Of a DNA stretch of 64,000 nt, positions 1 to 64,000 are shown piece by piece. Origin of the DNA: an uncultured Chitinophagales bacterium (GTDB lineage: Bacteria; Bacteroidota; Bacteroidia; Chitinophagales; UBA8649); NCBI GenBank assembly GCA_964655225.1, contig CAZZMB010000005.1:2919-66918 (forward strand), given 5' to 3'. Position numbers and translations under genes: made by a program. The first letter of the stretch is position 1. Every line of letters starts with the position of its first letter. The notes beneath the pieces were generated by a model, which saw nothing but the letters and a program-made list of their open reading frames with translations, was not told the origin of the DNA and searched no databases.

Positions 1-24
1 TCATTAAGTACTAAGGTATAACAA

Positions 25-378
25 ATGCAGAAAAATGAAAATAATCGAGATGGGGGGAGAAGAAAAATGCACTATTCGCCTAATCTATTATCTTGTATAA
101 ATAATTCGATAGACAATCGTGTAATCATCACTATTGAATATGCTTCAAGAGAAAGTGAACAGACGATTCGGCAGGTTGAACCGATGGCTTTAATTTATAA
201 AAATAGAAAAAGAAATCTAGTTGGATGGTGTCATCTAAGAGAGGATTGGCGATCATTTAGATTAGATCGCATCGATATGGTTAAATTGCATGCCACAACT
301 TTTGATAAAAGAAGTGATTTTGATGTTACAGAATTTGAAAAGGATGATGAAACATTTGAAGAACAGCAATCTTCATAA
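25..378 (+). CDS. stand-alone WYL-domain protein (117 aa; a shorter start at Met15 is possible)
   Basis: The core VEPMALIYKNRKRNLVGWCHLREDWRSFRLDRIDMV fits the WYL-domain pattern (R-x-FRLDRI). An in-frame stop at 19-21 shows it is not the tail of a larger gene. The C-terminus is acidic. Confidence 0.6.
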   Translation: MQKNENNRDGGRRKMHYSPNLLSCINNSIDNRVIITIEYASRESEQTIRQVEPMALIYKNRKRNLVGWCHLREDWRSFRLDRIDMVKLHATTFDKRSDFDVTEFEKDDETFEEQQSS

Positions 379-383
379 TACCC

Positions 384-1430
384 CTAAATATTTAATAACT
401 TTTTTGTAGATATTCGGTCGATTTTCCCGTTAGCAGCAGCTTTAAACTGTGAAACAAAAAACACTTGTTTGGGGTGATGATATTTATCCAAATCACCAAA
501 TATTTTTTCGTTTAATTCATGCGATTCTCCTTCAATAATCAAGATTATTTGGTTGTTTAACTGTTTGTGCTTCATGGAACTAATGAAAAATCGTTCTTTT
601 ATAAAAGGTCTTAATTTTGCTTCAATTTGTTCGGGTATAATCTTTGAACCGCCTGATTCAATGGCAAAATCAGATCGACCCAGCCAGAGGAAAGAGCAGG
701 ACGAATTTAACTCGATTAAATCTCTCGTATGAATAGCCTCATCTTGTAATTGCGGAGCATGGACGATCATACATCCGATTGAAGACTGAGAAATGCTTAT
801 ATCAGGTAGGCAGATGTAGTTTTTATCTTCACCTATTTTCCGAAGAGCAAAGTGGCTAATGGTTTCAGTCATGCCAAAACTACTAAATATATTAAGTTGA
901 AGCGCTTCGAGGCTTTTCTCTAAAGCCATAGAAACTTCGCCACCTCCAATCAAAATTTGATCGATATTCTTTATTTTAACGGAAGTTTCTCTTAAGATTG
1001 TGGAAACTTGATAAGGCACAAATGCTGCAAAATTAAATGTTTCGGAGCAATTTATTAAAGGGTTAGCGGAGGGTTCTAAGATGTGTAAATTAAGTTGAGC
1101 ATAAAATGCGCGTACAATCATCATCATTCCTCCAATATGTCTCGGCGACAAACATAACAAGGCGCTGTCACCTTTGGTCAATTCAAAAAAATTGACAGTC
1201 ATTCGGGCACTAACAAGCATTTTTTCTTTGGATAAACGAATCGGCTTCGGCTTTCCTGTGGAACCTGAAGTTTGGACCAGAATATAATCATCCTTATTTA
1301 ACCAAGAAGCTATAAATCTCCAATAGTCATTTTCCCAGTTTTTCCGATTACTTGAATATTGAGATTTTTCAATTAGCTCTTGCTCAGAGTAAGTTTTCCC
1401 AAAGAGGGTTAATGTGTTGAAATTTTCCAT
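384..1430 (-). CDS. menE: AMP-dependent synthetase/ligase, short O-succinylbenzoate-CoA ligase (MenE)-like form
   Basis: It has the AMP-binding signature SGSTGKPKPI and a GMTE motif. The roughly 350-aa length matches the compact MenE-type ligases I recall from Bacteroidota. The substrate cannot be proven from sequence. Confidence 0.55.
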   Translation of the reverse strand: MENFNTLTLFGKTYSEQELIEKSQYSSNRKNWENDYWRFIASWLNKDDYILVQTSGSTGKPKPIRLSKEKMLVSARMTVNFFELTKGDSALLCLSPRHIGGMMMIVRAFYAQLNLHILEPSANPLINCSETFNFAAFVPYQVSTILRETSVKIKNIDQILIGGGEVSMALEKSLEALQLNIFSSFGMTETISHFALRKIGEDKNYICLPDISISQSSIGCMIVHAPQLQDEAIHTRDLIELNSSCSFLWLGRSDFAIESGGSKIIPEQIEAKLRPFIKERFFISSMKHKQLNNQIILIIEGESHELNEKIFGDLDKYHHPKQVFFVSQFKAAANGKIDRISTKKLLNI

Positions 1431-1485
1431 CTTATTTAAGCAACGAAATTACTTATATTTGAATGAATTAAAAACTGGATGGGAT

Positions 1486-1947
1486 ATGAAAAATTTTCTT
1501 AAAATTTTCCTGTTGATTTTTCTTGTTATAAGTTCTTGCAAAGCTAAAAAGGCTATAAGTGAGACAGTGAAGGGCGATGGAACAATACAACTCCATGATA
1601 TAGGGAATAAAATACAATCTTTTCAAATTGGGGAGATAGATGAGCCCGTTAAAGAAGACTTGATGTTTGTCATAAAAGACCTTACCATTTTGGAAAAAAA
1701 GGTTGAAATTAAAGTGCAATACGGTGGTGGTTGTGTAAAACCACATGTTTTTGAATTGTACACTGATGGGGTTTTGGATAATTCGGGGAATATGGATTTT
1801 TACTTATTGCACAAAACTCATAATGATTATTGTAAAGCACTTATTATCGAGGCCTTGGTATTTGACCTAAAGCCATTATATGACTTACAATCTCAAAAAT
1901 TGAAAACAATCAGAATCAACGATTTACGAAAAAACGATATGTATTAA
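1486..1947 (+). CDS. hypothetical lipoprotein
   Basis: Met at 1486 begins a signal peptide with a lipobox (FLVISSC). The tracked ORF extension 1414-1485 overlaps the start of the neighbouring gene and is probably untranslated. The stop overlaps the rnhA start (TAATG). Confidence 0.55.
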   Translation: MKNFLKIFLLIFLVISSCKAKKAISETVKGDGTIQLHDIGNKIQSFQIGEIDEPVKEDLMFVIKDLTILEKKVEIKVQYGGGCVKPHVFELYTDGVLDNSGNMDFYLLHKTHNDYCKALIIEALVFDLKPLYDLQSQKLKTIRINDLRKNDMY

Positions 1948-2408
1948 TGCAGATAATTATTCATACCGATGGTGCGGCCCAAGGTAATCCAGGTAAGGGC
2001 GGTTATGGCGTTGTCCTGCAGTCAGGTAAACATTATAAGGAACTTTCACAAGGCTTTAAATACACGACGAATAATCGTATGGAATTACTAGCAGTAATAG
2101 TGGCACTAGAAGCAATCAAGGATGGTGGCGCTGATGTTTTGGTAGTATCGGATAGTAAGTATGTGGTTGACGCTGTAGAAAAGAAATGGTTGTTTGGCTG
2201 GGAGAAAAAAAACTTTGCAAAAAAGAAAAATCCTGATCTTTGGAAACGTTTTTTAGTAGTTTACCGCAAACATAAGGTTGCCTTGAGATGGATAAAAGGG
2301 CACGCAGGACACCCGTTAAACGAACGTTGTGATGAGTTAGCAGTTCAAGCGGCAAATAGCAGTGATTTAGTGCTTGATGAATATTATGAGCTGCACGAAA
2401 AAGCTTAA
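1947..2408 (+). CDS. rnhA: ribonuclease HI
   Basis: HTDGAAQGNPGKGGYG, NNRMELLAVIVALE, SDSKYVV and HAGHPLNERCDELA match the RNase H DEDD catalytic layout. Length is 153 aa. Confidence 0.9.
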   Translation: MQIIIHTDGAAQGNPGKGGYGVVLQSGKHYKELSQGFKYTTNNRMELLAVIVALEAIKDGGADVLVVSDSKYVVDAVEKKWLFGWEKKNFAKKKNPDLWKRFLVVYRKHKVALRWIKGHAGHPLNERCDELAVQAANSSDLVLDEYYELHEKA

Positions 2409-2542
2409 TTGTTAGCTTTTTCATTAAACTGAAATCCAAGTGGCCTTAACTTGCTTCGATTTAAAGTCTAATGCGGATTGTTTGAATAAGTTATTCGCTT
2501 ACATTTCTTAATAATGTTGTATTTTTATCGTAAATCTTTAAT

Positions 2543-3574
2543 ATGATTAACAGAGGTATACTAATTCTTATTGGCTTGATATTAGCCATGAGCGCATGTA
2601 AAAAAGATGACAAAGAAGTATCCAATAAATTAGATACTTCACAAACTTCAGATTGGATGCAAGATTTAATTGCACAATATCCGAATCAGGCAATTACTTT
2701 GAAGGATATCAGTATGCCTAGGGCACATGATGCTGGTATTTATGAGCTAAACACTTGTACTGCAGGCAATGCATGCAATACCCAAACGCAAGATCAGCCT
2801 ATGGGGACAATGCTTGAGATGGGGATTCGTGTATTCGATGTAAGGCCTAGTCTTATTCAAGGAGAATATTGGACCTACCATCGCAACTCATGTGGAGGGC
2901 TAGGTTGCGAAGGTGTTAGACTGCGAACGTTTTTAGAGGAAACTAGGATGTTTTTGGCTACACATAACGAGCTTGTGATTTTTGAACTGAATAACTTGTG
3001 CAATACCAATAGTGAAGACCCCGGTTTAATTGCCTTGTTTCAAGAAGTACTTGGTTCGAGCCTTTACAGGATATCCACACCATTGGCTGCTTCTTTTATC
3101 AGTACCCCGCTTGATGAAATTATTCCACTTTACAATAATGAGGGAAGAGTGATACTTTTATTTGAAGATTTAGATATTACTAGTGATATTACTGAACAAG
3201 GTATGTTCGGTTATGATTTCATTCCTATTAGTGGGTCATATTCTAATAGTCCTGATGTAGATCTTGTCTTAGCTGATCAACTACAAAAAATACAAAGTTT
3301 CAATCCAGTGTCTAATCGACTTTTCAAATTGAGCTATACGTTTACTTTAGATATTGCTAATGCTGTTGCGTGCCTATCTAACCCAGATTTTGCAAGTTCT
3401 ATTAATGAAATTGCATTGGATGGAAGGGCAAGAATGACTTCAACAATCGATGCTTGGATTGCAAACGGTACAATCACCTCGGATAAGATTCCAAATATAT
3501 TTTCGGTTGACTACTGCAATACCTCGGTGACCATGGAGTGCATAAGGCTCAGTGAGTTAAGCCTCAATGAATAA
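2543..3574 (+). CDS. PI-PLC X-domain-like (PLC-like phosphodiesterase) lipoprotein
   Basis: It has a signal peptide and lipobox (LAMSAC). MPRAHDAG and GIRVFDVRP resemble the catalytic His loop and the beta-strand motif (GIRxFDxR) of bacterial PI-PLC X domains. Confidence 0.5.
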   Translation: MINRGILILIGLILAMSACKKDDKEVSNKLDTSQTSDWMQDLIAQYPNQAITLKDISMPRAHDAGIYELNTCTAGNACNTQTQDQPMGTMLEMGIRVFDVRPSLIQGEYWTYHRNSCGGLGCEGVRLRTFLEETRMFLATHNELVIFELNNLCNTNSEDPGLIALFQEVLGSSLYRISTPLAASFISTPLDEIIPLYNNEGRVILLFEDLDITSDITEQGMFGYDFIPISGSYSNSPDVDLVLADQLQKIQSFNPVSNRLFKLSYTFTLDIANAVACLSNPDFASSINEIALDGRARMTSTIDAWIANGTITSDKIPNIFSVDYCNTSVTMECIRLSELSLNE

Positions 3575-3615
3575 TCGTATTAGATATGGGAGAAGTATAA
3601 CTTTATTTGGATATT

Positions 3616-5043
3616 ATGGCTAAGAAGCTTTTCAGGAATTTATTTTTACTAGTTTTCGTAAATCTTCTGGTTAAACCGCTTTGGATTTTTGGTATTGATT
3701 TACAAGTGCAAAACACTGTAGGAGCGGAGAATTATGGGTTTTACTTTGTAGTGTTTAATTTTTCTTTTCTGTTTCACATCATCCTAGATCTTGGCCTCCA
3801 CCAATTCAACAATAAAGAGGTAGCGAAAAACCCTAGCTTATTGCCTTCTTTATTCGGAAAGCTATTTGCATTAAAAGGTATAATGGCCATTCTTTACTTT
3901 GCGTTCACTTTTTGTTTAGCGCTAGTATTAGGATACTCTTTTCTGCAGAAAAAAATGCTTTTTTTTCTTGCTATAAACCAGTTACTCTTATCTTTTATTC
4001 TGTTTAGTAGAAGTAATTTTACCGCGATGCAATGGTATAAATGGGATGCTTTCTTTTCTGTTTTTGATAGGGTCCTGAGTATATTTTTCTGTGTATTGTT
4101 ATTGTATACTTCTTGGTTTGGTGTTTTTGAGATAATTGACTTTATCTATGCGCAAACCATTGCGCTAACTATCTGTGCGGTTCTGTCCTTGTCTGTCGTA
4201 GCTTGGAAAGGAGAAGTTCTTTTCCCACGCCTTGATAAGAATGTTTTAGTGCCATTATTAAAACGGTCTTTACCATACGCAGTGGTGGTGTTACTCATGA
4301 CAATTTACACACGAATTGATGCTGTAATGTTGGAAAAACTTTTAGCGGATACAGGAAATATTCAAGCTGGCGTATATGCAGCGGCTTACCGAATCCTAGA
4401 TGCAGTAAATATGGTTCCATTTCTGTTAGCCTCTTTACTTATTCCCTTTTTTACGCGTAAGTTATCTGCCCAGGAACCTTTTGGGGAGGTGCTATGGACA
4501 GCATTTTCACTAATGATATTTTTAGCAGTTCCTTTATTGTTTGTGATCAGGTTCTTTCATCCAGAAATAATACATTTGCTATACCAAGAGGGTGATTCGA
4601 CATGGTATGTATCTTTTCAAATCCTACTCTATACTTTTCCTATGGTATTTATAAGTTATATTTTTGGTGGATTTCTTACCGCTGCAGGTCACCTAAAATG
4701 GATCAGTATTTTTGCTTTGTTTACAATTGTATTAAATGTCGCATTAAATTATTGGCGCATTCCTACTCACGGAGCAATTGGAGCTGCTCAAGCAACATTT
4801 TTCTCACAGACCCTGATGGCTATATGCCAGATGGTATATGTATTGAAACACTGGAACACTGGATTTGAGGTAAAAATCGTATACCGCAGTGCAGCATATA
4901 TACTGGTTCTGGGACTTTCTTTGTTCCTGATTAATGACATGGAGATACTTTGGTTTTTCAAAATTGCCATCTTTATACTCTTAGCTGTAATTTTGTCCTT
5001 AATTTTACGTTTACTTAATATTCAAAAACTTAATGTTCTTTAG
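3616..5043 (+). CDS. polysaccharide flippase (MOP/Wzx family)
   Basis: About 475 aa with roughly 12-14 hydrophobic helices and typical Wzx topology. An ATG at 3616 is preferred over the TTG at 3607. Wzz-like and O-antigen-ligase-like genes lie adjacent. Confidence 0.7.
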   Translation: MAKKLFRNLFLLVFVNLLVKPLWIFGIDLQVQNTVGAENYGFYFVVFNFSFLFHIILDLGLHQFNNKEVAKNPSLLPSLFGKLFALKGIMAILYFAFTFCLALVLGYSFLQKKMLFFLAINQLLLSFILFSRSNFTAMQWYKWDAFFSVFDRVLSIFFCVLLLYTSWFGVFEIIDFIYAQTIALTICAVLSLSVVAWKGEVLFPRLDKNVLVPLLKRSLPYAVVVLLMTIYTRIDAVMLEKLLADTGNIQAGVYAAAYRILDAVNMVPFLLASLLIPFFTRKLSAQEPFGEVLWTAFSLMIFLAVPLLFVIRFFHPEIIHLLYQEGDSTWYVSFQILLYTFPMVFISYIFGGFLTAAGHLKWISIFALFTIVLNVALNYWRIPTHGAIGAAQATFFSQTLMAICQMVYVLKHWNTGFEVKIVYRSAAYILVLGLSLFLINDMEILWFFKIAIFILLAVILSLILRLLNIQKLNVL

Positions 5044-5061
5044 ACCTAAATCTATTTTTGT

Positions 5062-5946
5062 ATGAATGCTGAATTTAATTTGATAAGTGTAATAAAAACA
5101 TTGTTGAAGTGGAAGTGGCACATTACTGTGCTGACGCTTTTAGCAGCTATTGGATCAATAATTACGAGTGTATTTATTATGAAGCCTTACTATCAAAGTT
5201 TTGCTATTGTTTATCCTGTCAACCAAAGTATGGGAGATAGAGGAGCATTGTTCGGAAGTGAATCTGTGGATGCGGAGGATTATTATTATGGTTCAAAACA
5301 TGATGCAAACAGGATTATTACCGTAGCTACTTCATCTACGTTGGTTCAATACATAATCAATAAATATGATATTGTTAGCCATTATGATTATAAAGGCAAA
5401 AAGTATGAAGCTAGTAATACGACAGAAGAGTTTATGGAAAACTACCAAGTCTACAAAACCGATAAAGATGCGATTCGAATAAATTTAATCGATACAGATC
5501 CAAAATTGGCCGCTGAAATAGTGAATGATGTGGTAGCAACTATCGCAAATGAAACTACTCGTCCTATAGAAGCGAATAAGAGACAACTTGCTGAATTATT
5601 TGATAATCAAGCTAATCAAAAGAAAAGAGCTCTTGATTCTTTACTTCAAGTATTATTGAGTGTTAAACCCAAAGATGTATCATACGATCTATACAAGTCA
5701 CAGTATGACAATGCAATGGAGGATTTTAATGAAATGACTGCATTGGCTGAGCAATATGAGTTAGCAAGCAATCAAAAAATGGCCGGTATAGAAATAATTG
5801 AAAATGCTTATCCAGCAGAACGCAAGTTAAAACCGGTTCGTTCAAAAATCTGCCTTGCTACGACTATTTTAGGCTTTATTTTAGCTTGTCTAGGGGCTTT
5901 AGGGATTGAGCAGATAAATGATATCAAAGATGAACTAGATAAATAA
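5062..5946 (+). CDS. polysaccharide co-polymerase / chain-length determinant (Wzz-like)
   Basis: It has one N-terminal and one C-terminal TM helix flanking a coiled, charged periplasmic region. It sits between the flippase and the ligase/polymerase-like gene. Confidence 0.55.
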   Translation: MNAEFNLISVIKTLLKWKWHITVLTLLAAIGSIITSVFIMKPYYQSFAIVYPVNQSMGDRGALFGSESVDAEDYYYGSKHDANRIITVATSSTLVQYIINKYDIVSHYDYKGKKYEASNTTEEFMENYQVYKTDKDAIRINLIDTDPKLAAEIVNDVVATIANETTRPIEANKRQLAELFDNQANQKKRALDSLLQVLLSVKPKDVSYDLYKSQYDNAMEDFNEMTALAEQYELASNQKMAGIEIIENAYPAERKLKPVRSKICLATTILGFILACLGALGIEQINDIKDELDK

Positions 5947-5950
5947 TAGT

Positions 5951-7402
5951 TTGAAACCATTGACGTCCATTAGATTGCAAGATTATATTCTTTATTACTC
6001 CTACGGGGTAATAAGTGTGCTTAGTCTGTTAATGGGGTTTTATTTTGAGGAAAAAGTTCTTTTAGCGCTTCCTTTAATCATTCCTATTGTTATATGGGCT
6101 GTACTAAATTTCAAGATACTGTACTTTTTTTTGTTAGCTCTTATTCCGTTATCCATAGAATTTGACGTCACTGAAAGCATAGCCACTGACCTACCTACAG
6201 AACCCTTAATGGTGGGATTTTTGTTAATTGCACTTTTCTATTTGATTCGAAATGCACGAAAAGTAGATTTTTCTTTTTTTAGTAATCCGCTTATGTTGTT
6301 GCTTATTTTGCATCTTGTTTGGCTAATAATAGCTAGTATTTTTTCAACAGTTCCCTTATTTTCATTTAAATTCATATTGGCTAAATGCTGGTATGTCAGT
6401 ACCTTTCTGTTAGTAACGTCATTAGTGATTCAGCGGATAGATGATGTGAAAAAAGCGTTTTGGTTCATTTTTATTCCATTGAGTGCTACAGTTTTTCTAG
6501 CATTAGTGCGTCATGCGCTAGTTAGTTTTGACTTTAGCTTAATCAATTCTGTTTTAAGACCTTTTTATCGAAATCATGTGAATTATGCAGCTATTCTAGC
6601 AGTATTTTTGCCTTTTGTGGTGTATGCCAGAACATGGTATCCAAAGTATAGTACAAAGTATAATTTGCTCGTATTTAGTGTGTTGATTTACTTGGTGGCC
6701 ATTTATTTTTCATACACAAGGGCCTGTTACTTGGCTGTATTAGCTATGCTAGGTGCTTTTGCTATTTTTCGTTTAAGAAGGGCAAAGCTGGCTATTATTG
6801 TTGCTTTAATAGCTGCAGTGTTTGCAGGAAAGTATATCACCGACCAAAATCATTACCTCGCATATACTCCATCTACGAATACAGTTTCTCAGCATGAGTT
6901 TGGGGATTTAATAGATGCTACATTTAAGGCAGAAGATGTGAGTAGTATGGAGCGGATATATCGTTGGATTGCTGCTGTTCATATGATAGGAGATCGTCCC
7001 ATTGTTGGTTTTGGACCCAATGGTTTTGTAGAAAATTACAAGAACTATACAGTTTTTGTTTTTGAAACTTGGATTAGCGACAATCAAGAAAGGAGTGGTG
7101 TACATAATTACTTTCTTATGACGGCCGTTGAGCAGGGTTTGATTGGCTTAGGAATCTTTGTCTCTCTAATTATTTCGTTTTTTGTTTGGGGAGAGAAAAT
7201 CTTGCATCAACAAGTTGGTAACCATAAACTTTTAGCTCAAGCTGTCTTGCTTTCGATGATAGCAATAGTGGTTAATTTACTTTTCAGCGACATGATTGAA
7301 GTAGACAAAACTGGCTCGTTTTTCTTCTTTAATATGGCGTTGATAGTTTTATTGAGCAGAAACTTTAAGGGGCTTATTCCTCCAGCGAATCAAAGTGTTT
7401 AA
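5951..7402 (+). CDS. O-antigen ligase/polymerase family membrane protein (Wzy_C-like)
   Basis: Polytopic membrane protein with one large loop (about YTPSTNTV...GFGPNGF) after the FSYTRACYLAV helix, as in the O-antigen ligase family. The TTG start at 5951 is uncertain. Confidence 0.65.
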   Translation: MKPLTSIRLQDYILYYSYGVISVLSLLMGFYFEEKVLLALPLIIPIVIWAVLNFKILYFFLLALIPLSIEFDVTESIATDLPTEPLMVGFLLIALFYLIRNARKVDFSFFSNPLMLLLILHLVWLIIASIFSTVPLFSFKFILAKCWYVSTFLLVTSLVIQRIDDVKKAFWFIFIPLSATVFLALVRHALVSFDFSLINSVLRPFYRNHVNYAAILAVFLPFVVYARTWYPKYSTKYNLLVFSVLIYLVAIYFSYTRACYLAVLAMLGAFAIFRLRRAKLAIIVALIAAVFAGKYITDQNHYLAYTPSTNTVSQHEFGDLIDATFKAEDVSSMERIYRWIAAVHMIGDRPIVGFGPNGFVENYKNYTVFVFETWISDNQERSGVHNYFLMTAVEQGLIGLGIFVSLIISFFVWGEKILHQQVGNHKLLAQAVLLSMIAIVVNLLFSDMIEVDKTGSFFFFNMALIVLLSRNFKGLIPPANQSV

Positions 7403-7512
7403 AAGAGCGTACTAAAGTCTTTCTTCTATCCGTCTTGTAATGCGTGGTCGAGAGATAAACTTAAGATTATCGGAACAATAAAAGTGAACTTAAACTTTTC
7501 TAGAACTCTAAT

Positions 7513-9297
7513 TTAAAAAGGGTAGCCGTCTTTAGCGCAGGCGTATTCCGCTATTTCACGTCTCAATGCTTTTGCATTAATATTGTATCGTTTAGTCAAT
7601 AGTCCTAATAGATATCTCATCATTTTTTTATTCATACCATCAGCGTAGGCATCAATAATTTCGTTTCCTGCCTTTCGCACAGTATCCAATGCTTCATACA
7701 GATATACTTTAACTATTTTGTCCATAATTTTTATGGATTCTGGATCGGATAGCTTTTTAGTTTTTAGTTTTTCAAGCCTTAAATAAGCCGCTTCTGCAAG
7801 GAATCCTTCTGCCAAAATATCGGCTAAATTCATTACTATTTCTTGCTCGTCCACAAGTTTTTTTCCAAGTTTTTTCCCTGTGGCTCCAGATATTAACAGG
7901 AAACATGCTTTGATGTTTTCAATAATACGTGCTTCATTGTTAGAAGAAAATGGTAAGGCTTGTTTGAACAATAGTCTTGGCACATTTTTACCTGCTTTTG
8001 TAAGGTTAATCTCTTTACCCTTTAGGTGTCTTTTGGTTAATTCAGCAACGGATAACATTCGATTAATTTCATTGGTCCCCTCATAAATACGGGTAATTCG
8101 AGCATCTCGATATCCCATTTCAATGCCGGTTTCCATGCTATAACCCATCCCCCCATGAATTTGCAAGGTTTCATCCAATACGAAATCTGCATTTTCTGAC
8201 CCTTTGACTTTAAGAATAGCGCATTCCACAGCAAACTCCCGCAAGGCTTTAATTTTTGCTTTACCGTCTTCCAAACCTGCAGCTTTGAATTCGGTAGTTT
8301 TGATGTCGATGTTTCGACCTACCTGGTATATTGCAGAATCAGCAGCAAAGGTATGCACGACCATCTTGGCAATTTTATTTTTTATTGCCCCAAACTCAGC
8401 GATGGAAGTATTAAACTGCTTTCGTTCTTTAGCATAGGCGACAGACTTATCGATTGAGAACTTACAACCTCCAGTTGTACCTGCTGCCAACTTAATTCTC
8501 CCTGAGTTAAGTATATTAAGTGCAATTTTGAACCCTTCTTCCCGTTTTGCTAATAGGTTTTCTGCGGGGACGGGACACTCGTTAAAGAAGACTTGGACTG
8601 TGGAGGAACCTTTAATTCCCATTTTTTTCTCCTCAGCGCCTAACGTAATACCTCCAAAATCCTTCTCAACAATAAATGCAGATAGTTTCTTGTCATCATC
8701 AATTTTAGCAAATACGATAAACAAGTCAGCAAAACCACCATTGGTAATCCACATTTTTTGGCCATTCAGCATGTAATGGGTTCCTGCCTCATTTAAAACA
8801 GCTCTAGTTTTTCCAGAATTGGCATCACTTCCTGCATTGGGCTCCGTAAGGCAATATGAGGCTTTAAGCGCTGCACTTGCCACACCAGGTAGGTATTTAT
8901 CCTTTTGTGCTTCATTACCATAGTATACAATAGGCAAGGAACCAATCGAAGTTTGACAGCCTATAGTCGTCGCAAATGAAAAGCCTTGAGCACCAGCTTC
9001 TGCAAAAATTAATCCTGTATTGAAGTCTAAATCAATTCCGCCATGCTTTTCAGCGATTGCGACACCACACAGGCCCAAATCTGCTGATTTTTCTAGTAGC
9101 TTTGCGACTTCAGCACGATCCTCATCATTGGTTGCATATAGCTCTCTTCCTCTTTTTAACATGGGTTCCTGAATCTCTGTCACACAGAAATCAGTGACCA
9201 TTTGCTTAATCATTTTTTGCTCTTCTGTAAACTCTTCAGGAACAAATATTTCATTTGGATTTCCTGCTTTTTCAATAAATGAACAACCTTTTACCAT
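7513..9297 (-). CDS. long-form acyl-CoA dehydrogenase
   Basis: CLTEPNAGSDA, KMWITNGG and LQIHGGMGY are ACAD signatures. The extra C-terminal helical domain is typical of roughly 590-aa FadE-like enzymes. Confidence 0.9.
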   Translation of the reverse strand: MVKGCSFIEKAGNPNEIFVPEEFTEEQKMIKQMVTDFCVTEIQEPMLKRGRELYATNDEDRAEVAKLLEKSADLGLCGVAIAEKHGGIDLDFNTGLIFAEAGAQGFSFATTIGCQTSIGSLPIVYYGNEAQKDKYLPGVASAALKASYCLTEPNAGSDANSGKTRAVLNEAGTHYMLNGQKMWITNGGFADLFIVFAKIDDDKKLSAFIVEKDFGGITLGAEEKKMGIKGSSTVQVFFNECPVPAENLLAKREEGFKIALNILNSGRIKLAAGTTGGCKFSIDKSVAYAKERKQFNTSIAEFGAIKNKIAKMVVHTFAADSAIYQVGRNIDIKTTEFKAAGLEDGKAKIKALREFAVECAILKVKGSENADFVLDETLQIHGGMGYSMETGIEMGYRDARITRIYEGTNEINRMLSVAELTKRHLKGKEINLTKAGKNVPRLLFKQALPFSSNNEARIIENIKACFLLISGATGKKLGKKLVDEQEIVMNLADILAEGFLAEAAYLRLEKLKTKKLSDPESIKIMDKIVKVYLYEALDTVRKAGNEIIDAYADGMNKKMMRYLLGLLTKRYNINAKALRREIAEYACAKDGYPF

Positions 9298-9326
9298 TTT
9301 GTTTTATTTTACCTATCAAAGATAAG

Positions 9327-9357
9327 TAAAAAAAAGCAATGCACGCATTGCTTTTTT
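9327..9357. terminator. bidirectional terminator-like hairpin in a divergent intergenic region
   Basis: An A9 run, the stem GCAATG/CATTGC (loop CACG) and a T6 run. It lies about 35 nt upstream of the acyl-CoA dehydrogenase start codon. Confidence 0.5.
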
Positions 9358-9477
9358 GTTTTTCATGATTACCTTATCTAGCTTAATTAATTTACATAGT
9401 GCTAACTTCGTATTACTTACTTATTGGCCTTAAAATATACGATAACTTTACATAGCTTGCAATCGAGCAAACTTTCT

Positions 9478-9485
9478 TACTTTTG
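9478..9485 (+). promoter_or_regulatory. -7 promoter box TACTTTTG upstream of the TonB-dependent receptor gene
   Basis: An exact TAnnTTTG match lies about 70 nt upstream of the GTG start at 9557. Confidence 0.4.
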
Positions 9486-9556
9486 TCTGATGAATTTTAA
9501 TGGAGACATAGTTAGTTCTCCAGTTCTAGTCTAAATAATAAACATTAATTATCCGC

Positions 9557-11965
9557 GTGATTCGATTTCTTTTTCTACTTAGTATTTGTATCCCTAGCTG
9601 GATTCAAGCACAAACCTTAAAAATTGAAAATGAGGAGACGAACGAGCCCATAGAAATGGCTACGATTTCAAGCAATAGTCCTTCTTTATTTGCAATCACT
9701 AATGGAAAAGGAGAGGCTGATATTTCCGATTTTTTGGATATAGAAAATATAGAAATTAGAAGTGTAGGCTTTGAAAATTTGAGTATCTCCTTCAAGGAAA
9801 TTCAAAATCGTTATTTTGAGATTAAGCTACAGCCAAGTAGTTTTTCTTTAGATGATGTAGTGGTAAGCGCAACTAAATGGAGGCAAAGCAATAAGGAAAT
9901 ACCTGGCAAAATATCTAGTATAACTGCTAAGGATGTAGTCTTGTCAAATCCACAAACCACAGCTGATTTGTTAGCGAGTTCAGGAGAGGTATTTATCCAA
10001 AAAAGTCAGCAAGGTGGAGGGAGTCCGATGATCCGAGGTTTTTCCACTAATCGACTACTATACACAGTTGATGGGGTACGAATGAACACAGCAATCTTTA
10101 GAAGTGGGAATGTTCAAAATGTAATTTCCTTGGATGCCTTTGCTACTGAAAACACTGAAATCATGTTTGGTCCAGGTTCGGTAATTTATGGAAGTGATGC
10201 AATTGGTGGTGTAATGAGTTTCACTACCTTGACTCCTCAGTTTTCATCTACGGATAAGTTATATGCGAAGGGAAATGCATTAACTCGATTTGCCTCAGCT
10301 AACAATGAGCTAAGCGCGCATGTTGACATTAACTTAGGATGGAAGAAGCTTGCTACAATAACTAGTTTTACTTATTCGAATTTTGGTGATTTGAAGATGG
10401 GAGGTCACGGTCCTGATGAATATTTACGCCCATTTTATGTCCAAAGAAAGGATAGTGTGGATGTACTTATTACAAATGATGATCCATTAAAGCAAATACC
10501 AACTGCCTACTCGCAGATTAATGTGATGCAAAAGCTTGCATTTAAACCCAATAGAAACTGGGATCTCACCTATGCTTTTCATTATTCTGAAACTTCAAGC
10601 TATGGCCGTTATGATCGACATATTCAATATCGGAATGATTTGCCCAGAAGTGCGGAATGGAACTATGGTCCGCAAAAATGGCTGATGAATCAGTTAACAA
10701 TTGCTCATAAGAGAGCCAACATCGCTTTTGATGAAATGAATATTCGTTTGGCGCATCAGTATTTTAACGAAAGTAGAATTGATCGCGATTTTAATGAGCT
10801 AATTCGTTCTACCAAACAAGAAAAAGTTTTCGCCTACTCTGCAAACATTGATTTTGTAAAAAACTTTCTTGATAAGCACAAAGTCTTTTATGGAGTAGAA
10901 TTCGTGAATAATGTGGTGAGTTCTGAAGGAGAAATGAAGAATATCGATTCAGATGCTGCTTTTGATGCTGCTTCTAGATATCCAAATGCTGCTTGGGCTA
11001 CTGCGGGTGTTTATGCAAGCTATCAATTTAAGGCAAGTGATAAATTTAATATTCAAGCTGGTTTGAGATACGCACATTTCATAATAGAGGCTGACTTTAG
11101 AAATAACTTGGCTTATTACCCTTTGCCTCAAGCTGAAGCCAATCTAAGTGAAGGTTCCGTAACAGGTAGTTTGGGAGCTATTTATACACCAAGTTCAAAT
11201 ACGACTGTTCGCTCTAATTTCTCGACGGGTTTTCGAGCGCCTAACATCGATGATATCGGCAAGATATTTGATTCAGAACCAGGATCTGTGGTTATTCCTA
11301 ACATCAACCTAGAAGCGGAGTACGTGTACAACGGAGAAATTGGATTTGCGCAAATAGTTAAAAATAATTGGAAGATTGATGCAAGTGCTTATTACACTTT
11401 TTTGCAGAATGCTATGGTTAGACGAGACTTCAGTTTTAATGGACAAGACAGTATTGTTTACCAGGGGGAATTGAGTCAAGTACAGGCCATTCAAAATGCA
11501 GCGAATGCTCATGTTTATGGAGCACAAGTGGGTTTGGAAGCTAAACTTCCTCATGGCTTTGGTTTAAATGCGGTCTATAATTATCAGAGAGGTAGGGAGG
11601 AGTTGGCTGATGGTACACGAAGTGCCTCAAGACATGCGGCACCAATGTTTGGGGCAGCACATGTGACTTTTACACATAAGGGTTTGCTTATGGATTTGTA
11701 TACTTTGTTTAGCGGAGGGGTGAGTTTTGAAAATTTACCTGAGGAGGAAAAGAGTAAAGGATATCTTTATGCTATTGATGAGGACGGTAATCCATTTTCT
11801 CCAGCTTGGGCTACGCTTAATTTAAAGACATCTTATCGTTTAAATAAAAACTTTAGTATTAGTGCAGGCATGGAAAACATCCTAGATTTAAGGTATAAAT
11901 CATACAGCAGTGGCATTGCTGCAGCTGGTAGGAATTTTATTCTTTCAGGGAAGCTAAGTTTTTAG
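9557..11965 (+). CDS. TonB-dependent outer-membrane receptor
   Basis: It has a GTG start, a signal peptide (WIQAQ), a carboxypeptidase-regulatory-like N-domain, plug motifs (DDVVVSATK, IRGFS, DGVRMN) and a beta-barrel ending in an aromatic residue (LSF). No SusD partner is adjacent. Confidence 0.9.
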   Translation: MIRFLFLLSICIPSWIQAQTLKIENEETNEPIEMATISSNSPSLFAITNGKGEADISDFLDIENIEIRSVGFENLSISFKEIQNRYFEIKLQPSSFSLDDVVVSATKWRQSNKEIPGKISSITAKDVVLSNPQTTADLLASSGEVFIQKSQQGGGSPMIRGFSTNRLLYTVDGVRMNTAIFRSGNVQNVISLDAFATENTEIMFGPGSVIYGSDAIGGVMSFTTLTPQFSSTDKLYAKGNALTRFASANNELSAHVDINLGWKKLATITSFTYSNFGDLKMGGHGPDEYLRPFYVQRKDSVDVLITNDDPLKQIPTAYSQINVMQKLAFKPNRNWDLTYAFHYSETSSYGRYDRHIQYRNDLPRSAEWNYGPQKWLMNQLTIAHKRANIAFDEMNIRLAHQYFNESRIDRDFNELIRSTKQEKVFAYSANIDFVKNFLDKHKVFYGVEFVNNVVSSEGEMKNIDSDAAFDAASRYPNAAWATAGVYASYQFKASDKFNIQAGLRYAHFIIEADFRNNLAYYPLPQAEANLSEGSVTGSLGAIYTPSSNTTVRSNFSTGFRAPNIDDIGKIFDSEPGSVVIPNINLEAEYVYNGEIGFAQIVKNNWKIDASAYYTFLQNAMVRRDFSFNGQDSIVYQGELSQVQAIQNAANAHVYGAQVGLEAKLPHGFGLNAVYNYQRGREELADGTRSASRHAAPMFGAAHVTFTHKGLLMDLYTLFSGGVSFENLPEEEKSKGYLYAIDEDGNPFSPAWATLNLKTSYRLNKNFSISAGMENILDLRYKSYSSGIAAAGRNFILSGKLSF

Positions 11966-11985
11966 AAAATGCGTTTGCATACTTT

Positions 11986-12291
11986 TTACGAGCGATTAAT
12001 TCGAGATTCCAAAGCTGTTTTGAGTTTACCTATTCCCATCGTGATAGATTTTTCTATTGTATCTGCATGGCAACTTACAACAATCGGCTGCATGTTTTTT
12101 GGTCTTGCTTCCATCACACACTTCTTATCTTCAGGTCCTTCTTTTGCAGCATTTTCATCAGAAAGATGAATTTCTATGCGCGTCAGATGATCCGCAAAAC
12201 GGGACATTTTATCTTTAAGCAAAGCATCAATGTAGTTTTCTAATCTTTCGTGCCCTTCGATATTTTTATCTGTGTTTAATTGAATATTCAT
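11986..12291 (-). CDS. hpf: ribosome hibernation/HPF-RaiA family protein
   Basis: The 101-aa protein has the HPF/S30EA layout (MNIQ...LENYI..K..R....I.R.E..L). Confidence 0.75.
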   Translation of the reverse strand: MNIQLNTDKNIEGHERLENYIDALLKDKMSRFADHLTRIEIHLSDENAAKEGPEDKKCVMEARPKNMQPIVVSCHADTIEKSITMGIGKLKTALESRINRS

Positions 12292-12416
12292 CGTATAATT
12301 TGTTTTCGTTTTTAGCCTAAGTTAAATCTCTGTATGGATTTACAGACATATTTTAAAGATACAAGAATCTATTGATAATTAGAGGAGTCTTTTACTTTTC
12401 CACGTATCTTTATCTT

Positions 12417-13214
12417 ATGAGTTTACTAATGAAATATGGGAAAACTGCCTTAATTGCTGGAGCATCAGAGGGCATAGGTGCCGCATTTGCAAAACACTTA
12501 GCGATGTGTGGATTGGATTTGCTTATCGTAGCTCGACGGGTAGAACCCTTAATGTCTTTAGCCAAAGAAATAGAGGAGAAGTATAAGGTAAGTGTGCAAA
12601 TCGTTTCTTGTGATTTATCCAAAGTGGATGCAGCAAAAACTTTACTTCATGCCGTAGATCAATATGATATTGATGTTTTTATATATAATGCTGGCTTATC
12701 CTATATAGGTGCTTTTGAAAAAAATGACACTGAACATCATCTGCAAATAGCTAGAACAAACATAATGACTCCATTAAGTATGGTTCAGGACTTAGGAACA
12801 AAAATGCTCTTGAGAAAACGAGGAGCAATTGTCTTGATGGGTTCCTTGGCTGGTCTTCAGGGTGCTGGTTATTTGTCGACTTATGCTGCTACCAAAGCAT
12901 TTGACACCATTCTTGCAGAAAGTTTATGGTATGAATGGAAGAATAAGGGGATAGATGTAATAGCTTGTGTAGCGGGCGCTACTTCCAGTCCAAATTTCTT
13001 AAATACTAAACCGAAAAAGGCAGGTTTGATAGAGCCAAAAGTTCAGACCCCTGAGGAAGTTGTAGCGGAGTGTTTCGAGAAATTGGGAAAACAACCTCGA
13101 ATTATCACTGGCTTTGCTAATCGTCTTGCTAGCTTCATTATGCATCGTATCTTACCCCGTAAATTAGCCATTAAAATTATGGGTGATACCACAAGAAAGA
13201 TGTACGAGTTATAA
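12417..13214 (+). CDS. SDR-family oxidoreductase
   Basis: It has the Rossmann motif IAGASEGIG, the NAG motif (YNAG) and a catalytic S...YAATK. The start is probably the ATG at 12417 or 12429 rather than the tracked TTG at 12372. Confidence 0.85.
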   Translation: MSLLMKYGKTALIAGASEGIGAAFAKHLAMCGLDLLIVARRVEPLMSLAKEIEEKYKVSVQIVSCDLSKVDAAKTLLHAVDQYDIDVFIYNAGLSYIGAFEKNDTEHHLQIARTNIMTPLSMVQDLGTKMLLRKRGAIVLMGSLAGLQGAGYLSTYAATKAFDTILAESLWYEWKNKGIDVIACVAGATSSPNFLNTKPKKAGLIEPKVQTPEEVVAECFEKLGKQPRIITGFANRLASFIMHRILPRKLAIKIMGDTTRKMYEL

Positions 13215-13227
13215 TGTCCTCAAGGAT

Positions 13228-13995
13228 TTATTTTAATGAATATCTTCGAATACCTATAAAAAGAAAAATAAATACAGAATAAACAATAAAAAAGGGAATC
13301 ACGTAAATTTCTAGATGCAGAACTAATAGCATAGCAATGATTAGAATTTGGAAACCAAGTCCAAAAGTGGATAGCAAGGTCATAAACCATCCTGGGAAAT
13401 TTTTGCTGTGCATCGCATCTCGATCCATTAGATAAATGACTTTATCAAAAGGGATATACAGGAAGTTATATATCTTATAAAATATATTTACTGCTTGTTG
13501 AGTTTCACCTTTAAAAGCTGTGGGGATGTGATCTTCGAATATTCGACTAGTTGTATCTCCGTTCACGTTATTTCGTAATATCACATAGTAATAATTGTAT
13601 AAAGTTCCCTGTAATTGGACACCAATGAAAGCTAGAATCATTAACAATAGCGAGCTGTCATTGATGTACCAAATAGCAAGTAAAAAAAGAAAATTCAAGA
13701 TTATATCAGCAATGGAATCATAGTATCTTCCGACGTATGATGGCGTGTTTTTCAATCGAGACAGCTCTCCGTCTGCGGCGTCTAAAATTGATTTTAGTAT
13801 AAGAAAGCATGCTGCTAGAATAAAATAGTTGTTCAGTATACACAGGATTGCCAATAAACCAGAAGCAATGAACCAAGAAGTTACATGAATAGGCGTGATG
13901 GATGTGTTTTTTAAAGCTGATGCAATAAGCCTAGCAATAAACCTACCATAATCAGACAGATCTGTGAATTGATATTGCTTGGGAAGTTTGGCCAT
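13228..13995 (-). CDS. CDP-alcohol phosphatidyltransferase family protein
   Basis: DAADGELSR...GRYYDSIADIILN matches D-x2-DG-x2-AR...G-x3-D-x3-D. It is a polytopic membrane protein. Confidence 0.8.
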   Translation of the reverse strand: MAKLPKQYQFTDLSDYGRFIARLIASALKNTSITPIHVTSWFIASGLLAILCILNNYFILAACFLILKSILDAADGELSRLKNTPSYVGRYYDSIADIILNFLFLLAIWYINDSSLLLMILAFIGVQLQGTLYNYYYVILRNNVNGDTTSRIFEDHIPTAFKGETQQAVNIFYKIYNFLYIPFDKVIYLMDRDAMHSKNFPGWFMTLLSTFGLGFQILIIAMLLVLHLEIYVIPFFIVYSVFIFLFIGIRRYSLK

Positions 13996-14184
13996 TAAGC
14001 GTTCATTTGATGCACGAAGATAAGAAGCTTGAACAAGTTTGAGCGCATTTGTTTAAATTACCTTCTTACCGCTGACCTTCATCTTAATAATTATTTAATT
14101 AATTAAGCTGTGATTAACAAGCACTATGTTAACACTTGAATAACAAGAACTGATACACAAGCACTCGCAATGTAGCCTTAGTAG

Positions 14185-15264
14185 TTAATAAATTTTTGGA
14201 ATAATTCGATAAGGAACTTTCTTCAAATACTCATCCCAAAGTGGACCATATTTAGCTGCACAACGTTTATCATCATCCATTTGTCTTGGGAATAATAAGG
14301 CGACATAATACAAAGGATATAGCCATGGCCAAGGCAAAAGTATATGTCCAATAGCGATTACAATGCCCGATGCCATACCTATTTCACCAAGATAATTAAT
14401 GTGTCTACTCAAGCCCCAAAATCCATTCACTAAAAGTGTGCGATCGCCATCTGTTATTGTTTCTGGTTGAATACCTAAAAAAGACTTTGTAGGGTCTCGT
14501 TTAAAAAAGTATTTCTGCATGTTTGCCCCTCTTGCTAGGCTCCAGCTACTAAAAAAGACAAGAGCACCTAACGCTATCAGCCAAGTTGGCTGATTAGGGC
14601 TAGATAGCCCTGCGGTTGACCAAAATGGAATAGTGTAAAAGAAAGGGTAGAAGGCTATGCATCCCCAGCCTAATTTAAAACCTACTCTTTCCGCAAAAAT
14701 ATCATAGGTGTAGAGATGAACCTCTTCAAACGTAAGGTAGTCTATGATAAAATAAGACAACAGACCAACACCAACAAATAGTCCAATATTGGATGCTGAA
14801 CCATACAATAGGTAGTGATGAGCCGCAAAGCTATAAATATTTATAGCCAGCATGATAGCTCCAATCAAATAAAGCCACATCTTCGCATCTATTCTACCTC
14901 CCCATAATTGCGGATTTTCTAATCTACCTAAATAGAAGTCCATTAAAAAAGAGCTTTTAACTTTAGTATAGGGGATTACAATAGCGAATGAAAAAGCTAA
15001 ACCGAAAAATATGGCTCCAAACAAGGCAGGCCAGCGTACAGTATAAAACCAATCCCAAGCTAAAAATTCTGTAAAACAAAGTCCAGCCCAAGTAGCAATC
15101 GCGATAAATAAAACGAGTAAGCCATTTAGACGATACTTTAGCTTTTCATCAGTACCAGTTTTGGTCACATAGCCAATCACCCAGCGTCCTGGTACGATGG
15201 CATTTAAAATGAATATATAGGCATATACAATTCCAGGGGCTATAAATCCTAAGAAATTTTCCAT
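14185..15264 (-). CDS. ERG4/ERG24 (sterol C-14/C-7/C-24 reductase) family membrane protein
   Basis: FYLGRLENPQLWGGRIDAKMW resembles sterol reductase signature 1, and LSRHINYLGE is also present. The C-terminus PRQMDDDKRCAAKYGPLWDEYLKKVPYRIIPKIY aligns with sterol reductase signature 2 (HR-x2-RD-x3-C-x2-KYG-x2-W-x2-Y...VPY.IIP..Y). Confidence 0.75.
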   Translation of the reverse strand: MENFLGFIAPGIVYAYIFILNAIVPGRWVIGYVTKTGTDEKLKYRLNGLLVLFIAIATWAGLCFTEFLAWDWFYTVRWPALFGAIFFGLAFSFAIVIPYTKVKSSFLMDFYLGRLENPQLWGGRIDAKMWLYLIGAIMLAINIYSFAAHHYLLYGSASNIGLFVGVGLLSYFIIDYLTFEEVHLYTYDIFAERVGFKLGWGCIAFYPFFYTIPFWSTAGLSSPNQPTWLIALGALVFFSSWSLARGANMQKYFFKRDPTKSFLGIQPETITDGDRTLLVNGFWGLSRHINYLGEIGMASGIVIAIGHILLPWPWLYPLYYVALLFPRQMDDDKRCAAKYGPLWDEYLKKVPYRIIPKIY

Positions 15265-15285
15265 AAGTGTTTTATTTTTTTACTG

Positions 15286-16311
15286 TTAGTTTCGTCTAAC
15301 TACAGAATTTTCCATAGCGGCTTTCTTCTTCTCTTCACTTGAGTTTACCTCATGGTATTGTTGCACAAGTTCTTCCGTAATTTTTTTAACCGATCGAATG
15401 GCTTTGGTATATTCAATAGAAGGACCTGCGCACCATACGGTTTCATAAGTTGAGGTGAATGCAGCTTTTTCTACCGACTTCATACCTTTATAGAAGGTGA
15501 GCATTTTCACATACTTCTTAAGCTTTTTATTCTTGCTTAATAACTTCTCAAACCAGTTTTGTTTCGTTCCTACTTCTTGTACATAAGGAGTATTAATTAC
15601 AGTACATGGCGAACCCGAAATTTTTGTTGTCAGGACGATGTCATCTGCGCCATAATCCACGCATGCTTGCTTATATTCTTCAGATACTGGAGCCTCAGGA
15701 GTTGCAATATAAATACTACCCATACTCACGCCAATAGCGCCATCTTCATTGATTCTCTTCCAGATTCCGGCTCCATCTCCAACGCCTCCGGCTGAAATTA
15801 CGGGGATATTTACTTTTGATTTTAACAAAGGAATGAGTTCTGCACTCATCATAGGGCCCGCATGACCGCCTGCTTCTTTATTCACGGCAATAACGGCATC
15901 GGCTCCCAGCTTTTCAACTTTTTCTGCGTAGGCTACGTCAACCACGTCACAAAACACTTTAATGCCATGTGGCTTACATTGATTGATTACCTCTTCAGGT
16001 GATCCTAAAGACGTAATAATAAAATCAACTTTCATATCTACACAGGTGGCTAATTGTCTTTTGTAATGGATATTTGATTTATTTACAATCAAATTAATTC
16101 CTATAGGACCTCCACCTTTTTCTTTGATTTCTTTAAGACCTGCGCGCATTTGCTCATCCTTTCTCCAATTTAAGGCTGGTATACAGGGGGCAATACCCGC
16201 TTTTATAGCCTCGATACTCATTTCTTCGTTACTCACTAAAAACATTGGAGCAAGGATAATTGGGTACTTTATGTTTAGTAAGTCAGTAAGTGATGTTTTT
16301 ATTTTTCCCAT
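15286..16311 (-). CDS. NAD(P)H-dependent flavin oxidoreductase (nitronate monooxygenase / FabK-like TIM barrel)
   Basis: The YPIILAPMFLVSN N-terminus and the GADAVIAVNKEAGGHAG and SAGGVGDG motifs are typical of the NMO/2-nitropropane dioxygenase family. Confidence 0.8.
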   Translation of the reverse strand: MGKIKTSLTDLLNIKYPIILAPMFLVSNEEMSIEAIKAGIAPCIPALNWRKDEQMRAGLKEIKEKGGGPIGINLIVNKSNIHYKRQLATCVDMKVDFIITSLGSPEEVINQCKPHGIKVFCDVVDVAYAEKVEKLGADAVIAVNKEAGGHAGPMMSAELIPLLKSKVNIPVISAGGVGDGAGIWKRINEDGAIGVSMGSIYIATPEAPVSEEYKQACVDYGADDIVLTTKISGSPCTVINTPYVQEVGTKQNWFEKLLSKNKKLKKYVKMLTFYKGMKSVEKAAFTSTYETVWCAGPSIEYTKAIRSVKKITEELVQQYHEVNSSEEKKKAAMENSVVRRN

Positions 16312-16522
16312 ATACGCATAAAATTAAGAATTTATTTAGAATTGTTTGAGGTCTTGTAGGTGTTAACTCCCCAAATACAATCTATTTTTTATAAGGTTTC
16401 GGCAGACAATGATGATTTTGCTATTTTAATTACGGTTTTCAGTTTATCCCAATAAATAAAGATTACTTTTTTGCATTACGTCATTTACAGAATTCATCAA
16501 AGAGGCCTTGAAAGGTTCACAG

Positions 16523-17458
16523 CTAATCGATTTCAAAGAACTTAAGAATATCGGCAGTACATTTATCTAGTTCCTCTAGCATAGGAGCATGACCACATTT
16601 TTCATAAGTCAAGAAAGTACAATTGGGTAGGTCTCGATTAAATCGTTCAGCATGACTAAAAGGGATAATTTCATCTTCAGTGCCCCAAATTAGTAGGGTA
16701 GGTGTTAGTATTTGCTTAATGGTACTTGTATCCATAAATTTCTTATAACCAGCTATCTGTTTGAGATACTCTAAATTACCCACCTTATTCATCATCCCAT
16801 ATTTCCTATCTAACAGTTCAGGATCGATATGCTCATCATCATAGAAACACATTTTGACATTACTCTTCGCAATAAACGGTGCAGCGCCTTTAGCCAATAA
16901 AAAACGAATGATTGGCTGGTTAATCCACTCTGCGTTTTTCTCTGCAATTTGAACCATATCATATCCTGCTGGAGCAAGTAGTACCAACTTTTGAATTTTT
17001 TTCATTTTAGAAAGAGCGGTATTCCAAGCAATCATTCCACCCATAGAGTTTCCAATAAGGTAGCAGGTATCTTTGGTATAGTTATCCAAAATAAAATCCA
17101 TAAAATCTCTATATACTGTCTGTATATCAGCTGTGTGTATGGGGGCATCGCTTAGCCCAAATCCAGGTAAATCGAAACTTACCACATGGTAATTCTTTGC
17201 TAATCGCTCCGCTAGTGGATTAAATTCGTGCATGGCACCACCTAAACCATGGATCAATATAACACTTGTATTTCCGCTTCCTTGTTCGGTCAAATGAACC
17301 TTTATACCTTCCCAATCTATGAATTGAGAATTAGGATATTTATATTTCTGAATAGTGGCTTCTTTTGAAAGGAAATGATTTTTTCTAAATACAGTATATC
17401 CGCCTATCATTAGGATGAATAGTAAAACAACCAGCCCTAAAAATTTAAATATTATCAT
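16523..17458 (-). CDS. alpha/beta-fold hydrolase with N-terminal membrane anchor
   Basis: It has the HGLGG oxyanion region, the GNSMGG nucleophile elbow and a C-terminal GHAPMLE catalytic His region. Confidence 0.85.
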   Translation of the reverse strand: MIIFKFLGLVVLLFILMIGGYTVFRKNHFLSKEATIQKYKYPNSQFIDWEGIKVHLTEQGSGNTSVILIHGLGGAMHEFNPLAERLAKNYHVVSFDLPGFGLSDAPIHTADIQTVYRDFMDFILDNYTKDTCYLIGNSMGGMIAWNTALSKMKKIQKLVLLAPAGYDMVQIAEKNAEWINQPIIRFLLAKGAAPFIAKSNVKMCFYDDEHIDPELLDRKYGMMNKVGNLEYLKQIAGYKKFMDTSTIKQILTPTLLIWGTEDEIIPFSHAERFNRDLPNCTFLTYEKCGHAPMLEELDKCTADILKFFEID

Positions 17459-17464
17459 GGTTGA

Positions 17465-18313
17465 TTAGATTAAAATACAAAGCGCTTTTCTTATTTCTCC
17501 AGCTTCTATTAATCGTTTAGCATTAATTTCATGGTCTTCAGAATTATTTTTAATCAGTTCACTTCGAACTTCCTGTATTTCATTCTCATCGGGTAAGCTT
17601 GTTTCCATGGCAAGCTGGGCAATTTCATTCCCCGTTAGCACAGCACTTTCCACTATGTGCCTGGGAAGTCCATCGAAGCCAAGATTGATTTTGCTAAATG
17701 GATTATTAATTTCAAAAATAGAATTGCCTTGTGCACGCACATAATATTCCTTTCCCATTCTACCCACTAAGTCAATTTTTTGCGGATCTACCATTCCTTC
17801 ATCGTCTAGTATATCCTCACTGAAATGCATCTGCACAATTTCGCAAATAAATAGGTTTGGGGCACCACCAATATCGCCAAATGTCACAATTTCTTTGACT
17901 TTACATTCAAACTGAACAGGACTCTCCTTAACACGCAATGGCTCAACCAATTTGGATTTAATGCCAGTTACACCCGCTTTTTCAAATTCATTAACCTCAC
18001 TTGCGTAATCCGTACTGCTAATATTCATTTGGTTCACTAATCGATAAGGAACCACATTAATAACCACTTCTTGTGTCATTTTTATATTGTGCAGTGTGTC
18101 TTTGGTGGTATTATCTCTTCCTCTTCGGTTACTGGAGAAAACTAGGAGGGGAGGGTTAGAGCCTATCGCATTGAAAAAACTGTAAGGTGCTAAATTGGAT
18201 TCTCCTTTTTCATTGACTGTACTTGCCCAACATATAGGTCTTGGGCCTACGGATCCTGTAATAAATTGGTGTCGTTTTCGTATGGGAACTTCTAGTGGGT
18301 CGTATGAAATCAT
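17465..18313 (-). CDS. flavin reductase-like (FMN-binding split barrel) protein with C-terminal extension
   Basis: PICWASTVNEKGESNLAPYSFFN is a typical Flavin_Reduct core. The start shares an ATGA overlap with the upstream gene's stop. Confidence 0.75.
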   Translation of the reverse strand: MISYDPLEVPIRKRHQFITGSVGPRPICWASTVNEKGESNLAPYSFFNAIGSNPPLLVFSSNRRGRDNTTKDTLHNIKMTQEVVINVVPYRLVNQMNISSTDYASEVNEFEKAGVTGIKSKLVEPLRVKESPVQFECKVKEIVTFGDIGGAPNLFICEIVQMHFSEDILDDEGMVDPQKIDLVGRMGKEYYVRAQGNSIFEINNPFSKINLGFDGLPRHIVESAVLTGNEIAQLAMETSLPDENEIQEVRSELIKNNSEDHEINAKRLIEAGEIRKALCILI

Positions 18314-18840
18314 CGGATTTTTGGTTTATATACTCTAAAGATAATAAAGCTCAATAAAAGAGGAATGCCAATCCAAATAAACTCACTTTTCAAAACAGCC
18401 AGTCCCCATTCGCTTAAAAATTTTTGCAAGCCAATAGGAGATACTTTTATCATGCGCCAGGGTAAGAAGTAACGGGTATTATCAAATGGAGCAAAAAAGG
18501 CTACGCCACTTCCGCCTGTGGTCATGGCATCTAAAATACTGTGAGATATGGTGGACATGAATAGAAATGCAGCGATTGCAAAAAAACGTTGTTTGCTTTT
18601 ACTGATGGAAAAACTAATCAGTAGACTTAATAATACAGCAAAAGTAATCGAGTGACTTATTCCTCTGTGTCCCCACATATCTTCATAAGGAATACCTAAG
18701 CTAAAACTTAAGACATCTATATCAGGAAGAATACTACAAAGGACCCCAATAACTATTATCTTTTTGGAAAGCTTACTTTTGAGCCTAAATATATTACTTA
18801 TGGCAAGCGCACTTGCAGCATGTCCAAAAGCTGATGCCAT
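18310..18840 (-). CDS. membrane-bound metal-dependent hydrolase (YdjM/DUF457-like)
   Basis: Small polytopic protein starting GH and carrying the His-rich motifs HRGISHS and SHSILD, as in the DUF457 family. Confidence 0.65.
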   Translation of the reverse strand: MASAFGHAASALAISNIFRLKSKLSKKIIVIGVLCSILPDIDVLSFSLGIPYEDMWGHRGISHSITFAVLLSLLISFSISKSKQRFFAIAAFLFMSTISHSILDAMTTGGSGVAFFAPFDNTRYFLPWRMIKVSPIGLQKFLSEWGLAVLKSEFIWIGIPLLLSFIIFRVYKPKIR

Positions 18841-20090
18841 TATATTGCTGGAAGGATTTTAACGATGGATTCTCCAAAGCCAATTCGAACTCCCTCTTTT
18901 TCCGCATGTGCTCGCATGATACAAGTATCTCCGTCTTGCATAAATTTGCGTTCACTACCATCCGAAAGTTTTATAGGCCTTGTTCCTTTCCAAGATAATT
19001 CGAGCATCGAACCATATTGATTCTCATTTGGACCACTTATCGTTCCTGAGGCATACATATCGCCTACATTTAAATTACATCCATTAACGGTTTGATGGGC
19101 CAATTGTTGATTCATGTTCCAATACATATGCTTATAGTTGGAGGTGCAAATATTTTCGGCTTGACCATTTTCTGGTTGAAGGGCGACTTCTAAGTGAATA
19201 TCGAAGTTGGCATCTTTTTTATGTTTAAGGTAAGGGAGAACCTCGGGGTCTTGTTTATATCCTTTTGTTCTAAAGGGTTCTAATGCATCCATAGTTACTA
19301 CCCATGGAGAAATAACAGAGCCAAAATTTTTGGCAAGAAATGGCCCTAAGGGAACATATTCCCATTTTTGAATATCTCGAGCACTTAAATCATTAAAGAT
19401 GACCATACCCCAGATTGCATTTTCAGCTTCATTTACTGGTATAGATTCGCCCAATTTGGTCTTTTTACAAGTGATAAAAGCCATTTCAAGCTCGAAATCA
19501 AAAAGTCGGGTAGGACCGAAACTTGGGGCTGTGGCATCATCTGCTTTGGTTTGCCCTTTTGGACGATGGATACTGGCCGGTGAAACAACAATTGAACTTG
19601 CTCTTCCATGATACCCAACAGGCAGATGTTTCCAATTTGGTAAGAGAGCATTTTCCGGATCTCTAAACATCGTTCCAACATTTCTGGCGTGATCTTCACT
19701 ACTGTAAAAATCAGTATAGTCTCCCACTTTAACAGGCATATACATCGTCGCCTCACTCATGTTAACCATAACACTACCCCTGTGCGTAGAATCTTTTAGT
19801 TGATCATTATCTTCGCTTAGTAAATCTTGAATTTGATTTCTCAACTTTGTTGCGGCTGGCCTACCAAGTGCCATTAAGGCATTTAATGAATCCTGATTGA
19901 GTAGTTCTACTTCTACTTCAATGAAATTGTTAAGTGCTAACTCAAGGAGGTCAACAATTTTATTTCCTATCGCAACTCCAGCTCTGGCTGATTTCTTGCT
20001 TGTAGAAAATATTCCAAAGGGTAAATTTTGTATAGGGAAATCAGAATTGTGTGCAGATTCTACCCAAGATTTCAAGCTAAAGTCAGTCAT
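18840..20090 (-). CDS. fahA: fumarylacetoacetase
   Basis: It has the N-terminal SWV...DFPIQNLPFGIF motif, an FAH-fold core (GYHGRASS, DFELEMA, GDMYASGTISG) and a length of 416 aa. Confidence 0.9.
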   Translation of the reverse strand: MTDFSLKSWVESAHNSDFPIQNLPFGIFSTSKKSARAGVAIGNKIVDLLELALNNFIEVEVELLNQDSLNALMALGRPAATKLRNQIQDLLSEDNDQLKDSTHRGSVMVNMSEATMYMPVKVGDYTDFYSSEDHARNVGTMFRDPENALLPNWKHLPVGYHGRASSIVVSPASIHRPKGQTKADDATAPSFGPTRLFDFELEMAFITCKKTKLGESIPVNEAENAIWGMVIFNDLSARDIQKWEYVPLGPFLAKNFGSVISPWVVTMDALEPFRTKGYKQDPEVLPYLKHKKDANFDIHLEVALQPENGQAENICTSNYKHMYWNMNQQLAHQTVNGCNLNVGDMYASGTISGPNENQYGSMLELSWKGTRPIKLSDGSERKFMQDGDTCIMRAHAEKEGVRIGFGESIVKILPAI

Positions 20091-20193
20091 GATACTTAAT
20101 GTGTTTTGGCGGATAAGTTATTATTTGATATTGAATACCAAATTTATCACTTTAGCATTTAAAGTTCTAACTTTAAGTAAAATATTAATACAC

Positions 20194-20586
20194 ATGAAAT
20201 TAGTTGGTAATATAGTTTGGTTGGTTTTTGGCGGATTCTTAACTGCTATGGAATATATTGCTGCAGGTATAATGCTTTGCGCAACTATAATAGGTATTCC
20301 ATTTGGCTTTCAATGTTTTAAATTGGCACTTTTTGAGTTAATGCCTTTTGGACTTGAAGCGAGGAAGGTTGAAGATGGAAGCGGTTGTTTATATTCTATT
20401 TTGAATATTGTTTGGTTTTTTGTCGGTGCTATTCCTTTGGTGCTAACTCATTTAATATTGGGGATTTTATTTGCCTTTACTATTGTGGGGTGGCCCTTTT
20501 CAAAACAACACTTCAAATTGATGCGTTTAAGTCTTGCTCCTTTCGGACGGGATATTGTTGAGGTCGAAGGTGGACCTTTTTCGTGA
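20194..20586 (+). CDS. YccF-domain inner-membrane protein
   Basis: NIVWLVFGGFLTAMEYIAAGIMLCATIIGIPFGFQCFKLA, repeated once, matches the duplicated YccF motif. The ATG at 20194 is preferred, because the tracked N-terminal extension 19897-20193 is antisense to the FAH gene. Confidence 0.8.
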   Translation: MKLVGNIVWLVFGGFLTAMEYIAAGIMLCATIIGIPFGFQCFKLALFELMPFGLEARKVEDGSGCLYSILNIVWFFVGAIPLVLTHLILGILFAFTIVGWPFSKQHFKLMRLSLAPFGRDIVEVEGGPFS

Positions 20587-20741
20587 CACTAAGTTTTCAG
20601 AGCTGCGGCATATCGGGTTGGAAAACTAATCCAATGCAAAAAAATCAAATTCAACTTGCATGGGTATGTATAAGCCAATTTTCAGATTACTAACCTTATA
20701 AGTCCTTTTAAAAACGAAGCGATTTTTTGATAGCTATGATG

Positions 20742-22511
20742 CTATGGTTTAAATTGAATCTTCCGCATACGTAGACTTTCGGGTGTAATCTCTAAATATT
20801 CATCTTCATTGATATACTCCATTGACTCTTCCAAGGAAAAATCAATTTTCGGTGCAATTTTAGCATTGCCATCTGTTCCCGAAGAACGCATGTTAGTTAA
20901 CTGTTTTCCTTTTGTAGCGTTTACACCTAAGTCATTTGCTCTTGAGTGCTCTCCAATAACTTGTCCAATGTATACTTGATCGCCTGGTTCAACAAAGAAT
21001 TTCCCTCTATCTTGCAATTTATCTAAGGAATACGCAAGTATCTGTCCCTTTTCAATAGAAACCAAAGATCCCTTTAAACGTGCAGGAATATCTCCTTTAA
21101 ATGCTGCATATTCTCTAAAACGGTGAGTCATTACCGCTTCACCAGCTGTTGCAGTTAGAACATTGTTTCGCAATCCAATTAAACCTCTAGAAGGAATATC
21201 AAATTCAAGGTGCATTAAGTCTCCTTTTGGATTCATAATTAGCAAATCTCCTTTACGTTGAGTGACTAACTCGATTACTTTACCTGATTTGGATTCTGGA
21301 ACGTCTACAACCAATGTTTCCATCGGCTCATGCTTTCTCCCATCAATTTCTTTAATGATTACTTGTGGCTTGCCTACTTGCAATTCATAGCCTTCTCTGC
21401 GCATAGTTTCGATCAATACGGATAAATGCAGAATTCCTCTTCCATAAACCATGAACTTATCTTCCGTATCCATATCCTCAACACGCAGTGCTAAGTTCTT
21501 TTCTAACTCCTTGTACAACCTATCTCTTAAGTGACGAGAGGTAACAAACTTTCCTTCCTTTCCAAAGAAAGGAGAGGAGTTAATCGTAAACAGCATACTC
21601 ATTGTTGGTTCATCTACGGCAATTCGATCTAATGCTTCTGGATTTTCTAAATCAGCAACAGTATCACCAATTTCAAAATCATCAATTCCTGTTATTGCAC
21701 AGATGTCTCCGCTTCGAACAGAAGAAACCTTTAACTTTCCCATTCCTTCAAATGTGTGCAGCTCTTTTATTCTAATTTTTTTATGGCCATCTTTTTTACA
21801 GAGCATGTAATCCTTATTCTCTTGTAATGAGCCTCTTAAAATTCTTCCAATGGCTATTCTTCCGGTAAACGAGGAGAAATCCAATGAAGTAATTTGCATT
21901 TGCGGAGTCCCTTCATATTCCGGTGCTTCTGGAATTTCTTCTAAAATAGTATCCATTAAAGCGAGGATGTCATCGCTTGGTTTTTTCCAATCCATACTCA
22001 TCCATCCATGTTTTGCAGATCCAAAAACAGTTGCAAACTCCAACTGATCTTCGGAAGCTTCTAGGTTAAACATTAACTCAAAAACGTCCTCTTGTACGAT
22101 ATCTGGAGTGCAATTTTCTTTATCTACTTTATTAACTACAACGATAGGTTTTAGGCCAAGTTCAATAGCTTTCCCTAAAACAAATCGAGTTTGCGGCATG
22201 GCCCCCTCAAAGGCATCTACTAGAAGTAGCACACCGTCAGCCATTTTCAATACTCGCTCTACTTCTCCGCCAAAGTCGGCGTGACCAGGAGTATCAATAA
22301 TATTGATTTTAACATCTTTGTAGTTTACTGAAACGTTTTTTGAAAGAATAGTAATTCCTCTTTCTCTTTCCAAGTCGTTATTGTCTAATAAAAGTTCTTG
22401 AACCTCTTTCCTATCATCAAATACTTTACAAGCTTGAATGATTTTGTCTACTAATGTTGTTTTCCCGTGGTCGACGTGGGCAATGATGGCAATGTTTCTT
22501 ATTGACTGCAT
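20742..22511 (-). CDS. typA: translational GTPase TypA/BipA
   Basis: G motifs AHVDHGKTT, DTPGHADF and NKVD, an EF-G-like domain order and a length of 589 aa. Confidence 0.95.
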   Translation of the reverse strand: MQSIRNIAIIAHVDHGKTTLVDKIIQACKVFDDRKEVQELLLDNNDLERERGITILSKNVSVNYKDVKINIIDTPGHADFGGEVERVLKMADGVLLLVDAFEGAMPQTRFVLGKAIELGLKPIVVVNKVDKENCTPDIVQEDVFELMFNLEASEDQLEFATVFGSAKHGWMSMDWKKPSDDILALMDTILEEIPEAPEYEGTPQMQITSLDFSSFTGRIAIGRILRGSLQENKDYMLCKKDGHKKIRIKELHTFEGMGKLKVSSVRSGDICAITGIDDFEIGDTVADLENPEALDRIAVDEPTMSMLFTINSSPFFGKEGKFVTSRHLRDRLYKELEKNLALRVEDMDTEDKFMVYGRGILHLSVLIETMRREGYELQVGKPQVIIKEIDGRKHEPMETLVVDVPESKSGKVIELVTQRKGDLLIMNPKGDLMHLEFDIPSRGLIGLRNNVLTATAGEAVMTHRFREYAAFKGDIPARLKGSLVSIEKGQILAYSLDKLQDRGKFFVEPGDQVYIGQVIGEHSRANDLGVNATKGKQLTNMRSSGTDGNAKIAPKIDFSLEESMEYINEDEYLEITPESLRMRKIQFKP

Positions 22512-22631
22512 GGTCTATTTCATTTAAGCGTGCAAATGTATGGATAATAAATGAGCTTATATTGTTTTAACGATGATAATAGAAAAAAGTGAATATTTTG
22601 TTTTTATAGCCTTTAAGTTAAATGTATAATG

Positions 22632-22639
22632 TACATTTG
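22632..22639 (+). promoter_or_regulatory. -7 promoter box TACATTTG upstream of the cold-shock gene
   Basis: An exact TAnnTTTG match lies 22 nt upstream of the ATG at 22661. Confidence 0.45.
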
Positions 22640-22660
22640 TGAAAATTTAAACAAAATATA

Positions 22661-22852
22661 ATGAACAAAGGAACAGTAAAGTTCTTCAATGAGACCAAAG
22701 GATTTGGTTTTGTTAAAGACGAAGAGAATGGGCAAGAATATTTCGTGCACGTTTCAGGATTAGTTGACACAATTGACAAAGATGACGAAGTAACGTTTGA
22801 TTTGCAAGAAGGTCGTAAAGGATTAAATGCAGTAAACGTGAAAAAAGCGTAG
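22661..22852 (+). CDS. cold-shock protein (CSD)
   Basis: KGFGFV (RNP1) and YFVHV (RNP2) motifs in a 63-aa protein. It is flanked by a -7 promoter box and a strong terminator. Confidence 0.95.
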   Translation: MNKGTVKFFNETKGFGFVKDEENGQEYFVHVSGLVDTIDKDDEVTFDLQEGRKGLNAVNVKKA

Positions 22853-22880
22853 TCGATCATATAATTACAATCCAACGTAA

Positions 22881-22911
22881 AGGTTTCAATTTTAATTGAA
22901 ACCTTTTTTTT
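22881..22911 (+). terminator. rho-independent terminator of the cold-shock gene
   Basis: A perfect 10-bp stem, AGGTTTCAAT/ATTGAAACCT, has loop TTTA and is followed by a T8 run. Confidence 0.85.
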
Positions 22912-23032
22912 GTGTATTTTTTCAAGAGTCAGGGAATTGGAGCGGCTCTCTTGTGCTGCACTAACTGATAAACCTAGTCAAAACTTTCTTTCCCGTACCG
23001 TTGTTAGGTACATATAAAAATAATAAACAGCA

Positions 23033-23626
23033 ATGAGATTTTTAGCAGTTATAATGGGTGTATTGGTATTGGTAGTGGTCGTAGTTCAAGGCTTTGCTAT
23101 GAAAAGTAGCCAAAATATAGAATCGTATCCTTACAAAGTGATGAAGGAATTCGACTCATTTGAAATTAGAAACTACGAAGCCAGTCTTTTTACCTCAGTA
23201 AAATTAAATACGAATAACTACGAAGAAGCCTCGGGTAAAGGTTTTCAAAAATTGGCGGGATACATCTTTGGAGGTAATGAAACGAATGAAGAAATATCTA
23301 TGACAAGTCCTGTAGCAATGAGCCTAGAGGATACCATGACAATGATGTTTTTAGTTCCTAAAGGATATAACCTAGAAAATTTACCCAAACCAAACTCTAC
23401 AGAGATAGAGTTTACTGAAATGCCTGCAAAAACTGTTGCTGCTATTACCTTTGGCGGCTGGGCCAATTCAGGTAAAATAGAAGAACATAAATTAATGCTT
23501 ATCAAAGCTTTAGAGGAAGAAGGAATTGCTTATACCAATGTATTTTACTTCTTAGGATACAATCCGCCATTCGAAATGGTCGGTCGTCGCAATGAGGTAA
23601 TTGTGGAGCTGGAAGTAAATTATTAG
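23033..23626 (+). CDS. SOUL heme-binding family protein with N-terminal anchor/signal
   Basis: ESYPYKVMKEFDSFEIRNYE, GFQKLAGYIFGGN and the C-terminal YNPPF pattern match SOUL/HBP family proteins. Confidence 0.75.
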   Translation: MRFLAVIMGVLVLVVVVVQGFAMKSSQNIESYPYKVMKEFDSFEIRNYEASLFTSVKLNTNNYEEASGKGFQKLAGYIFGGNETNEEISMTSPVAMSLEDTMTMMFLVPKGYNLENLPKPNSTEIEFTEMPAKTVAAITFGGWANSGKIEEHKLMLIKALEEEGIAYTNVFYFLGYNPPFEMVGRRNEVIVELEVNY

Positions 23627-23693
23627 TTTTTTGAAGTTTACTTATTCTCAGCTTTAGTAATAATGAGGATAGCCCTAATCCTTCTTATAATTT

Positions 23694-24599
23694 TCACACA
23701 GCGACCGGCGCTTTAATTGCTGGATGACATTGATAATTTTCAATGATTACATCGGCGTACGTGAAATCAAAAATAGAAGTGATGTTAGGATTAAGTTTTA
23801 ACTGAGGTAATTCATAAAATTCTCTGCTTAGCTGTTCTTCTACTTGGTCAAAGTGATTGCTGTATATATGAGCGTCACCCAAAGTATGTATAAATTCGCC
23901 GACAGCTAGCCCACAGACTTGAGCTACCATATGGGTAATAAGTGCATAGGAGGCGATATTAAAAGGGACACCTAGAAATACATCTGCACTGCGCTGGTAG
24001 AGTTGACAGCTCAGTTTTCCATCTGCAACATAGAATTGGAATAAAGTATGGCACGGCGGAAGTCCTGATTTGGCCATAACAGGAATATCTTTGGGATTCC
24101 AAGCTGAAACGATTAATCGACGGCTATCAGGTTTTGCCTTAATATCGTCAATGACGTTTTGTAATTGATCTACACCTTCAAAATTTCTCCATTGTTTGCC
24201 ATATACTGGCCCCAATTCACCATATTGAGAAGCGAAGGCATCTTCTGTTTTGATTCGGTCAACAAATGCCTTTAGCTCTGCTTTCCACTGAGGAGAGTAT
24301 TTCGGGAACTTATCTTCTAATCCTAGCTGTTTCAAATAGCTTTGAAAAGGCCACTCATTCCATATACCTACACCGTTTTGAACCAGATATTGAATGTTTG
24401 TGCTTCCTTTTAGAAACCAAAGAACTTCATGTATAATTCCTTTAGTAAATACCTTCTTGGTGGTTAATAAAGGAAAGCCTTCTGCCAAGTTATAACGCAT
24501 TTGATAGCCAAAAACACTAGTTGTTCCTGTTCCCGTGCGATCTGATTTTTTAAATCCTTGGGCTTTAACATGATGGAGTAAGTCGTGGTATTGTTGCAT
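23694..24599 (-). CDS. thyA: thymidylate synthase (ThyA) with the long-insert form
   Basis: RTGTGT, LPPCH (active-site Cys), [20 protein letters not shown] and GDAHIYSNH. An insert of about 40 aa lies between IWNEW and LGPVYG. Confidence 0.95.
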
Positions 24600-24737
24600 A
24601 GCTTATGATTGTCCCGTAAATATAGGACTTACACAATGAAGACTCTCTTGGAATTATACACCTTTGTGGAAATCCTAAATACTTGAGCTTTTACGGATGG
24701 ACTATCGACTTTGTAGATGTTTTTTTAACGCTGACTT

Positions 24738-27275
24738 TTAATCTTCTTTAGATACTGTAGAGTCTTTTTCTTTCTTAATGACAATTTCAATTGTACCTGC
24801 TGTTTTATTATAGTCAGCCACCAATACGTCCCCTTCTTCTGGCTTATGGTTTAATATTTCTTCAGCCAAGGGATCCTCTAGGTGTTTTTGAATTGCTCTG
24901 TGCAATGGTCTTGCACCGAATGCTGGATCATAGCCTTTATCAGCGATGAAATCTTTTGCAGCTTTCGTCAACTTGATTTTAAACCCTAAGTCTTCTAGAC
25001 GTTTGTAAACACCTTTTAAAACGATATCGATAATTTGATGGATATCTTCTTTATTCAATGAATTGAAGATTACTACGTCATCAATACGATTTAAGAACTC
25101 CGGTGCAAAAGTTCGTTTTAATGCTTTCGCAATAACACCACTGTTTGCATCTTGAACAGAAGCTTCTTTTGCTTTAGTTGAAAATCCAACGCCTGATCCA
25201 AAATCTTTCAAGTCACGAGCACCTACATTAGAAGTCATGATAATTAAGGTGTTTTTAAAATCAATCTTTCTGCCTAAGCCATCTGTCAATATACCTTCAT
25301 CTAGAACCTGCAATAATAAGTTGAAGATATCTGGATGCGCTTTCTCGATTTCATCCAAGAGAACCACTGAGTATGGCTTGCGTCTAACTTTCTCCGTCAA
25401 CTGACCACCTTCTTCATATCCAACGTATCCCGGAGGTGCTCCAATTAATCTAGATACAGAGAATTTCTCCATGTACTCACTCATATCTATTCGAATCATC
25501 GAACCGTCACTATCAAACATTTGACGAGCGATAGCTCTAGCAAGCTCGGTTTTACCTACTCCTGTTGGACCTAAAAATATAAATGTTCCAATGGGTTTGT
25601 TTGGATCCTTCAATCCAACGCGATTACGTTGAATGGCTTTTGTAATCTTAGCAACAGCATCGTCCTGTCCAATCACCATTTTCTTCAACTCATCACTCAT
25701 GGCAACGAGCTTCTTATTCTCTTTTTGAGCAATTTTGTTTACTGGGATACCTGTCATCATCCCGATCACTTCAGCAATATCATCTTCAGTCACAGGATAG
25801 CGCTTAGTTTTGATATCTTCTTCCCAAAGATTCTTGGCAGCATCTAATTGCTCTAGTAACCTTTTTTCGGTGTCACGCAGTCTGGCAGCCTCCTCATAAC
25901 GTTGACTTTTCACAACTTGCGTTTTTTCTTCTTTAACCTTTTCTATTTGTCCTTCAAGATTGAGTACATCCTTTGGCACCTGAATATTTCTTAGGTGAAC
26001 ACGGGCCCCAACTTCATCCATGACATCAATCGCTTTATCCGGAAGAAATCTATCGGTGATATAACGATTACTCATCTTGACCGCTGCTTTGATTGCATCT
26101 TCATCATAATTGACATTATGATATTCTTCATACTTACTTTTGATATTATCTAATATTATCAAAGTGTCCTCGATGGATGGTGGATCAATAATAACCTTTT
26201 GAAACCGTCTATCTAAGGCACCATCTTTCTCAATGTGTTGGCGGTACTCATCTAATGTGCTTGCACCAATTACTTGTAACTCTCCTCGTGCCAAAGCAGG
26301 CTTAAAAATATTGGAAGCATCAAGTGAGCCAGTAGCCCCGCCTGCTCCCACAATTGTATGTATTTCATCAATAAACAAAATCACCTCACGGTTCTTTTCA
26401 AGTTCATTCATGATGGCTTTCATGCGCTCTTCAAATTGTCCTCTGTATTTCGTTCCCGCAACTAGGGCGGCTAAATCCAACATGATAACTCGCTTATTGA
26501 ATAATACACGCGAAACTCTTTTTTCTACAATTCTCAGGGCTAATCCTTCTACAATGGCAGTTTTACCTACTCCAGGTTCTCCAATAAGTATGGGATTGTT
26601 TTTCTTTCTTCTACTCAAAATTTGAGAGACTCTTTCAATTTCTGTCTCTCTTCCTACAATTGGATCTAATTTATCTTGCTCAGCTAGCTCAGTAATATCT
26701 CTTCCAAAATTATCTAAGACGGGAGTTTTAGATTTCGGCTTTGATCCTTTACTTTTAGTACCTCCAAATGCTTGTTCCTTTCCTTCTTCCTCAAATGTAC
26801 CCTCTTCACCTTCTTCTGATGCCTCTGAACGAGTATCATCTCTGAGGAAACTCAATTCTGATTTGAATATTTGATAATCCACATCATACTTCGCTAGTAT
26901 TTGAGTGACTACATTATCTTCATTTTTTAAAACTGAAAGCACTAAATGGTCTGTTCCTATTGATTCTGCTTTTAATAACTTTGCCTCTAAAACCATAATT
27001 TTAAGAATTTTTTCAGCTTGTTTGGTCAAGGGTAAACTCTTTGAATCATGAATCTTTTTAGGATCGCGGGATTTCATGGAATTTTCGATGGCCCGTCTTA
27101 ATAAAACAGGATTTATCTCTAAAGATTTTAAAACTCTTATTGCTAAATTGTCATTATCTCTTAGTAAACCAAGTATCAAATGTTCTACTCCAATGGTGTC
27201 GTGATTTAGGCGCAAAGCTTCTTCTCTGCTATTGGAGATAACTTCTTTAACTTCTGGTGAAAATTTTGCTTCCAT
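24738..27275 (-). CDS. clpC: ClpC-type AAA+ chaperone (ATP-dependent Clp protease ATP-binding subunit)
   Basis: It has duplicated Clp_N repeats, two Walker A sites (GEPGVGKT, GPTGVGKTE), a UVR-like linker (YEEAARLRD) and a GVGF ClpP-docking-type loop. Confidence 0.93.
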   Translation of the reverse strand: MEAKFSPEVKEVISNSREEALRLNHDTIGVEHLILGLLRDNDNLAIRVLKSLEINPVLLRRAIENSMKSRDPKKIHDSKSLPLTKQAEKILKIMVLEAKLLKAESIGTDHLVLSVLKNEDNVVTQILAKYDVDYQIFKSELSFLRDDTRSEASEEGEEGTFEEEGKEQAFGGTKSKGSKPKSKTPVLDNFGRDITELAEQDKLDPIVGRETEIERVSQILSRRKKNNPILIGEPGVGKTAIVEGLALRIVEKRVSRVLFNKRVIMLDLAALVAGTKYRGQFEERMKAIMNELEKNREVILFIDEIHTIVGAGGATGSLDASNIFKPALARGELQVIGASTLDEYRQHIEKDGALDRRFQKVIIDPPSIEDTLIILDNIKSKYEEYHNVNYDEDAIKAAVKMSNRYITDRFLPDKAIDVMDEVGARVHLRNIQVPKDVLNLEGQIEKVKEEKTQVVKSQRYEEAARLRDTEKRLLEQLDAAKNLWEEDIKTKRYPVTEDDIAEVIGMMTGIPVNKIAQKENKKLVAMSDELKKMVIGQDDAVAKITKAIQRNRVGLKDPNKPIGTFIFLGPTGVGKTELARAIARQMFDSDGSMIRIDMSEYMEKFSVSRLIGAPPGYVGYEEGGQLTEKVRRKPYSVVLLDEIEKAHPDIFNLLLQVLDEGILTDGLGRKIDFKNTLIIMTSNVGARDLKDFGSGVGFSTKAKEASVQDANSGVIAKALKRTFAPEFLNRIDDVVIFNSLNKEDIHQIIDIVLKGVYKRLEDLGFKIKLTKAAKDFIADKGYDPAFGARPLHRAIQKHLEDPLAEEILNHKPEEGDVLVADYNKTAGTIEIVIKKEKDSTVSKED

Positions 27276-27454
27276 ATACTTTTTTATACTTCAATAATTA
27301 AGCCAACTGCTTTATGAACGACTAAGTTAAGTTTAATATTCTCTTTAAAAATCCTTTTTTCGACAATTTAGTTCACATCGATTTGTGATTTATCTATAAT
27401 ATTGATTAGTTTTGAAATATAACCTAAGATTAAGCACGACAAACCTAGAGAAAT

Positions 27455-27823
27455 ATGAAGTATTCTATCAGTAAAGAAGATCGATATGCGAATATTCAAC
27501 CTGCAGAAGAAAATTTAACTGCCGCTTTTGCGCCTGCTCTAAAAACAGAATTTGTTTTGTTGATAAACGGTGGACATGATAATATTATATGTGATCTTAG
27601 CAAAGTGAATTATGTAGATTCTTCTGGCTTAAGTGCCTTCTTGGTAGGTGACCGTATTTGTAACGAAAAAAATGGCAAGTTTGTCCTATGCAATATAAGC
27701 TCTTCCCTAGAGAAACTATTGAAAATGTCTCAACTAGACAGTATTTTAAATGTTGTTCCGACACTTTCTGAAGCAATAGACTTGGTCTTACTTCACCAAT
27801 TGGAACGCGATCTAAGAGAGTAG
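27455..27823 (+). CDS. STAS-domain protein (anti-sigma-factor antagonist-like)
   Basis: The 122-aa protein carries the DLSKVNYVDSSGL motif (phosphorylatable Ser region), as in SpoIIAA/RsbV-like proteins. Confidence 0.75.
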   Translation: MKYSISKEDRYANIQPAEENLTAAFAPALKTEFVLLINGGHDNIICDLSKVNYVDSSGLSAFLVGDRICNEKNGKFVLCNISSSLEKLLKMSQLDSILNVVPTLSEAIDLVLLHQLERDLRE

Positions 27824-27827
27824 TTTT

Positions 27828-28751
27828 ATGGCTGCTTTTAAGCTAACCATTTTAGGTAGCAATTCAGCGGTTCCTGCTCATAATAGGCATCCATCTTCCC
27901 AAGTTTTAAGACATAATCAAACGGATATTCTCATCGATTGCGGAGAAGGTGCGCAGTTTCAAATGAACAAATTCAAAATTAAAAGAGGGCGTCTAAACCA
28001 TATCCTGATTTCTCATATGCATGGTGACCATTATTTTGGACTTGTCGGCTTATTGAACTCATTTAAGTTAAATAATCGGCAACATGCCTTACATATTTAT
28101 GGTCCACCTGAACTAGAGCCTATCATTTCTTTACAAACGAATTATAAGGACTCGAATTGGCCTTATCCCTTGCATTTTTATCCCATACGAATGGGAGAGG
28201 TTTATACCCTTTTTGAGACGGAAGAACTCATCGTGAGTACCATTCCTTTAAAACACAAGATTGCTTGTAATGGATTTTTAATAAGAGAAAAGGTCAAAGC
28301 TAGGAAAGTAATTGCAGCAGCCATTCGAACTTATAAGGTACCTAATCATACCATAAAGGCCATTAAGAATGGAGAAGATTTTATTCAACCAACAGGGGAT
28401 ATCATACACAATGAATTACTTACAGCAAATCCTCCAGACTCCTTTGCTTATGCATATTGCTCTGATACCTTATACGATGAATCGATAGTTCCTCTTATTA
28501 AAGGAATTGATGTTTTATACCACGAGGCAACTTTCAGGGAGGAAAGTAAAGATAAAGCAGCTTTACGATTCCATAGTACGGCAAAACAGGCGGCAAATAT
28601 TGCTAAAAAAGCTGGTGTGGGACAGCTAATTATTGGTCATTATTCTGCAAAATATAAAGATTTATTTCCATTGCTGTTAGAGGCTCAAGAGGTTTTCCCT
28701 GCTACTGTTTTAGCTAAAGAGGGTGACAGCTATAGCATTCCAAATGATTGA
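27828..28751 (+). CDS. rnz: ribonuclease Z (MBL-fold)
   Basis: LTILGSNSAVP N-terminus, HMHGDH metallo-beta-lactamase motif, C-terminal GHYS motif, about 305 aa. Confidence 0.8.
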   Translation: MAAFKLTILGSNSAVPAHNRHPSSQVLRHNQTDILIDCGEGAQFQMNKFKIKRGRLNHILISHMHGDHYFGLVGLLNSFKLNNRQHALHIYGPPELEPIISLQTNYKDSNWPYPLHFYPIRMGEVYTLFETEELIVSTIPLKHKIACNGFLIREKVKARKVIAAAIRTYKVPNHTIKAIKNGEDFIQPTGDIIHNELLTANPPDSFAYAYCSDTLYDESIVPLIKGIDVLYHEATFREESKDKAALRFHSTAKQAANIAKKAGVGQLIIGHYSAKYKDLFPLLLEAQEVFPATVLAKEGDSYSIPND

Positions 28752-28752
28752 G

Positions 28753-30108
28753 TTACTCCCGTTTTAGATCGTACTTTTCTATTTTGTTATACAAGTGGCT
28801 TCTTTGGATGTCTAAAATATCAGCTGTTTTTGAAACATTCCAAGAATTTTTCTTCAACTTATCCTCTATGAACATGCGTTCCATGTATTCTTTGAAGTCC
28901 TGAAATTTTTGAAATTGATCAAAAAGTAATTTTGGAGATTTAGCACTGACTGCGTTAGAGACGTAATTGTTTACGTCTTCTTCTGTGATTTTCTCTCCAC
29001 CTAATATAACTAAGCGTTCGATGATATTCCTTAGTTCTCTGATATTGCCAGTATAGTCGAATTGACCCAATGCTTCAAAAGCTGAAGGAGTAATCGTTTT
29101 AATTGGCATTCCATAATCTTCACAAATTTCTTTAACAAATCTGTCTGATAACAATGGGATATCATTTTTTCTATCATTCAAGGATGGAACATGCAGTAAA
29201 ATGACACTGAGCCGATGATATAGGTCCATTCTAAAATTCTTGGCATCTATTTCGGCCAACAAATCTTTATTCGTAGCTGCTACTACTCTCACGTCAACTT
29301 TAATTTCTTTATCTCCACCAACACGAGTAATTTTACCTTCTTGCAAAGCTCTGAGCACTTTAGCTTGTGCAGAGAGATCCATATCTCCAATTTCGTCGAG
29401 AAAAAGGGTTCCTCCATTAGCTTGTTCAAACTTCCCAATTCGTTGTTTTATAGCTGATGTAAATGCTCCTTTTTCGTGCCCAAACATCTCACTTTCTATT
29501 AATTCTGCTGGTATTGCGGCACAATTTAGCTCAACTAATGGGCCTTTGGATCGGTTACTTTTCTCATGAAGCCAACGTGCGACAAGTTCTTTACCTGTTC
29601 CATTATCTCCAGTGACTAAAACTCTTGCATCAGTAGGAGCTACACGTTCTATAGTTGCAAGAATCTTCTTAATAGCAGGACTTTCGCCAACAATATCACG
29701 GCTTTTTGAAACCTTTCTTTTAAGAACCTTGGTTTCGGTGATTAAAGTAGATTTATCTAATGCATTTCTAACGGTAATCAATAATCGATTTAAATCAGGT
29801 GGCTTTTGCAAATAATCATAAGCGCCCTTTTTAACACATTCTACAGCGGTCTCGAGGGTGCCATGGCCAGAGATCATGATGAAAGGAGTATCTGGATTTT
29901 CCGCAGCTGCTTTTTCTAAGACTTCGATACCATCCATTTTAGGCATTTTGATATCTAACAAAACTACATCGTAGTGATTGTTGGATATCATTTCGTAACC
30001 TTTCGCACCATCAACAGCTTCCTCAACTTTATACTTTTCGTATTCTAAAATTTCTTTCAGGGTATTACGAATACTTCGTTCATCATCTACAATTAGAATC
30101 TTAGCCAT
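28753..30108 (-). CDS. sigma-54-dependent response regulator (NtrC family)
   Basis: It has a REC domain (ILIVDDE...DIKMPKMDG), an AAA+ sigma-54 interaction module (GDNGTGKE, the GAFTSA variant of GAFTGA, ELFLDEIGD-like) and a C-terminal Fis-type HTH. Confidence 0.9.
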   Translation of the reverse strand: MAKILIVDDERSIRNTLKEILEYEKYKVEEAVDGAKGYEMISNNHYDVVLLDIKMPKMDGIEVLEKAAAENPDTPFIMISGHGTLETAVECVKKGAYDYLQKPPDLNRLLITVRNALDKSTLITETKVLKRKVSKSRDIVGESPAIKKILATIERVAPTDARVLVTGDNGTGKELVARWLHEKSNRSKGPLVELNCAAIPAELIESEMFGHEKGAFTSAIKQRIGKFEQANGGTLFLDEIGDMDLSAQAKVLRALQEGKITRVGGDKEIKVDVRVVAATNKDLLAEIDAKNFRMDLYHRLSVILLHVPSLNDRKNDIPLLSDRFVKEICEDYGMPIKTITPSAFEALGQFDYTGNIRELRNIIERLVILGGEKITEEDVNNYVSNAVSAKSPKLLFDQFQKFQDFKEYMERMFIEDKLKKNSWNVSKTADILDIQRSHLYNKIEKYDLKRE

Positions 30109-30202
30109 ACTTCATTAGAATTTTGTGCAGTGTACAAAATTATGTACAATTAAAATCAGAACCAAATTAATGTCCACTAAAATAAACAATAGGTGGAATA
30201 AA

Positions 30203-30572
30203 AAGCAGGTCTATAAGCCGGGTTCTGTATCCGCCATATGGCGGATGCTCATTATTTATCTCGCTCCTTCATTACTGAAGGAATCTAGCTGCCTACCCAC
30301 GGAAATCGGACTAGCTATCCTCAGGCTCCCGCTTATTTGGCATTGCAACGCTATGGGTTTACTCACACAACTTGTCACCAAACTGTGTCGTGAGCTCTTA
30401 CCTCACGTTTTCACCTTTGTCCACCGGCTGGTGGATAGTTATTTTCTGTAGCACTTTCCTCCTAAATATTTAGGACTGGCCGTTAACCAGATAGCTGCTA
30501 TACGTTGCCCGGACTTTCCTCTATCTCGTTCCGAAATTTCGAAATCAAAGTAGCAATGAGCCGACCTGCAAG
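30203..30572 (-). ncRNA. rnpB: RNase P RNA, bacterial type A
   Basis: The minus strand reads ...GCAGGUC...GAGGAAAGUCCGGGC...GGAAAGUGCUACAGAAA...GUGAGGUAAGAGCUCAC...ACAGAACCCGGCUUAUAGACCUGC. P1 pairs GCAGGUC (30563-30569) with GACCUGC (30205-30211). The ends are approximate to within a few nt. Confidence 0.9.
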
Positions 30573-30573
30573 G

Positions 30574-30581
30574 CAAAGATA
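30574..30581 (-). promoter_or_regulatory. Bacteroidota-type -7 promoter box (TATCTTTG) for rnpB
   Basis: The minus strand reads TATCTTTG, which equals TAnnTTTG, immediately upstream of the P1 5' arm of rnpB. Confidence 0.5.
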
Positions 30582-30640
30582 GCTTGATTAATCTATTTTC
30601 TGTTAAATACATTCGTTATTAAAATGCTAGCTTTGCTTTT

Positions 30641-31282
30641 ATGCGTAAATTAAGGTGGCAGTTAGCACAATTTTTTGAGCGAATATGGTGGAATAATTAT
30701 TTAAGAAATAAAACTCCACAAGAGTATTTACTATGGAAGACCGCATACTGGAAAAGTTTTTTAAATAAATTGAATATTGATCAAGCATCAATAAAACCAC
30801 CTATAATGGATGTGGGCTGCGGACCGGCTGGAATATTTACAATTCTTCAAGATAAAAATGTAACTGCTTTAGATCCATTGATAAATGAGTACCAAAACCT
30901 AAGTATTTTTAGTCAAAGTGATTATTCTCAGGTAAATTTTATTGATAAAAGTTTTGAAGATTATAATGCCAAAGAATCCTACCAAATTGTATTTTGCTTG
31001 AACGCAGTTAATCATTTTATCGATTTAAAAGGAAGCTTTAAAAAGCTGAATCATTTTACAGCAAAAAATGGCCATCTAGTCGTCTCCATTGATGCGCACA
31101 ATCATAGCTTGTTCAGGCATTTATTTGCGTGGATTCCTTTTGACATCTTACACCCTCATCAATATACTTTAGAGGAATACATGGATTTCATGAACGATAA
31201 TGGATTTAAAATACAGCAAAAATTATGTATTAAAAAGGCCTTTTTCTTTGATTATTGGGTGCTTGTTGGCCATAAAATTTAG
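30641..31282 (+). CDS. class I SAM-dependent methyltransferase
   Basis: Motif I MDVGCGPAG followed by an acidic residue after beta-2 (ALD). Length is 213 aa. Confidence 0.75.
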   Translation: MRKLRWQLAQFFERIWWNNYLRNKTPQEYLLWKTAYWKSFLNKLNIDQASIKPPIMDVGCGPAGIFTILQDKNVTALDPLINEYQNLSIFSQSDYSQVNFIDKSFEDYNAKESYQIVFCLNAVNHFIDLKGSFKKLNHFTAKNGHLVVSIDAHNHSLFRHLFAWIPFDILHPHQYTLEEYMDFMNDNGFKIQQKLCIKKAFFFDYWVLVGHKI

Positions 31283-31390
31283 TGTTTTTAGTCACATTAA
31301 TGCGTTCGAAAATTTCTAGGTCTAGGGTTTAATGGCTGCTGTTGATTCAAGAGATTGGTGCGTGAGAGAAATTAATATTAGATTTTAGTA

Positions 31391-33994
31391 CTAGTCCTCT
31401 AAAAGTTTTTTCAACTCATTCAATTTCATCAAGGCTTCCACAGGGGTCAATGTATTGACGTCAATGTATTCGATAAGTTCTTTTAATGCTGTGGCTTTTG
31501 GATCTACAGCATCAAAAATACTTAACTGTGTATACGCAGATATTTGCTTTACATTTTCCTGTAAGTCGCTATCGATGTGTTTCTTTTCTAGCTGCTTGAG
31601 GATTTCATTAGCTCGGTTCACAATTTCTTTGGGCATGCCTGCCATCTTAGCGACATGAATACCAAAGCTATGTTTAGAGCCTCCGGGAACTAATTTTCTT
31701 AGGAACAAAACTTTATTTTTCAACTCTTTTGTAGAGATATTAAAGTTTTTAATTCTTGGGTATTTTTCTGCCAATTCATTTAATTCGTGGTAATGCGTAG
31801 CGAATAATGTTTTAGCAGCAAACTTAGGGTGATTATGAAGATATTCAGCAATACTCCATGCTATCGATATTCCGTCATAGGTACTTGTTCCTCGTCCAAT
31901 TTCATCTAACAAGATCAAACTTCTATTGCTTATATTGTTTACAATATTGGCAGTTTCATTCATTTCGACCATAAAGGTGCTTTCTCCACTGCTAATATTA
32001 TCGCTCGCGCCAACACGGGTGAATATTTTATCAACTAAACCAATTGTAGCGCTTTTGGCAGGCACAAAGCATCCCATTTGAGCCATTAGAACAATTAAAG
32101 CGGTTTGTCTTAAAACAGCCGATTTACCTGACATATTCGGTCCAGTAATCATGATGATTTGCTGTTCTTCATTGTTTAAATAAATGTCATTAGGCACATA
32201 GCTTTCCTCTGCAGGCAACTGAGCTTCAATCACTGGGTGTCTTCCTTCTTTAATGTCAATGACTAGTGAATCATTAATTTGAGGTCGACAATAATTATAT
32301 TTTTCTGAAATCTTGGAAAAAGAGAGTAAACAGTCTATTTGTGCTAAAAGAAAAGCATTTAACTGAATGGGTTGTATATAGCTTCGAAGATAATTAACAA
32401 GTTCTGTATATAATTTTGCTTCTAAGGTTTGAATTTTGTCTTGCGCACCTAATATTTTGTCTTCATACTCTTTAAGCTCTTCTGTGATGTATCGCTCTGC
32501 AGCAGTCAAAGTTTGTTTTCGAATCCAACCTTCAGGTACCCTGTCTTTGTGTGTGTTTCTTACTTCAAGATAATATCCAAAAACATTATTAAAGCCAATT
32601 TTAAGGGAGCTAATGCCTGTTTTTTTGGCTTCTCTTTGTTGAATTTCAATAAGAAAATCCTTCCCTTTCGTAGATATTTCACGCAATTCATCCAACTCCT
32701 CGTTTACGCCGGTCTTAATGCTGTTGCTTTTGTGCAATTGAGCGGGTGCGTCTTCTTCTAATTCTCTATCCAATTTTTCAATTAAAATAGGACAGGGATT
32801 AAGTTGGTCGGCAAGCCTACCTAGAGCTGTAATTTTACTAGAAGCCATTAGCTCTTTAATTGGCGCTATGGCTTGCATGGCTCGTTTGAGTTGAGCAAGC
32901 TCCCTTGGACTTATTTTTCCCGAGGGAACTTTTGCAATCATTCTTTCTATATCACCAAGCTTTTTGAGGGCAGCGATAAGGGTGGCTTGTGTTGCTGTAT
33001 TGACTAAAAAGTAGTCTACAATATCCTGTCTCTCGGCTATTTTTACTTGGTCTACCAAAGGCATTAGAATCCATTTCTTCATCAGCCGAGCACCCATTGG
33101 GCTCACTGTAAAGTCAAGAACGTCCGATAATGTTTTGGCGTCATTGTGATGACTATAAGTTAACTCTAAATTTTTGATACTAAACTTATCCATCCAAACA
33201 TGGCTATCCTCAGTTAATCTAGAAAGTGTATTTAGTTGTTGAATGTCGGTCAAATGATTGTCTGCAAAATAATGGAGTGCTGCCCCTGAGGCCAATATTA
33301 TTTCTGGAGATTGCTCAATTCCAAATCCTTTTAAGGATTTCACTTCAAAATGTTTTTCAATGGTTTCAGTACCATATTCATTAGTGTACAACCAATCTTC
33401 TAATCTATAATGGTAATATTGAGTCCCAATTTTTTCAAGATATAAAGCTTCTTGTTTTTTTGGAATCAAGACTTCCGAAGGGTTAAAACTTTGCAATAGC
33501 TTTTCCAGATAGGACAGGCTCCCTTCTGCGACATAAAATTCGCCGGTTGAAATATCAATAAATGATACTCCATGCGTGCTTGAGCCAAAATAAACAGAAG
33601 CTAAAAAATTATTATTACCCGTTTCTAGAATGTTATCGTTTAAAGCAACACCTGGTGTTATCAACTCTGTAACACCTCGTTTTACTATTTTCTTTTCCTT
33701 CGATGGTTTTTCTAACTGATCACAAATAGCAACACGGTAACCAGCTCTTACTAGTTTAGGCAGGTAGGTATCCAAACTATGGTATGGGAAGCCGGCCAAT
33801 TCAATCTCAGATGCAGATCCATTATGTCTTTTTGTTAGAATAATACCTAAAACTTTTGCTGCAATAATCGCATCTTCACCAAAGGTTTCATAGAAATCGC
33901 CAACACGAAAAAGCAATATAGCATCATGATGCTTTGCTTTGATCGCATAGTACTGCTTCATTAATGGGGTAGGTGCTTTTTTCTTGGTAGCCAT
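31391..33994 (-). CDS. mutS: DNA mismatch repair protein MutS
   Basis: N-terminal TPLMKQY...GDFYE mismatch-binding motif, Walker A GPNMSGKS, DEIGRGTSTYDG and a length of 867 aa. Confidence 0.95.
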   Translation of the reverse strand: MATKKKAPTPLMKQYYAIKAKHHDAILLFRVGDFYETFGEDAIIAAKVLGIILTKRHNGSASEIELAGFPYHSLDTYLPKLVRAGYRVAICDQLEKPSKEKKIVKRGVTELITPGVALNDNILETGNNNFLASVYFGSSTHGVSFIDISTGEFYVAEGSLSYLEKLLQSFNPSEVLIPKKQEALYLEKIGTQYYHYRLEDWLYTNEYGTETIEKHFEVKSLKGFGIEQSPEIILASGAALHYFADNHLTDIQQLNTLSRLTEDSHVWMDKFSIKNLELTYSHHNDAKTLSDVLDFTVSPMGARLMKKWILMPLVDQVKIAERQDIVDYFLVNTATQATLIAALKKLGDIERMIAKVPSGKISPRELAQLKRAMQAIAPIKELMASSKITALGRLADQLNPCPILIEKLDRELEEDAPAQLHKSNSIKTGVNEELDELREISTKGKDFLIEIQQREAKKTGISSLKIGFNNVFGYYLEVRNTHKDRVPEGWIRKQTLTAAERYITEELKEYEDKILGAQDKIQTLEAKLYTELVNYLRSYIQPIQLNAFLLAQIDCLLSFSKISEKYNYCRPQINDSLVIDIKEGRHPVIEAQLPAEESYVPNDIYLNNEEQQIIMITGPNMSGKSAVLRQTALIVLMAQMGCFVPAKSATIGLVDKIFTRVGASDNISSGESTFMVEMNETANIVNNISNRSLILLDEIGRGTSTYDGISIAWSIAEYLHNHPKFAAKTLFATHYHELNELAEKYPRIKNFNISTKELKNKVLFLRKLVPGGSKHSFGIHVAKMAGMPKEIVNRANEILKQLEKKHIDSDLQENVKQISAYTQLSIFDAVDPKATALKELIEYIDVNTLTPVEALMKLNELKKLLED

Positions 33995-34087
33995 TATTAC
34001 TTATATCCAATTTGGGATTAACAAAATTAACAATATCACTATGTTTGCAGGATTATTATTAACAAAATATATTCACTATATATCAAC

Positions 34088-34630
34088 ATGAATAGAAAAA
34101 TCCCCAATGAAGAACTTAGTAGGCTGAGTCCAGAGGACTTTAAGGTCGCTGAAAAGACCCCAATTATAGTTGTTTTAGATAATATTCGAAGTCTAAATAA
34201 TATTGGTGCAGTTTTTAGAACTAGTGATGCATTTTTGATTGAAAAGATTTATTTGTGCGGGATTACCGCACAGCCTCCTCATCGGGACATAAGAAAAACG
34301 GCTTTGGGTTCTACTGAAACTGTTGTTTGGGAGCATGTGAACGATACACTCGGCCTGGTCAAAGATTTGCGTAAGCGAGGTGGGAAAGTCTTTGCCATCG
34401 AACAGGTAGAGGGAAGCGTAATGTTGCAGAATTTTCAACCTCAGAAGACTAGTAAAACTATCTTGATTTTTGGTAATGAGGTAGATGGTGTTCAACAAGA
34501 TGTAGTAAATCATTGTGATGGGGCCATAGAAATACCTCAATTAGGAACAAAACACAGCTTAAACATATCGGTTAGTGCTGGAATTGTTTTGTGGGATGTA
34601 TTTCGAAAAATAAAAAATTGGAAGAATTAA
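34088..34630 (+). CDS. TrmH/SpoU-family RNA 2'-O-methyltransferase
   Basis: NIGAVFRTSDAF, LIFGNEVDGV and IPQLGTKHSLNISVSAGIVL are the three SpoU motifs. Confidence 0.85.
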   Translation: MNRKIPNEELSRLSPEDFKVAEKTPIIVVLDNIRSLNNIGAVFRTSDAFLIEKIYLCGITAQPPHRDIRKTALGSTETVVWEHVNDTLGLVKDLRKRGGKVFAIEQVEGSVMLQNFQPQKTSKTILIFGNEVDGVQQDVVNHCDGAIEIPQLGTKHSLNISVSAGIVLWDVFRKIKNWKN

Positions 34631-34649
34631 TTAACGACTATAAATCGCT

Positions 34650-35465
34650 TTAACTAGGAAAATCACCATGCTTCATTCTTAATTTTTTAAGTTGATTAAT
34701 CCCCTTGTAGATTGCCTCTTGTGTTGCGTTTCGAATCTCTTCTAGATTTTCCTTGGCATAATCACTATTTAAGTGGCCGGTTGGGATAGCTTTACAAAAT
34801 TTATAATAGATTTTTTTACGTTTGGGAAGAATTGACCCTTTAAGTCCTTTTATAATTGGAGGAATGGTTTCTCCACCTTTAAAATACTTATCTAAAATAC
34901 CTTCTTTTTTCAACCAAACACCTAGCTTGGATTGTAAAAGATCCTTCTTGTCTGCTACAATGTCATATAACTCATCACCGCCTAATGAGGCAATAGGAAT
35001 AATTGGGTAGCCATGAGTAATTGCCATTCTAACAAAGCCGAATCGGTTCTTCCAGTCCAATGCATAAGCATTGTCCTTTGTTTTACAAACTTCGTTTGCT
35101 CCTCCAGGAAAAACCAAAATGTGCTGCTTACTTTCCATTAACGATTGAGCATGCGATTTACTCGCTATTACTGCTCCTAAGTCGGTAAGGATACTTCGCC
35201 ACAAGGGCAATGATTGGTGCATATTATCAACCAAAACCCGCAGGTAGATATCTTTGGTTTCATAAAGTTTAGGGATATACAATGGGCCATCGGTTATCCC
35301 TAATAGAGTATGGTTTGAGACATAAATGGCTGGGTTTTTTGCCGAAACATTACGTAATCCAATATATTCTGGTTGAAAGTACCAGTTCCCAATTTTTGCC
35401 AAGAATTTAATAATTTCTTTTGGTGGTGGTTTGAAATTTTCGTTGAGCTCAAGATAATCCGACAT
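34650..35465 (-). CDS. lysophospholipid/glycerolipid acyltransferase-family protein (LPLAT superfamily)
   Basis: YVSNHTLLGITDG (H-containing acyltransferase block) and VFPGGANE (FPEG-like block). The substrate is unknown. Confidence 0.6.
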   Translation of the reverse strand: MSDYLELNENFKPPPKEIIKFLAKIGNWYFQPEYIGLRNVSAKNPAIYVSNHTLLGITDGPLYIPKLYETKDIYLRVLVDNMHQSLPLWRSILTDLGAVIASKSHAQSLMESKQHILVFPGGANEVCKTKDNAYALDWKNRFGFVRMAITHGYPIIPIASLGGDELYDIVADKKDLLQSKLGVWLKKEGILDKYFKGGETIPPIIKGLKGSILPKRKKIYYKFCKAIPTGHLNSDYAKENLEEIRNATQEAIYKGINQLKKLRMKHGDFPS

Positions 35466-35693
35466 GCCAAAGGATTTGATTTAAACAAAACTAATAAATA
35501 TTAAGTACAAAATTTAACTAGCCATAAGCGTTACTTTACGCTGAGTTTGGAGTTGAATAGCACTCCAGTAATTGTTCTGTCTACATTTAATGTGGTTGAT
35601 GGTTTTCGATATATGCAGATGATAATTACATGGGTGTTGCTTGGTATTACTGAAGGATGTGGATAATTGATAACTCTCTATTTTTAGATTAAC

Positions 35694-35701
35694 TACTTTT
35701 G
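35694..35701 (+). promoter_or_regulatory. -7 promoter box TACTTTTG upstream of the MazG-like gene
   Basis: An exact TAnnTTTG match lies 30 nt upstream of the ATG at 35732. Confidence 0.4.
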
Positions 35702-35731
35702 TCAATCACAAAATCAATTAAATCATTATTT

Positions 35732-36211
35732 ATGAGAAATTTTAAAGAACCCAATGCTCTTAACGATGTTTCTGCATTTCATGAGACTTTTAATGCACCT
35801 ATACTTGATGCACCTATGATACCATCTAAGGACCGGTGCGAATTGAGAGTATCTCTGCTTCAAGAGGAGTTAAATGAACTTAAGGAGGCGATTAATGATA
35901 GTGATTTAGTAGAAATTGCAGATGCATTAGCAGATATTCAATATGTTCTATCTGGAGCAATATTGGAGTTTGGCTTGGGGGATAAATTTAAATCATTGTT
36001 TGATGAAGTTCAGCGCAGTAATATGAGTAAGGCATGTGCGAGCCTTAACGAAGCTGAATCAACTCAGAAAGTTTATGAAAAGAAGGATGGCACAGCATCC
36101 TTTATTCAACAAAAAGAAGATAAATACTTAGTTTATCGAAAAGAAGATAATAAAGTATTGAAATCCGTCAATTATTCTCCTGCAGATTTGAAATCGATAT
36201 TGGATGCCTAA
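35732..36211 (+). CDS. MazG-like all-alpha NTP pyrophosphohydrolase family protein
   Basis: The EELNELKEA...EIADALADIQYVL pattern (E-x2-E...D-x2-D metal-binding helices) is typical of MazG / phosphoribosyl-ATP-PPase-like proteins. The ATG at 35732 is preferred over the tracked TTG at 35699. Confidence 0.55.
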   Translation: MRNFKEPNALNDVSAFHETFNAPILDAPMIPSKDRCELRVSLLQEELNELKEAINDSDLVEIADALADIQYVLSGAILEFGLGDKFKSLFDEVQRSNMSKACASLNEAESTQKVYEKKDGTASFIQQKEDKYLVYRKEDNKVLKSVNYSPADLKSILDA

Positions 36212-36395
36212 GAAATATTATTTTTTCCAAGCCTCACAAATCCAATAAGACTAGCTTGGCATCAATTTTCTTTAACAAGTATTTACACTAATTGGTTTAC
36301 GCATATTTTAAATTCTTAAAAACTGCTTATTGTTACCGAATTTTCGAACTTTGCTAGATCTTTATTTAATTTCGCATCAAATTATTACCTATTGA

Positions 36396-37520
36396 ATGTC
36401 AAAGCCTGAAAGAAAGCCTAAAATTAAAGGACATCTATTGTACAATTCTTTGCCGCATGTTTGGCAAGAATTAAAAAAGGATAATGAAATTAAAGGAGTC
36501 TATAGAAAAAAAGCTGCGTTAATTTCATGGATGGTGTATTGTGTGATGCGTCCTCTGGTAGCCTTACAAAATCTGATTTTTGGTAAACGAATCAAAGCGG
36601 AAGATTTATCTGATAAACCTCCAGTTTTTATTCTAGGGCATTGGCGAAGCGGCACGACCCATGTTCATTACCTTTTTCATAAAGATCCTCAGTTTGGTAC
36701 ATTGAGTAATTATCAGAGTTTTTTGTTTAATATAGCTATGCTAAGTAAGTCATGGTTGAAGTTTTTACTTTCTCCGCTGATGCCCGAAACTAGACCACAA
36801 GATAATGTGCGTGTGGATACAGATCTACCAGCTGAGGAAGAACAGCCACTCAGTATTATGAGCACCAAGACAGGATTCCACACCTGGAGTTTTCCTAGTA
36901 ATCGTTCATATTTTGATAAATACAATACCTTTAAAGGGATAAATGAGGATGAAAAAAAGGCTTGGCAAGATGATTATCTTTTGGTGCTAAAGAATATAAG
37001 CTACTATAATGATGGGAAACGTTTGGTTTTGAAAAACCCGCACAATACCTCAAGAGTCAAGGAATTATTGGAGTTGTTTCCAGATGCAAAGTTTGTTTTT
37101 ATACATCGAAACCCCTATGATGTGTTTGTTTCTACTAGGCATCTTATTTTTCGGGCGGTTAAAATACAGTTTCTCGAATTTGTATCGCATGAACAAATAG
37201 AGGATATGATTATGTATTTTTTTGAGCGTACTATGAAAAAGTATATCGCGGAAAAGAATCTTATACCCAAAGGTAATTTGGTTGAAGTGAGTTTTGATGA
37301 AATGGAAACGGATTCTTCGAGTCAAATAGCGCGCATGTATAAGGAGTTGTCCTTGCCTAATTTTGACAAAGCTCAACCTTTTATTCAAGAATACATTAAC
37401 TCGGTTAAAAATTACAAGAAAAATAATTTTCGAAATATAAGTCCTGAAACTCATCGAAGAATAAATAAAGAATGGGCATTCGCTTTTGAAGAATGGGGAT
37501 ACCCTGTCGAGGAAGTTTAG
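36396..37520 (+). CDS. sulfotransferase-family protein
   Basis: GHWRSGTTH resembles the 5'-PSB loop (PKSGTT) and IHRNPYDVFVS resembles the 3'-PB motif (RNPKDVxVS) of PAPS-dependent sulfotransferases. Confidence 0.7.
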   Translation: MSKPERKPKIKGHLLYNSLPHVWQELKKDNEIKGVYRKKAALISWMVYCVMRPLVALQNLIFGKRIKAEDLSDKPPVFILGHWRSGTTHVHYLFHKDPQFGTLSNYQSFLFNIAMLSKSWLKFLLSPLMPETRPQDNVRVDTDLPAEEEQPLSIMSTKTGFHTWSFPSNRSYFDKYNTFKGINEDEKKAWQDDYLLVLKNISYYNDGKRLVLKNPHNTSRVKELLELFPDAKFVFIHRNPYDVFVSTRHLIFRAVKIQFLEFVSHEQIEDMIMYFFERTMKKYIAEKNLIPKGNLVEVSFDEMETDSSSQIARMYKELSLPNFDKAQPFIQEYINSVKNYKKNNFRNISPETHRRINKEWAFAFEEWGYPVEEV

Positions 37521-37796
37521 TTACTTCTCTTTAAAACCTGACTAGCAAACAGCAATCGTATCACTCTATAGCTTAATGCAACAGCCTTTTGCTGATGTTA
37601 TACAGCATTCTTATCCTGTCTAAATTTTTATGATCTGGTATATTCAATTTCAAAGACTTAAGAAAATTCAAGATGTAAAGCAATTCTGATTCTAAAGATT
37701 TTATATTTTTCAGCTGGCAAAAATTGTTTATTATAAAGCTAAATTAATGTGGTATAAATGTAAAGTTACGCTTCAATTCGTTTATATTTGCTCTTC

Positions 37797-38351
37797 ATGA
37801 GCCCTCGAATCATCTTAGATACCGCTCGTTTTCAATTAGTCATCGACAGACTATGTCATCAATTAATTGAAAATCATGGTGATTTTAAAGAAACCGCTAT
37901 TATTGGCGTTCAACCCAGGGGTATTTATCTAGCAGAGAGAATTGCAAAACGAATTGCCAAGATTAGTAAGAACAAGAATATTCCAATAGGTAAATTGGAT
38001 ATCACTTTTTATCGAGATGATTTCCGCACCAATAAATCGCCACTTAAAGCAAATAAAACAGACATTGAGTTTTCATTGGAAGGGAAACAAATAATTTTAG
38101 TCGATGACGTTTTATATACGGGCAGAACAATCCGCTCTGCGTTAGATGCCTTACTAGATTTTGGACGACCATCAGATGTTGAATTACTCGTTTTAATTGA
38201 TAGACGCTTGCACAGGCATTTTCCAATACAAGCAAAGTATGCGGGTAAAACTATTGATTCTATCATTAATGAAAAGGTTTTAGTAGAGTGGCAAGAGCAA
38301 GGTGAGGAAGATAAAGTTTGGTTAATTGATAAAACAAATCTAGATAAATAA
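37797..38351 (+). CDS. pyrR: PyrR bifunctional pyrimidine regulator / uracil phosphoribosyltransferase
   Basis: PRPP-binding loop ILVDDVLYTGRTIR, about 184 aa, with a stop/start overlap (TAATG) with pyrB. The ATG at 37797 is preferred. Confidence 0.9.
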   Translation: MSPRIILDTARFQLVIDRLCHQLIENHGDFKETAIIGVQPRGIYLAERIAKRIAKISKNKNIPIGKLDITFYRDDFRTNKSPLKANKTDIEFSLEGKQIILVDDVLYTGRTIRSALDALLDFGRPSDVELLVLIDRRLHRHFPIQAKYAGKTIDSIINEKVLVEWQEQGEEDKVWLIDKTNLDK

Positions 38352-39277
38352 TGAGTTTGTTGAGCCAAAAACACCTATTAGGGATTCAAGATATTAGCAA
38401 AGCGGATATTCGTTTGATATTCGAAACGGCGAAACAATTTAAAGAGGTTTTAAATCGACCAATTAAGAAGGTGCCTTCCCTGAGGGATATCACTATAGCC
38501 AATCTGTTTTTCGAAAATTCAACGCGAACTAGGGTGTCGTTTGAGTTAGCAGAAAAACGTCTATCTGCCGATGTGGTTAATTTTTCTGCTTCTTCATCTT
38601 CGACTAAGAAGGGAGAAACTCTCATTGATACAGTAAATAATATCTTGGCCATGAAGGTAGATATGATTGTTATGCGGCATCCAAGTCCTGGAGCGCATGC
38701 AATGCTCTCGAAGCACGTTGATGCACAAATAATTAATGCAGGTGACGGAACACATGAGCATCCAACTCAAGCACTGTTAGATGCTTTTAGTATGGAGGAG
38801 AAGGTGGGTGATTTGAATGGAAAAAATATCTTGATATGCGGAGATGTAAAGCATAGTCGTGTTGCGTTATCGAATATCCTATGTTTGAAAAAACTTGGAG
38901 CAAAGGTCCGGGTATGTGGTCCTCCAACATTGATCCCCAAGTATATAGAAAGTATGGGTGTGCAAGTGTCCTATGATATGAAAGAGAGCCTGGCTTGGTG
39001 CGATATTGCTAATGTATTAAGAATTCAATTGGAACGGCAGGATATTAAATATATACCTAGTCTACGCGAATATAGTATTGCTTTTGGTATTAATAAATCC
39101 CTATTAAATAGTCTAAAGAAAGAAATTGTCATTATGCATCCTGGCCCAATGAATAGGGGGGTTGAAATAGATAGTGATGTAGCTGATTCTGAACATTCCA
39201 TTATACTTCAACAAGTTGAAAATGGGGTTGCAATTCGCATGGCTGTATTGTATTTACTTGCAGGCAAAAAAGAGTAA
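38351..39277 (+). CDS. pyrB: aspartate carbamoyltransferase catalytic subunit
   Basis: The NSTRTRVSFE, HEHPTQALLD and MHPGPMNRGVEI signatures are present. Confidence 0.95.
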   Translation: MSLLSQKHLLGIQDISKADIRLIFETAKQFKEVLNRPIKKVPSLRDITIANLFFENSTRTRVSFELAEKRLSADVVNFSASSSSTKKGETLIDTVNNILAMKVDMIVMRHPSPGAHAMLSKHVDAQIINAGDGTHEHPTQALLDAFSMEEKVGDLNGKNILICGDVKHSRVALSNILCLKKLGAKVRVCGPPTLIPKYIESMGVQVSYDMKESLAWCDIANVLRIQLERQDIKYIPSLREYSIAFGINKSLLNSLKKEIVIMHPGPMNRGVEIDSDVADSEHSIILQQVENGVAIRMAVLYLLAGKKE

Positions 39278-39331
39278 TTTTTTTTAACTCAAGTACTATG
39301 CATTTGGTGTATTCATAATAAATTTGGTAAA

Positions 39332-40507
39332 TTGAGAATATTGCAACTTTGTAAAAAATCACCAACTCCACAAATTGATGGAGAATCTATTGCTATTCAT
39401 CAAATTTCTAAATCTATAGTTGCTAAAGGCCACCAACTTGATATTTTGGCAATGTTAACCGAGAAACATGCTCAATACGATAGGCAAGGGGAGTTGAATG
39501 ACGCGAATTATAGCTATGTAAGGGTGCGCACGAAAATTAGTGGGCTGGGAGCATTTAGGCGTATTTTTTCTAAGATTCCATATATTGTTGAACGGTTTTT
39601 TAATCAAGAATTTTTATTAGCCTTAATTCAGCTGTTGGGCAAGCATAAGTATGATATCATTATTTGTGAAGGAGTTTTTTTAGGCCCTTATTTGGAATCG
39701 ATTCGAAAATATAGCACTGCTAAGGTTGTTTTGAGAGCGCATAATGTTGAGCATATTATTTGGAAGAGGCTTGCAGCGTCCTATAATATTGGGTTTAAGC
39801 GATTTTATTTAAGACGAATTATGGTTCCTCAATTCACTCGCTATGAAGCGCAAGTCATACAAGATATGGATGCGCTAATTCCAATTTCTCCGGTAGATGA
39901 GTCTTATTTTCAGGGTTTAACCAAGATTCCTATAAAATGTATACCTGTAGCATTGGATAAATATGAAAAGGCTGATTTGCCTCGTAAATTTTCAGTTGGT
40001 TTTCTTGGAGGTTTAGATTGGCAGCCAAATGTTGATGGGATAAAATGGTTCCTCAATGAGGTTTGGAAACCCTTCGTGGCAGATGGGAAGGATGCAGAGT
40101 TGCAGATAGCTGGCAGGAATACTCCTAAGGAGATGTTTAGTTGGGATTATAAAAAGGTAACTGTTTTGGGTGAAGTTGCCAGCGCCCATACATTCCTAAA
40201 CAGTCAAAGTGTTATTGTTGTGCCTATATTTAGTGGAAGTGGGATGCGTGTAAAAATTATTGAGGCAATGGCTTTAGGTAAATGTATTTTAAGCACCACG
40301 ATTGGAGCGGAAGGAATTCGCTGTGTGGATGATGAACACATCATTTTAAGTGAGTATTCTCATGACTGGATAAAGGCTTTGAAGGATTTGATGACTTCTT
40401 CTGAGCGTGTCAATAGAATCGGGGTCGCTGCAAAAAAGCTTACTGAACAAGAATATAGTATAGAACGATACACTGGAGATTTAGACGTATTTTTGCAGGG
40501 ATTATGA
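39332..40507 (+). CDS. glycosyltransferase family 4 (GT-B fold)
   Basis: It starts with MRILQL (TTG start codon). The C-terminal region VVPIFSGSGMRVKIIEAMALGKCILST carries the E-x7-E-type motif of GT4 enzymes. Confidence 0.85.
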   Translation: MRILQLCKKSPTPQIDGESIAIHQISKSIVAKGHQLDILAMLTEKHAQYDRQGELNDANYSYVRVRTKISGLGAFRRIFSKIPYIVERFFNQEFLLALIQLLGKHKYDIIICEGVFLGPYLESIRKYSTAKVVLRAHNVEHIIWKRLAASYNIGFKRFYLRRIMVPQFTRYEAQVIQDMDALIPISPVDESYFQGLTKIPIKCIPVALDKYEKADLPRKFSVGFLGGLDWQPNVDGIKWFLNEVWKPFVADGKDAELQIAGRNTPKEMFSWDYKKVTVLGEVASAHTFLNSQSVIVVPIFSGSGMRVKIIEAMALGKCILSTTIGAEGIRCVDDEHIILSEYSHDWIKALKDLMTSSERVNRIGVAAKKLTEQEYSIERYTGDLDVFLQGL

Positions 40508-41694
40508 TCGATTTTTTGACAATTATTTTGATATTTTCTATTGCTTTGGTTGTTTATAGCTACCTTCTTTACCCAAGGATATTATCTTTTATCGCACGAG
40601 ATAAATCACTGAAAGGGGCGTTTTATTCACTGGAAGAATTGCCCAAAATTGCCTTGGTGTTTGCGGCTTATAATGAAGAGAAAGTAATTGTCCAAAAACT
40701 TCAGAATATTGATCAGTTGAACTACCCATCTACCTTGTTGGATATTCATGTTGGTTTGGATCATCCAGATGACCAAACGGCCACGTTGATCCAGCAAAAT
40801 ATTCCATCTAATTTCTCTTTGGATGTGCACCATTTTAAAGAAAGGAGTGGAAAGGCTAATGTATTAAATAAAATGTTTAATTACTCTTTACAATTAACTG
40901 ATTATGAAATTATTGTAATGATGGATGCTAATATTATTAGCAAGGATAATTGCCTGATTGAGTTGGTTAAATACTTTAAAAATCCGAAGGTTGGATTGGT
41001 TGGAGCGGTTGTAGAAAATACAATTCTAGCAGGATCTGAAATTGCCGAACAAGAACGATTTTACATGGCAAAAGAAAGTAAAATAAAGGTTAACGAGGGG
41101 CTTCTTTTTGGTGCAACAATTGGTGCGTTTGGAGCATGTTATGCGATTCGAACGAAGCATATAGTTTCAATCCCGTCCAATTACTTAATGGAGGATTTTT
41201 ATTTAAGTTTAAATGTCTTGAAAGAGGATGCATCATGTATTACTAATCCCGCTGCTATTGTTTACGAGGATTTAAATGGAAGTATGCGAGAAGAGTTTAA
41301 ACGTAAACGCAGAATTTCAACAGGTAATTTTCAAAACTTGAAAGCATATATTCACCTAGTTTGGACAAAAAATTGGCGAATAGGTTTTCCTTTTGTTTCT
41401 CATAAAATTCTGCGTTGGTTTAGTCCATTTTTACTACTCTTGTCGATCGCTACTTGCCTTGCCTTGTTTATATTAGATGGGGGTAACGCTTTTATTCGTT
41501 GTGCGTTTATATTGATGCTTCTTAATTTAATTTCACCTGTGTTAGATATTGTTTTGAAGCGAGCAAATATTAGCGTAAATTTGCTTCGAATACATCGATA
41601 CTTTTTATGTATGAACATTGCGATGTTCTTGGGGTTTATTGATTGGATTAAAGGGGTTAAAACAAATATTTGGAAACCTACAAAGAGATTATGA
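40504..41694 (+). CDS. membrane glycosyltransferase family 2 (GT-A fold plus C-terminal TM bundle)
   Basis: It has an N-terminal TM helix, FAAYNEE, an MDAN (DxD-like) motif, a QRRW-like region (RRISTGNFQ) and about 4 C-terminal TM helices. It shares ATGA overlaps with both neighbours. Confidence 0.85.
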
Positions 41695-42908
41695 GTAATA
41701 TAAAGATGAATAGCATAGAAGAAGCCTTGGCTGATATACGTGAAGGGAAAGTTATCATTATTGTGGATGATGAGGATCGGGAGAATGAGGGAGATTTTGT
41801 CACTGCGGCAAGAAATGTTACCCCCGAGGTAATCAACTTTATGGCCAAGGAAGGTCGAGGTTTAATTTGCACGCCACTGACAGAGGAGCGGTGTGATGAA
41901 CTTGAGTTAGACTTAATGGTTGGAAAGAATACGGTTTTACATCAAACTCAATTTACGGTTAGTGTTGATCTAATTGGTAAGGGCTGCACGACTGGTATTT
42001 CTGTGCAAGATCGTTCTAAAACGATTCAAGCGTTAATTGATCCTAACACCAAGCCTGAAGAACTGGGGAAGCCTGGTCATATATTCCCTTTAAAGGCCCG
42101 TAAGGGAGGTGTTTTAAGGCGCGCGGGTCACACTGAAGCAGCTATTGATATTTCGCGGTTGGCTGGTTTTGAGCCAGCAGGTGTGTTGGTTGAAATATTG
42201 AATGAAGATGGAAGCATGGCGCGGTTGCCGGATCTTATGATAGTTGCCAAAAAACATAACTTAAAGATTATCTCGATAGAGGATTTAATTGAGTATCGAT
42301 TAAAACATGAAAGTCTTATTCAGGAAGAGGTGCAAATTGATATGCCAACAAAGCATGGAGAGTTTAAGTTAACAGCCTTTACCCAAATGAATACGGGAGA
42401 TTTACATTTCGCTCTTTCCAAAGGAGAGTGGAATCCAGGTGATCCTGTCTTAACTCGGGTCCATTCTTCATGTTTAACGGGCGATCTATTAGATTCTTTA
42501 AGATGTGATTGTGGGGATCAACTTTCAGCAGCCTTACAAATGATAGAGAAGGAAGGTCAAGGTTTATTGCTTTATATGCAGCAAGAAGGTCGTGGAATAG
42601 GTTTATTAAATAAACTCAGGGCTTACAAATTGCAAGAAGAAGGATTGGATACTTATGAAGCCAATGAGAAATTGGGATTTGATATGGATCAACGGGACTA
42701 TGGGGTTGGTGCGCAAATTTTAAGGCATCTAGGCGCAACAAAACTAAAGCTTATGTCCAATAACCCGAAGAAAAGAGTAGGATTGATTGGATATGGCATT
42801 GAAATAGTTGAAAATGTTTCTATTGAAATTTGTGCTAATCCGAATAATGAAAAGTATCTCCACACTAAAAAGGAGAAGGGTGGCCATGAAATCCTCAGAA
42901 ACAATTAA
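41691..42908 (+). CDS. ribBA: bifunctional 3,4-dihydroxy-2-butanone-4-phosphate synthase / GTP cyclohydrolase II
   Basis: The DHBPS motifs [10 protein letters not shown] and GHTEAA are followed by the GCH II zinc motif ([17 protein letters not shown]) and EGRGIGL. The ATG at 41691 overlaps the GT2 stop (ATGA). Confidence 0.95.
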
Positions 42909-44361
42909 GCATCCCGTTGTTGTTATTGGTGCCGGCATAGCTGGTCTAGCAGCAGCTTGTCGTTTAGCACGTCAAGGGGAAAAAGTCATTCTGTATGAAT
43001 CGGCACCCACTTTCGGGGGCAAGGTAGGTGAAATTAATAATAAGGGGTTCCGATTTGACAAAGGTCCTTCGCTGTTTACGCTTCCCGAGATATTAGATGA
43101 ATTATTTTTGGATTGCGGTAAAAATCCTCGTGATTTCTACAGCTACTATCAGCTTCCTGTGGTGACCAAGTATATCTATCCAGATGGTTTGCAACTTAAA
43201 GCATATGCCAATCTAGAAGATTTTAAGCAAGAGCTTATTAATAAATTGGGTGAAAAAAAACTGGACTTGGATCGTTTTTTCAAACATATTCAGCAGGTTT
43301 ATGATTTTGTGTTCCCCATTTTTTTAGAAAATCCTATTCGAGAATTTAAGAAGCATCTGAAAGTTTCCTGGTGGGAGTCTTTTAAGATGTTGATGAAAAT
43401 AGAAAGTTTTAAAACTTTAGATGCTAGCAACCAGTCGTGGTTTAAGCATAACAAAACGGTACAACTGTTTAATCGGTTTGCTACATATAATGGTTCTAAT
43501 CCCTATAGGGCTCCTGCCACATTAAATGTAATTCCGCATCTAGAACATAAGCTAGGTGCTTATTATGTAAAGGGAGGGATGCGTAAAGTTGTGCAAGCAA
43601 TGTATGACTTGGCGGTGGATCAAGGTGTTGAGTTTAGATTTAACTCTCCCGTGAGCCAAATCTTGATTGAAAACGGAGCGGCTAGGGGTGTAGTGATTAA
43701 TAATGCGGTGGTGCCAGCCAAAGCTGTCTTTTGTAATATGGATATCAACAAAGCATATCCTGCTTTACTGCCAAAAGAACCTCAACCAAAGCTTTTACTT
43801 AATCAAGAAAAATCTACATCGGCCTTGGTATTTTATTGGGGAATGAATTTATCTGAGACTAAGTTTGATGTGCACAATGTGCTTTTTTCTAAAGATTATA
43901 AATATGAATTTGATTGTCTTTCAAAAGGAGAAGTAAGTGATGATCCTACGGTTTATGTCTACATCAGCTCAAAAGCAGATTCAGGTGATGCCCCGAAAGG
44001 AAAAGAAAACTGGTTTGTAATGATAAATGTTCCGCCAAATAAAGGACAAAACTGGCCAGGTATTATTGAAACTGCACGGAAGAATATTCTGGATAAGTTG
44101 AACCATCATTTTGATGAAGATGTGTCAGCTTTTATTGAAATGGAAGAAGTTTTAGATCCGATTAAAATTGAACAGTTTACATCTTCTTATCAAGGAGCCT
44201 TGTACGGAAATAGCAGTAATAGTATGTTTTCTGCATTCTTAAGACACCCCCATCAAAATAAAAAGTTAAAAAGTTTGTTCTTTGTTGGAGGGAGTACTCA
44301 TCCGGGTGGAGGAATTCCTCTTTGTTTACTATCAGCTAAAATTGCAACTCATGCCTACTGA
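42886..44361 (+). CDS. crtD: CrtI-family carotenoid desaturase, CrtD (1-hydroxycarotenoid 3,4-desaturase)-like
   Basis: It has the N-terminal Rossmann motif [14 protein letters not shown]...YE...GGK, the [23 protein letters not shown] block that I recall as typical of CrtD-type members, and a C-terminal [11 protein letters not shown] motif. The start at 42886 overlaps the ribBA end by 23 nt. Confidence 0.75.
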
Positions 44362-45001
44362 CTCAATTAAAAATAGACCTTCTTTCATTGCTATGGGAGT
44401 TATTCTAATACTGCATTTTGTAGGAATTTTTGGATTGCATTCAATCTATTCGAATTATTTTGCGCTATTAACTCCACTAAACTTAATCATCACCTTTATA
44501 CTGATATTGCCTTTCAAGGAAAACACGAGCTCAAGATTGATTGTATTTTTCATCTTAGCTTTTGCTTTGGGAATGCTTGTGGAGATTATAGGCGTGCAAA
44601 CTGGAATTCCTTTTGGAAGCTATTATTATACCTCCAGAATGTCCTTAGCAGTTTGTGGAGTCCCGCTCATGATTGGAATCAATTGGTTTCTTTTAAGCTA
44701 CGGCTTAATTAGTGGCGTAAATTACCTTGCTAAAGATGTTTTTTTTATCTGGAAAGTTTTACTGTGTGCGGCTTTAATGACATTTATGGATATACTAATT
44801 GAGCCCTTTGCCATAAAGCATCAATTGTGGGTTTGGGAAAGTGCTCATGTACCTATTCAAAATTATATAACTTGGTTTGTTGTTTCTTCGATTATTTTTT
44901 TATTCGGCTTTAAAATTATTCCAAACGAAAAAAATAGGGTGGCGGCATTTACAATAGTAGTTTTTTTCTTGTTTTTTGGAGTAAACTATTTGATAAAGTA
45001 A
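44351..45001 (+). CDS. cruF: carotenoid biosynthesis membrane protein (Caroten_synth/DUF422, CruF-like 1',2'-hydratase candidate)
   Basis: About 216 aa with about 7 TM helices. It has the GVQTGIPFGSYYYT motif (G-x2-TG-x-PFG-x-Y-x-Y) and HQLWVWE. It overlaps the crtD-like stop by 11 nt and sits in carotenoid gene context. Confidence 0.65.
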   Translation: MPTDSIKNRPSFIAMGVILILHFVGIFGLHSIYSNYFALLTPLNLIITFILILPFKENTSSRLIVFFILAFALGMLVEIIGVQTGIPFGSYYYTSRMSLAVCGVPLMIGINWFLLSYGLISGVNYLAKDVFFIWKVLLCAALMTFMDILIEPFAIKHQLWVWESAHVPIQNYITWFVVSSIIFLFGFKIIPNEKNRVAAFTIVVFFLFFGVNYLIK

Positions 45002-45023
45002 TTGTTGTATATTAGTGACAAGC

Positions 45024-45890
45024 ATGGGACAGTATTCAATAAAAGACTTAGAAGTCTTATCTGGTATCAAAGCGCATACGCTGAGAATCTGGGAACAGCG
45101 CTACAAAATAGTTGAGCCCAAACGCACGGATACGAATATTCGGTATTATACGGACGAGCAGTTAAAAACTATATTAAATGTATCTGTTCTGAATGGTTCG
45201 GGGCGGAAAATTTCTAAAATAGCAAGTTTAACTTCAACAGAAATAGCACACGAAGTTTTAGCAATGAATCAAGAACACCTTAATGAGGGTGTATATATCA
45301 ATCAATTGGTTGAAGGGATGATTTGCTTAGATAAAAAGTTAATACTCAATATTCTTAAAAAATCAGAAAATTTTGATTCGCTGACAGATTTCTTTTTAAA
45401 GGTAGTTTTCCCCTTTTTAGCTAGGGTGGGTATGTTGTGGTCTTCGAATAGTATCAATCCCGGTCAAGAGCATTTTGCCTCCAACATAATTAAGAGGTTT
45501 CTACTAAATAAAATAGAAAGTCTTAGTGAGCCACATTCAGATGATCCAATGTTCTTATTGTTTCTTCCTGAGGGAGATTGGCACGAGTTAAGTCTTCTGG
45601 TAGCAGAGTATATTTTAAAGAATAATGGAAACAGAGTGCTGTATCTGGGAGCATCTGTTCCGGATAGTGATGTGAAAGCGATATTAAGTCTGACTAAAAT
45701 TGACTATTTGTTGTGCGTCAGTATCCTATCCCAGCCCTTAGAATCGATTCAGAATACAATCAACCGAATCGCTGAACTTTCTCATCCTGTTGCTCTCATG
45801 TTTGCTGGAAGAGCGTTTTATCATCCGGATTTAAAGTTTCCAAAAGAAGCTAGAATTGTATACTCCTTCGAGGATCTAGGCGCTTCTTAA
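45024..45890 (+). CDS. MerR-family, B12-binding light-responsive regulator (CarH/LitR-like)
   Basis: It has the N-terminal MerR HTH (YSIKDLEVLSGIKAHTLRIWEQRY), a W-x9-EH motif (W at 45438-45440, EH at 45468-45473) and a D-x-H cobalamin lower-ligand motif (DWH, 45576-45584). The usual Gly of DxHxxG is Ser here. Confidence 0.8.
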   Translation: MGQYSIKDLEVLSGIKAHTLRIWEQRYKIVEPKRTDTNIRYYTDEQLKTILNVSVLNGSGRKISKIASLTSTEIAHEVLAMNQEHLNEGVYINQLVEGMICLDKKLILNILKKSENFDSLTDFFLKVVFPFLARVGMLWSSNSINPGQEHFASNIIKRFLLNKIESLSEPHSDDPMFLLFLPEGDWHELSLLVAEYILKNNGNRVLYLGASVPDSDVKAILSLTKIDYLLCVSILSQPLESIQNTINRIAELSHPVALMFAGRAFYHPDLKFPKEARIVYSFEDLGAS

Positions 45891-45896
45891 CATATT

Positions 45897-45983
45897 TTGT
45901 TTAACATTGTGGAAAATTAATTAAACAAAACTCTTTGTGTTTAATTTTATTTTGTTTAGGTTTACGTCATAAAAGTTAAACAA
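45897..45983. promoter_or_regulatory. repeat-rich promoter/operator region upstream of the ECF-sigma-crtI-crtB operon
   Basis: There are five copies of the same about 8-9-bp motif: TTGTTTAAC (45897-45905), ATTAAACAA (45920-45928, inverted), GTGTTTAAT (45937-45945), TTGTTTAGG (45952-45960) and GTTAAACAA (45975-45983, inverted). The outer pair is a perfect 9-bp inverted repeat. The inner pair, ATTAAACA-N10-TGTTTAAT, is a perfect 8-bp inverted repeat. Confidence 0.45.
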
Positions 45984-45984
45984 A

Positions 45985-46518
45985 ATGATTCTAGCAAAAA
46001 ATTTCTACCAGGAAGTGAAGCCTTTTGAGCTTCTTTTAAAATCTGTTGCCTTCAACTTGACCAAGTCATCCGCAGACGCAGAGGATTTATTACAAGACAC
46101 TTATTTTAAAGCTTGTAAAAGTATAAGCAAATATCAGGAAGGAACAAACCTGAAAGCTTGGATGATCACTATAATGAAGAATACCTTCATAAATAATTAT
46201 CGCAAGCGCAAGAAAGAGCAGGAAACAATTTCCAAGCCGGGTGAAATAAATGACAGTATGTTGCATCACAGTGCAAGAGAAATAGAGCCTGGTGTACGAA
46301 TTCTTTTAAGTGAGACCATTAAAATGGCGATTGATACCCTAAAACCGGAAATGAAAATTACCTTTATGATGTATTTTCAAGGTTATAAATACCATGAAAT
46401 AGCTGAAAAATTAGACTTACCTTTGGGTACAGTAAAAAGTCGAATTTTCTTAGCGAGAAAAGAAATGGTTGCATTCCTTCAAAAAAACGGAATCCACCAC
46501 TCGAGTTTAGCATCATAA
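45985..46518 (+). CDS. ECF-type RNA polymerase sigma-70 family factor
   Basis: Region 2 (DAEDLLQDTYFKA...LKAWMITIMKNTFINNYRK) and region 4 HTH (YKYHEIAEKLDLPLGTVKSRIFLARKEM). The stop overlaps the crtI ATG (TAATG). Confidence 0.85.
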   Translation: MILAKNFYQEVKPFELLLKSVAFNLTKSSADAEDLLQDTYFKACKSISKYQEGTNLKAWMITIMKNTFINNYRKRKKEQETISKPGEINDSMLHHSAREIEPGVRILLSETIKMAIDTLKPEMKITFMMYFQGYKYHEIAEKLDLPLGTVKSRIFLARKEMVAFLQKNGIHHSSLAS

Positions 46519-47993
46519 TGAAAGATACAATTGTCATAGGAAGCGGTTTTGCAGGTTTAGCAGCTGCTTGCTATTTGGCTAAGGAAGGAAAAAGTGTTCT
46601 TGTCCTAGAAAAAAATGAAAGTATAGGTGGACGTGCCTCTTTCTTTAAGGCTGAGGGTTTTTCTTTCGACATGGGTCCGAGTTGGTATTGGATGCCAGAT
46701 GTTTTTGAGAAATTCTTCTCAGACTTTGGCAAAAAACCAAGTGATTACTACACCTTAGAGCGACTTGATCCTGGATATAAAGTATTTTATGGCAAGGAAG
46801 ATGAGTTTGAAGTCCCTGCCTCTACCAAAGATCTGGGTCTACTTTTTGAAGAATTAGAACCTGGAGCAGCAATTCAACTCGAGAAATTCCTCAAAGATGC
46901 AAAGTACAAATACGATCGTGGAATTAATGACCTCATAAATAAACCTTCGTTAAGTTTATTGGAGTTTGCTAATCCTCTTTTATTGAAGGATTTGTTTGCA
47001 TTGGATTTACTAAGTTCGATTGAAGGTTTGGTAGGTCGATACTTTAAGCATCCAAAGATTCGTAAGTTATTGGAGTTCCCTTCGTATTTTTTAGGAGCTA
47101 CTCCAAATAAAATTCCAGCACTTTACAGCTTAATGAATTTTGCAGACCTTCAATTAGGAACCTGGTATCCTATTGGTGGAATGCACGAAATCATCAAAGC
47201 TATGCATAAGGTGGCCTTAGACTTAGGGGTTGAGTTTCATACCGATACTGCAGTCGAAAAAATAAATATAGATAATGGTGTGGTAACCAGTTTAGATACA
47301 AATAACGGGGTATTTAAATCAAAAAGTGTAGTGGCAGCAGCAGATTATAACTTTGTTGAGCAAAATTTAATTCCAGCATCATACCGACAATATGACGCTG
47401 CTTATTGGGATAAGCAAATTTTGGCTCCTTCTTCCTTAATATTTTATTTAGGTTTTAATAAGAAAATCAAAAATCTGCGCCACCACAATCTATTTTTTGA
47501 TAAAGATTTCAAGGCCTTTGGGGAGGATATTTATGAGCAGCCAAAATGGCCAGAAGAACCATTGTTTTATGCTTGTGTTCCCTCAAAAACAGATGAATCA
47601 GTAGCTCCTGATGGTTGTGAAAATATTTTTCTACTTATGCCAGTTTCTCCGGATATAGAGGGTAGTGATGATATCCATACGCATTACTTGAAGCTCATGT
47701 TAGATCGAATTAGCGACTTTACCGGGGAGGAAATCAAAGCTGAAAATATTGTTTTTAAAAAGTCCTTTGCCCATCAAGAGTTTAAAGATAGATATCATGC
47801 TTTTAAAGGAAATGCCTACGGTTTAGCAAATACTTTAAAACAAACAGCTATTTTTAAGCCGAAAATGATGAACTCAAAAATTAATAATTTAGTTTATGCA
47901 GGTCAATTGACTGTCCCAGGCCCAGGAGTACCCCCCTCATTAATTTCCGGGAAATTGGCAGCTGAACTGGCTATTAAACATTGTAAAATATAG
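46518..47993 (+). CDS. crtI: phytoene desaturase (CrtI type)
   Basis: IVIGSGFAGLAAACYLAKEG...LEKN...GGRA, FDMGPSWYWMPDVFE and the C-terminal YAGQLTVPGPGVPPSLISG are classic bacterial CrtI blocks. Confidence 0.9.
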   Translation: MKDTIVIGSGFAGLAAACYLAKEGKSVLVLEKNESIGGRASFFKAEGFSFDMGPSWYWMPDVFEKFFSDFGKKPSDYYTLERLDPGYKVFYGKEDEFEVPASTKDLGLLFEELEPGAAIQLEKFLKDAKYKYDRGINDLINKPSLSLLEFANPLLLKDLFALDLLSSIEGLVGRYFKHPKIRKLLEFPSYFLGATPNKIPALYSLMNFADLQLGTWYPIGGMHEIIKAMHKVALDLGVEFHTDTAVEKINIDNGVVTSLDTNNGVFKSKSVVAAADYNFVEQNLIPASYRQYDAAYWDKQILAPSSLIFYLGFNKKIKNLRHHNLFFDKDFKAFGEDIYEQPKWPEEPLFYACVPSKTDESVAPDGCENIFLLMPVSPDIEGSDDIHTHYLKLMLDRISDFTGEEIKAENIVFKKSFAHQEFKDRYHAFKGNAYGLANTLKQTAIFKPKMMNSKINNLVYAGQLTVPGPGVPPSLISGKLAAELAIKHCKI

Positions 47994-47997
47994 ACCT

Positions 47998-48834
47998 ATG
48001 ATCTCCCTATATAACAAGTTTGCAGAAAATAGCAGCAAAAATATAACTCATCTATATAGCACATCGTTCACTTTAGGCATCAAGATGCTGGATAAAAAGT
48101 TTCATAAACATATTTATAATGTCTATGGTTTAGTGCGCTTAGCTGATGAAATAGTGGATACTTTTCATGAACAAGATAAAAACAATTTACTAGACGAATT
48201 TGAAAAGGAGACCTTTGAAGCGGTTAAGAGAGGCTTAAGTACAAATCCTATTATACATGCTTATCAAATTACAGCCAAAAAATATAACATTGACAATAGT
48301 TTGTTAGATGCTTTTTTTAAGAGTATGAAGATGGATCTGCATCAGTTAGATTACAATGCTGAGAGTTATCGCGAGTATATATATGGTTCCGCAGAGGTAG
48401 TGGGTTTAATGTGTTTAAGGATTTTCACTAATGGTGATGATGATTTGTTTCAAAGCTTGAAAGGAGGCGCCAGAGCATTGGGTGCAGCTTTTCAAAAAGT
48501 AAATTTTCTTCGAGATATGCAAGAAGATTTTGAAGAGAGAGGTAGAACTTATTTTCCTGGCGTAGACTTTTTAAATTTTACGCAGGAGCAAAAGGTCATG
48601 ATAGAACAAGATATCTTAAATGATTTTAATGCTGCAAGATTGGCGATTCTATCCCTTCCGGAATCAAGTAGATCGGGTGTTTATTTAGCTTATAAATATT
48701 ATTTAAAATTATTTAAGAAGATTAGACGAGCTCCGGCAGAGGACATACTTAAACAAAGGTTTAGGGTGCCTGATATCGAAAAAATGTACGTACTCGCCAA
48801 TACCTACTGCAGAAGTGTTATCGGTGCTTTGTAA
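47998..48834 (+). CDS. crtB: phytoene synthase
   Basis: SFTLGIKML, YGLVRLADEIVD (first Asp-rich motif), FQKVNFLRDMQEDFEERGRTYFP (second Asp-rich motif), 278 aa. Confidence 0.9.
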   Translation: MISLYNKFAENSSKNITHLYSTSFTLGIKMLDKKFHKHIYNVYGLVRLADEIVDTFHEQDKNNLLDEFEKETFEAVKRGLSTNPIIHAYQITAKKYNIDNSLLDAFFKSMKMDLHQLDYNAESYREYIYGSAEVVGLMCLRIFTNGDDDLFQSLKGGARALGAAFQKVNFLRDMQEDFEERGRTYFPGVDFLNFTQEQKVMIEQDILNDFNAARLAILSLPESSRSGVYLAYKYYLKLFKKIRRAPAEDILKQRFRVPDIEKMYVLANTYCRSVIGAL

Positions 48835-49027
48835 GCAGGTTTGCTCAATTCATGCCCCGCTATAAATTATTGCGCTTACTTATCAGCTAATGATTCTAAA
48901 AAATCCTCGACTTGAGTAACATCTGCCACCTGTTTTAGTCTAAGGAATAAAGCCTTTTCAGCATAACTAATCAGTTATCGTTTAAAATGAATTAATTTTT
49001 GTTGCATTGTTTCAAACCGAAACGTTT

Positions 49028-49714
49028 TCACTTGGATTTGAAGTACTCGAAAGTCATGATGTTTAAGGATATCAGATTAAATGAATATGAAAAATCTTCG
49101 ATGGGGATAGTAAATATTCGAGCTCCTAAATTTTCAGCATCATTATACCATACGATGGGACTAGCTGTAAACATGCCTGTAAGAAATCCATTGACCAAGA
49201 TAAAGGGTAGCAAAGAAAGTAAAAATGCAAATATCAGGTAGACTAAATTATTAGGAGTTTTATAGCTGATATAAATAAGGATTAATGCGGTAAAACTAAA
49301 TGTTACGGTTGTGTAAAGCCGTTCGGTAAATACAAAAGCAAGCAAAGCAAAAACTAAGGCCAATACCAATAAGCCTCGATTAAGATACCTTGACGCTTTA
49401 ATCTTGAAATAACTTAAGGTCACTTCATAAATAAACAAACATGCAAATGGAATGATGAAGAAGAATCCACACTCTTCATAAGGTAAATTGAAAAATTCAG
49501 GCTTTAAATGATACTTTTCACTGAACCCCCATACTCCTAGGCGGGTATATAAAATATCTCCTACAATAAACAAGGAAGCCACTAGCGGTATACTTTTTAC
49601 CAAGGAGGGAAAGTATTGTTTGAAATTGACTTTTTTATCAAAACTCAATATCAAAGGAAAGAATATACTACCCACCAAAGCTAATAAATAATAATAATGA
49701 CTATCTATATTCAT
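49028..49714 (-). CDS. crtY: fused heterodimeric-type lycopene cyclase (CrtYc-CrtYd fusion)
   Basis: The 228-aa polytopic protein has two homologous halves. Each carries the P-x-E-(E/D) motif of lycopene-cyclase-domain proteins (LPYEECGFFF and IPIEDFSYSF). Confidence 0.7.
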   Translation of the reverse strand: MNIDSHYYYLLALVGSIFFPLILSFDKKVNFKQYFPSLVKSIPLVASLFIVGDILYTRLGVWGFSEKYHLKPEFFNLPYEECGFFFIIPFACLFIYEVTLSYFKIKASRYLNRGLLVLALVFALLAFVFTERLYTTVTFSFTALILIYISYKTPNNLVYLIFAFLLSLLPFILVNGFLTGMFTASPIVWYNDAENLGARIFTIPIEDFSYSFNLISLNIMTFEYFKSK

Positions 49715-51201
49715 GCCAATAATCCTTTAGTGGGTACCTGCACCAATCCCTTTTTTTGAACACCTTCATTTTCAAGTATGTGGTTGGCTGCGAGCACTCC
49801 TGATACATAAGCTCCTTCCATTAACATCGCACAATTATCCATTTTTACCCAGTCACCTGCATAAAACAACCCTGGAACTTCTGTTTCAACAGTCGGCCGT
49901 TCTTTATATAGACCGGTATGGAAGGCAGAGAAATCATTTCTGAACTGATAGTATTCATGCACAATCTTAACTCCCTTAAGTTCAGGGAAGTAGTGATACA
50001 TTTCATTGATTAACTCTTTTCGACAAGTCTCTTTGTCCATTCCCTCAGGAACAGCATAACTGTGTAATTCGAAGATTCCGCCCTTATTTTTTTCACTCCA
50101 AGCTGTCGATTCTTTTTCCATCTTATGGTAGAGGGTTACGCTATCCAGACATTTTAATCTATCCGTAAAAATGAAGAATGGTAGGCTTTGATCCGCCTCA
50201 AATTTATCTGTCCACAAGCGGATTACTGCATAATGACCAGAATTATTCAAGCCAGCAGCTTGACGGTTTAATGTATCATAAGACTCAAGTCCTACAGAGT
50301 TTCCTATAATATGCTTTGTAGCATTAACATCTGTTGCCATGATACAATAATCGTACTCTTGCCCCATTAATTCAAACTTTGAATCCTTGTATGATACTTT
50401 ATCAATGCCCTGGTTCAAATGTATTCTTACCCCTTGGTCCTTCATAAAAGTGATGCAATAATCGATGAAGCTAGTTTGGAAATCACTGTCTAACACGTCA
50501 TAAATTAAGCCTTTATCGTTACTGAGAAAATAGAAGTGAAAACCCTTGATTAATTCGGCCATTGACATGTTTTCGGGTTCTGCAAAAAATGCACGAGCAA
50601 AAGAGTTAAATACCAAGCGCATTTTCTTAGGCATAAATGTTCGTTTTGCAAATTGTGCAAAATTTTCTTCATCAAACTTTTTAAAAGTGGTGTTAAAATC
50701 AAATTGAAGTAAACCTAAGAAGGGCATACTAAATGGACTGATAAGGGTTAGCCAGTTAAAAACTCCATATTTTTTTAAATCAAGTACATTGAGTCCTGGC
50801 GTAGTCTCTACATCTTTGAATCCTTGTTTTTGGTTGTTTTCAAAAAGTAAAACATAGTCATCAATTGGAATAAGATGCTTGTGTGCTCCAATTTGTTTTA
50901 AGAATTCCAATAAATTAAAATACTGCCGGAAGAATGCATGAAATCCGTGCTCGGTTCGAAGGATTTCCCCATTGGATTCAAACTCCCATGAACCAACTTT
51001 ACCTCCAAGGAAATGGGCTTTTTCAAACAGGTGCACATCAAAGCCTTTTTCTGCTAAGGCTGAAGCACTTGCAATACCCGCAATTCCTCCTCCGATAATG
51101 GCTACCTTCTTTGGCTTGGTCAATTTCTCTGCTTTTGAGAAATCTACAGTGCTTAGAGGTACTTTATAGTTTTGTAATCTTTTTTTAATCCAATTTCTCA
51201 T
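49711..51201 (-). CDS. FAD-dependent amine-oxidase-fold enzyme, PDS/ZDS/CrtU-like (candidate carotene ring desaturase/methyltransferase)
   Basis: VAIIGGGIAGIASASALAEKGFDVHLFEKAHFLGGKV dinucleotide fold. EHGFHAFFRQYFNLLEFLKQIG resembles the plant-type PDS block (GLHIFFGAYPN...ELG). The C-terminal FYAGDWVK...MLMEGAYVSGVLAA resembles the PDS/ZDS end. ATGA overlap with the cyclase gene. The specific function is an inference. Confidence 0.5.
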   Translation of the reverse strand: MRNWIKKRLQNYKVPLSTVDFSKAEKLTKPKKVAIIGGGIAGIASASALAEKGFDVHLFEKAHFLGGKVGSWEFESNGEILRTEHGFHAFFRQYFNLLEFLKQIGAHKHLIPIDDYVLLFENNQKQGFKDVETTPGLNVLDLKKYGVFNWLTLISPFSMPFLGLLQFDFNTTFKKFDEENFAQFAKRTFMPKKMRLVFNSFARAFFAEPENMSMAELIKGFHFYFLSNDKGLIYDVLDSDFQTSFIDYCITFMKDQGVRIHLNQGIDKVSYKDSKFELMGQEYDYCIMATDVNATKHIIGNSVGLESYDTLNRQAAGLNNSGHYAVIRLWTDKFEADQSLPFFIFTDRLKCLDSVTLYHKMEKESTAWSEKNKGGIFELHSYAVPEGMDKETCRKELINEMYHYFPELKGVKIVHEYYQFRNDFSAFHTGLYKERPTVETEVPGLFYAGDWVKMDNCAMLMEGAYVSGVLAANHILENEGVQKKGLVQVPTKGLLA

Positions 51202-52198
51202 TGCTTCTATTGAAGTTTTTGTTCCACAACTGCATAAAGCTGATTGTGGGTTCGTCTCCTTTTATAATTAAATCAGTTAATTTTTCTTTGTCATGCCAGT
51301 GCCTGTTGCTTTCTAGAAAAACAATATCTTCTTCAACAATCTGATCACTTTTTCTTTTCATAAACCACTTTGCAAAGGGAGGGTTAAATCGAAAAATATT
51401 TTTCCAGGCTGTAATTTGAATCATCATCAGCTCATTTTCATCAATCTCATAAAAATGCTCATAAATGACTAGTCGTCTTGCTGGGAAATGAAGATGTTTT
51501 GGAAAATAAGAGTCTAGCATACTACTGTGGGGGTACCAGAATGCAAATTTAGTCTGAATATGTTTCTCCCAACCAAAATATATTTGTTCGAACAAATTAC
51601 TGTTGTTTATGCGCTGATAACTGCCATGCAGGCTTTTGTCCTTTATATCTATACTATATTCTGTTTTTGGTTCCCTCAATTTACCCAGTAAGGTATTAAT
51701 ACTGTGCTTATGCACATGATTGATATGTTGGGCGTCAAACAAACTTTCAGCGACCAGCTTAATATTAGCTTTAAGGGTGTGCCGGTTAAAGACATATGGG
51801 TAGTTGTCTAATTCAGGCATTTCGGGTAAAATAGCTTCCTGCATTTTACTCTCTTCACCAAAATAGACCCAGTAAGCCTTGTACTTATATTGTATGGGGT
51901 AAGCCTTTACACAAGCAGAGCTTGGTATGCTTTGATCATCCTCCAACATAGGAATATGCACGCAGGCACCAGAAGAGTTAAATTCCCAGCCATGGTAACC
52001 GCATTTTAGCTTACCCTCATGAACTTCACCATTTGAAAGGTGAACGTTTCGATGACAGCATCGATCTTCAAGCGCAGAAACCTTTCCTTCTGTATTCTTA
52101 AAAAGAACAATTTCTTCTCCTACTATTTTACGTTTAAGCAGCTTATTTCCTTTTAACTCCCTATCGAAGCAGGCGATATACCATTGATTTTTAATCAT
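51185..52198 (-). CDS. Rieske [2Fe-2S] non-heme-iron oxygenase (PaO/Tic55/KshA-like alpha subunit)
   Basis: Rieske motif CCH-x16-CGYH and mononuclear iron motif DAQHINHVH (D-x2-H-x4-H). It overlaps the downstream flavoprotein gene by 17 nt. Confidence 0.85.
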   Translation of the reverse strand: MIKNQWYIACFDRELKGNKLLKRKIVGEEIVLFKNTEGKVSALEDRCCHRNVHLSNGEVHEGKLKCGYHGWEFNSSGACVHIPMLEDDQSIPSSACVKAYPIQYKYKAYWVYFGEESKMQEAILPEMPELDNYPYVFNRHTLKANIKLVAESLFDAQHINHVHKHSINTLLGKLREPKTEYSIDIKDKSLHGSYQRINNSNLFEQIYFGWEKHIQTKFAFWYPHSSMLDSYFPKHLHFPARRLVIYEHFYEIDENELMMIQITAWKNIFRFNPPFAKWFMKRKSDQIVEEDIVFLESNRHWHDKEKLTDLIIKGDEPTISFMQLWNKNFNRSNEKLD

Positions 52199-52352
52199 TT
52201 CTATTAATTAACAAATCTGTCAATAAATTGTTGATTTACAGTTTAATTTCTAATCCCAAGTCGCAGGGAAATAAACAAGTCTGTTCTGGGGTTTTTAATC
52301 CCCCGGAGCATTCAAGTTCTTACTTTTGTATTTAAATTTTTGATACTCTATT

Positions 52353-53135
52353 CTAATCCGCAGTGAATTGGCTTGCCTCAAGTTCTTCATCAAGAATATT
52401 CTCTATATGCACTAAACTTTCATACAATTGCTCATAGCTGTCAATAACAAAGTATTGTTTTTGAAAATCATGCTTGTAGAAAGGGGTTTGCACGATATGG
52501 CGGACATCATAAGGGTGTCTTGGAACATCTTTGTCATGCACTGCAAAATCAGATTCTCCAATTGAAGATAATATTCCAGCTCCGTATATTTTTATCTGCT
52601 CTTCTTCATTGATTAGGCCAAACTCAACAGTGAACCAATATAATCTGCTGATCATTTCAACCGCTTGAGGATTTTCAATATGCTTTAGAGCAATTTTAGC
52701 TAAACCTTGAACAAAATCAACGAAACTTTGAATACTCAAAAGGGGAACATGAGCAAAAACATCATGAAACATGTCGGGCTCTTCCAAATACTCTAACTCA
52801 TTCTTTTTCCTTATCCACGTTGTAACCGGAAATCGTCTATTCGCTAAATATTGAAAAAAAGGTTTGTCTGCGATCAAACCAGGCACTACGAAAGTCCTCC
52901 AACCTGTAGCTGCTATTAGGTTTTGATTGACCGTTTTTATTTGAGGAATTTTATTACTTTCAAATCCACATAATTTTAGTCCTTTAAAAAAATCCTTGGT
53001 GGCATTTTCTTTAAGTTCAACCATTTGCCGTGAATAAAGAGTATTCCAAACTTCATGATCATCGGCTGAATATTTATCATATTCTTGAATCAATTTGTTT
53101 GCAGGCAGATCATAGGGTTTTTTATTCTCTAACAT
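52353..53135 (-). CDS. phhA: phenylalanine 4-monooxygenase (bacterial aromatic amino acid hydroxylase)
   Basis: EEPDMFHDVFAHVPLL (iron His pair), YWFTVEFGL (iron Glu), 260 aa. Confidence 0.9.
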   Translation of the reverse strand: MLENKKPYDLPANKLIQEYDKYSADDHEVWNTLYSRQMVELKENATKDFFKGLKLCGFESNKIPQIKTVNQNLIAATGWRTFVVPGLIADKPFFQYLANRRFPVTTWIRKKNELEYLEEPDMFHDVFAHVPLLSIQSFVDFVQGLAKIALKHIENPQAVEMISRLYWFTVEFGLINEEEQIKIYGAGILSSIGESDFAVHDKDVPRHPYDVRHIVQTPFYKHDFQKQYFVIDSYEQLYESLVHIENILDEELEASQFTAD

Positions 53136-53183
53136 AGTTTAAAAGAATTTGAATGGTTGAGTAAAGATACAAAATCCTAAAAA

Positions 53184-54437
53184 CTAAGACTCATTCTCTA
53201 GGATAAAATTTCTGAGCATATTTAGGGCGATTTGAGCGCTAATTTTTATATTATATTCCCGTTGATTAGTCAGTGAAAAACATTTGGCTTTAACTTCGTT
53301 TTTATTGCCTACTGCAATCCATACCGTTCCTACTGGTTTATCGGGTGTACCACCTCCAGGTCCAGCTATTCCGCTTACTGCAATACCATAATCAGTACCT
53401 ATTTTCCTAAGGAGACCACGGGCCATCTCTTGAATAGTTTCTTCACTTACAGCTCCGAAGGTATGCAGGGTTTCTTTGTTAACGCCCAACAATCTTTCTT
53501 TAAAGTCATAACTGTAGGCTGTGATTGCACCTTCAAAATATGCGGAACTTCCGGGTATGGCAGTAATTAAATGTGAGATATATCCTCCTGTGCAACTTTC
53601 GGCAGTTGAAAGTGTCATTTTCTTTTTAAGCAATAAATCACCGATACATTTAGCTAAAGATTCATTTTCATTAAAGCTATATACATGTTGAGCTATTCGT
53701 TGACTAATTTTAGATTGTATTGCGCTTAAATTAGCTACAGCATCTGATGAATCTCCGTTAACCATTGCGGTCAGTCGAAGTTTTACATTCCCCAAATTGG
53801 GAAGATAAGCTAAAGTAGTTCCCAGAGGTAAGCTTGCTTCTATATCCTCAATTTTCTCATAGATAGCACTTTCTCCGATCCCTGCACTCATAATATACTT
53901 ATTAATTATTGTAGGGAGATTTTTTTCAGAAACAATTTGAGGGAGCACATAATTACTCAACATATAGCGCATTTCATTGGGAACTCCTGGCATGGATATG
54001 TAAGTTTTATCATGATGCACAAACATCATTCCCATAGCAGTGCCTTTGTCATTCGGTATCAATTCTGCACCGGAGGGTATCATTGCTAATTTTCGATTAA
54101 GTTCAACTTGCTTATTGCCACGTTTTTTGAAATAAGATTCTATTTTTTTAAAAACACTTGCATTGAAGCATAATTCAGTTTTAAAAAAGTTAGCCAAAGC
54201 TTGTTTGGTGATATCATCCTTAGTTGGTCCTAATCCACCCGTAATAAAAATTATTTCTGCATTCTTCCCTGCAATTTGTAGTCCTTCATAAATACCATTG
54301 TAGGAGTCAGCGATTGAGAAGATGCCAGCTACTGCTATACCATTTGCAGCACTTTCTTTAGCGATGTATGCACTGTTAGTATCTACTGTAGAGCCATTAA
54401 GTATTTCATCACCAATGGTTAATATACTTGCTTTCAT
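53184..54437 (-). CDS. cinA: CinA-family competence/damage-inducible protein (MoCF-binding domain plus NMN amidohydrolase PncC domain)
   Basis: N-terminal ILTIGDEILNG...TGGLGPTKDD and C-terminal ESCTGG...GIAGPGGG motifs. Confidence 0.9.
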   Translation of the reverse strand: MKASILTIGDEILNGSTVDTNSAYIAKESAANGIAVAGIFSIADSYNGIYEGLQIAGKNAEIIFITGGLGPTKDDITKQALANFFKTELCFNASVFKKIESYFKKRGNKQVELNRKLAMIPSGAELIPNDKGTAMGMMFVHHDKTYISMPGVPNEMRYMLSNYVLPQIVSEKNLPTIINKYIMSAGIGESAIYEKIEDIEASLPLGTTLAYLPNLGNVKLRLTAMVNGDSSDAVANLSAIQSKISQRIAQHVYSFNENESLAKCIGDLLLKKKMTLSTAESCTGGYISHLITAIPGSSAYFEGAITAYSYDFKERLLGVNKETLHTFGAVSEETIQEMARGLLRKIGTDYGIAVSGIAGPGGGTPDKPVGTVWIAVGNKNEVKAKCFSLTNQREYNIKISAQIALNMLRNFILENES

Positions 54438-54526
54438 TTTGTTTTTGTCTTTGTTTTATAAGCCATTACAACTAAAGTTGTAAATTTGGCAAAGTATTTG
54501 ACAAACTTAACTTAAAATAAGTAACT

Positions 54527-55264
54527 ATGTTTAAAAAAATTCTCCCCTTGCTCTTAGTTTTTGCCGTTGTTGGCAGTGGTTGTGAGGCCGCTAAAAATAT
54601 TTTACAACAAACTGGATCTGTCTTAGTGGGCGATGACAGCTATGTTCCAACTTCTGGTGAAGCAGGAAACGGATTAAAACAGGCCTTGGAAATTGGTATT
54701 GCTGCCGGATCTAATCGCTTGGCTGAAAGAGATGGTTATTTCGGTAATACCTTAGTCAAAGTATTGTTTCCTCCAGAAGCGCAAAAAGTTGAGGAGACCA
54801 TGCGTAAATTGGGTCTTGGATCCATGGTGGACAAGGCGATTGAATCTTTTAACCGAGGAGCTGAAAAAGCTGCTAAAGAAGCTGCTCCAATTTTTGTTAC
54901 GGCTATAAAGTCAATGACAATTAGTGACGCCATGGGTATTTTGCTAGGCGATCAAGATGCAGCTACATCCTACCTTAAATCTTCAACTTTACAACAGCTA
55001 AATACCCGGTTTACACCTATAATTGATAGAAGTCTTAACGAGGTTAATGCCACAAAATATTGGAAAGAGGTAATAGTACGGTACAATAAAATTCCTTTGG
55101 TAAAAAAAGTGAATCCTGATTTAACCGCTTATGTTACGGAGAAAGCACTGGATGGTTTGTTTTTAATGGTGGCTAAAGAAGAATTAAAAATCCGAGAAAA
55201 CGTTTCATCAAGATCGACTGAATTACTTCAAAAAGTTTTTGCTTATGCAGATGCTCAAAAGTAG
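54527..55264 (+). CDS. DUF4197-like lipoprotein
   Basis: Signal peptide and lipobox (VVGSGC). The GLKQALEIGI...GYFGN...VLFPPEA pattern matches what I recall of DUF4197. Confidence 0.55.
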   Translation: MFKKILPLLLVFAVVGSGCEAAKNILQQTGSVLVGDDSYVPTSGEAGNGLKQALEIGIAAGSNRLAERDGYFGNTLVKVLFPPEAQKVEETMRKLGLGSMVDKAIESFNRGAEKAAKEAAPIFVTAIKSMTISDAMGILLGDQDAATSYLKSSTLQQLNTRFTPIIDRSLNEVNATKYWKEVIVRYNKIPLVKKVNPDLTAYVTEKALDGLFLMVAKEELKIRENVSSRSTELLQKVFAYADAQK

Positions 55265-55294
55265 AAAATAAGTCTCTTTGAGCTTAGAATGAAT

Positions 55295-55320
55295 GGGGGG
55301 GGGCTAGTCCTCCCTTTTTC
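55295..55320 (+). terminator. intrinsic terminator containing a G9 tract
   Basis: GGGGGG (within the 55295-55303 G run) can pair with CCTCCC (55309-55314, one G-U pair), with loop CTAGT. A T5 run follows at 55315-55319. Confidence 0.55.
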
Positions 55321-55350
55321 TTTTTGAATAAATGTCGTTAAATTTGTGAT

Positions 55351-57117
55351 ATGGAAGAGCAAAAGCAAGAGCCTCAGCAAGATCAAAAAAATCAGGTAGA
55401 GCAGGTGCAAGAAAAACCAGAAGAAGCGCTGTTAAGTAAAGATGCAATTATTGAACGGTTTGAGGTTTTGGTTAAATCGGAAGATTTTATGAAGCATCCA
55501 TCCACGGTTAAAGAATGGAAAGGACGTTTTCATCAGATAAGCAAAGCGGAGGAGGCTGCTCAACTTAAGGCACATAATGAAAAAGAGGAAAAGGATGAAG
55601 CGGAGATCTTTGTGCCGCAGATCCATCCATTAGATAATCGGTGGAAAGAGTTGCTTAATATCTATAATGATAAAGTAGTTTCTCATAACCAAGCGAGGGT
55701 AGATGCCGAAAAACAGAATCTAAAAGATAAAGAAGATCTTTTGGAAGCGTTGAAACTATTGGTCGAAGAAGAGATGAAAAATGTAGGTTCTGCATTTTCT
55801 TCTTTTTATTCTATACAAGATCGATGGAATGAGATAGGAGAAGTCAATAAATCAAAGTTCAAGCAACTGCAATATGACTACAGTCATTTTAGAGATTTGT
55901 TTTATTATAACGTGGGAATTCATGACCAACTAAAGAATTATGATTTCAAAAAAAATGCGACACAAAAGCAAGAGATAATTAAGGAGCTCAAAAGTTTAGC
56001 TAGCCAAGATAATATTCGAAAAATGGAGAAAGGCATTAAGGATATGCAGGCTAAGTGGGATGGAATAGGTCCAACCTCCAATGAAGTTTGGGAAGGATTG
56101 AAGAATGATTATTGGGAGACAGTTAATGCAATCTATGATAAGATAAGGGACCATTATAAGGCCATGCGCGAAGCTCAAGCAAAGGTTTTAGAAGAGAAAA
56201 ATGCGCTGGTTCTGAAAATGGAAGAGATCATTGAAAAATCTGAGACATTTAGCTCGCCAAAGGAATGGATTCAGTCGAGCAAATCAGTAAACGATTTGCA
56301 TAAAGAATGGAAAGCTGTAGGTTATGCTGCTCGATCGAAAGAAGAGGGGTTATGGTCTCGATTTAAGGAGATGTCTGATGATCTTCGTAAACGTCAAAAT
56401 TTATTTTTTGATGAGCTTAAAGCGTCAAGTAATCAGATAGTAGCCGCTAAAAATAAGTTGATAGAAAAAGCTAAGGAGCTCAAAGTTTCAAAGGAATGGA
56501 AGAATACTTCAGAAGCCTTAATTAAATTGCAAAAGGATTGGAAGAATCTTGGACATGTTCAGTACAAACTCGATCAAAAGTTGTGGAACGAGTTTCGGAG
56601 TTCTTGTGATGATTTCTTTAATTCTAAAAAAGAGTATTTCGACACGCTGGACGAGCGACAAGCAGACCACTTTAAGCAGAAGCAAGGCATTTCCGTTAAA
56701 ATTGCAAAAAGCAAGACAGAAGAAGAACTTAGAGGCTTGATAATTGACTGGCAAACAATCGACTATGTGCCCAAGGATAAAGTTGCTAAGGCAGATTCAA
56801 GCTTTAATGATTCCATAAAAAAAGCGGCAAAAACCTTGAAAATTGACGAAGATTCGTTGACGAAACTTCGTTTTGAAGCTAAAATTTCTGCTATAAAATC
56901 AGGTGAAAATTCTGAAGTTAAAATGAAAACTGAACGTCATTTTATCCAAACACAAATTGAAAAAGTACAAGAAGAGTTAATTCGATTTGAAGAGAACATG
57001 TCCTTTTTTGGACCGTCTAAAGGAGCTCAAAAACTTAAAGAAATTGTTGAGAAAAGGGTAGTAGAGGGAGAGGATAAGATCGCTGAATGGAAAGATCAAT
57101 TAAAAATGTTACGCTAA
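55351..57117 (+). CDS. DUF349 repeat protein
   Basis: It has multiple roughly 70-aa helical repeats with recurring W-x2-(I/V)G and W..F motifs (RWNEIGEV, KWDGIGPT, EWKAVGYA, DWKNLGHV) and is highly charged. Confidence 0.7.
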   Translation: MEEQKQEPQQDQKNQVEQVQEKPEEALLSKDAIIERFEVLVKSEDFMKHPSTVKEWKGRFHQISKAEEAAQLKAHNEKEEKDEAEIFVPQIHPLDNRWKELLNIYNDKVVSHNQARVDAEKQNLKDKEDLLEALKLLVEEEMKNVGSAFSSFYSIQDRWNEIGEVNKSKFKQLQYDYSHFRDLFYYNVGIHDQLKNYDFKKNATQKQEIIKELKSLASQDNIRKMEKGIKDMQAKWDGIGPTSNEVWEGLKNDYWETVNAIYDKIRDHYKAMREAQAKVLEEKNALVLKMEEIIEKSETFSSPKEWIQSSKSVNDLHKEWKAVGYAARSKEEGLWSRFKEMSDDLRKRQNLFFDELKASSNQIVAAKNKLIEKAKELKVSKEWKNTSEALIKLQKDWKNLGHVQYKLDQKLWNEFRSSCDDFFNSKKEYFDTLDERQADHFKQKQGISVKIAKSKTEEELRGLIIDWQTIDYVPKDKVAKADSSFNDSIKKAAKTLKIDEDSLTKLRFEAKISAIKSGENSEVKMKTERHFIQTQIEKVQEELIRFEENMSFFGPSKGAQKLKEIVEKRVVEGEDKIAEWKDQLKMLR

Positions 57118-57519
57118 CTAATACACTAACACGGCGGTTTCATTCACACAATTGATTCCAGCTGGTATGATTGCTGATGAACAATCGCTTCTTATATTCC
57201 ACTTGGTGTTGTACGCTAATTCAACTATTCTTAATTGATTGACCTTTTCAAGAAAAAGACTGGTGTCAATAGTGGAAGGATATGCCAGGTAGGACCAAGG
57301 CCCTCCGCATGGCTTACTTCCAATCGGTGTATAAGTCCATGATTGTGCATCAATACACGTTTGTCCTTTGACCAAATCTTCAATTTCGCTGAGCAAATTT
57401 ATAAGTTCTTCCGCTTCTTGTTTTTGACTTAGGGCAGAACCAGAAAGATCTTTATTACATGCTGAAAAACTTACAATAACGACCAATAATAAAAGGAAGG
57501 GTTTTGTTATCCACTTCAT
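57118..57519 (-). CDS. small Cys-containing lipoprotein, unknown function
   Basis: Signal peptide and lipobox (VSFSAC) plus four further Cys residues. It starts 24 nt downstream of the S8 protease gene on the same strand. Confidence 0.5.
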   Translation of the reverse strand: MKWITKPFLLLLVVIVSFSACNKDLSGSALSQKQEAEELINLLSEIEDLVKGQTCIDAQSWTYTPIGSKPCGGPWSYLAYPSTIDTSLFLEKVNQLRIVELAYNTKWNIRSDCSSAIIPAGINCVNETAVLVY

Positions 57520-57543
57520 AGTCTATCTGGTTTGTCAAATTTA

Positions 57544-60500
57544 TTAGTCGATCAGGATTAGCGGCAAAATACGATGCTTTCTAGCCGAGCTGATTTTAAG
57601 GAAGTAAGTACCTTCAGATAAATTTATTGTGGGTAAACTGATGAGTCCCTTATTAAAATTTTCAAACTGCGCGTTCCAAACCAATTGACCGATAGCATCA
57701 AAAATACTAAGCCCCAAATTCGATGATTCCTTTAAGGCTAAATATAAGTTTGTATTTGCCTTACTTGGATTTGGATATAAGTTGACTTCACTAATAACAT
57801 CTAGATCATTCAGACCTACAAAACCTATGCTCGCCGTATCGAATGATAAACAACCAACTCCATCTGAAATGGTTAGGAGGTATTGACCGCCTGACAGGTT
57901 ATCTATAAAGTCTCCTGATAGCGCACCATTATTCCAAGAGAAGGTATACGGAGCTGTTCCACCGCTTGCAACTGCTGTTATACTGCTATTTCCTTGGGTA
58001 GCTGAATTATCAATTACCGTTAGATTACTATTTATGCTATAATCGCTTCCTATGGTGAAACTTGCATTACTTGAGCAAGAGCTTGTGGCATCGCTTATGG
58101 TTACTGAATAATTGCCAGCTGCCAGTCCTGTGATTAGTTCAGTAGATGACCCATTACTCCATTGAATATTATAATTACCACTACCCGCGCTTATATTCAA
58201 ATCGATAGAGCCGTTAGATACTTCGTTGCAACTAGTATTGCTTACTGTTGCATTCTCTTGAGGTAAAGCATTTACGACGATATAAGATGTTTTTGTTTCT
58301 GTATTCGATCCGCTTGGTCCATTGACTGTGTAACTCACGTTGTATACACCTGGAGTATTATAGGCTACTGCAGGAGAAGCAGCTGAAGAGGTACTTGGGC
58401 TTCCTCCTTGGAAAGACCAAGATCGAGAATTAACGACTCCCACACTGTTATCTGAAAAACTAATACTTTCACCTACACAAATTGAAGTAGATGAAGCATT
58501 GAAGTCAGCAACCAGAGATGAGGCAACTCCGGTGATGTTGATGTTGTCCAAATATAGGTTATTCCCGATGGTACCACTGTTGAATCCTTCAAATTTAACT
58601 AAGACTTCATTGCCCGAAAAAGCGGTTAAATCCAAACTGAAGCAATCTGAACCGATTGTACCCATGCACCATTCACCCGAATTGGCAGGTGTAAAGCCAT
58701 TTTCATTTGTTGTTGCTGTAGCAAAAGATCCCGTTGAATTTTCTCCCGTTCCAAATATTCTTTGCCAGCTTCCTCCACAATCAGTGGAAACGTAAACAAT
58801 AAGTGAATCTGTTGTCGTTTGATCAAATCTTCTGTAAGCATGCTCAAAAGTCATGTTAATTGAGGTGTACCCATTAAAATTCAATTTAGGACTAATGAGA
58901 CCGTCTCTTTGAGATGATTGCGCATAATTAAAGAAATCCATTTTTGCTCCGATGCTTCCAGGACTCGTTCCTACAACGTTAACCATTTCCCAGGTCTCTG
59001 CATTGTCAGGGTTACTTAAAGACCAGGTTCCACTGCTTATTGAGTTTGAACTAAAACTTTCTGTAAACGGCAGAGTCTGGCTATTGGATAGCACAGTAAA
59101 GTTTGCTTGACTTTGGTCGTTAGAGGCATTCTGATCTGCATTGCCATTGGGACTAGATGTATTGGCTGTTAGCGTAATAAATCCCGCATTAGCGCTAATG
59201 TTGGGAAGTGTAACAATCTCGGTTTGACCGATAGTTAAATTTCCAATCCAATTGAAACTTTGGTTAGGTCCACCGGTATTATAGATTATTGTAGCTGATA
59301 CAAGGGGATTGTTTCCGAAATTCCTTATTCTGACTTGTGGAGCAAAAGTACCGCTGCAAATCCTGCTTTGTGGGAAAATGATTTCACTTATTCCCGCATC
59401 ATCATTAATATTGGGATTGATGATACAAAAATCATGACTGGTACTGTTACCAAAATCCCCATTGGCTGCCGTCATTTGAAAAAGATTCGCTCCATTTTCA
59501 TCCGTCATAAAGTAATCGCCGTCAACATTACAGTTCCATTGTGAACCATACATGCCGTCACCATATGAGTCGTATATGTTAAAAGTATAGCAACCAATAG
59601 GCAAGCAATACGAATCCGTAATTGTTTCACCGCCTGTTATGTCTGTGTAAGGCCCACCACTCACTACGGTGTTATTTTGATCATCTAGGATTTCCCAAGT
59701 AATTTCAGAGCCGTAACAATCTGTGGTAATACTTAAACTTGCTACTTGACCAGTAGGATCTAAGGTGAATGCTTTACTTTGACTATCATTTGAGGGCAGT
59801 TGATCACCGACTAAATTGGCAGTAGCGGTAAAGGTGAAGCTTCCACTTCCTACAGTGCTTTGTACCGGTAAACTGACTTGGGCACTTTGTCCGGAGGCTA
59901 GGCTACCCGTCCAGTTAAAATTGTTATTAACGGTACCCCAAGTATAGTTGATGGTAAGATTGGTAATCGTATTACTTCCATAGTTTCTTAGCGTTAACTC
60001 TGGCGTAAACGAACTTCCACAAATGGCATTTTCTGGAGATGAAATAGCTGTTATTCCTGCATCAGTTTGCAAGGTAAATGCACTTACACATTGTAAGGCA
60101 GCAAAAGCATTGATTCTTCCTGCCCCCATTTGACCTTGATTGGATGTCACCGGGTCTGCACTTGAATATAGGCAATTGACTAAATCTGTACGACTTGCAT
60201 TGGGCGCATAACTCTTCATTAGACCCAATAATCCTGAAACGTTAGGAGAGGCCATTGATGTACCTTGGTAGCGGTCATAACCGTTATTGGCAACAGTACT
60301 TCTGATTGCAGAACCTGGAGCGGAAATATCTATCCAAGTACCATATTGAGAGAAAGAAGATCGAGAATCATCGGTTGTGGTTGAAGCTACAGAGACCACA
60401 TTATTGTATGCTGCTGGATAAAATTGATTGGTACTGTTATTATTGCCTGCAGCCGCTACTAAAATGGCGCCCTGGTTGTGAGCCGCATCAACAGTATTTT

Positions 60501-61320
60501 GACCGAAATTTGAAGAGCCACCGCCTCCCCAAGACATATTTATAACATCTGCTCCATTGTTAGCAGCCCATGCCAAACCTTCGTAACCTGCGGTTAAGGA
60601 CCCATCTGAACAACGTCCTATTTTTACTGGCATAATACTAACATCGAAACCTATAGAGGCAACTCCTGTACCGTTATTCGTATTGGCACCCACAGTTCCT
60701 GCAACATGCGTTCCATGGTTTCCATCGTTTCCCCCACAAGGGTTGGGGTCTGTACTGTTTTGATCACTCGCATCATTTCCAGCGACGAATTTACCGGTTA
60801 AATCAGGGTGAGTCGTGTTAATCGCATCATCAGTTACCGCTACAACAACAGATGAAAGACCCGTGCTCAAATCCCAAGCTTGTTGAGCTTGCATTTTATA
60901 AAGGTGCCACATACCTGTTCCGTTGGTAGAATTTGCACCAAGATCATTAGGCGTCAAAAACTTGACGTGAAGCTCTTTTTTTTCTGCATACGTTATGAAA
61001 GAATACTTCTCGATATCCTGAATAAAGGCATCGACGAGGTCTCCTTTGTCAAAATTTATTTGAAAGGTATGGTTTAGTTTTGGGTCTGGGTGGTCATACA
61101 ATATTCGAGAGACCTCTGTAACTCCATAAACGTTTCTCATATCTTGGAGGAAGGCAACATCATCGAGATTTACCTCGTGCTTTACTGCTTGGATATTATA
61201 TTTACCTGTAGTGTTTAATTGAAATATTAGCACACCGTCTTGGTACCATTCATATACGTTTTGAGAGAAGGACAAAAAAGCAAAAAAGCAGGTTAAACCT
61301 GTCAGAACGAATTTTTTCAT
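57544..61320 (-). CDS. secreted multidomain S8 (subtilisin-family) peptidase with T9SS C-terminal sorting domain
   Basis: Catalytic triad contexts VAVTDDAI, HGTHVAGTV and GTSMASP. Following domains are two CARDB-like repeats, a DSYGDG-containing domain, a MAM-like domain, a PKD domain, two SprB-type repeats and a C-terminal LYPNPS...GTYFLKI sorting domain. The start is moved to the signal-peptide Met at 61320. Confidence 0.9.
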   Translation of the reverse strand: MKKFVLTGLTCFFAFLSFSQNVYEWYQDGVLIFQLNTTGKYNIQAVKHEVNLDDVAFLQDMRNVYGVTEVSRILYDHPDPKLNHTFQINFDKGDLVDAFIQDIEKYSFITYAEKKELHVKFLTPNDLGANSTNGTGMWHLYKMQAQQAWDLSTGLSSVVVAVTDDAINTTHPDLTGKFVAGNDASDQNSTDPNPCGGNDGNHGTHVAGTVGANTNNGTGVASIGFDVSIMPVKIGRCSDGSLTAGYEGLAWAANNGADVINMSWGGGGSSNFGQNTVDAAHNQGAILVAAAGNNNSTNQFYPAAYNNVVSVASTTTDDSRSSFSQYGTWIDISAPGSAIRSTVANNGYDRYQGTSMASPNVSGLLGLMKSYAPNASRTDLVNCLYSSADPVTSNQGQMGAGRINAFAALQCVSAFTLQTDAGITAISSPENAICGSSFTPELTLRNYGSNTITNLTINYTWGTVNNNFNWTGSLASGQSAQVSLPVQSTVGSGSFTFTATANLVGDQLPSNDSQSKAFTLDPTGQVASLSITTDCYGSEITWEILDDQNNTVVSGGPYTDITGGETITDSYCLPIGCYTFNIYDSYGDGMYGSQWNCNVDGDYFMTDENGANLFQMTAANGDFGNSTSHDFCIINPNINDDAGISEIIFPQSRICSGTFAPQVRIRNFGNNPLVSATIIYNTGGPNQSFNWIGNLTIGQTEIVTLPNISANAGFITLTANTSSPNGNADQNASNDQSQANFTVLSNSQTLPFTESFSSNSISSGTWSLSNPDNAETWEMVNVVGTSPGSIGAKMDFFNYAQSSQRDGLISPKLNFNGYTSINMTFEHAYRRFDQTTTDSLIVYVSTDCGGSWQRIFGTGENSTGSFATATTNENGFTPANSGEWCMGTIGSDCFSLDLTAFSGNEVLVKFEGFNSGTIGNNLYLDNINITGVASSLVADFNASSTSICVGESISFSDNSVGVVNSRSWSFQGGSPSTSSAASPAVAYNTPGVYNVSYTVNGPSGSNTETKTSYIVVNALPQENATVSNTSCNEVSNGSIDLNISAGSGNYNIQWSNGSSTELITGLAAGNYSVTISDATSSCSSNASFTIGSDYSINSNLTVIDNSATQGNSSITAVASGGTAPYTFSWNNGALSGDFIDNLSGGQYLLTISDGVGCLSFDTASIGFVGLNDLDVISEVNLYPNPSKANTNLYLALKESSNLGLSIFDAIGQLVWNAQFENFNKGLISLPTINLSEGTYFLKISSARKHRILPLILID

Positions 61321-61603
61321 AAGATGAGATATATTTTGAGATTTAATGACAATAAATTTAACAAATATTTTGGGTAAAATGTTTAACAAAAAAATAACAT
61401 ATGTAGTTAAAAGGTTTTACGTTGTAATACCTGAAATTGTTACTTAAGTATAAGGAATATTTTAATCGTCAAGCATATACCGAAATTTATATCGTACGCC
61501 TTGTCGATGTCTTTCTAATTTATTCAAAACAAGTTCGAAGTAAAAACAGCTCTCGCTAAAACGAAGCGTCTAGACCAAAGAGCCTTTTAGTAGAGACAAT
61601 CTT

Positions 61604-61810
61604 TTAGAATAAATTCGTAAAAAAAGTTTGAATACTTTCTAAGGCTTCTGGCCCCCAAATGTAGGATATACTGAATATGCCTATCCAACCTAAGCCTTTA
61701 ATAAAGAAAAACATAAAGCCCAAAAAACCAATGCGTTTCCACCAGGGTAGTGGACACTTTTTGACTGCTACTTCGTTTTGGCTTTCAATAGAATGTGAAG
61801 ATTTTTCCAT
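61604..61810 (-). CDS. hypothetical small membrane protein (2 predicted TM helices)
   Basis: ORF only. It lies 35 nt downstream of the P-type ATPase on the same strand and has a hydrophobic core IGFLGFMFFFIKGLGWIGIFSISYIW. Confidence 0.35.
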   Translation of the reverse strand: MEKSSHSIESQNEVAVKKCPLPWWKRIGFLGFMFFFIKGLGWIGIFSISYIWGPEALESIQTFFTNLF

Positions 61811-61845
61811 AATCGATGCAAAACTACAACATTCCTTTTAAACTT

Positions 61846-63918
61846 TTAAACTTTCCGATTTTTCAAAACAAATGCATTGCCAATGACAATTAAGTCAGAA
61901 AAAATCATAAAAAAGGCAGCCCACATCGGATTGATTATTCCAAAAGCAGCGAGTGGAATTGCAACTAAATTGTACGCAAAAGCCCAAAATAAATTTTGCT
62001 TTATGGTTTGGTAAGTCAGCAGAGCAATCTTATGTGCCTTTACGAGTGCATTCATATCATCTCGCATTAATATAACATCAGCCGTTTGCATGGCCATGTG
62101 GGTTGCATCAGCAAAACTAATTCCCACATTAACTTTGGCTAAAGATGGCGCATCATTCACTCCGTCTCCAAGCATGGCAATTTTTTGATTGCCCAGAGCG
62201 GCAATTAATTCTAACTTATCGTTTGGCTTTAACTCTCCAATAACCTGCGTGTTTAGTGTTTTACTTAAGCTTTCACATTTTTGTTTTTTATCTCCACTTA
62301 AGACCAAGCTTTCAACCTTAGCTTGCTTAAAATAAGCCAGCGTATCGGATATGTTTTCTTTTAACTCATCTTCGATGAATAAGGCAGCTATCAATTGCTC
62401 GTTCTTTACCAAGAATAAATCACCCGTGGCGCTTTGCTGCTTGGTGAATTTCGCACTTCCTAGAAAATAGTTATCGCCTTGCAATGAAATTGCGGTCATT
62501 CCTTCCCCTTTAGATTCTTTGATATTAGTAAGATTTTCTGAGTCTGCATAATCTGCATAATAACGCAGTAAAGACTTTGCAATAGGGTGTGAGGACTTTG
62601 CTTCCAAACTTTTGATGATTGCAATGGCTTCTTCTTGTTCAATGGTCCAAGTTTGAAGTTGACTAACCTCAAAATTCCCCGTACTCAGGGTACCTGTTTT
62701 ATCAAAAATTATTTGGTCTAGGCTTGCAAGATTCTCAAAAACATCTGGATTTTTCACGAGAATACCTTCTTTACTCATTTTACCAAGACCCACAATGATA
62801 GCAATTGGTGTAGCCAATCCCATGGCGCAGGGACAAGATATGACTAGTATTGCCACGCTTCTGAGTATCGCTGTTTCTAAAGTGAGGTTTAATGCAAAAA
62901 AATTAAGGCAAAATGCTATGCCCGCAATCAGCAAAACCATAGGAACGAAAATAGAAGAAATACGATCGGCTAATTTTTGTGCTTTTGCTTTTTGACTACT
63001 CGCTTTTTGAACAAGATCGTCGATTTTAGCTTTTGTAGATAAATGTGCATTCTTAAGTACCTCATACTGAATATTGCCATCAATAATATGTGATCCTCCC
63101 AATAGCGTGTCGCCCACTGATTTACTAATCGGGATGGATTCACCTGTTATTAAGGATTCATCAATCAATGCTTTTCCACTTGTTAATATCGAATCAGTAT
63201 GGATCTCATCGCCTAGGTTGCCTTGCACCAAGTCTCCTATTTTTAGGGAGTTTATGCCTATCATTTGAATTTCACCTTCTACTATTTTTTTGGCTAACTC
63301 GAGCTTGTCTTTGGCCAGGCCAGCTATTGAACCCATGGTTTTACTGACGGCGTTAGTTTCTAAGATATCACCGATTAACACCAAGGCAACCAAGACAGCG
63401 CTGGTCTCGAAATATAAGTGTGCACCAATTTTGTACAGCATCAAATACATGCTAAAAATAAAGGCAGTAGTTCCACCTAGAAGAATGAGCACATACATAT
63501 TGGCTGAGCCAGATTTCAGAGAATAATAAGCGCCTTTACCAAATTTATAAAACCCTATAAATAAAGATATTCCTGCAAGCAATGCGTCGAAAAGCGGGGG
63601 CACCTGAATAGGGATGAACATGATTAAAATAAAATAAGCGGCCACAACGAAGCTGAATACAATCAGCAATTTATTTACCCATAACTTTTGATTACCGGTT
63701 TTGGCTAGAGAAAATCCTGCATTTCTTATGGCATCATTTATTGTTTTGTCATCCATACCAGCAGGTCGTTCAAACAAGAGCTCTTTACTTGGGAAGTTAA
63801 CGTGCACTTGCGTAACTCCGGCTTTTTTGATAGTCCGTTCTAAATTGAGCGCGCAATTGATGCATGTCATGCCATCAATTTTCAAAGACTCTGTTTTTAT
63901 GGGGCTATTTGTTGGCAT
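61846..63918 (-). CDS. heavy-metal (Cu+-type) translocating P1B-type ATPase
   Basis: N-terminal HMA motif GMTCINCA, TM6 CPC motif (SCPCAMGLATP), DKTGTLS phosphorylation site, SHPIAKS (HP motif) and GDGVNDAP hinge. Confidence 0.9.
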   Translation of the reverse strand: MPTNSPIKTESLKIDGMTCINCALNLERTIKKAGVTQVHVNFPSKELLFERPAGMDDKTINDAIRNAGFSLAKTGNQKLWVNKLLIVFSFVVAAYFILIMFIPIQVPPLFDALLAGISLFIGFYKFGKGAYYSLKSGSANMYVLILLGGTTAFIFSMYLMLYKIGAHLYFETSAVLVALVLIGDILETNAVSKTMGSIAGLAKDKLELAKKIVEGEIQMIGINSLKIGDLVQGNLGDEIHTDSILTSGKALIDESLITGESIPISKSVGDTLLGGSHIIDGNIQYEVLKNAHLSTKAKIDDLVQKASSQKAKAQKLADRISSIFVPMVLLIAGIAFCLNFFALNLTLETAILRSVAILVISCPCAMGLATPIAIIVGLGKMSKEGILVKNPDVFENLASLDQIIFDKTGTLSTGNFEVSQLQTWTIEQEEAIAIIKSLEAKSSHPIAKSLLRYYADYADSENLTNIKESKGEGMTAISLQGDNYFLGSAKFTKQQSATGDLFLVKNEQLIAALFIEDELKENISDTLAYFKQAKVESLVLSGDKKQKCESLSKTLNTQVIGELKPNDKLELIAALGNQKIAMLGDGVNDAPSLAKVNVGISFADATHMAMQTADVILMRDDMNALVKAHKIALLTYQTIKQNLFWAFAYNLVAIPLAAFGIINPMWAAFFMIFSDLIVIGNAFVLKNRKV

Positions 63919-64000
63919 ATTTTATAAATCAAGCCTTAATAACTTGGCTTTGTTAATTTGTTTAAGCATTTTTGTGCTTGATTCGTTCACAAAAATAAGA

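What the first reader, a model, noticed from the sequence alone, without database searches (positions are those of the whole stretch)
49028..52198. A Rieske oxygenase and a PDS/CrtU-like flavoprotein are translationally coupled to a fused lycopene cyclase: candidate ring-aromatising or ring-oxidising carotenoid branch
Three minus-strand ORFs are fused into one unit. The Rieske gene overlaps the flavoprotein gene by 17 nt, and the flavoprotein and cyclase genes share an ATGA overlap at 49711-49714.

The first ORF has a complete Rieske cluster motif (CCH-x16-CGYH) and a mononuclear-iron motif (DAQHINHVH). The second is an amine-oxidase-fold FAD enzyme. Its internal block (EHGFHAFFRQYFNLLEFLKQIG) and C-terminus (AGDW...MEGAYVSG) resemble plant/cyanobacterial PDS/ZDS-type enzymes rather than CrtI. 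The third is a CrtYc-CrtYd fusion cyclase with two PxE(E/D) motifs.

A normal CrtI (46518-47993) is already present for the four desaturation steps, and a CrtD-like enzyme (42886-44361) covers 3,4-desaturation. This is therefore a third, different flavoprotein attached to ring formation.

The known PDS-related enzymes that act after cyclisation are CrtU/CruE, which convert beta rings to aromatic phi/chi rings in Chlorobi, actinobacteria and cyanobacteria. As far as I recall, the cyanobacterial synechoxanthin pathway pairs CruE with an oxygenase (CruH) of the Rieske/PaO-like type; that recollection needs checking. I am not aware of such a pair being characterised in Bacteroidota. The Rieske enzyme has no dedicated reductase or ferredoxin in the operon.
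Basis: partly seen in the sequence, partly recalled or inferred. Interest (0 to 1): 0.7.

Follow-up and report, generated by a model that had tools for sequence, protein, structure and literature searches.

The report
CrtU-like ring desaturase with Rieske partner
An uncultured marine Bacteroidota bacterium couples a lycopene cyclase to a relative of the enzymes that make aromatic carotenoid rings and to a dedicated iron-sulfur oxygenase, which suggests that common non-photosynthetic bacteria may make aromatic pigments now used as fossil markers for sulfur phototrophs.

Summary
Three minus-strand genes overlap: Rieske oxygenase 51185-52198, FAD enzyme 49711-51201 and fused CrtYcd cyclase 49028-49714.

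The flavoprotein belongs to the compact CrtU/CruE superfamily of aryl-ring synthases. It scores 239 bits against Streptomyces CrtU but only 59-110 bits against PDS, ZDS or HpnE. It forms a third major clade, equidistant from the two characterised aromatising clades. This clade contains many cyclase::FAD fusion proteins.

The Rieske protein is a complete alpha3-type monooxygenase with all ligands invariant. It lies next to the flavoprotein in 61 of 73 related loci.

A CrtU-Rieske link appears to be general. The Rieske domain is inserted in green-sulfur, purple-sulfur and cyanobacterial enzymes. It is fused or adjacent as CrtV (Rieske+DUF5914) in actinobacteria and some Myxococcota, and adjacent here. 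The Rieske protein lacks the PaO domain I expected for CruH, so the closer analogue is the uncharacterised Streptomyces CrtV.

The most likely function is aromatisation of the beta ring of a monocyclic carotenoid, followed by oxygenation. The chemistry is untested, and every carrier found is an uncultured MAG.

Verdict: a new variant of a known kind, of moderate to high interest.

The parts
51185..52198 (-). Rieske non-heme-iron monooxygenase (337 aa), first gene of the three-gene unit
   Evidence: Pfam Rieske at 84 bits, with a weak VanA_C match. Cluster ligands, the E-x3-D-x2-H-x4-H motif and D291 are invariant in 25 homologs down to 40% identity. The AF2 model has pLDDT 88.9. Foldseek top hits are SxtT/GxtA, DdmC, guaiacol O-demethylase, NdmA and KshA, with TM 0.75-0.83.
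49711..51201 (-). CrtU/CruE-superfamily FAD-dependent carotenoid ring desaturase (496 aa). It overlaps the Rieske gene by 17 nt.
   Evidence: Amino_oxidase at 109 bits. 32% identity and 239 bits to Streptomyces CrtU. 33% identity to Thiodictyon CrtU. Its own clade has 98% bootstrap support inside the CrtU/CruE radiation.
49028..49714 (-). Fused CrtYc-CrtYd lycopene beta-cyclase (228 aa), with an ATGA overlap onto the flavoprotein gene
   Evidence: Two Lycopene_cyc stretches at 113.7 bits. CarR_dom_SF at 74.9 bits. The same domain is fused N-terminally to the flavoprotein in about a dozen representative clusters.
47998..48834 (+). Phytoene synthase CrtB, convergent with the three-gene unit
   Evidence: SQS_PSY at 136.8 bits.
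46518..47993 (+). Phytoene desaturase CrtI
   Evidence: NCBIfam CrtID at 698.7 bits (cutoff 640) and crtI_fam at 409 bits.
45985..46518 (+). ECF sigma factor inside the crt cluster
   Evidence: Sigma70_r2 and r4_2 domains. sigma70-ECF at 80.6 bits.
45015..45890 (+). CarH-like MerR/B12-binding regulator (probable light control)
   Evidence: MerR_1 plus B12-binding_2 and B12-binding domains. The CarH model scores 88 bits, below its cutoff.
44282..45001 (+). CruF-type carotenoid 1',2'-hydratase. The ORF is given from the TTG at 44282. The real start is probably the ATG near 44351.
   Evidence: Caroten_synth at 94 bits. CruF models score 33-66 bits.
42886..44361 (+). 1-hydroxycarotenoid 3,4-desaturase CrtD
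   Evidence: NCBIfam NF042421 at 509.4 bits (cutoff 500).

Best explanation
The three genes form a ring-formation and ring-modification module of a light-regulated carotenoid cluster in an uncultured Chitinophagales bacterium.

Proposed pathway:
1. CrtB and CrtI make lycopene.
2. The fused CrtYcd cyclase closes one end to a beta ring. CruF and CrtD modify the open end.
3. The 496-aa flavoprotein belongs to a third, uncharacterised clade of the CrtU/CruE family. It desaturates that beta ring, most likely all the way to an aromatic (phi- or chi-type) trimethylphenyl ring with a methyl shift, as its characterised relatives do.
4. The translationally coupled 337-aa Rieske non-heme-iron monooxygenase is its dedicated partner. 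It adds oxygen to the new aryl end group (ring C-H to phenol, or methyl to hydroxymethyl/carboxyl).
5. The Rieske enzyme plausibly draws its electrons from the reduced flavin of the desaturase, since no reductase is ever encoded nearby.

The predicted product is an oxygenated 1'-hydroxy-3',4'-didehydro-chlorobactene-like pigment.

Shown here: gene structure, family placement, intact catalytic sites, conserved synteny and gene fusions. Inferred: aromatisation, the site of oxygenation and the electron route.
For: Family placement:
- The flavoprotein aligns end to end with Streptomyces CrtU and Thiodictyon CrtU.
- Only 134 representative clusters (50% identity) reach E<=1e-30 in 1.84 billion proteins, so the superfamily is compact.
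- In an NJ tree its clade has 98% support. It is sister (86%) to a group that includes the actinobacterial CrtU clade. Both are nested in the grade of Rieske-inserted CrtU/CruE forms.
- It is as close to each characterised clade (31% and 30%) as those clades are to each other (32%). Its clade keeps 89% of their conserved columns.

Action right after cyclisation:
- About a dozen representative clusters are CrtYcd::FAD fusion proteins.
- The window genes overlap.
- 44 of 80 loci hold other crt genes.

Partnership with the Rieske protein:
- It is adjacent in 61 of 73 loci, and the reverse test gave 3 of 3.
- Loci that lack it carry a CrtV-type Rieske gene instead.
- CrtU::CrtV fusion proteins exist (P0289, P0313, P0389).
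- A Rieske domain is inserted in the Thiodictyon, Calothrix, Chlorobiales and Prochlorothrix enzymes.

The Rieske protein is catalytic:
- All ligands are invariant.
- Its fold matches alpha3 monooxygenases.

Absence of the usual ring modifiers:
- No CrtZ or CrtW motif occurs in the window or in the 80 loci.
- Complete clusters contain only the Rieske, FAD and methyltransferase genes as ring modifiers.

The accompanying methyltransferase is UbiE/MenG-like, a family that C-methylates aromatic quinol rings.
Against: - No enzyme of this clade, and no organism carrying it, has been characterised. All carriers found are MAGs.
- To my knowledge, no aromatic carotenoid has been reported from Bacteroidota or Ignavibacteria.
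- Identity to characterised enzymes is only about 30%.
- The tree is neighbour-joining, lacks true PDS/ZDS outgroups and is poorly resolved inside the clade.
- From my own knowledge of the literature, actinobacterial CrtU alone aromatises beta-carotene in E. coli. A Rieske partner is therefore not needed for aromatisation as such.
- Spirochaetaceae members of the clade have no Rieske gene within 8 kb.
- The electron-coupling idea rests only on the absence of a reductase and on fusion or insertion patterns.
Confidence: 0.55

Rival explanations
1. The flavoprotein aromatises the ring, but the Rieske protein adds nothing to the pigment. It serves only as the electron outlet of the desaturase, passing electrons from FADH2 through the [2Fe-2S] cluster and the mononuclear iron to O2. 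This would be an aerobic replacement for the Rieske domain inserted in the enzymes of anaerobic phototrophs. The product would be a plain aryl carotenoid (hydroxy-chlorobactene-like).
For: - The characterised green-sulfur, purple-sulfur and cyanobacterial forms carry only a Rieske domain, with no catalytic iron domain. This argues that the cluster's basic role is electron transfer.
- The short clades that lost the insertion have a separate Rieske protein instead.
- No reductase gene is conserved nearby.
Against: - The full mononuclear-iron site is invariant across the family.
- The fold matches substrate-hydroxylating monooxygenases.
- I know of no Rieske oxygenase that acts purely as an oxidase.
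- Spirochaetaceae members manage without any Rieske gene nearby.
Confidence: 0.15
2. The pair modifies the beta ring without aromatising it. For example, the flavoprotein introduces one ring double bond (a 3,4-didehydro-beta ring) and the Rieske enzyme hydroxylates C-2, C-3 or C-4. The pair would then replace the missing CrtZ/CrtW and give saproxanthin- or flexixanthin-like or novel monocyclic xanthophylls.
For: - No CrtZ or CrtW is found in the window or in the related loci.
- By my knowledge, the known pigments of related cultured groups (Saprospiraceae, Ignavibacterium) are hydroxy or keto monocyclic carotenoids. Ignavibacterium album is reported to make 1'-OH-torulene and deoxyflexixanthin (PMC3362086).
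- The clade is distinct and about 30% identical to characterised enzymes.
- The first step of the CrtU/CruE mechanism is itself a 3,4-desaturation (PMC10604819).
Against: - Both flanking characterised clades aromatise, although they are just as divergent from each other.
- 89% of their conserved positions are kept.
- The associated UbiE-type methyltransferase and the CrtT/CrtV parallels with the Streptomyces isorenieratene cluster point to aryl chemistry.
Confidence: 0.22
3. The Rieske and flavoprotein genes act on a non-carotenoid lipid (a quinone, sterol or hopanoid-like molecule) and only happen to lie near crt genes.
For: - The best NCBIfam hits are HpnE for the flavoprotein (110 bits) and the sterol methyl oxidase SdmA for the Rieske protein (109 bits, N-terminal part only).
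- In about 45% of loci no other crt gene lies within 8 kb.
- In one Flavobacteriales sublineage the pair sits beside fatty-acid-desaturase and hydroxylase-family genes.
Against: - All those scores are far below the cutoffs (283 and 600 bits).
- Fusions of the lycopene-cyclase domain to the flavoprotein tie it directly to carotenoid rings.
- The pair is embedded in complete crt clusters in several phyla.
- The flavoprotein is much closer to CrtU than to HpnE.
Confidence: 0.03

Closest known systems
Actinobacterial CrtU (Streptomyces griseus/anulatus isorenieratene synthase) with its neighbours CrtT (UbiE-type methyltransferase) and CrtV (Rieske+DUF5914)
   Same: - The flavoprotein is short, with no Rieske insertion. 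It is 32% identical over 457 aa.
- It is encoded with a lycopene cyclase.
- A separately encoded Rieske non-heme-iron protein of the same size (338 aa against 337 aa) lies in the cluster.
- A homologous CrtT-like methyltransferase (32-36% identity) accompanies the pair in Ignavibacteria, Myxococcota and some Bacteroidota.
- Both clusters use a MerR/B12 regulator plus ECF sigma factor for regulation. For Streptomyces this is from my own knowledge.
   Different: - The flavoprotein forms a separate clade with 98% bootstrap support.
- The Rieske partner has a VanA-like catalytic domain and does not match DUF5914 in Pfam. It aligns with CrtV only from the Rieske domain through the iron motif.
- The cyclase is the fused CrtYcd type and not CrtY.
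- The window has no CrtT.
- CrtT and CrtV are themselves functionally uncharacterised. CrtV is still annotated 'putative methylesterase' (PMC8539372).
CrtU/CruE of green sulfur bacteria, purple sulfur bacteria (Thiodictyon, okenone chi-ring synthase) and cyanobacteria (synechoxanthin CruE)
   Same: Same superfamily, at about 31-33% identity. They act on a beta ring made by a lycopene cyclase and are associated with a Rieske [2Fe-2S] centre.
   Different: - Those enzymes are 620-655 aa, with the Rieske domain inserted inside the flavoprotein and no mononuclear-iron domain.
- Here the Rieske centre sits on a separate, complete oxygenase.
- The hosts here are non-phototrophic.
CruH (synechoxanthin C-18 methyl hydroxylase/oxidase)
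   Same: Conceptually, an oxygenase that works after an aryl-ring synthase (PMC7395447).
   Different: - From my own knowledge, CruH is a PaO/LLS1-type Rieske protein. This could not be verified here.
- The window protein has no PaO-domain match and is structurally of the SxtT/DdmC/VanA type.
- To my knowledge, cruH is not adjacent to cruE in cyanobacteria, whereas here the two genes overlap.
Alpha3 Rieske monooxygenases SxtT/GxtA, DdmC, guaiacol O-demethylase, NdmA/B and KshA
   Same: Same fold and size, with TM 0.75-0.83. Same cluster and iron ligands.
   Different: Only 13-23% identity and unrelated substrates. Those enzymes use dedicated reductases or ferredoxins, and none is encoded here.

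Membership tests
CrtU/CruE carotenoid aryl-ring synthase superfamily | PDS-type amine-oxidase FAD fold with an N-terminal dinucleotide-binding motif | tested here: met
   Amino_oxidase at 109 bits over residues 40-476, and NAD_binding_8 at 57 bits.
CrtU/CruE carotenoid aryl-ring synthase superfamily | Closer in sequence to characterised CrtU/CruE than to PDS, ZDS or HpnE | tested here: met
   239 bits to Streptomyces CrtU and 117+115 bits to Thiodictyon CrtU. By comparison: rice PDS 59 bits, and the PDS, ZDS and HpnE models 70, 91 and 110 bits.
CrtU/CruE carotenoid aryl-ring synthase superfamily | Phylogenetic placement inside the radiation of characterised enzymes | tested here: met
   In the NJ tree the clade is sister (86%) to a group that includes the actinobacterial CrtU clade, and both are nested in the Rieske-inserted grade. 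Caveat: distance method only, and the outgroup is of unknown function.
CrtU/CruE carotenoid aryl-ring synthase superfamily | Genomic or physical coupling to a lycopene beta-cyclase | tested here: met
   ATGA overlap in the window and CrtYcd::FAD fusion proteins.
CrtU/CruE carotenoid aryl-ring synthase superfamily | Catalyses conversion of a beta ring to a phi or chi ring (two desaturations plus methyl shift) | not testable with these tools
   Needs heterologous expression and pigment analysis.
Green-sulfur/purple-sulfur/cyanobacterial CrtU/CruE subtype | Rieske [2Fe-2S] domain inserted within the flavoprotein | tested here: not met
   The 496-aa protein has no Rieske motif or insertion. The insertion is present in Thiodictyon, Calothrix, P0291 and P0306.
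CruH / PaO-LLS1-type Rieske oxygenases | C-terminal PaO domain (PF08417). This is my own knowledge of the family, not verified here. | tested here: not met
   The only Pfam matches are Rieske and a weak VanA_C match at E<=0.01.
CruH / PaO-LLS1-type Rieske oxygenases | Direct sequence similarity to a bona fide CruH | not tested
CrtV (Rieske + DUF5914) of actinobacterial isorenieratene clusters | DUF5914 C-terminal domain | tested here: inconclusive
   No Pfam DUF5914 match, and BLASTP similarity covers the Rieske domain only. However, hhalign gives 96.9% probability over 145 columns that include the D-x2-H-x4-H iron motif.
CrtV (Rieske + DUF5914) of actinobacterial isorenieratene clusters | Encoded with, or fused to, a CrtU-type flavoprotein | tested here: met
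   The window-type and CrtV-type Rieske genes are alternatives in the same module. CrtU::CrtV fusions exist.
Alpha3 Rieske non-heme-iron monooxygenases | C-x-H...C-x2-H cluster ligands, the D-x2-H-x4-H motif plus a carboxylate iron ligand, and the Rieske + SRPBCC-like catalytic fold | tested here: met
   The ligands are invariant. The AF2 model has pLDDT 88.9. Foldseek gives TM 0.75-0.83 to SxtT, DdmC and 7qwt.
SdmA sterol 4beta-methyl monooxygenase | NCBIfam equivalog score of at least 600 over the full length | tested here: not met
   109 bits, residues 4-180 only.
HpnE hydroxysqualene dehydroxylase | NCBIfam equivalog score of at least 283 | tested here: not met
   109.9 bits, residues 33-296.
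Fused CrtYc-CrtYd lycopene cyclase | Two lycopene-cyclase domains with PxE(E/D) motifs in one polypeptide | tested here: met
   Two Lycopene_cyc stretches at 113.7 bits. LPYEE and IPIED are present in the translation.

The most novel reading that the evidence does not exclude
The CrtU-like desaturase and the Rieske monooxygenase form a self-sufficient redox couple. The electrons removed from the beta ring during aromatisation pass from FADH2 through the Rieske cluster to the oxygenase iron. There they pay for hydroxylation of the ring just made, with no NAD(P)H reductase needed. This module would make abundant aerobic heterotrophs (freshwater and marine Chitinophagales and Flavobacteriales, Ignavibacteria, some Myxococcota) unrecognised producers of aryl and phenolic carotenoids. 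These bacteria would then be an extra source of chlorobactane- and isorenieratane-type fossils, which are currently read as evidence of sulfidic photic zones.
Probability: 0.2. Interest if true: 0.85.

Novelty: new variant of a known kind. Interest (0 to 1): 0.62.

Why it matters
Aromatic carotenoids and their fossil forms (chlorobactane, isorenieratane, okenane, renierapurpurane) are key biomarkers for anoxygenic sulfur phototrophs and photic-zone euxinia. Cyanobacteria have already complicated that reading (PMC7395447).

About 440 species-level genomes carry relatives of this flavoprotein. The 80 best are all uncultured heterotrophic lineages. If these relatives also aromatise rings, the biomarker record needs further re-evaluation, and a new class of phenolic or oxygenated aryl carotenoids may await discovery.

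Separately, Rieske centres associate with CrtU-type enzymes again and again: inserted, fused or adjacent. This recurrence raises a testable mechanistic question about how these desaturases dispose of their electrons. It also gives a functional lead for the long-unexplained Streptomyces crtV and crtT genes and for DUF5914.

Tried and rejected
- Sigma-70 promoter and terminator scan of 48700-52500: 14 promoter-like sites found against 14 expected, and 1 terminator-like site against 2.4 expected. It was uninformative, and Bacteroidota promoters differ from this consensus anyway.
- Search for a cultured carrier whose pigments might be known: homolog lists, the genome scan, three cluster look-ups and five contig look-ups returned only MAGs or metagenomes.
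- Literature: no paper in the held library treats this pair in Bacteroidota, DUF5914 or CrtV function. Graham & Bryant 2008 is not held, so the nature of CruH could not be verified.
- CrtZ/CrtW motif scans of the window and the 80 loci found nothing. The regular expressions are from memory and were not validated on reference sequences.
- The idea that the FA_desaturase and FA_hydroxylase genes next to the pair in some loci are CrtW, CrtR or CrtZ was rejected. They score 18-30 bits against cutoffs of 350-475, and their best match is GntB-like.
- HpnE and SdmA identities were rejected on score.
- The first tree attempt with Biopython timed out. I replaced it with my own NJ and bootstrap script.

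Full report
**1. Observation**

The window carries three minus-strand ORFs:
- Rieske protein, 51185-52198, 337 aa.
- FAD enzyme, 49711-51201, 496 aa.
- Fused lycopene cyclase, 49028-49714, 228 aa.

The first two overlap by 17 nt. The last two share an ATGA.

Pfam and NCBIfam confirm the folds. They also identify the convergent plus-strand cluster:
- CrtD (509 bits, cutoff 500).
- CruF.
- A CarH-like MerR/B12 regulator.
- An ECF sigma factor.
- CrtI (699 bits, cutoff 640).
- CrtB.

None of the three focal proteins reaches an equivalog cutoff. The flavoprotein's best models are HpnE, ZDS and PDS (110, 91 and 70 bits). The Rieske protein's best model is SdmA (109 bits, N-terminal half only). No CrtZ or CrtW signature occurs in the 64-kb window.

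**2. What the flavoprotein is**

A tblastn search against annotated plasmids supplied reference genes:
- The Streptomyces anulatus crtY-crtT-crtU operon, beside crtE-I-B-V.
- The Thiodictyon syntrophicum Cad16 FAD gene beside crtY. This is the experimentally assigned chi-ring synthase of okenone biosynthesis (PMC10604819).
- A Calothrix CruE-like gene.

The window protein aligns over its whole length with Streptomyces CrtU (32% identity, 239 bits). It aligns in two blocks with Thiodictyon CrtU (33-34%). Rice PDS gives only 59 bits.

An exhaustive HMMER scan of 1.84 billion representative proteins found only 134 clusters at E<=1e-30, so the superfamily is compact.

A neighbour-joining tree of 88 full-length members, with 100 bootstraps, resolves three groups:
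- A grade of 620-655-aa enzymes. It includes Thiodictyon, a Chlorobiales protein and cyanobacterial proteins.
- An actinobacterial CrtU clade (98% support).
- A clade (98% support) that contains the window protein.

The window's clade is sister (86%) to a group that includes the actinobacterial clade. The window protein is as similar to each characterised group (31% and 30%) as those groups are to each other (32%). Its clade keeps 89% of the 61 columns conserved in both.

By phylogenetic bracketing, ring aromatisation is therefore the most likely activity. It remains an inference.

**3. Context and fusions**

A scan of species-representative genomes found 440 relatives. The best 80 are all MAGs of Chitinophagales, Flavobacteriales, Sphingobacteriales, Ignavibacteria, Calditrichota, Spirochaetaceae and Myxococcota or 'Deltaproteobacteria'.

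In these loci the flavoprotein usually lies in or beside crtI/crtB/crtYcd/crtD/cruF genes. Complete eight-gene clusters contain no other ring-modifying enzyme. No CrtZ or CrtW motif is found in any of the 80 loci.

About a dozen representative clusters of the window's clade are single polypeptides with an N-terminal CrtYcd cyclase domain fused to the flavoprotein. This ties the enzyme directly to the ring the cyclase makes.

**4. The Rieske partner**

Among 73 loci with enough upstream sequence:
- The Rieske gene is directly upstream in 41, overlapping by 7-13 nt in 16.
- It is one gene away in 19.
- It is elsewhere in the locus in 1.
- It is absent in 12.

Three distant Rieske homologs (42-50% identity) chosen for the reverse test all sit next to the flavoprotein.

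The family keeps the cluster ligands, E151/D155/H158/H163 and D291 invariant down to 40% identity. A confident AF2 model (pLDDT 88.9) superposes over its full length on the alpha3 monooxygenases SxtT/GxtA, DdmC, guaiacol O-demethylase, NdmA and KshA (TM 0.75-0.83). It is therefore a complete oxygenase and not merely a ferredoxin. It has no PaO-domain match.

**5. A general CrtU-Rieske link**

Pfam shows a Rieske domain inserted in the middle of Thiodictyon CrtU and the Calothrix CruE-like protein. The same holds for the Chlorobiales and Prochlorothrix representatives. Synechocystis CruE is described as enclosing a Rieske centre (PMC6553663).

Streptomyces CrtU lacks the insertion. Its cluster instead encodes CrtV, a 338-aa Rieske+DUF5914 protein. 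CrtV is still annotated 'putative methylesterase' (PMC8539372).

CrtV-type genes replace the window-type Rieske gene in the 'Deltaproteobacteria'/Thermodesulfobacteriota loci L066, L067 and L070. CrtU::CrtV fusion proteins exist (P0289, P0313, P0389).

Profile-profile comparison aligns the two Rieske partner types from the cluster domain through the D-x2-H-x4-H iron motif at 96.9% probability. DUF5914 proteins are therefore also oxygenase-like.

A UbiE/MenG-type methyltransferase, 32-36% identical to Streptomyces CrtT, lies between or beside the pair in Ignavibacteria, Myxococcota and some Bacteroidota. It is fused to CrtU in Actinopolymorpha. The window lineage lacks it.

**6. Mechanism proposed**

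- CrtB and CrtI give lycopene.
- CrtYcd closes one end. CruF and CrtD process the other end, so the pathway is monocyclic.
- The CrtU-like enzyme desaturates, and probably aromatises, the beta ring.
- The Rieske monooxygenase oxygenates the aryl end group.

No reductase or ferredoxin is conserved near the pair in any locus. Rieske centres are repeatedly inserted into, fused to or coupled with the flavoprotein. It is therefore plausible that the reduced flavin of the desaturase feeds the Rieske cluster. This last step is speculative.

Three rivals remain:
- The Rieske protein is only an electron outlet (0.15).
- The pair performs non-aromatising ring desaturation and hydroxylation in place of CrtZ/CrtW (0.22).
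- The substrate is not a carotenoid (0.03). The cyclase fusions argue strongly against this.

**7. Comparison with the known, and novelty**

The flavoprotein is a member of the CrtU/CruE superfamily but forms a separate, uncharacterised clade. It fails the defining feature of the phototroph subtype, the inserted Rieske domain.

The Rieske protein is not demonstrably CruH-like. Its nearest functional analogue is the equally uncharacterised CrtV.

Database pipelines already label these proteins 'isorenieratene synthase' through KO transfer. However, I found no experimental work and no cultured carrier.

I rate this a new variant of a known kind, with interest about 0.6. It would matter for how aromatic carotenoid biomarkers are interpreted and for understanding how CrtU-type enzymes handle electrons. 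The chemistry is unproven.

**8. Limits**

- The tree is distance-based, and its outgroup is of unknown function.
- The CrtZ/CrtW motif scans rely on patterns from memory.
- The nature of CruH and the sufficiency of CrtU alone in E. coli rest on my own knowledge.
- All related sequences come from metagenomes.

Noticed in passing
window 45015-46518: A CarH-like MerR/B12-binding regulator and an ECF sigma factor sit inside the crt cluster between cruF and crtI. By my own knowledge, this is the light-induction logic known from Streptomyces (LitR/LitS) and Myxococcus (CarH/CarQ). The same pair recurs in related Chitinophagales and Ignavibacteria loci.
   Followed up: partly
window 46518-47993: CrtI passes the NCBIfam 'bifunctional phytoene desaturase/3,4-desaturase CrtID' equivalog cutoff (698.7 against 640), although a separate CrtD that passes its own cutoff is also present at 42886-44361.
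   Followed up: no
window 52353-53135: A phenylalanine 4-monooxygenase gene (279 bits, cutoff 247) lies directly upstream of the Rieske gene on the same strand. It keeps that position in the closest relatives L001-L003. It is probably unrelated to the pigment pathway.
   Followed up: no
P0278 (833 aa) and P0295 (852 aa): Two further fusion architectures occur in the CrtU superfamily. P0278 has a C-terminal membrane domain with fatty-acid-hydroxylase-type histidine boxes. P0295 has a C-terminal UbiA-type prenyltransferase-like domain (NDLHDRASD). Both were read by eye only.
   Followed up: no
L094 8501-9523; L096 8905-10742; also L021, L022, L026: In one Flavobacteriales sublineage the Rieske-flavoprotein pair lies outside any crt cluster. 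It is followed by FA_desaturase-family (best match GntB-like, 94-98 bits) and FA_hydroxylase-family (OlsE-like, 52 bits) genes. These are not CrtW, CrtR or CrtZ, and their substrate is unknown.
   Followed up: partly
L094 11642-13017 (runs off the locus): A gene of 529 aa or more combines FAD/pyridine-nucleotide oxidoreductase domains with a Rieske domain. It lies 3 kb downstream of the pair. It could be a reductase-type partner, but it is not conserved elsewhere.
   Followed up: no
L059, L060, L071, L075-L077 (Spirochaetaceae MAGs), around 5000-10800: Members of the window's flavoprotein clade occur here without any Rieske gene within 8 kb. By eye, the flanking genes look like a GT2 glycosyltransferase and a PlsC-type acyltransferase (CruC/CruD-like). 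This suggests a glycoside-ester carotenoid pathway.
   Followed up: no
L084-L091, for example L084 14340-14564: A conserved 74-aa ORF with no Pfam or NCBIfam match lies between cruF and crtI in freshwater Bacteroidota crt clusters.
   Followed up: no
L083 8858-10291 (Calothrix plasmid): A carotenoid cleavage oxygenase (RPE65 family, 401 bits) lies directly downstream of the plasmid-borne CruE-like gene. This hints at aromatic apocarotenoid formation.
   Followed up: no
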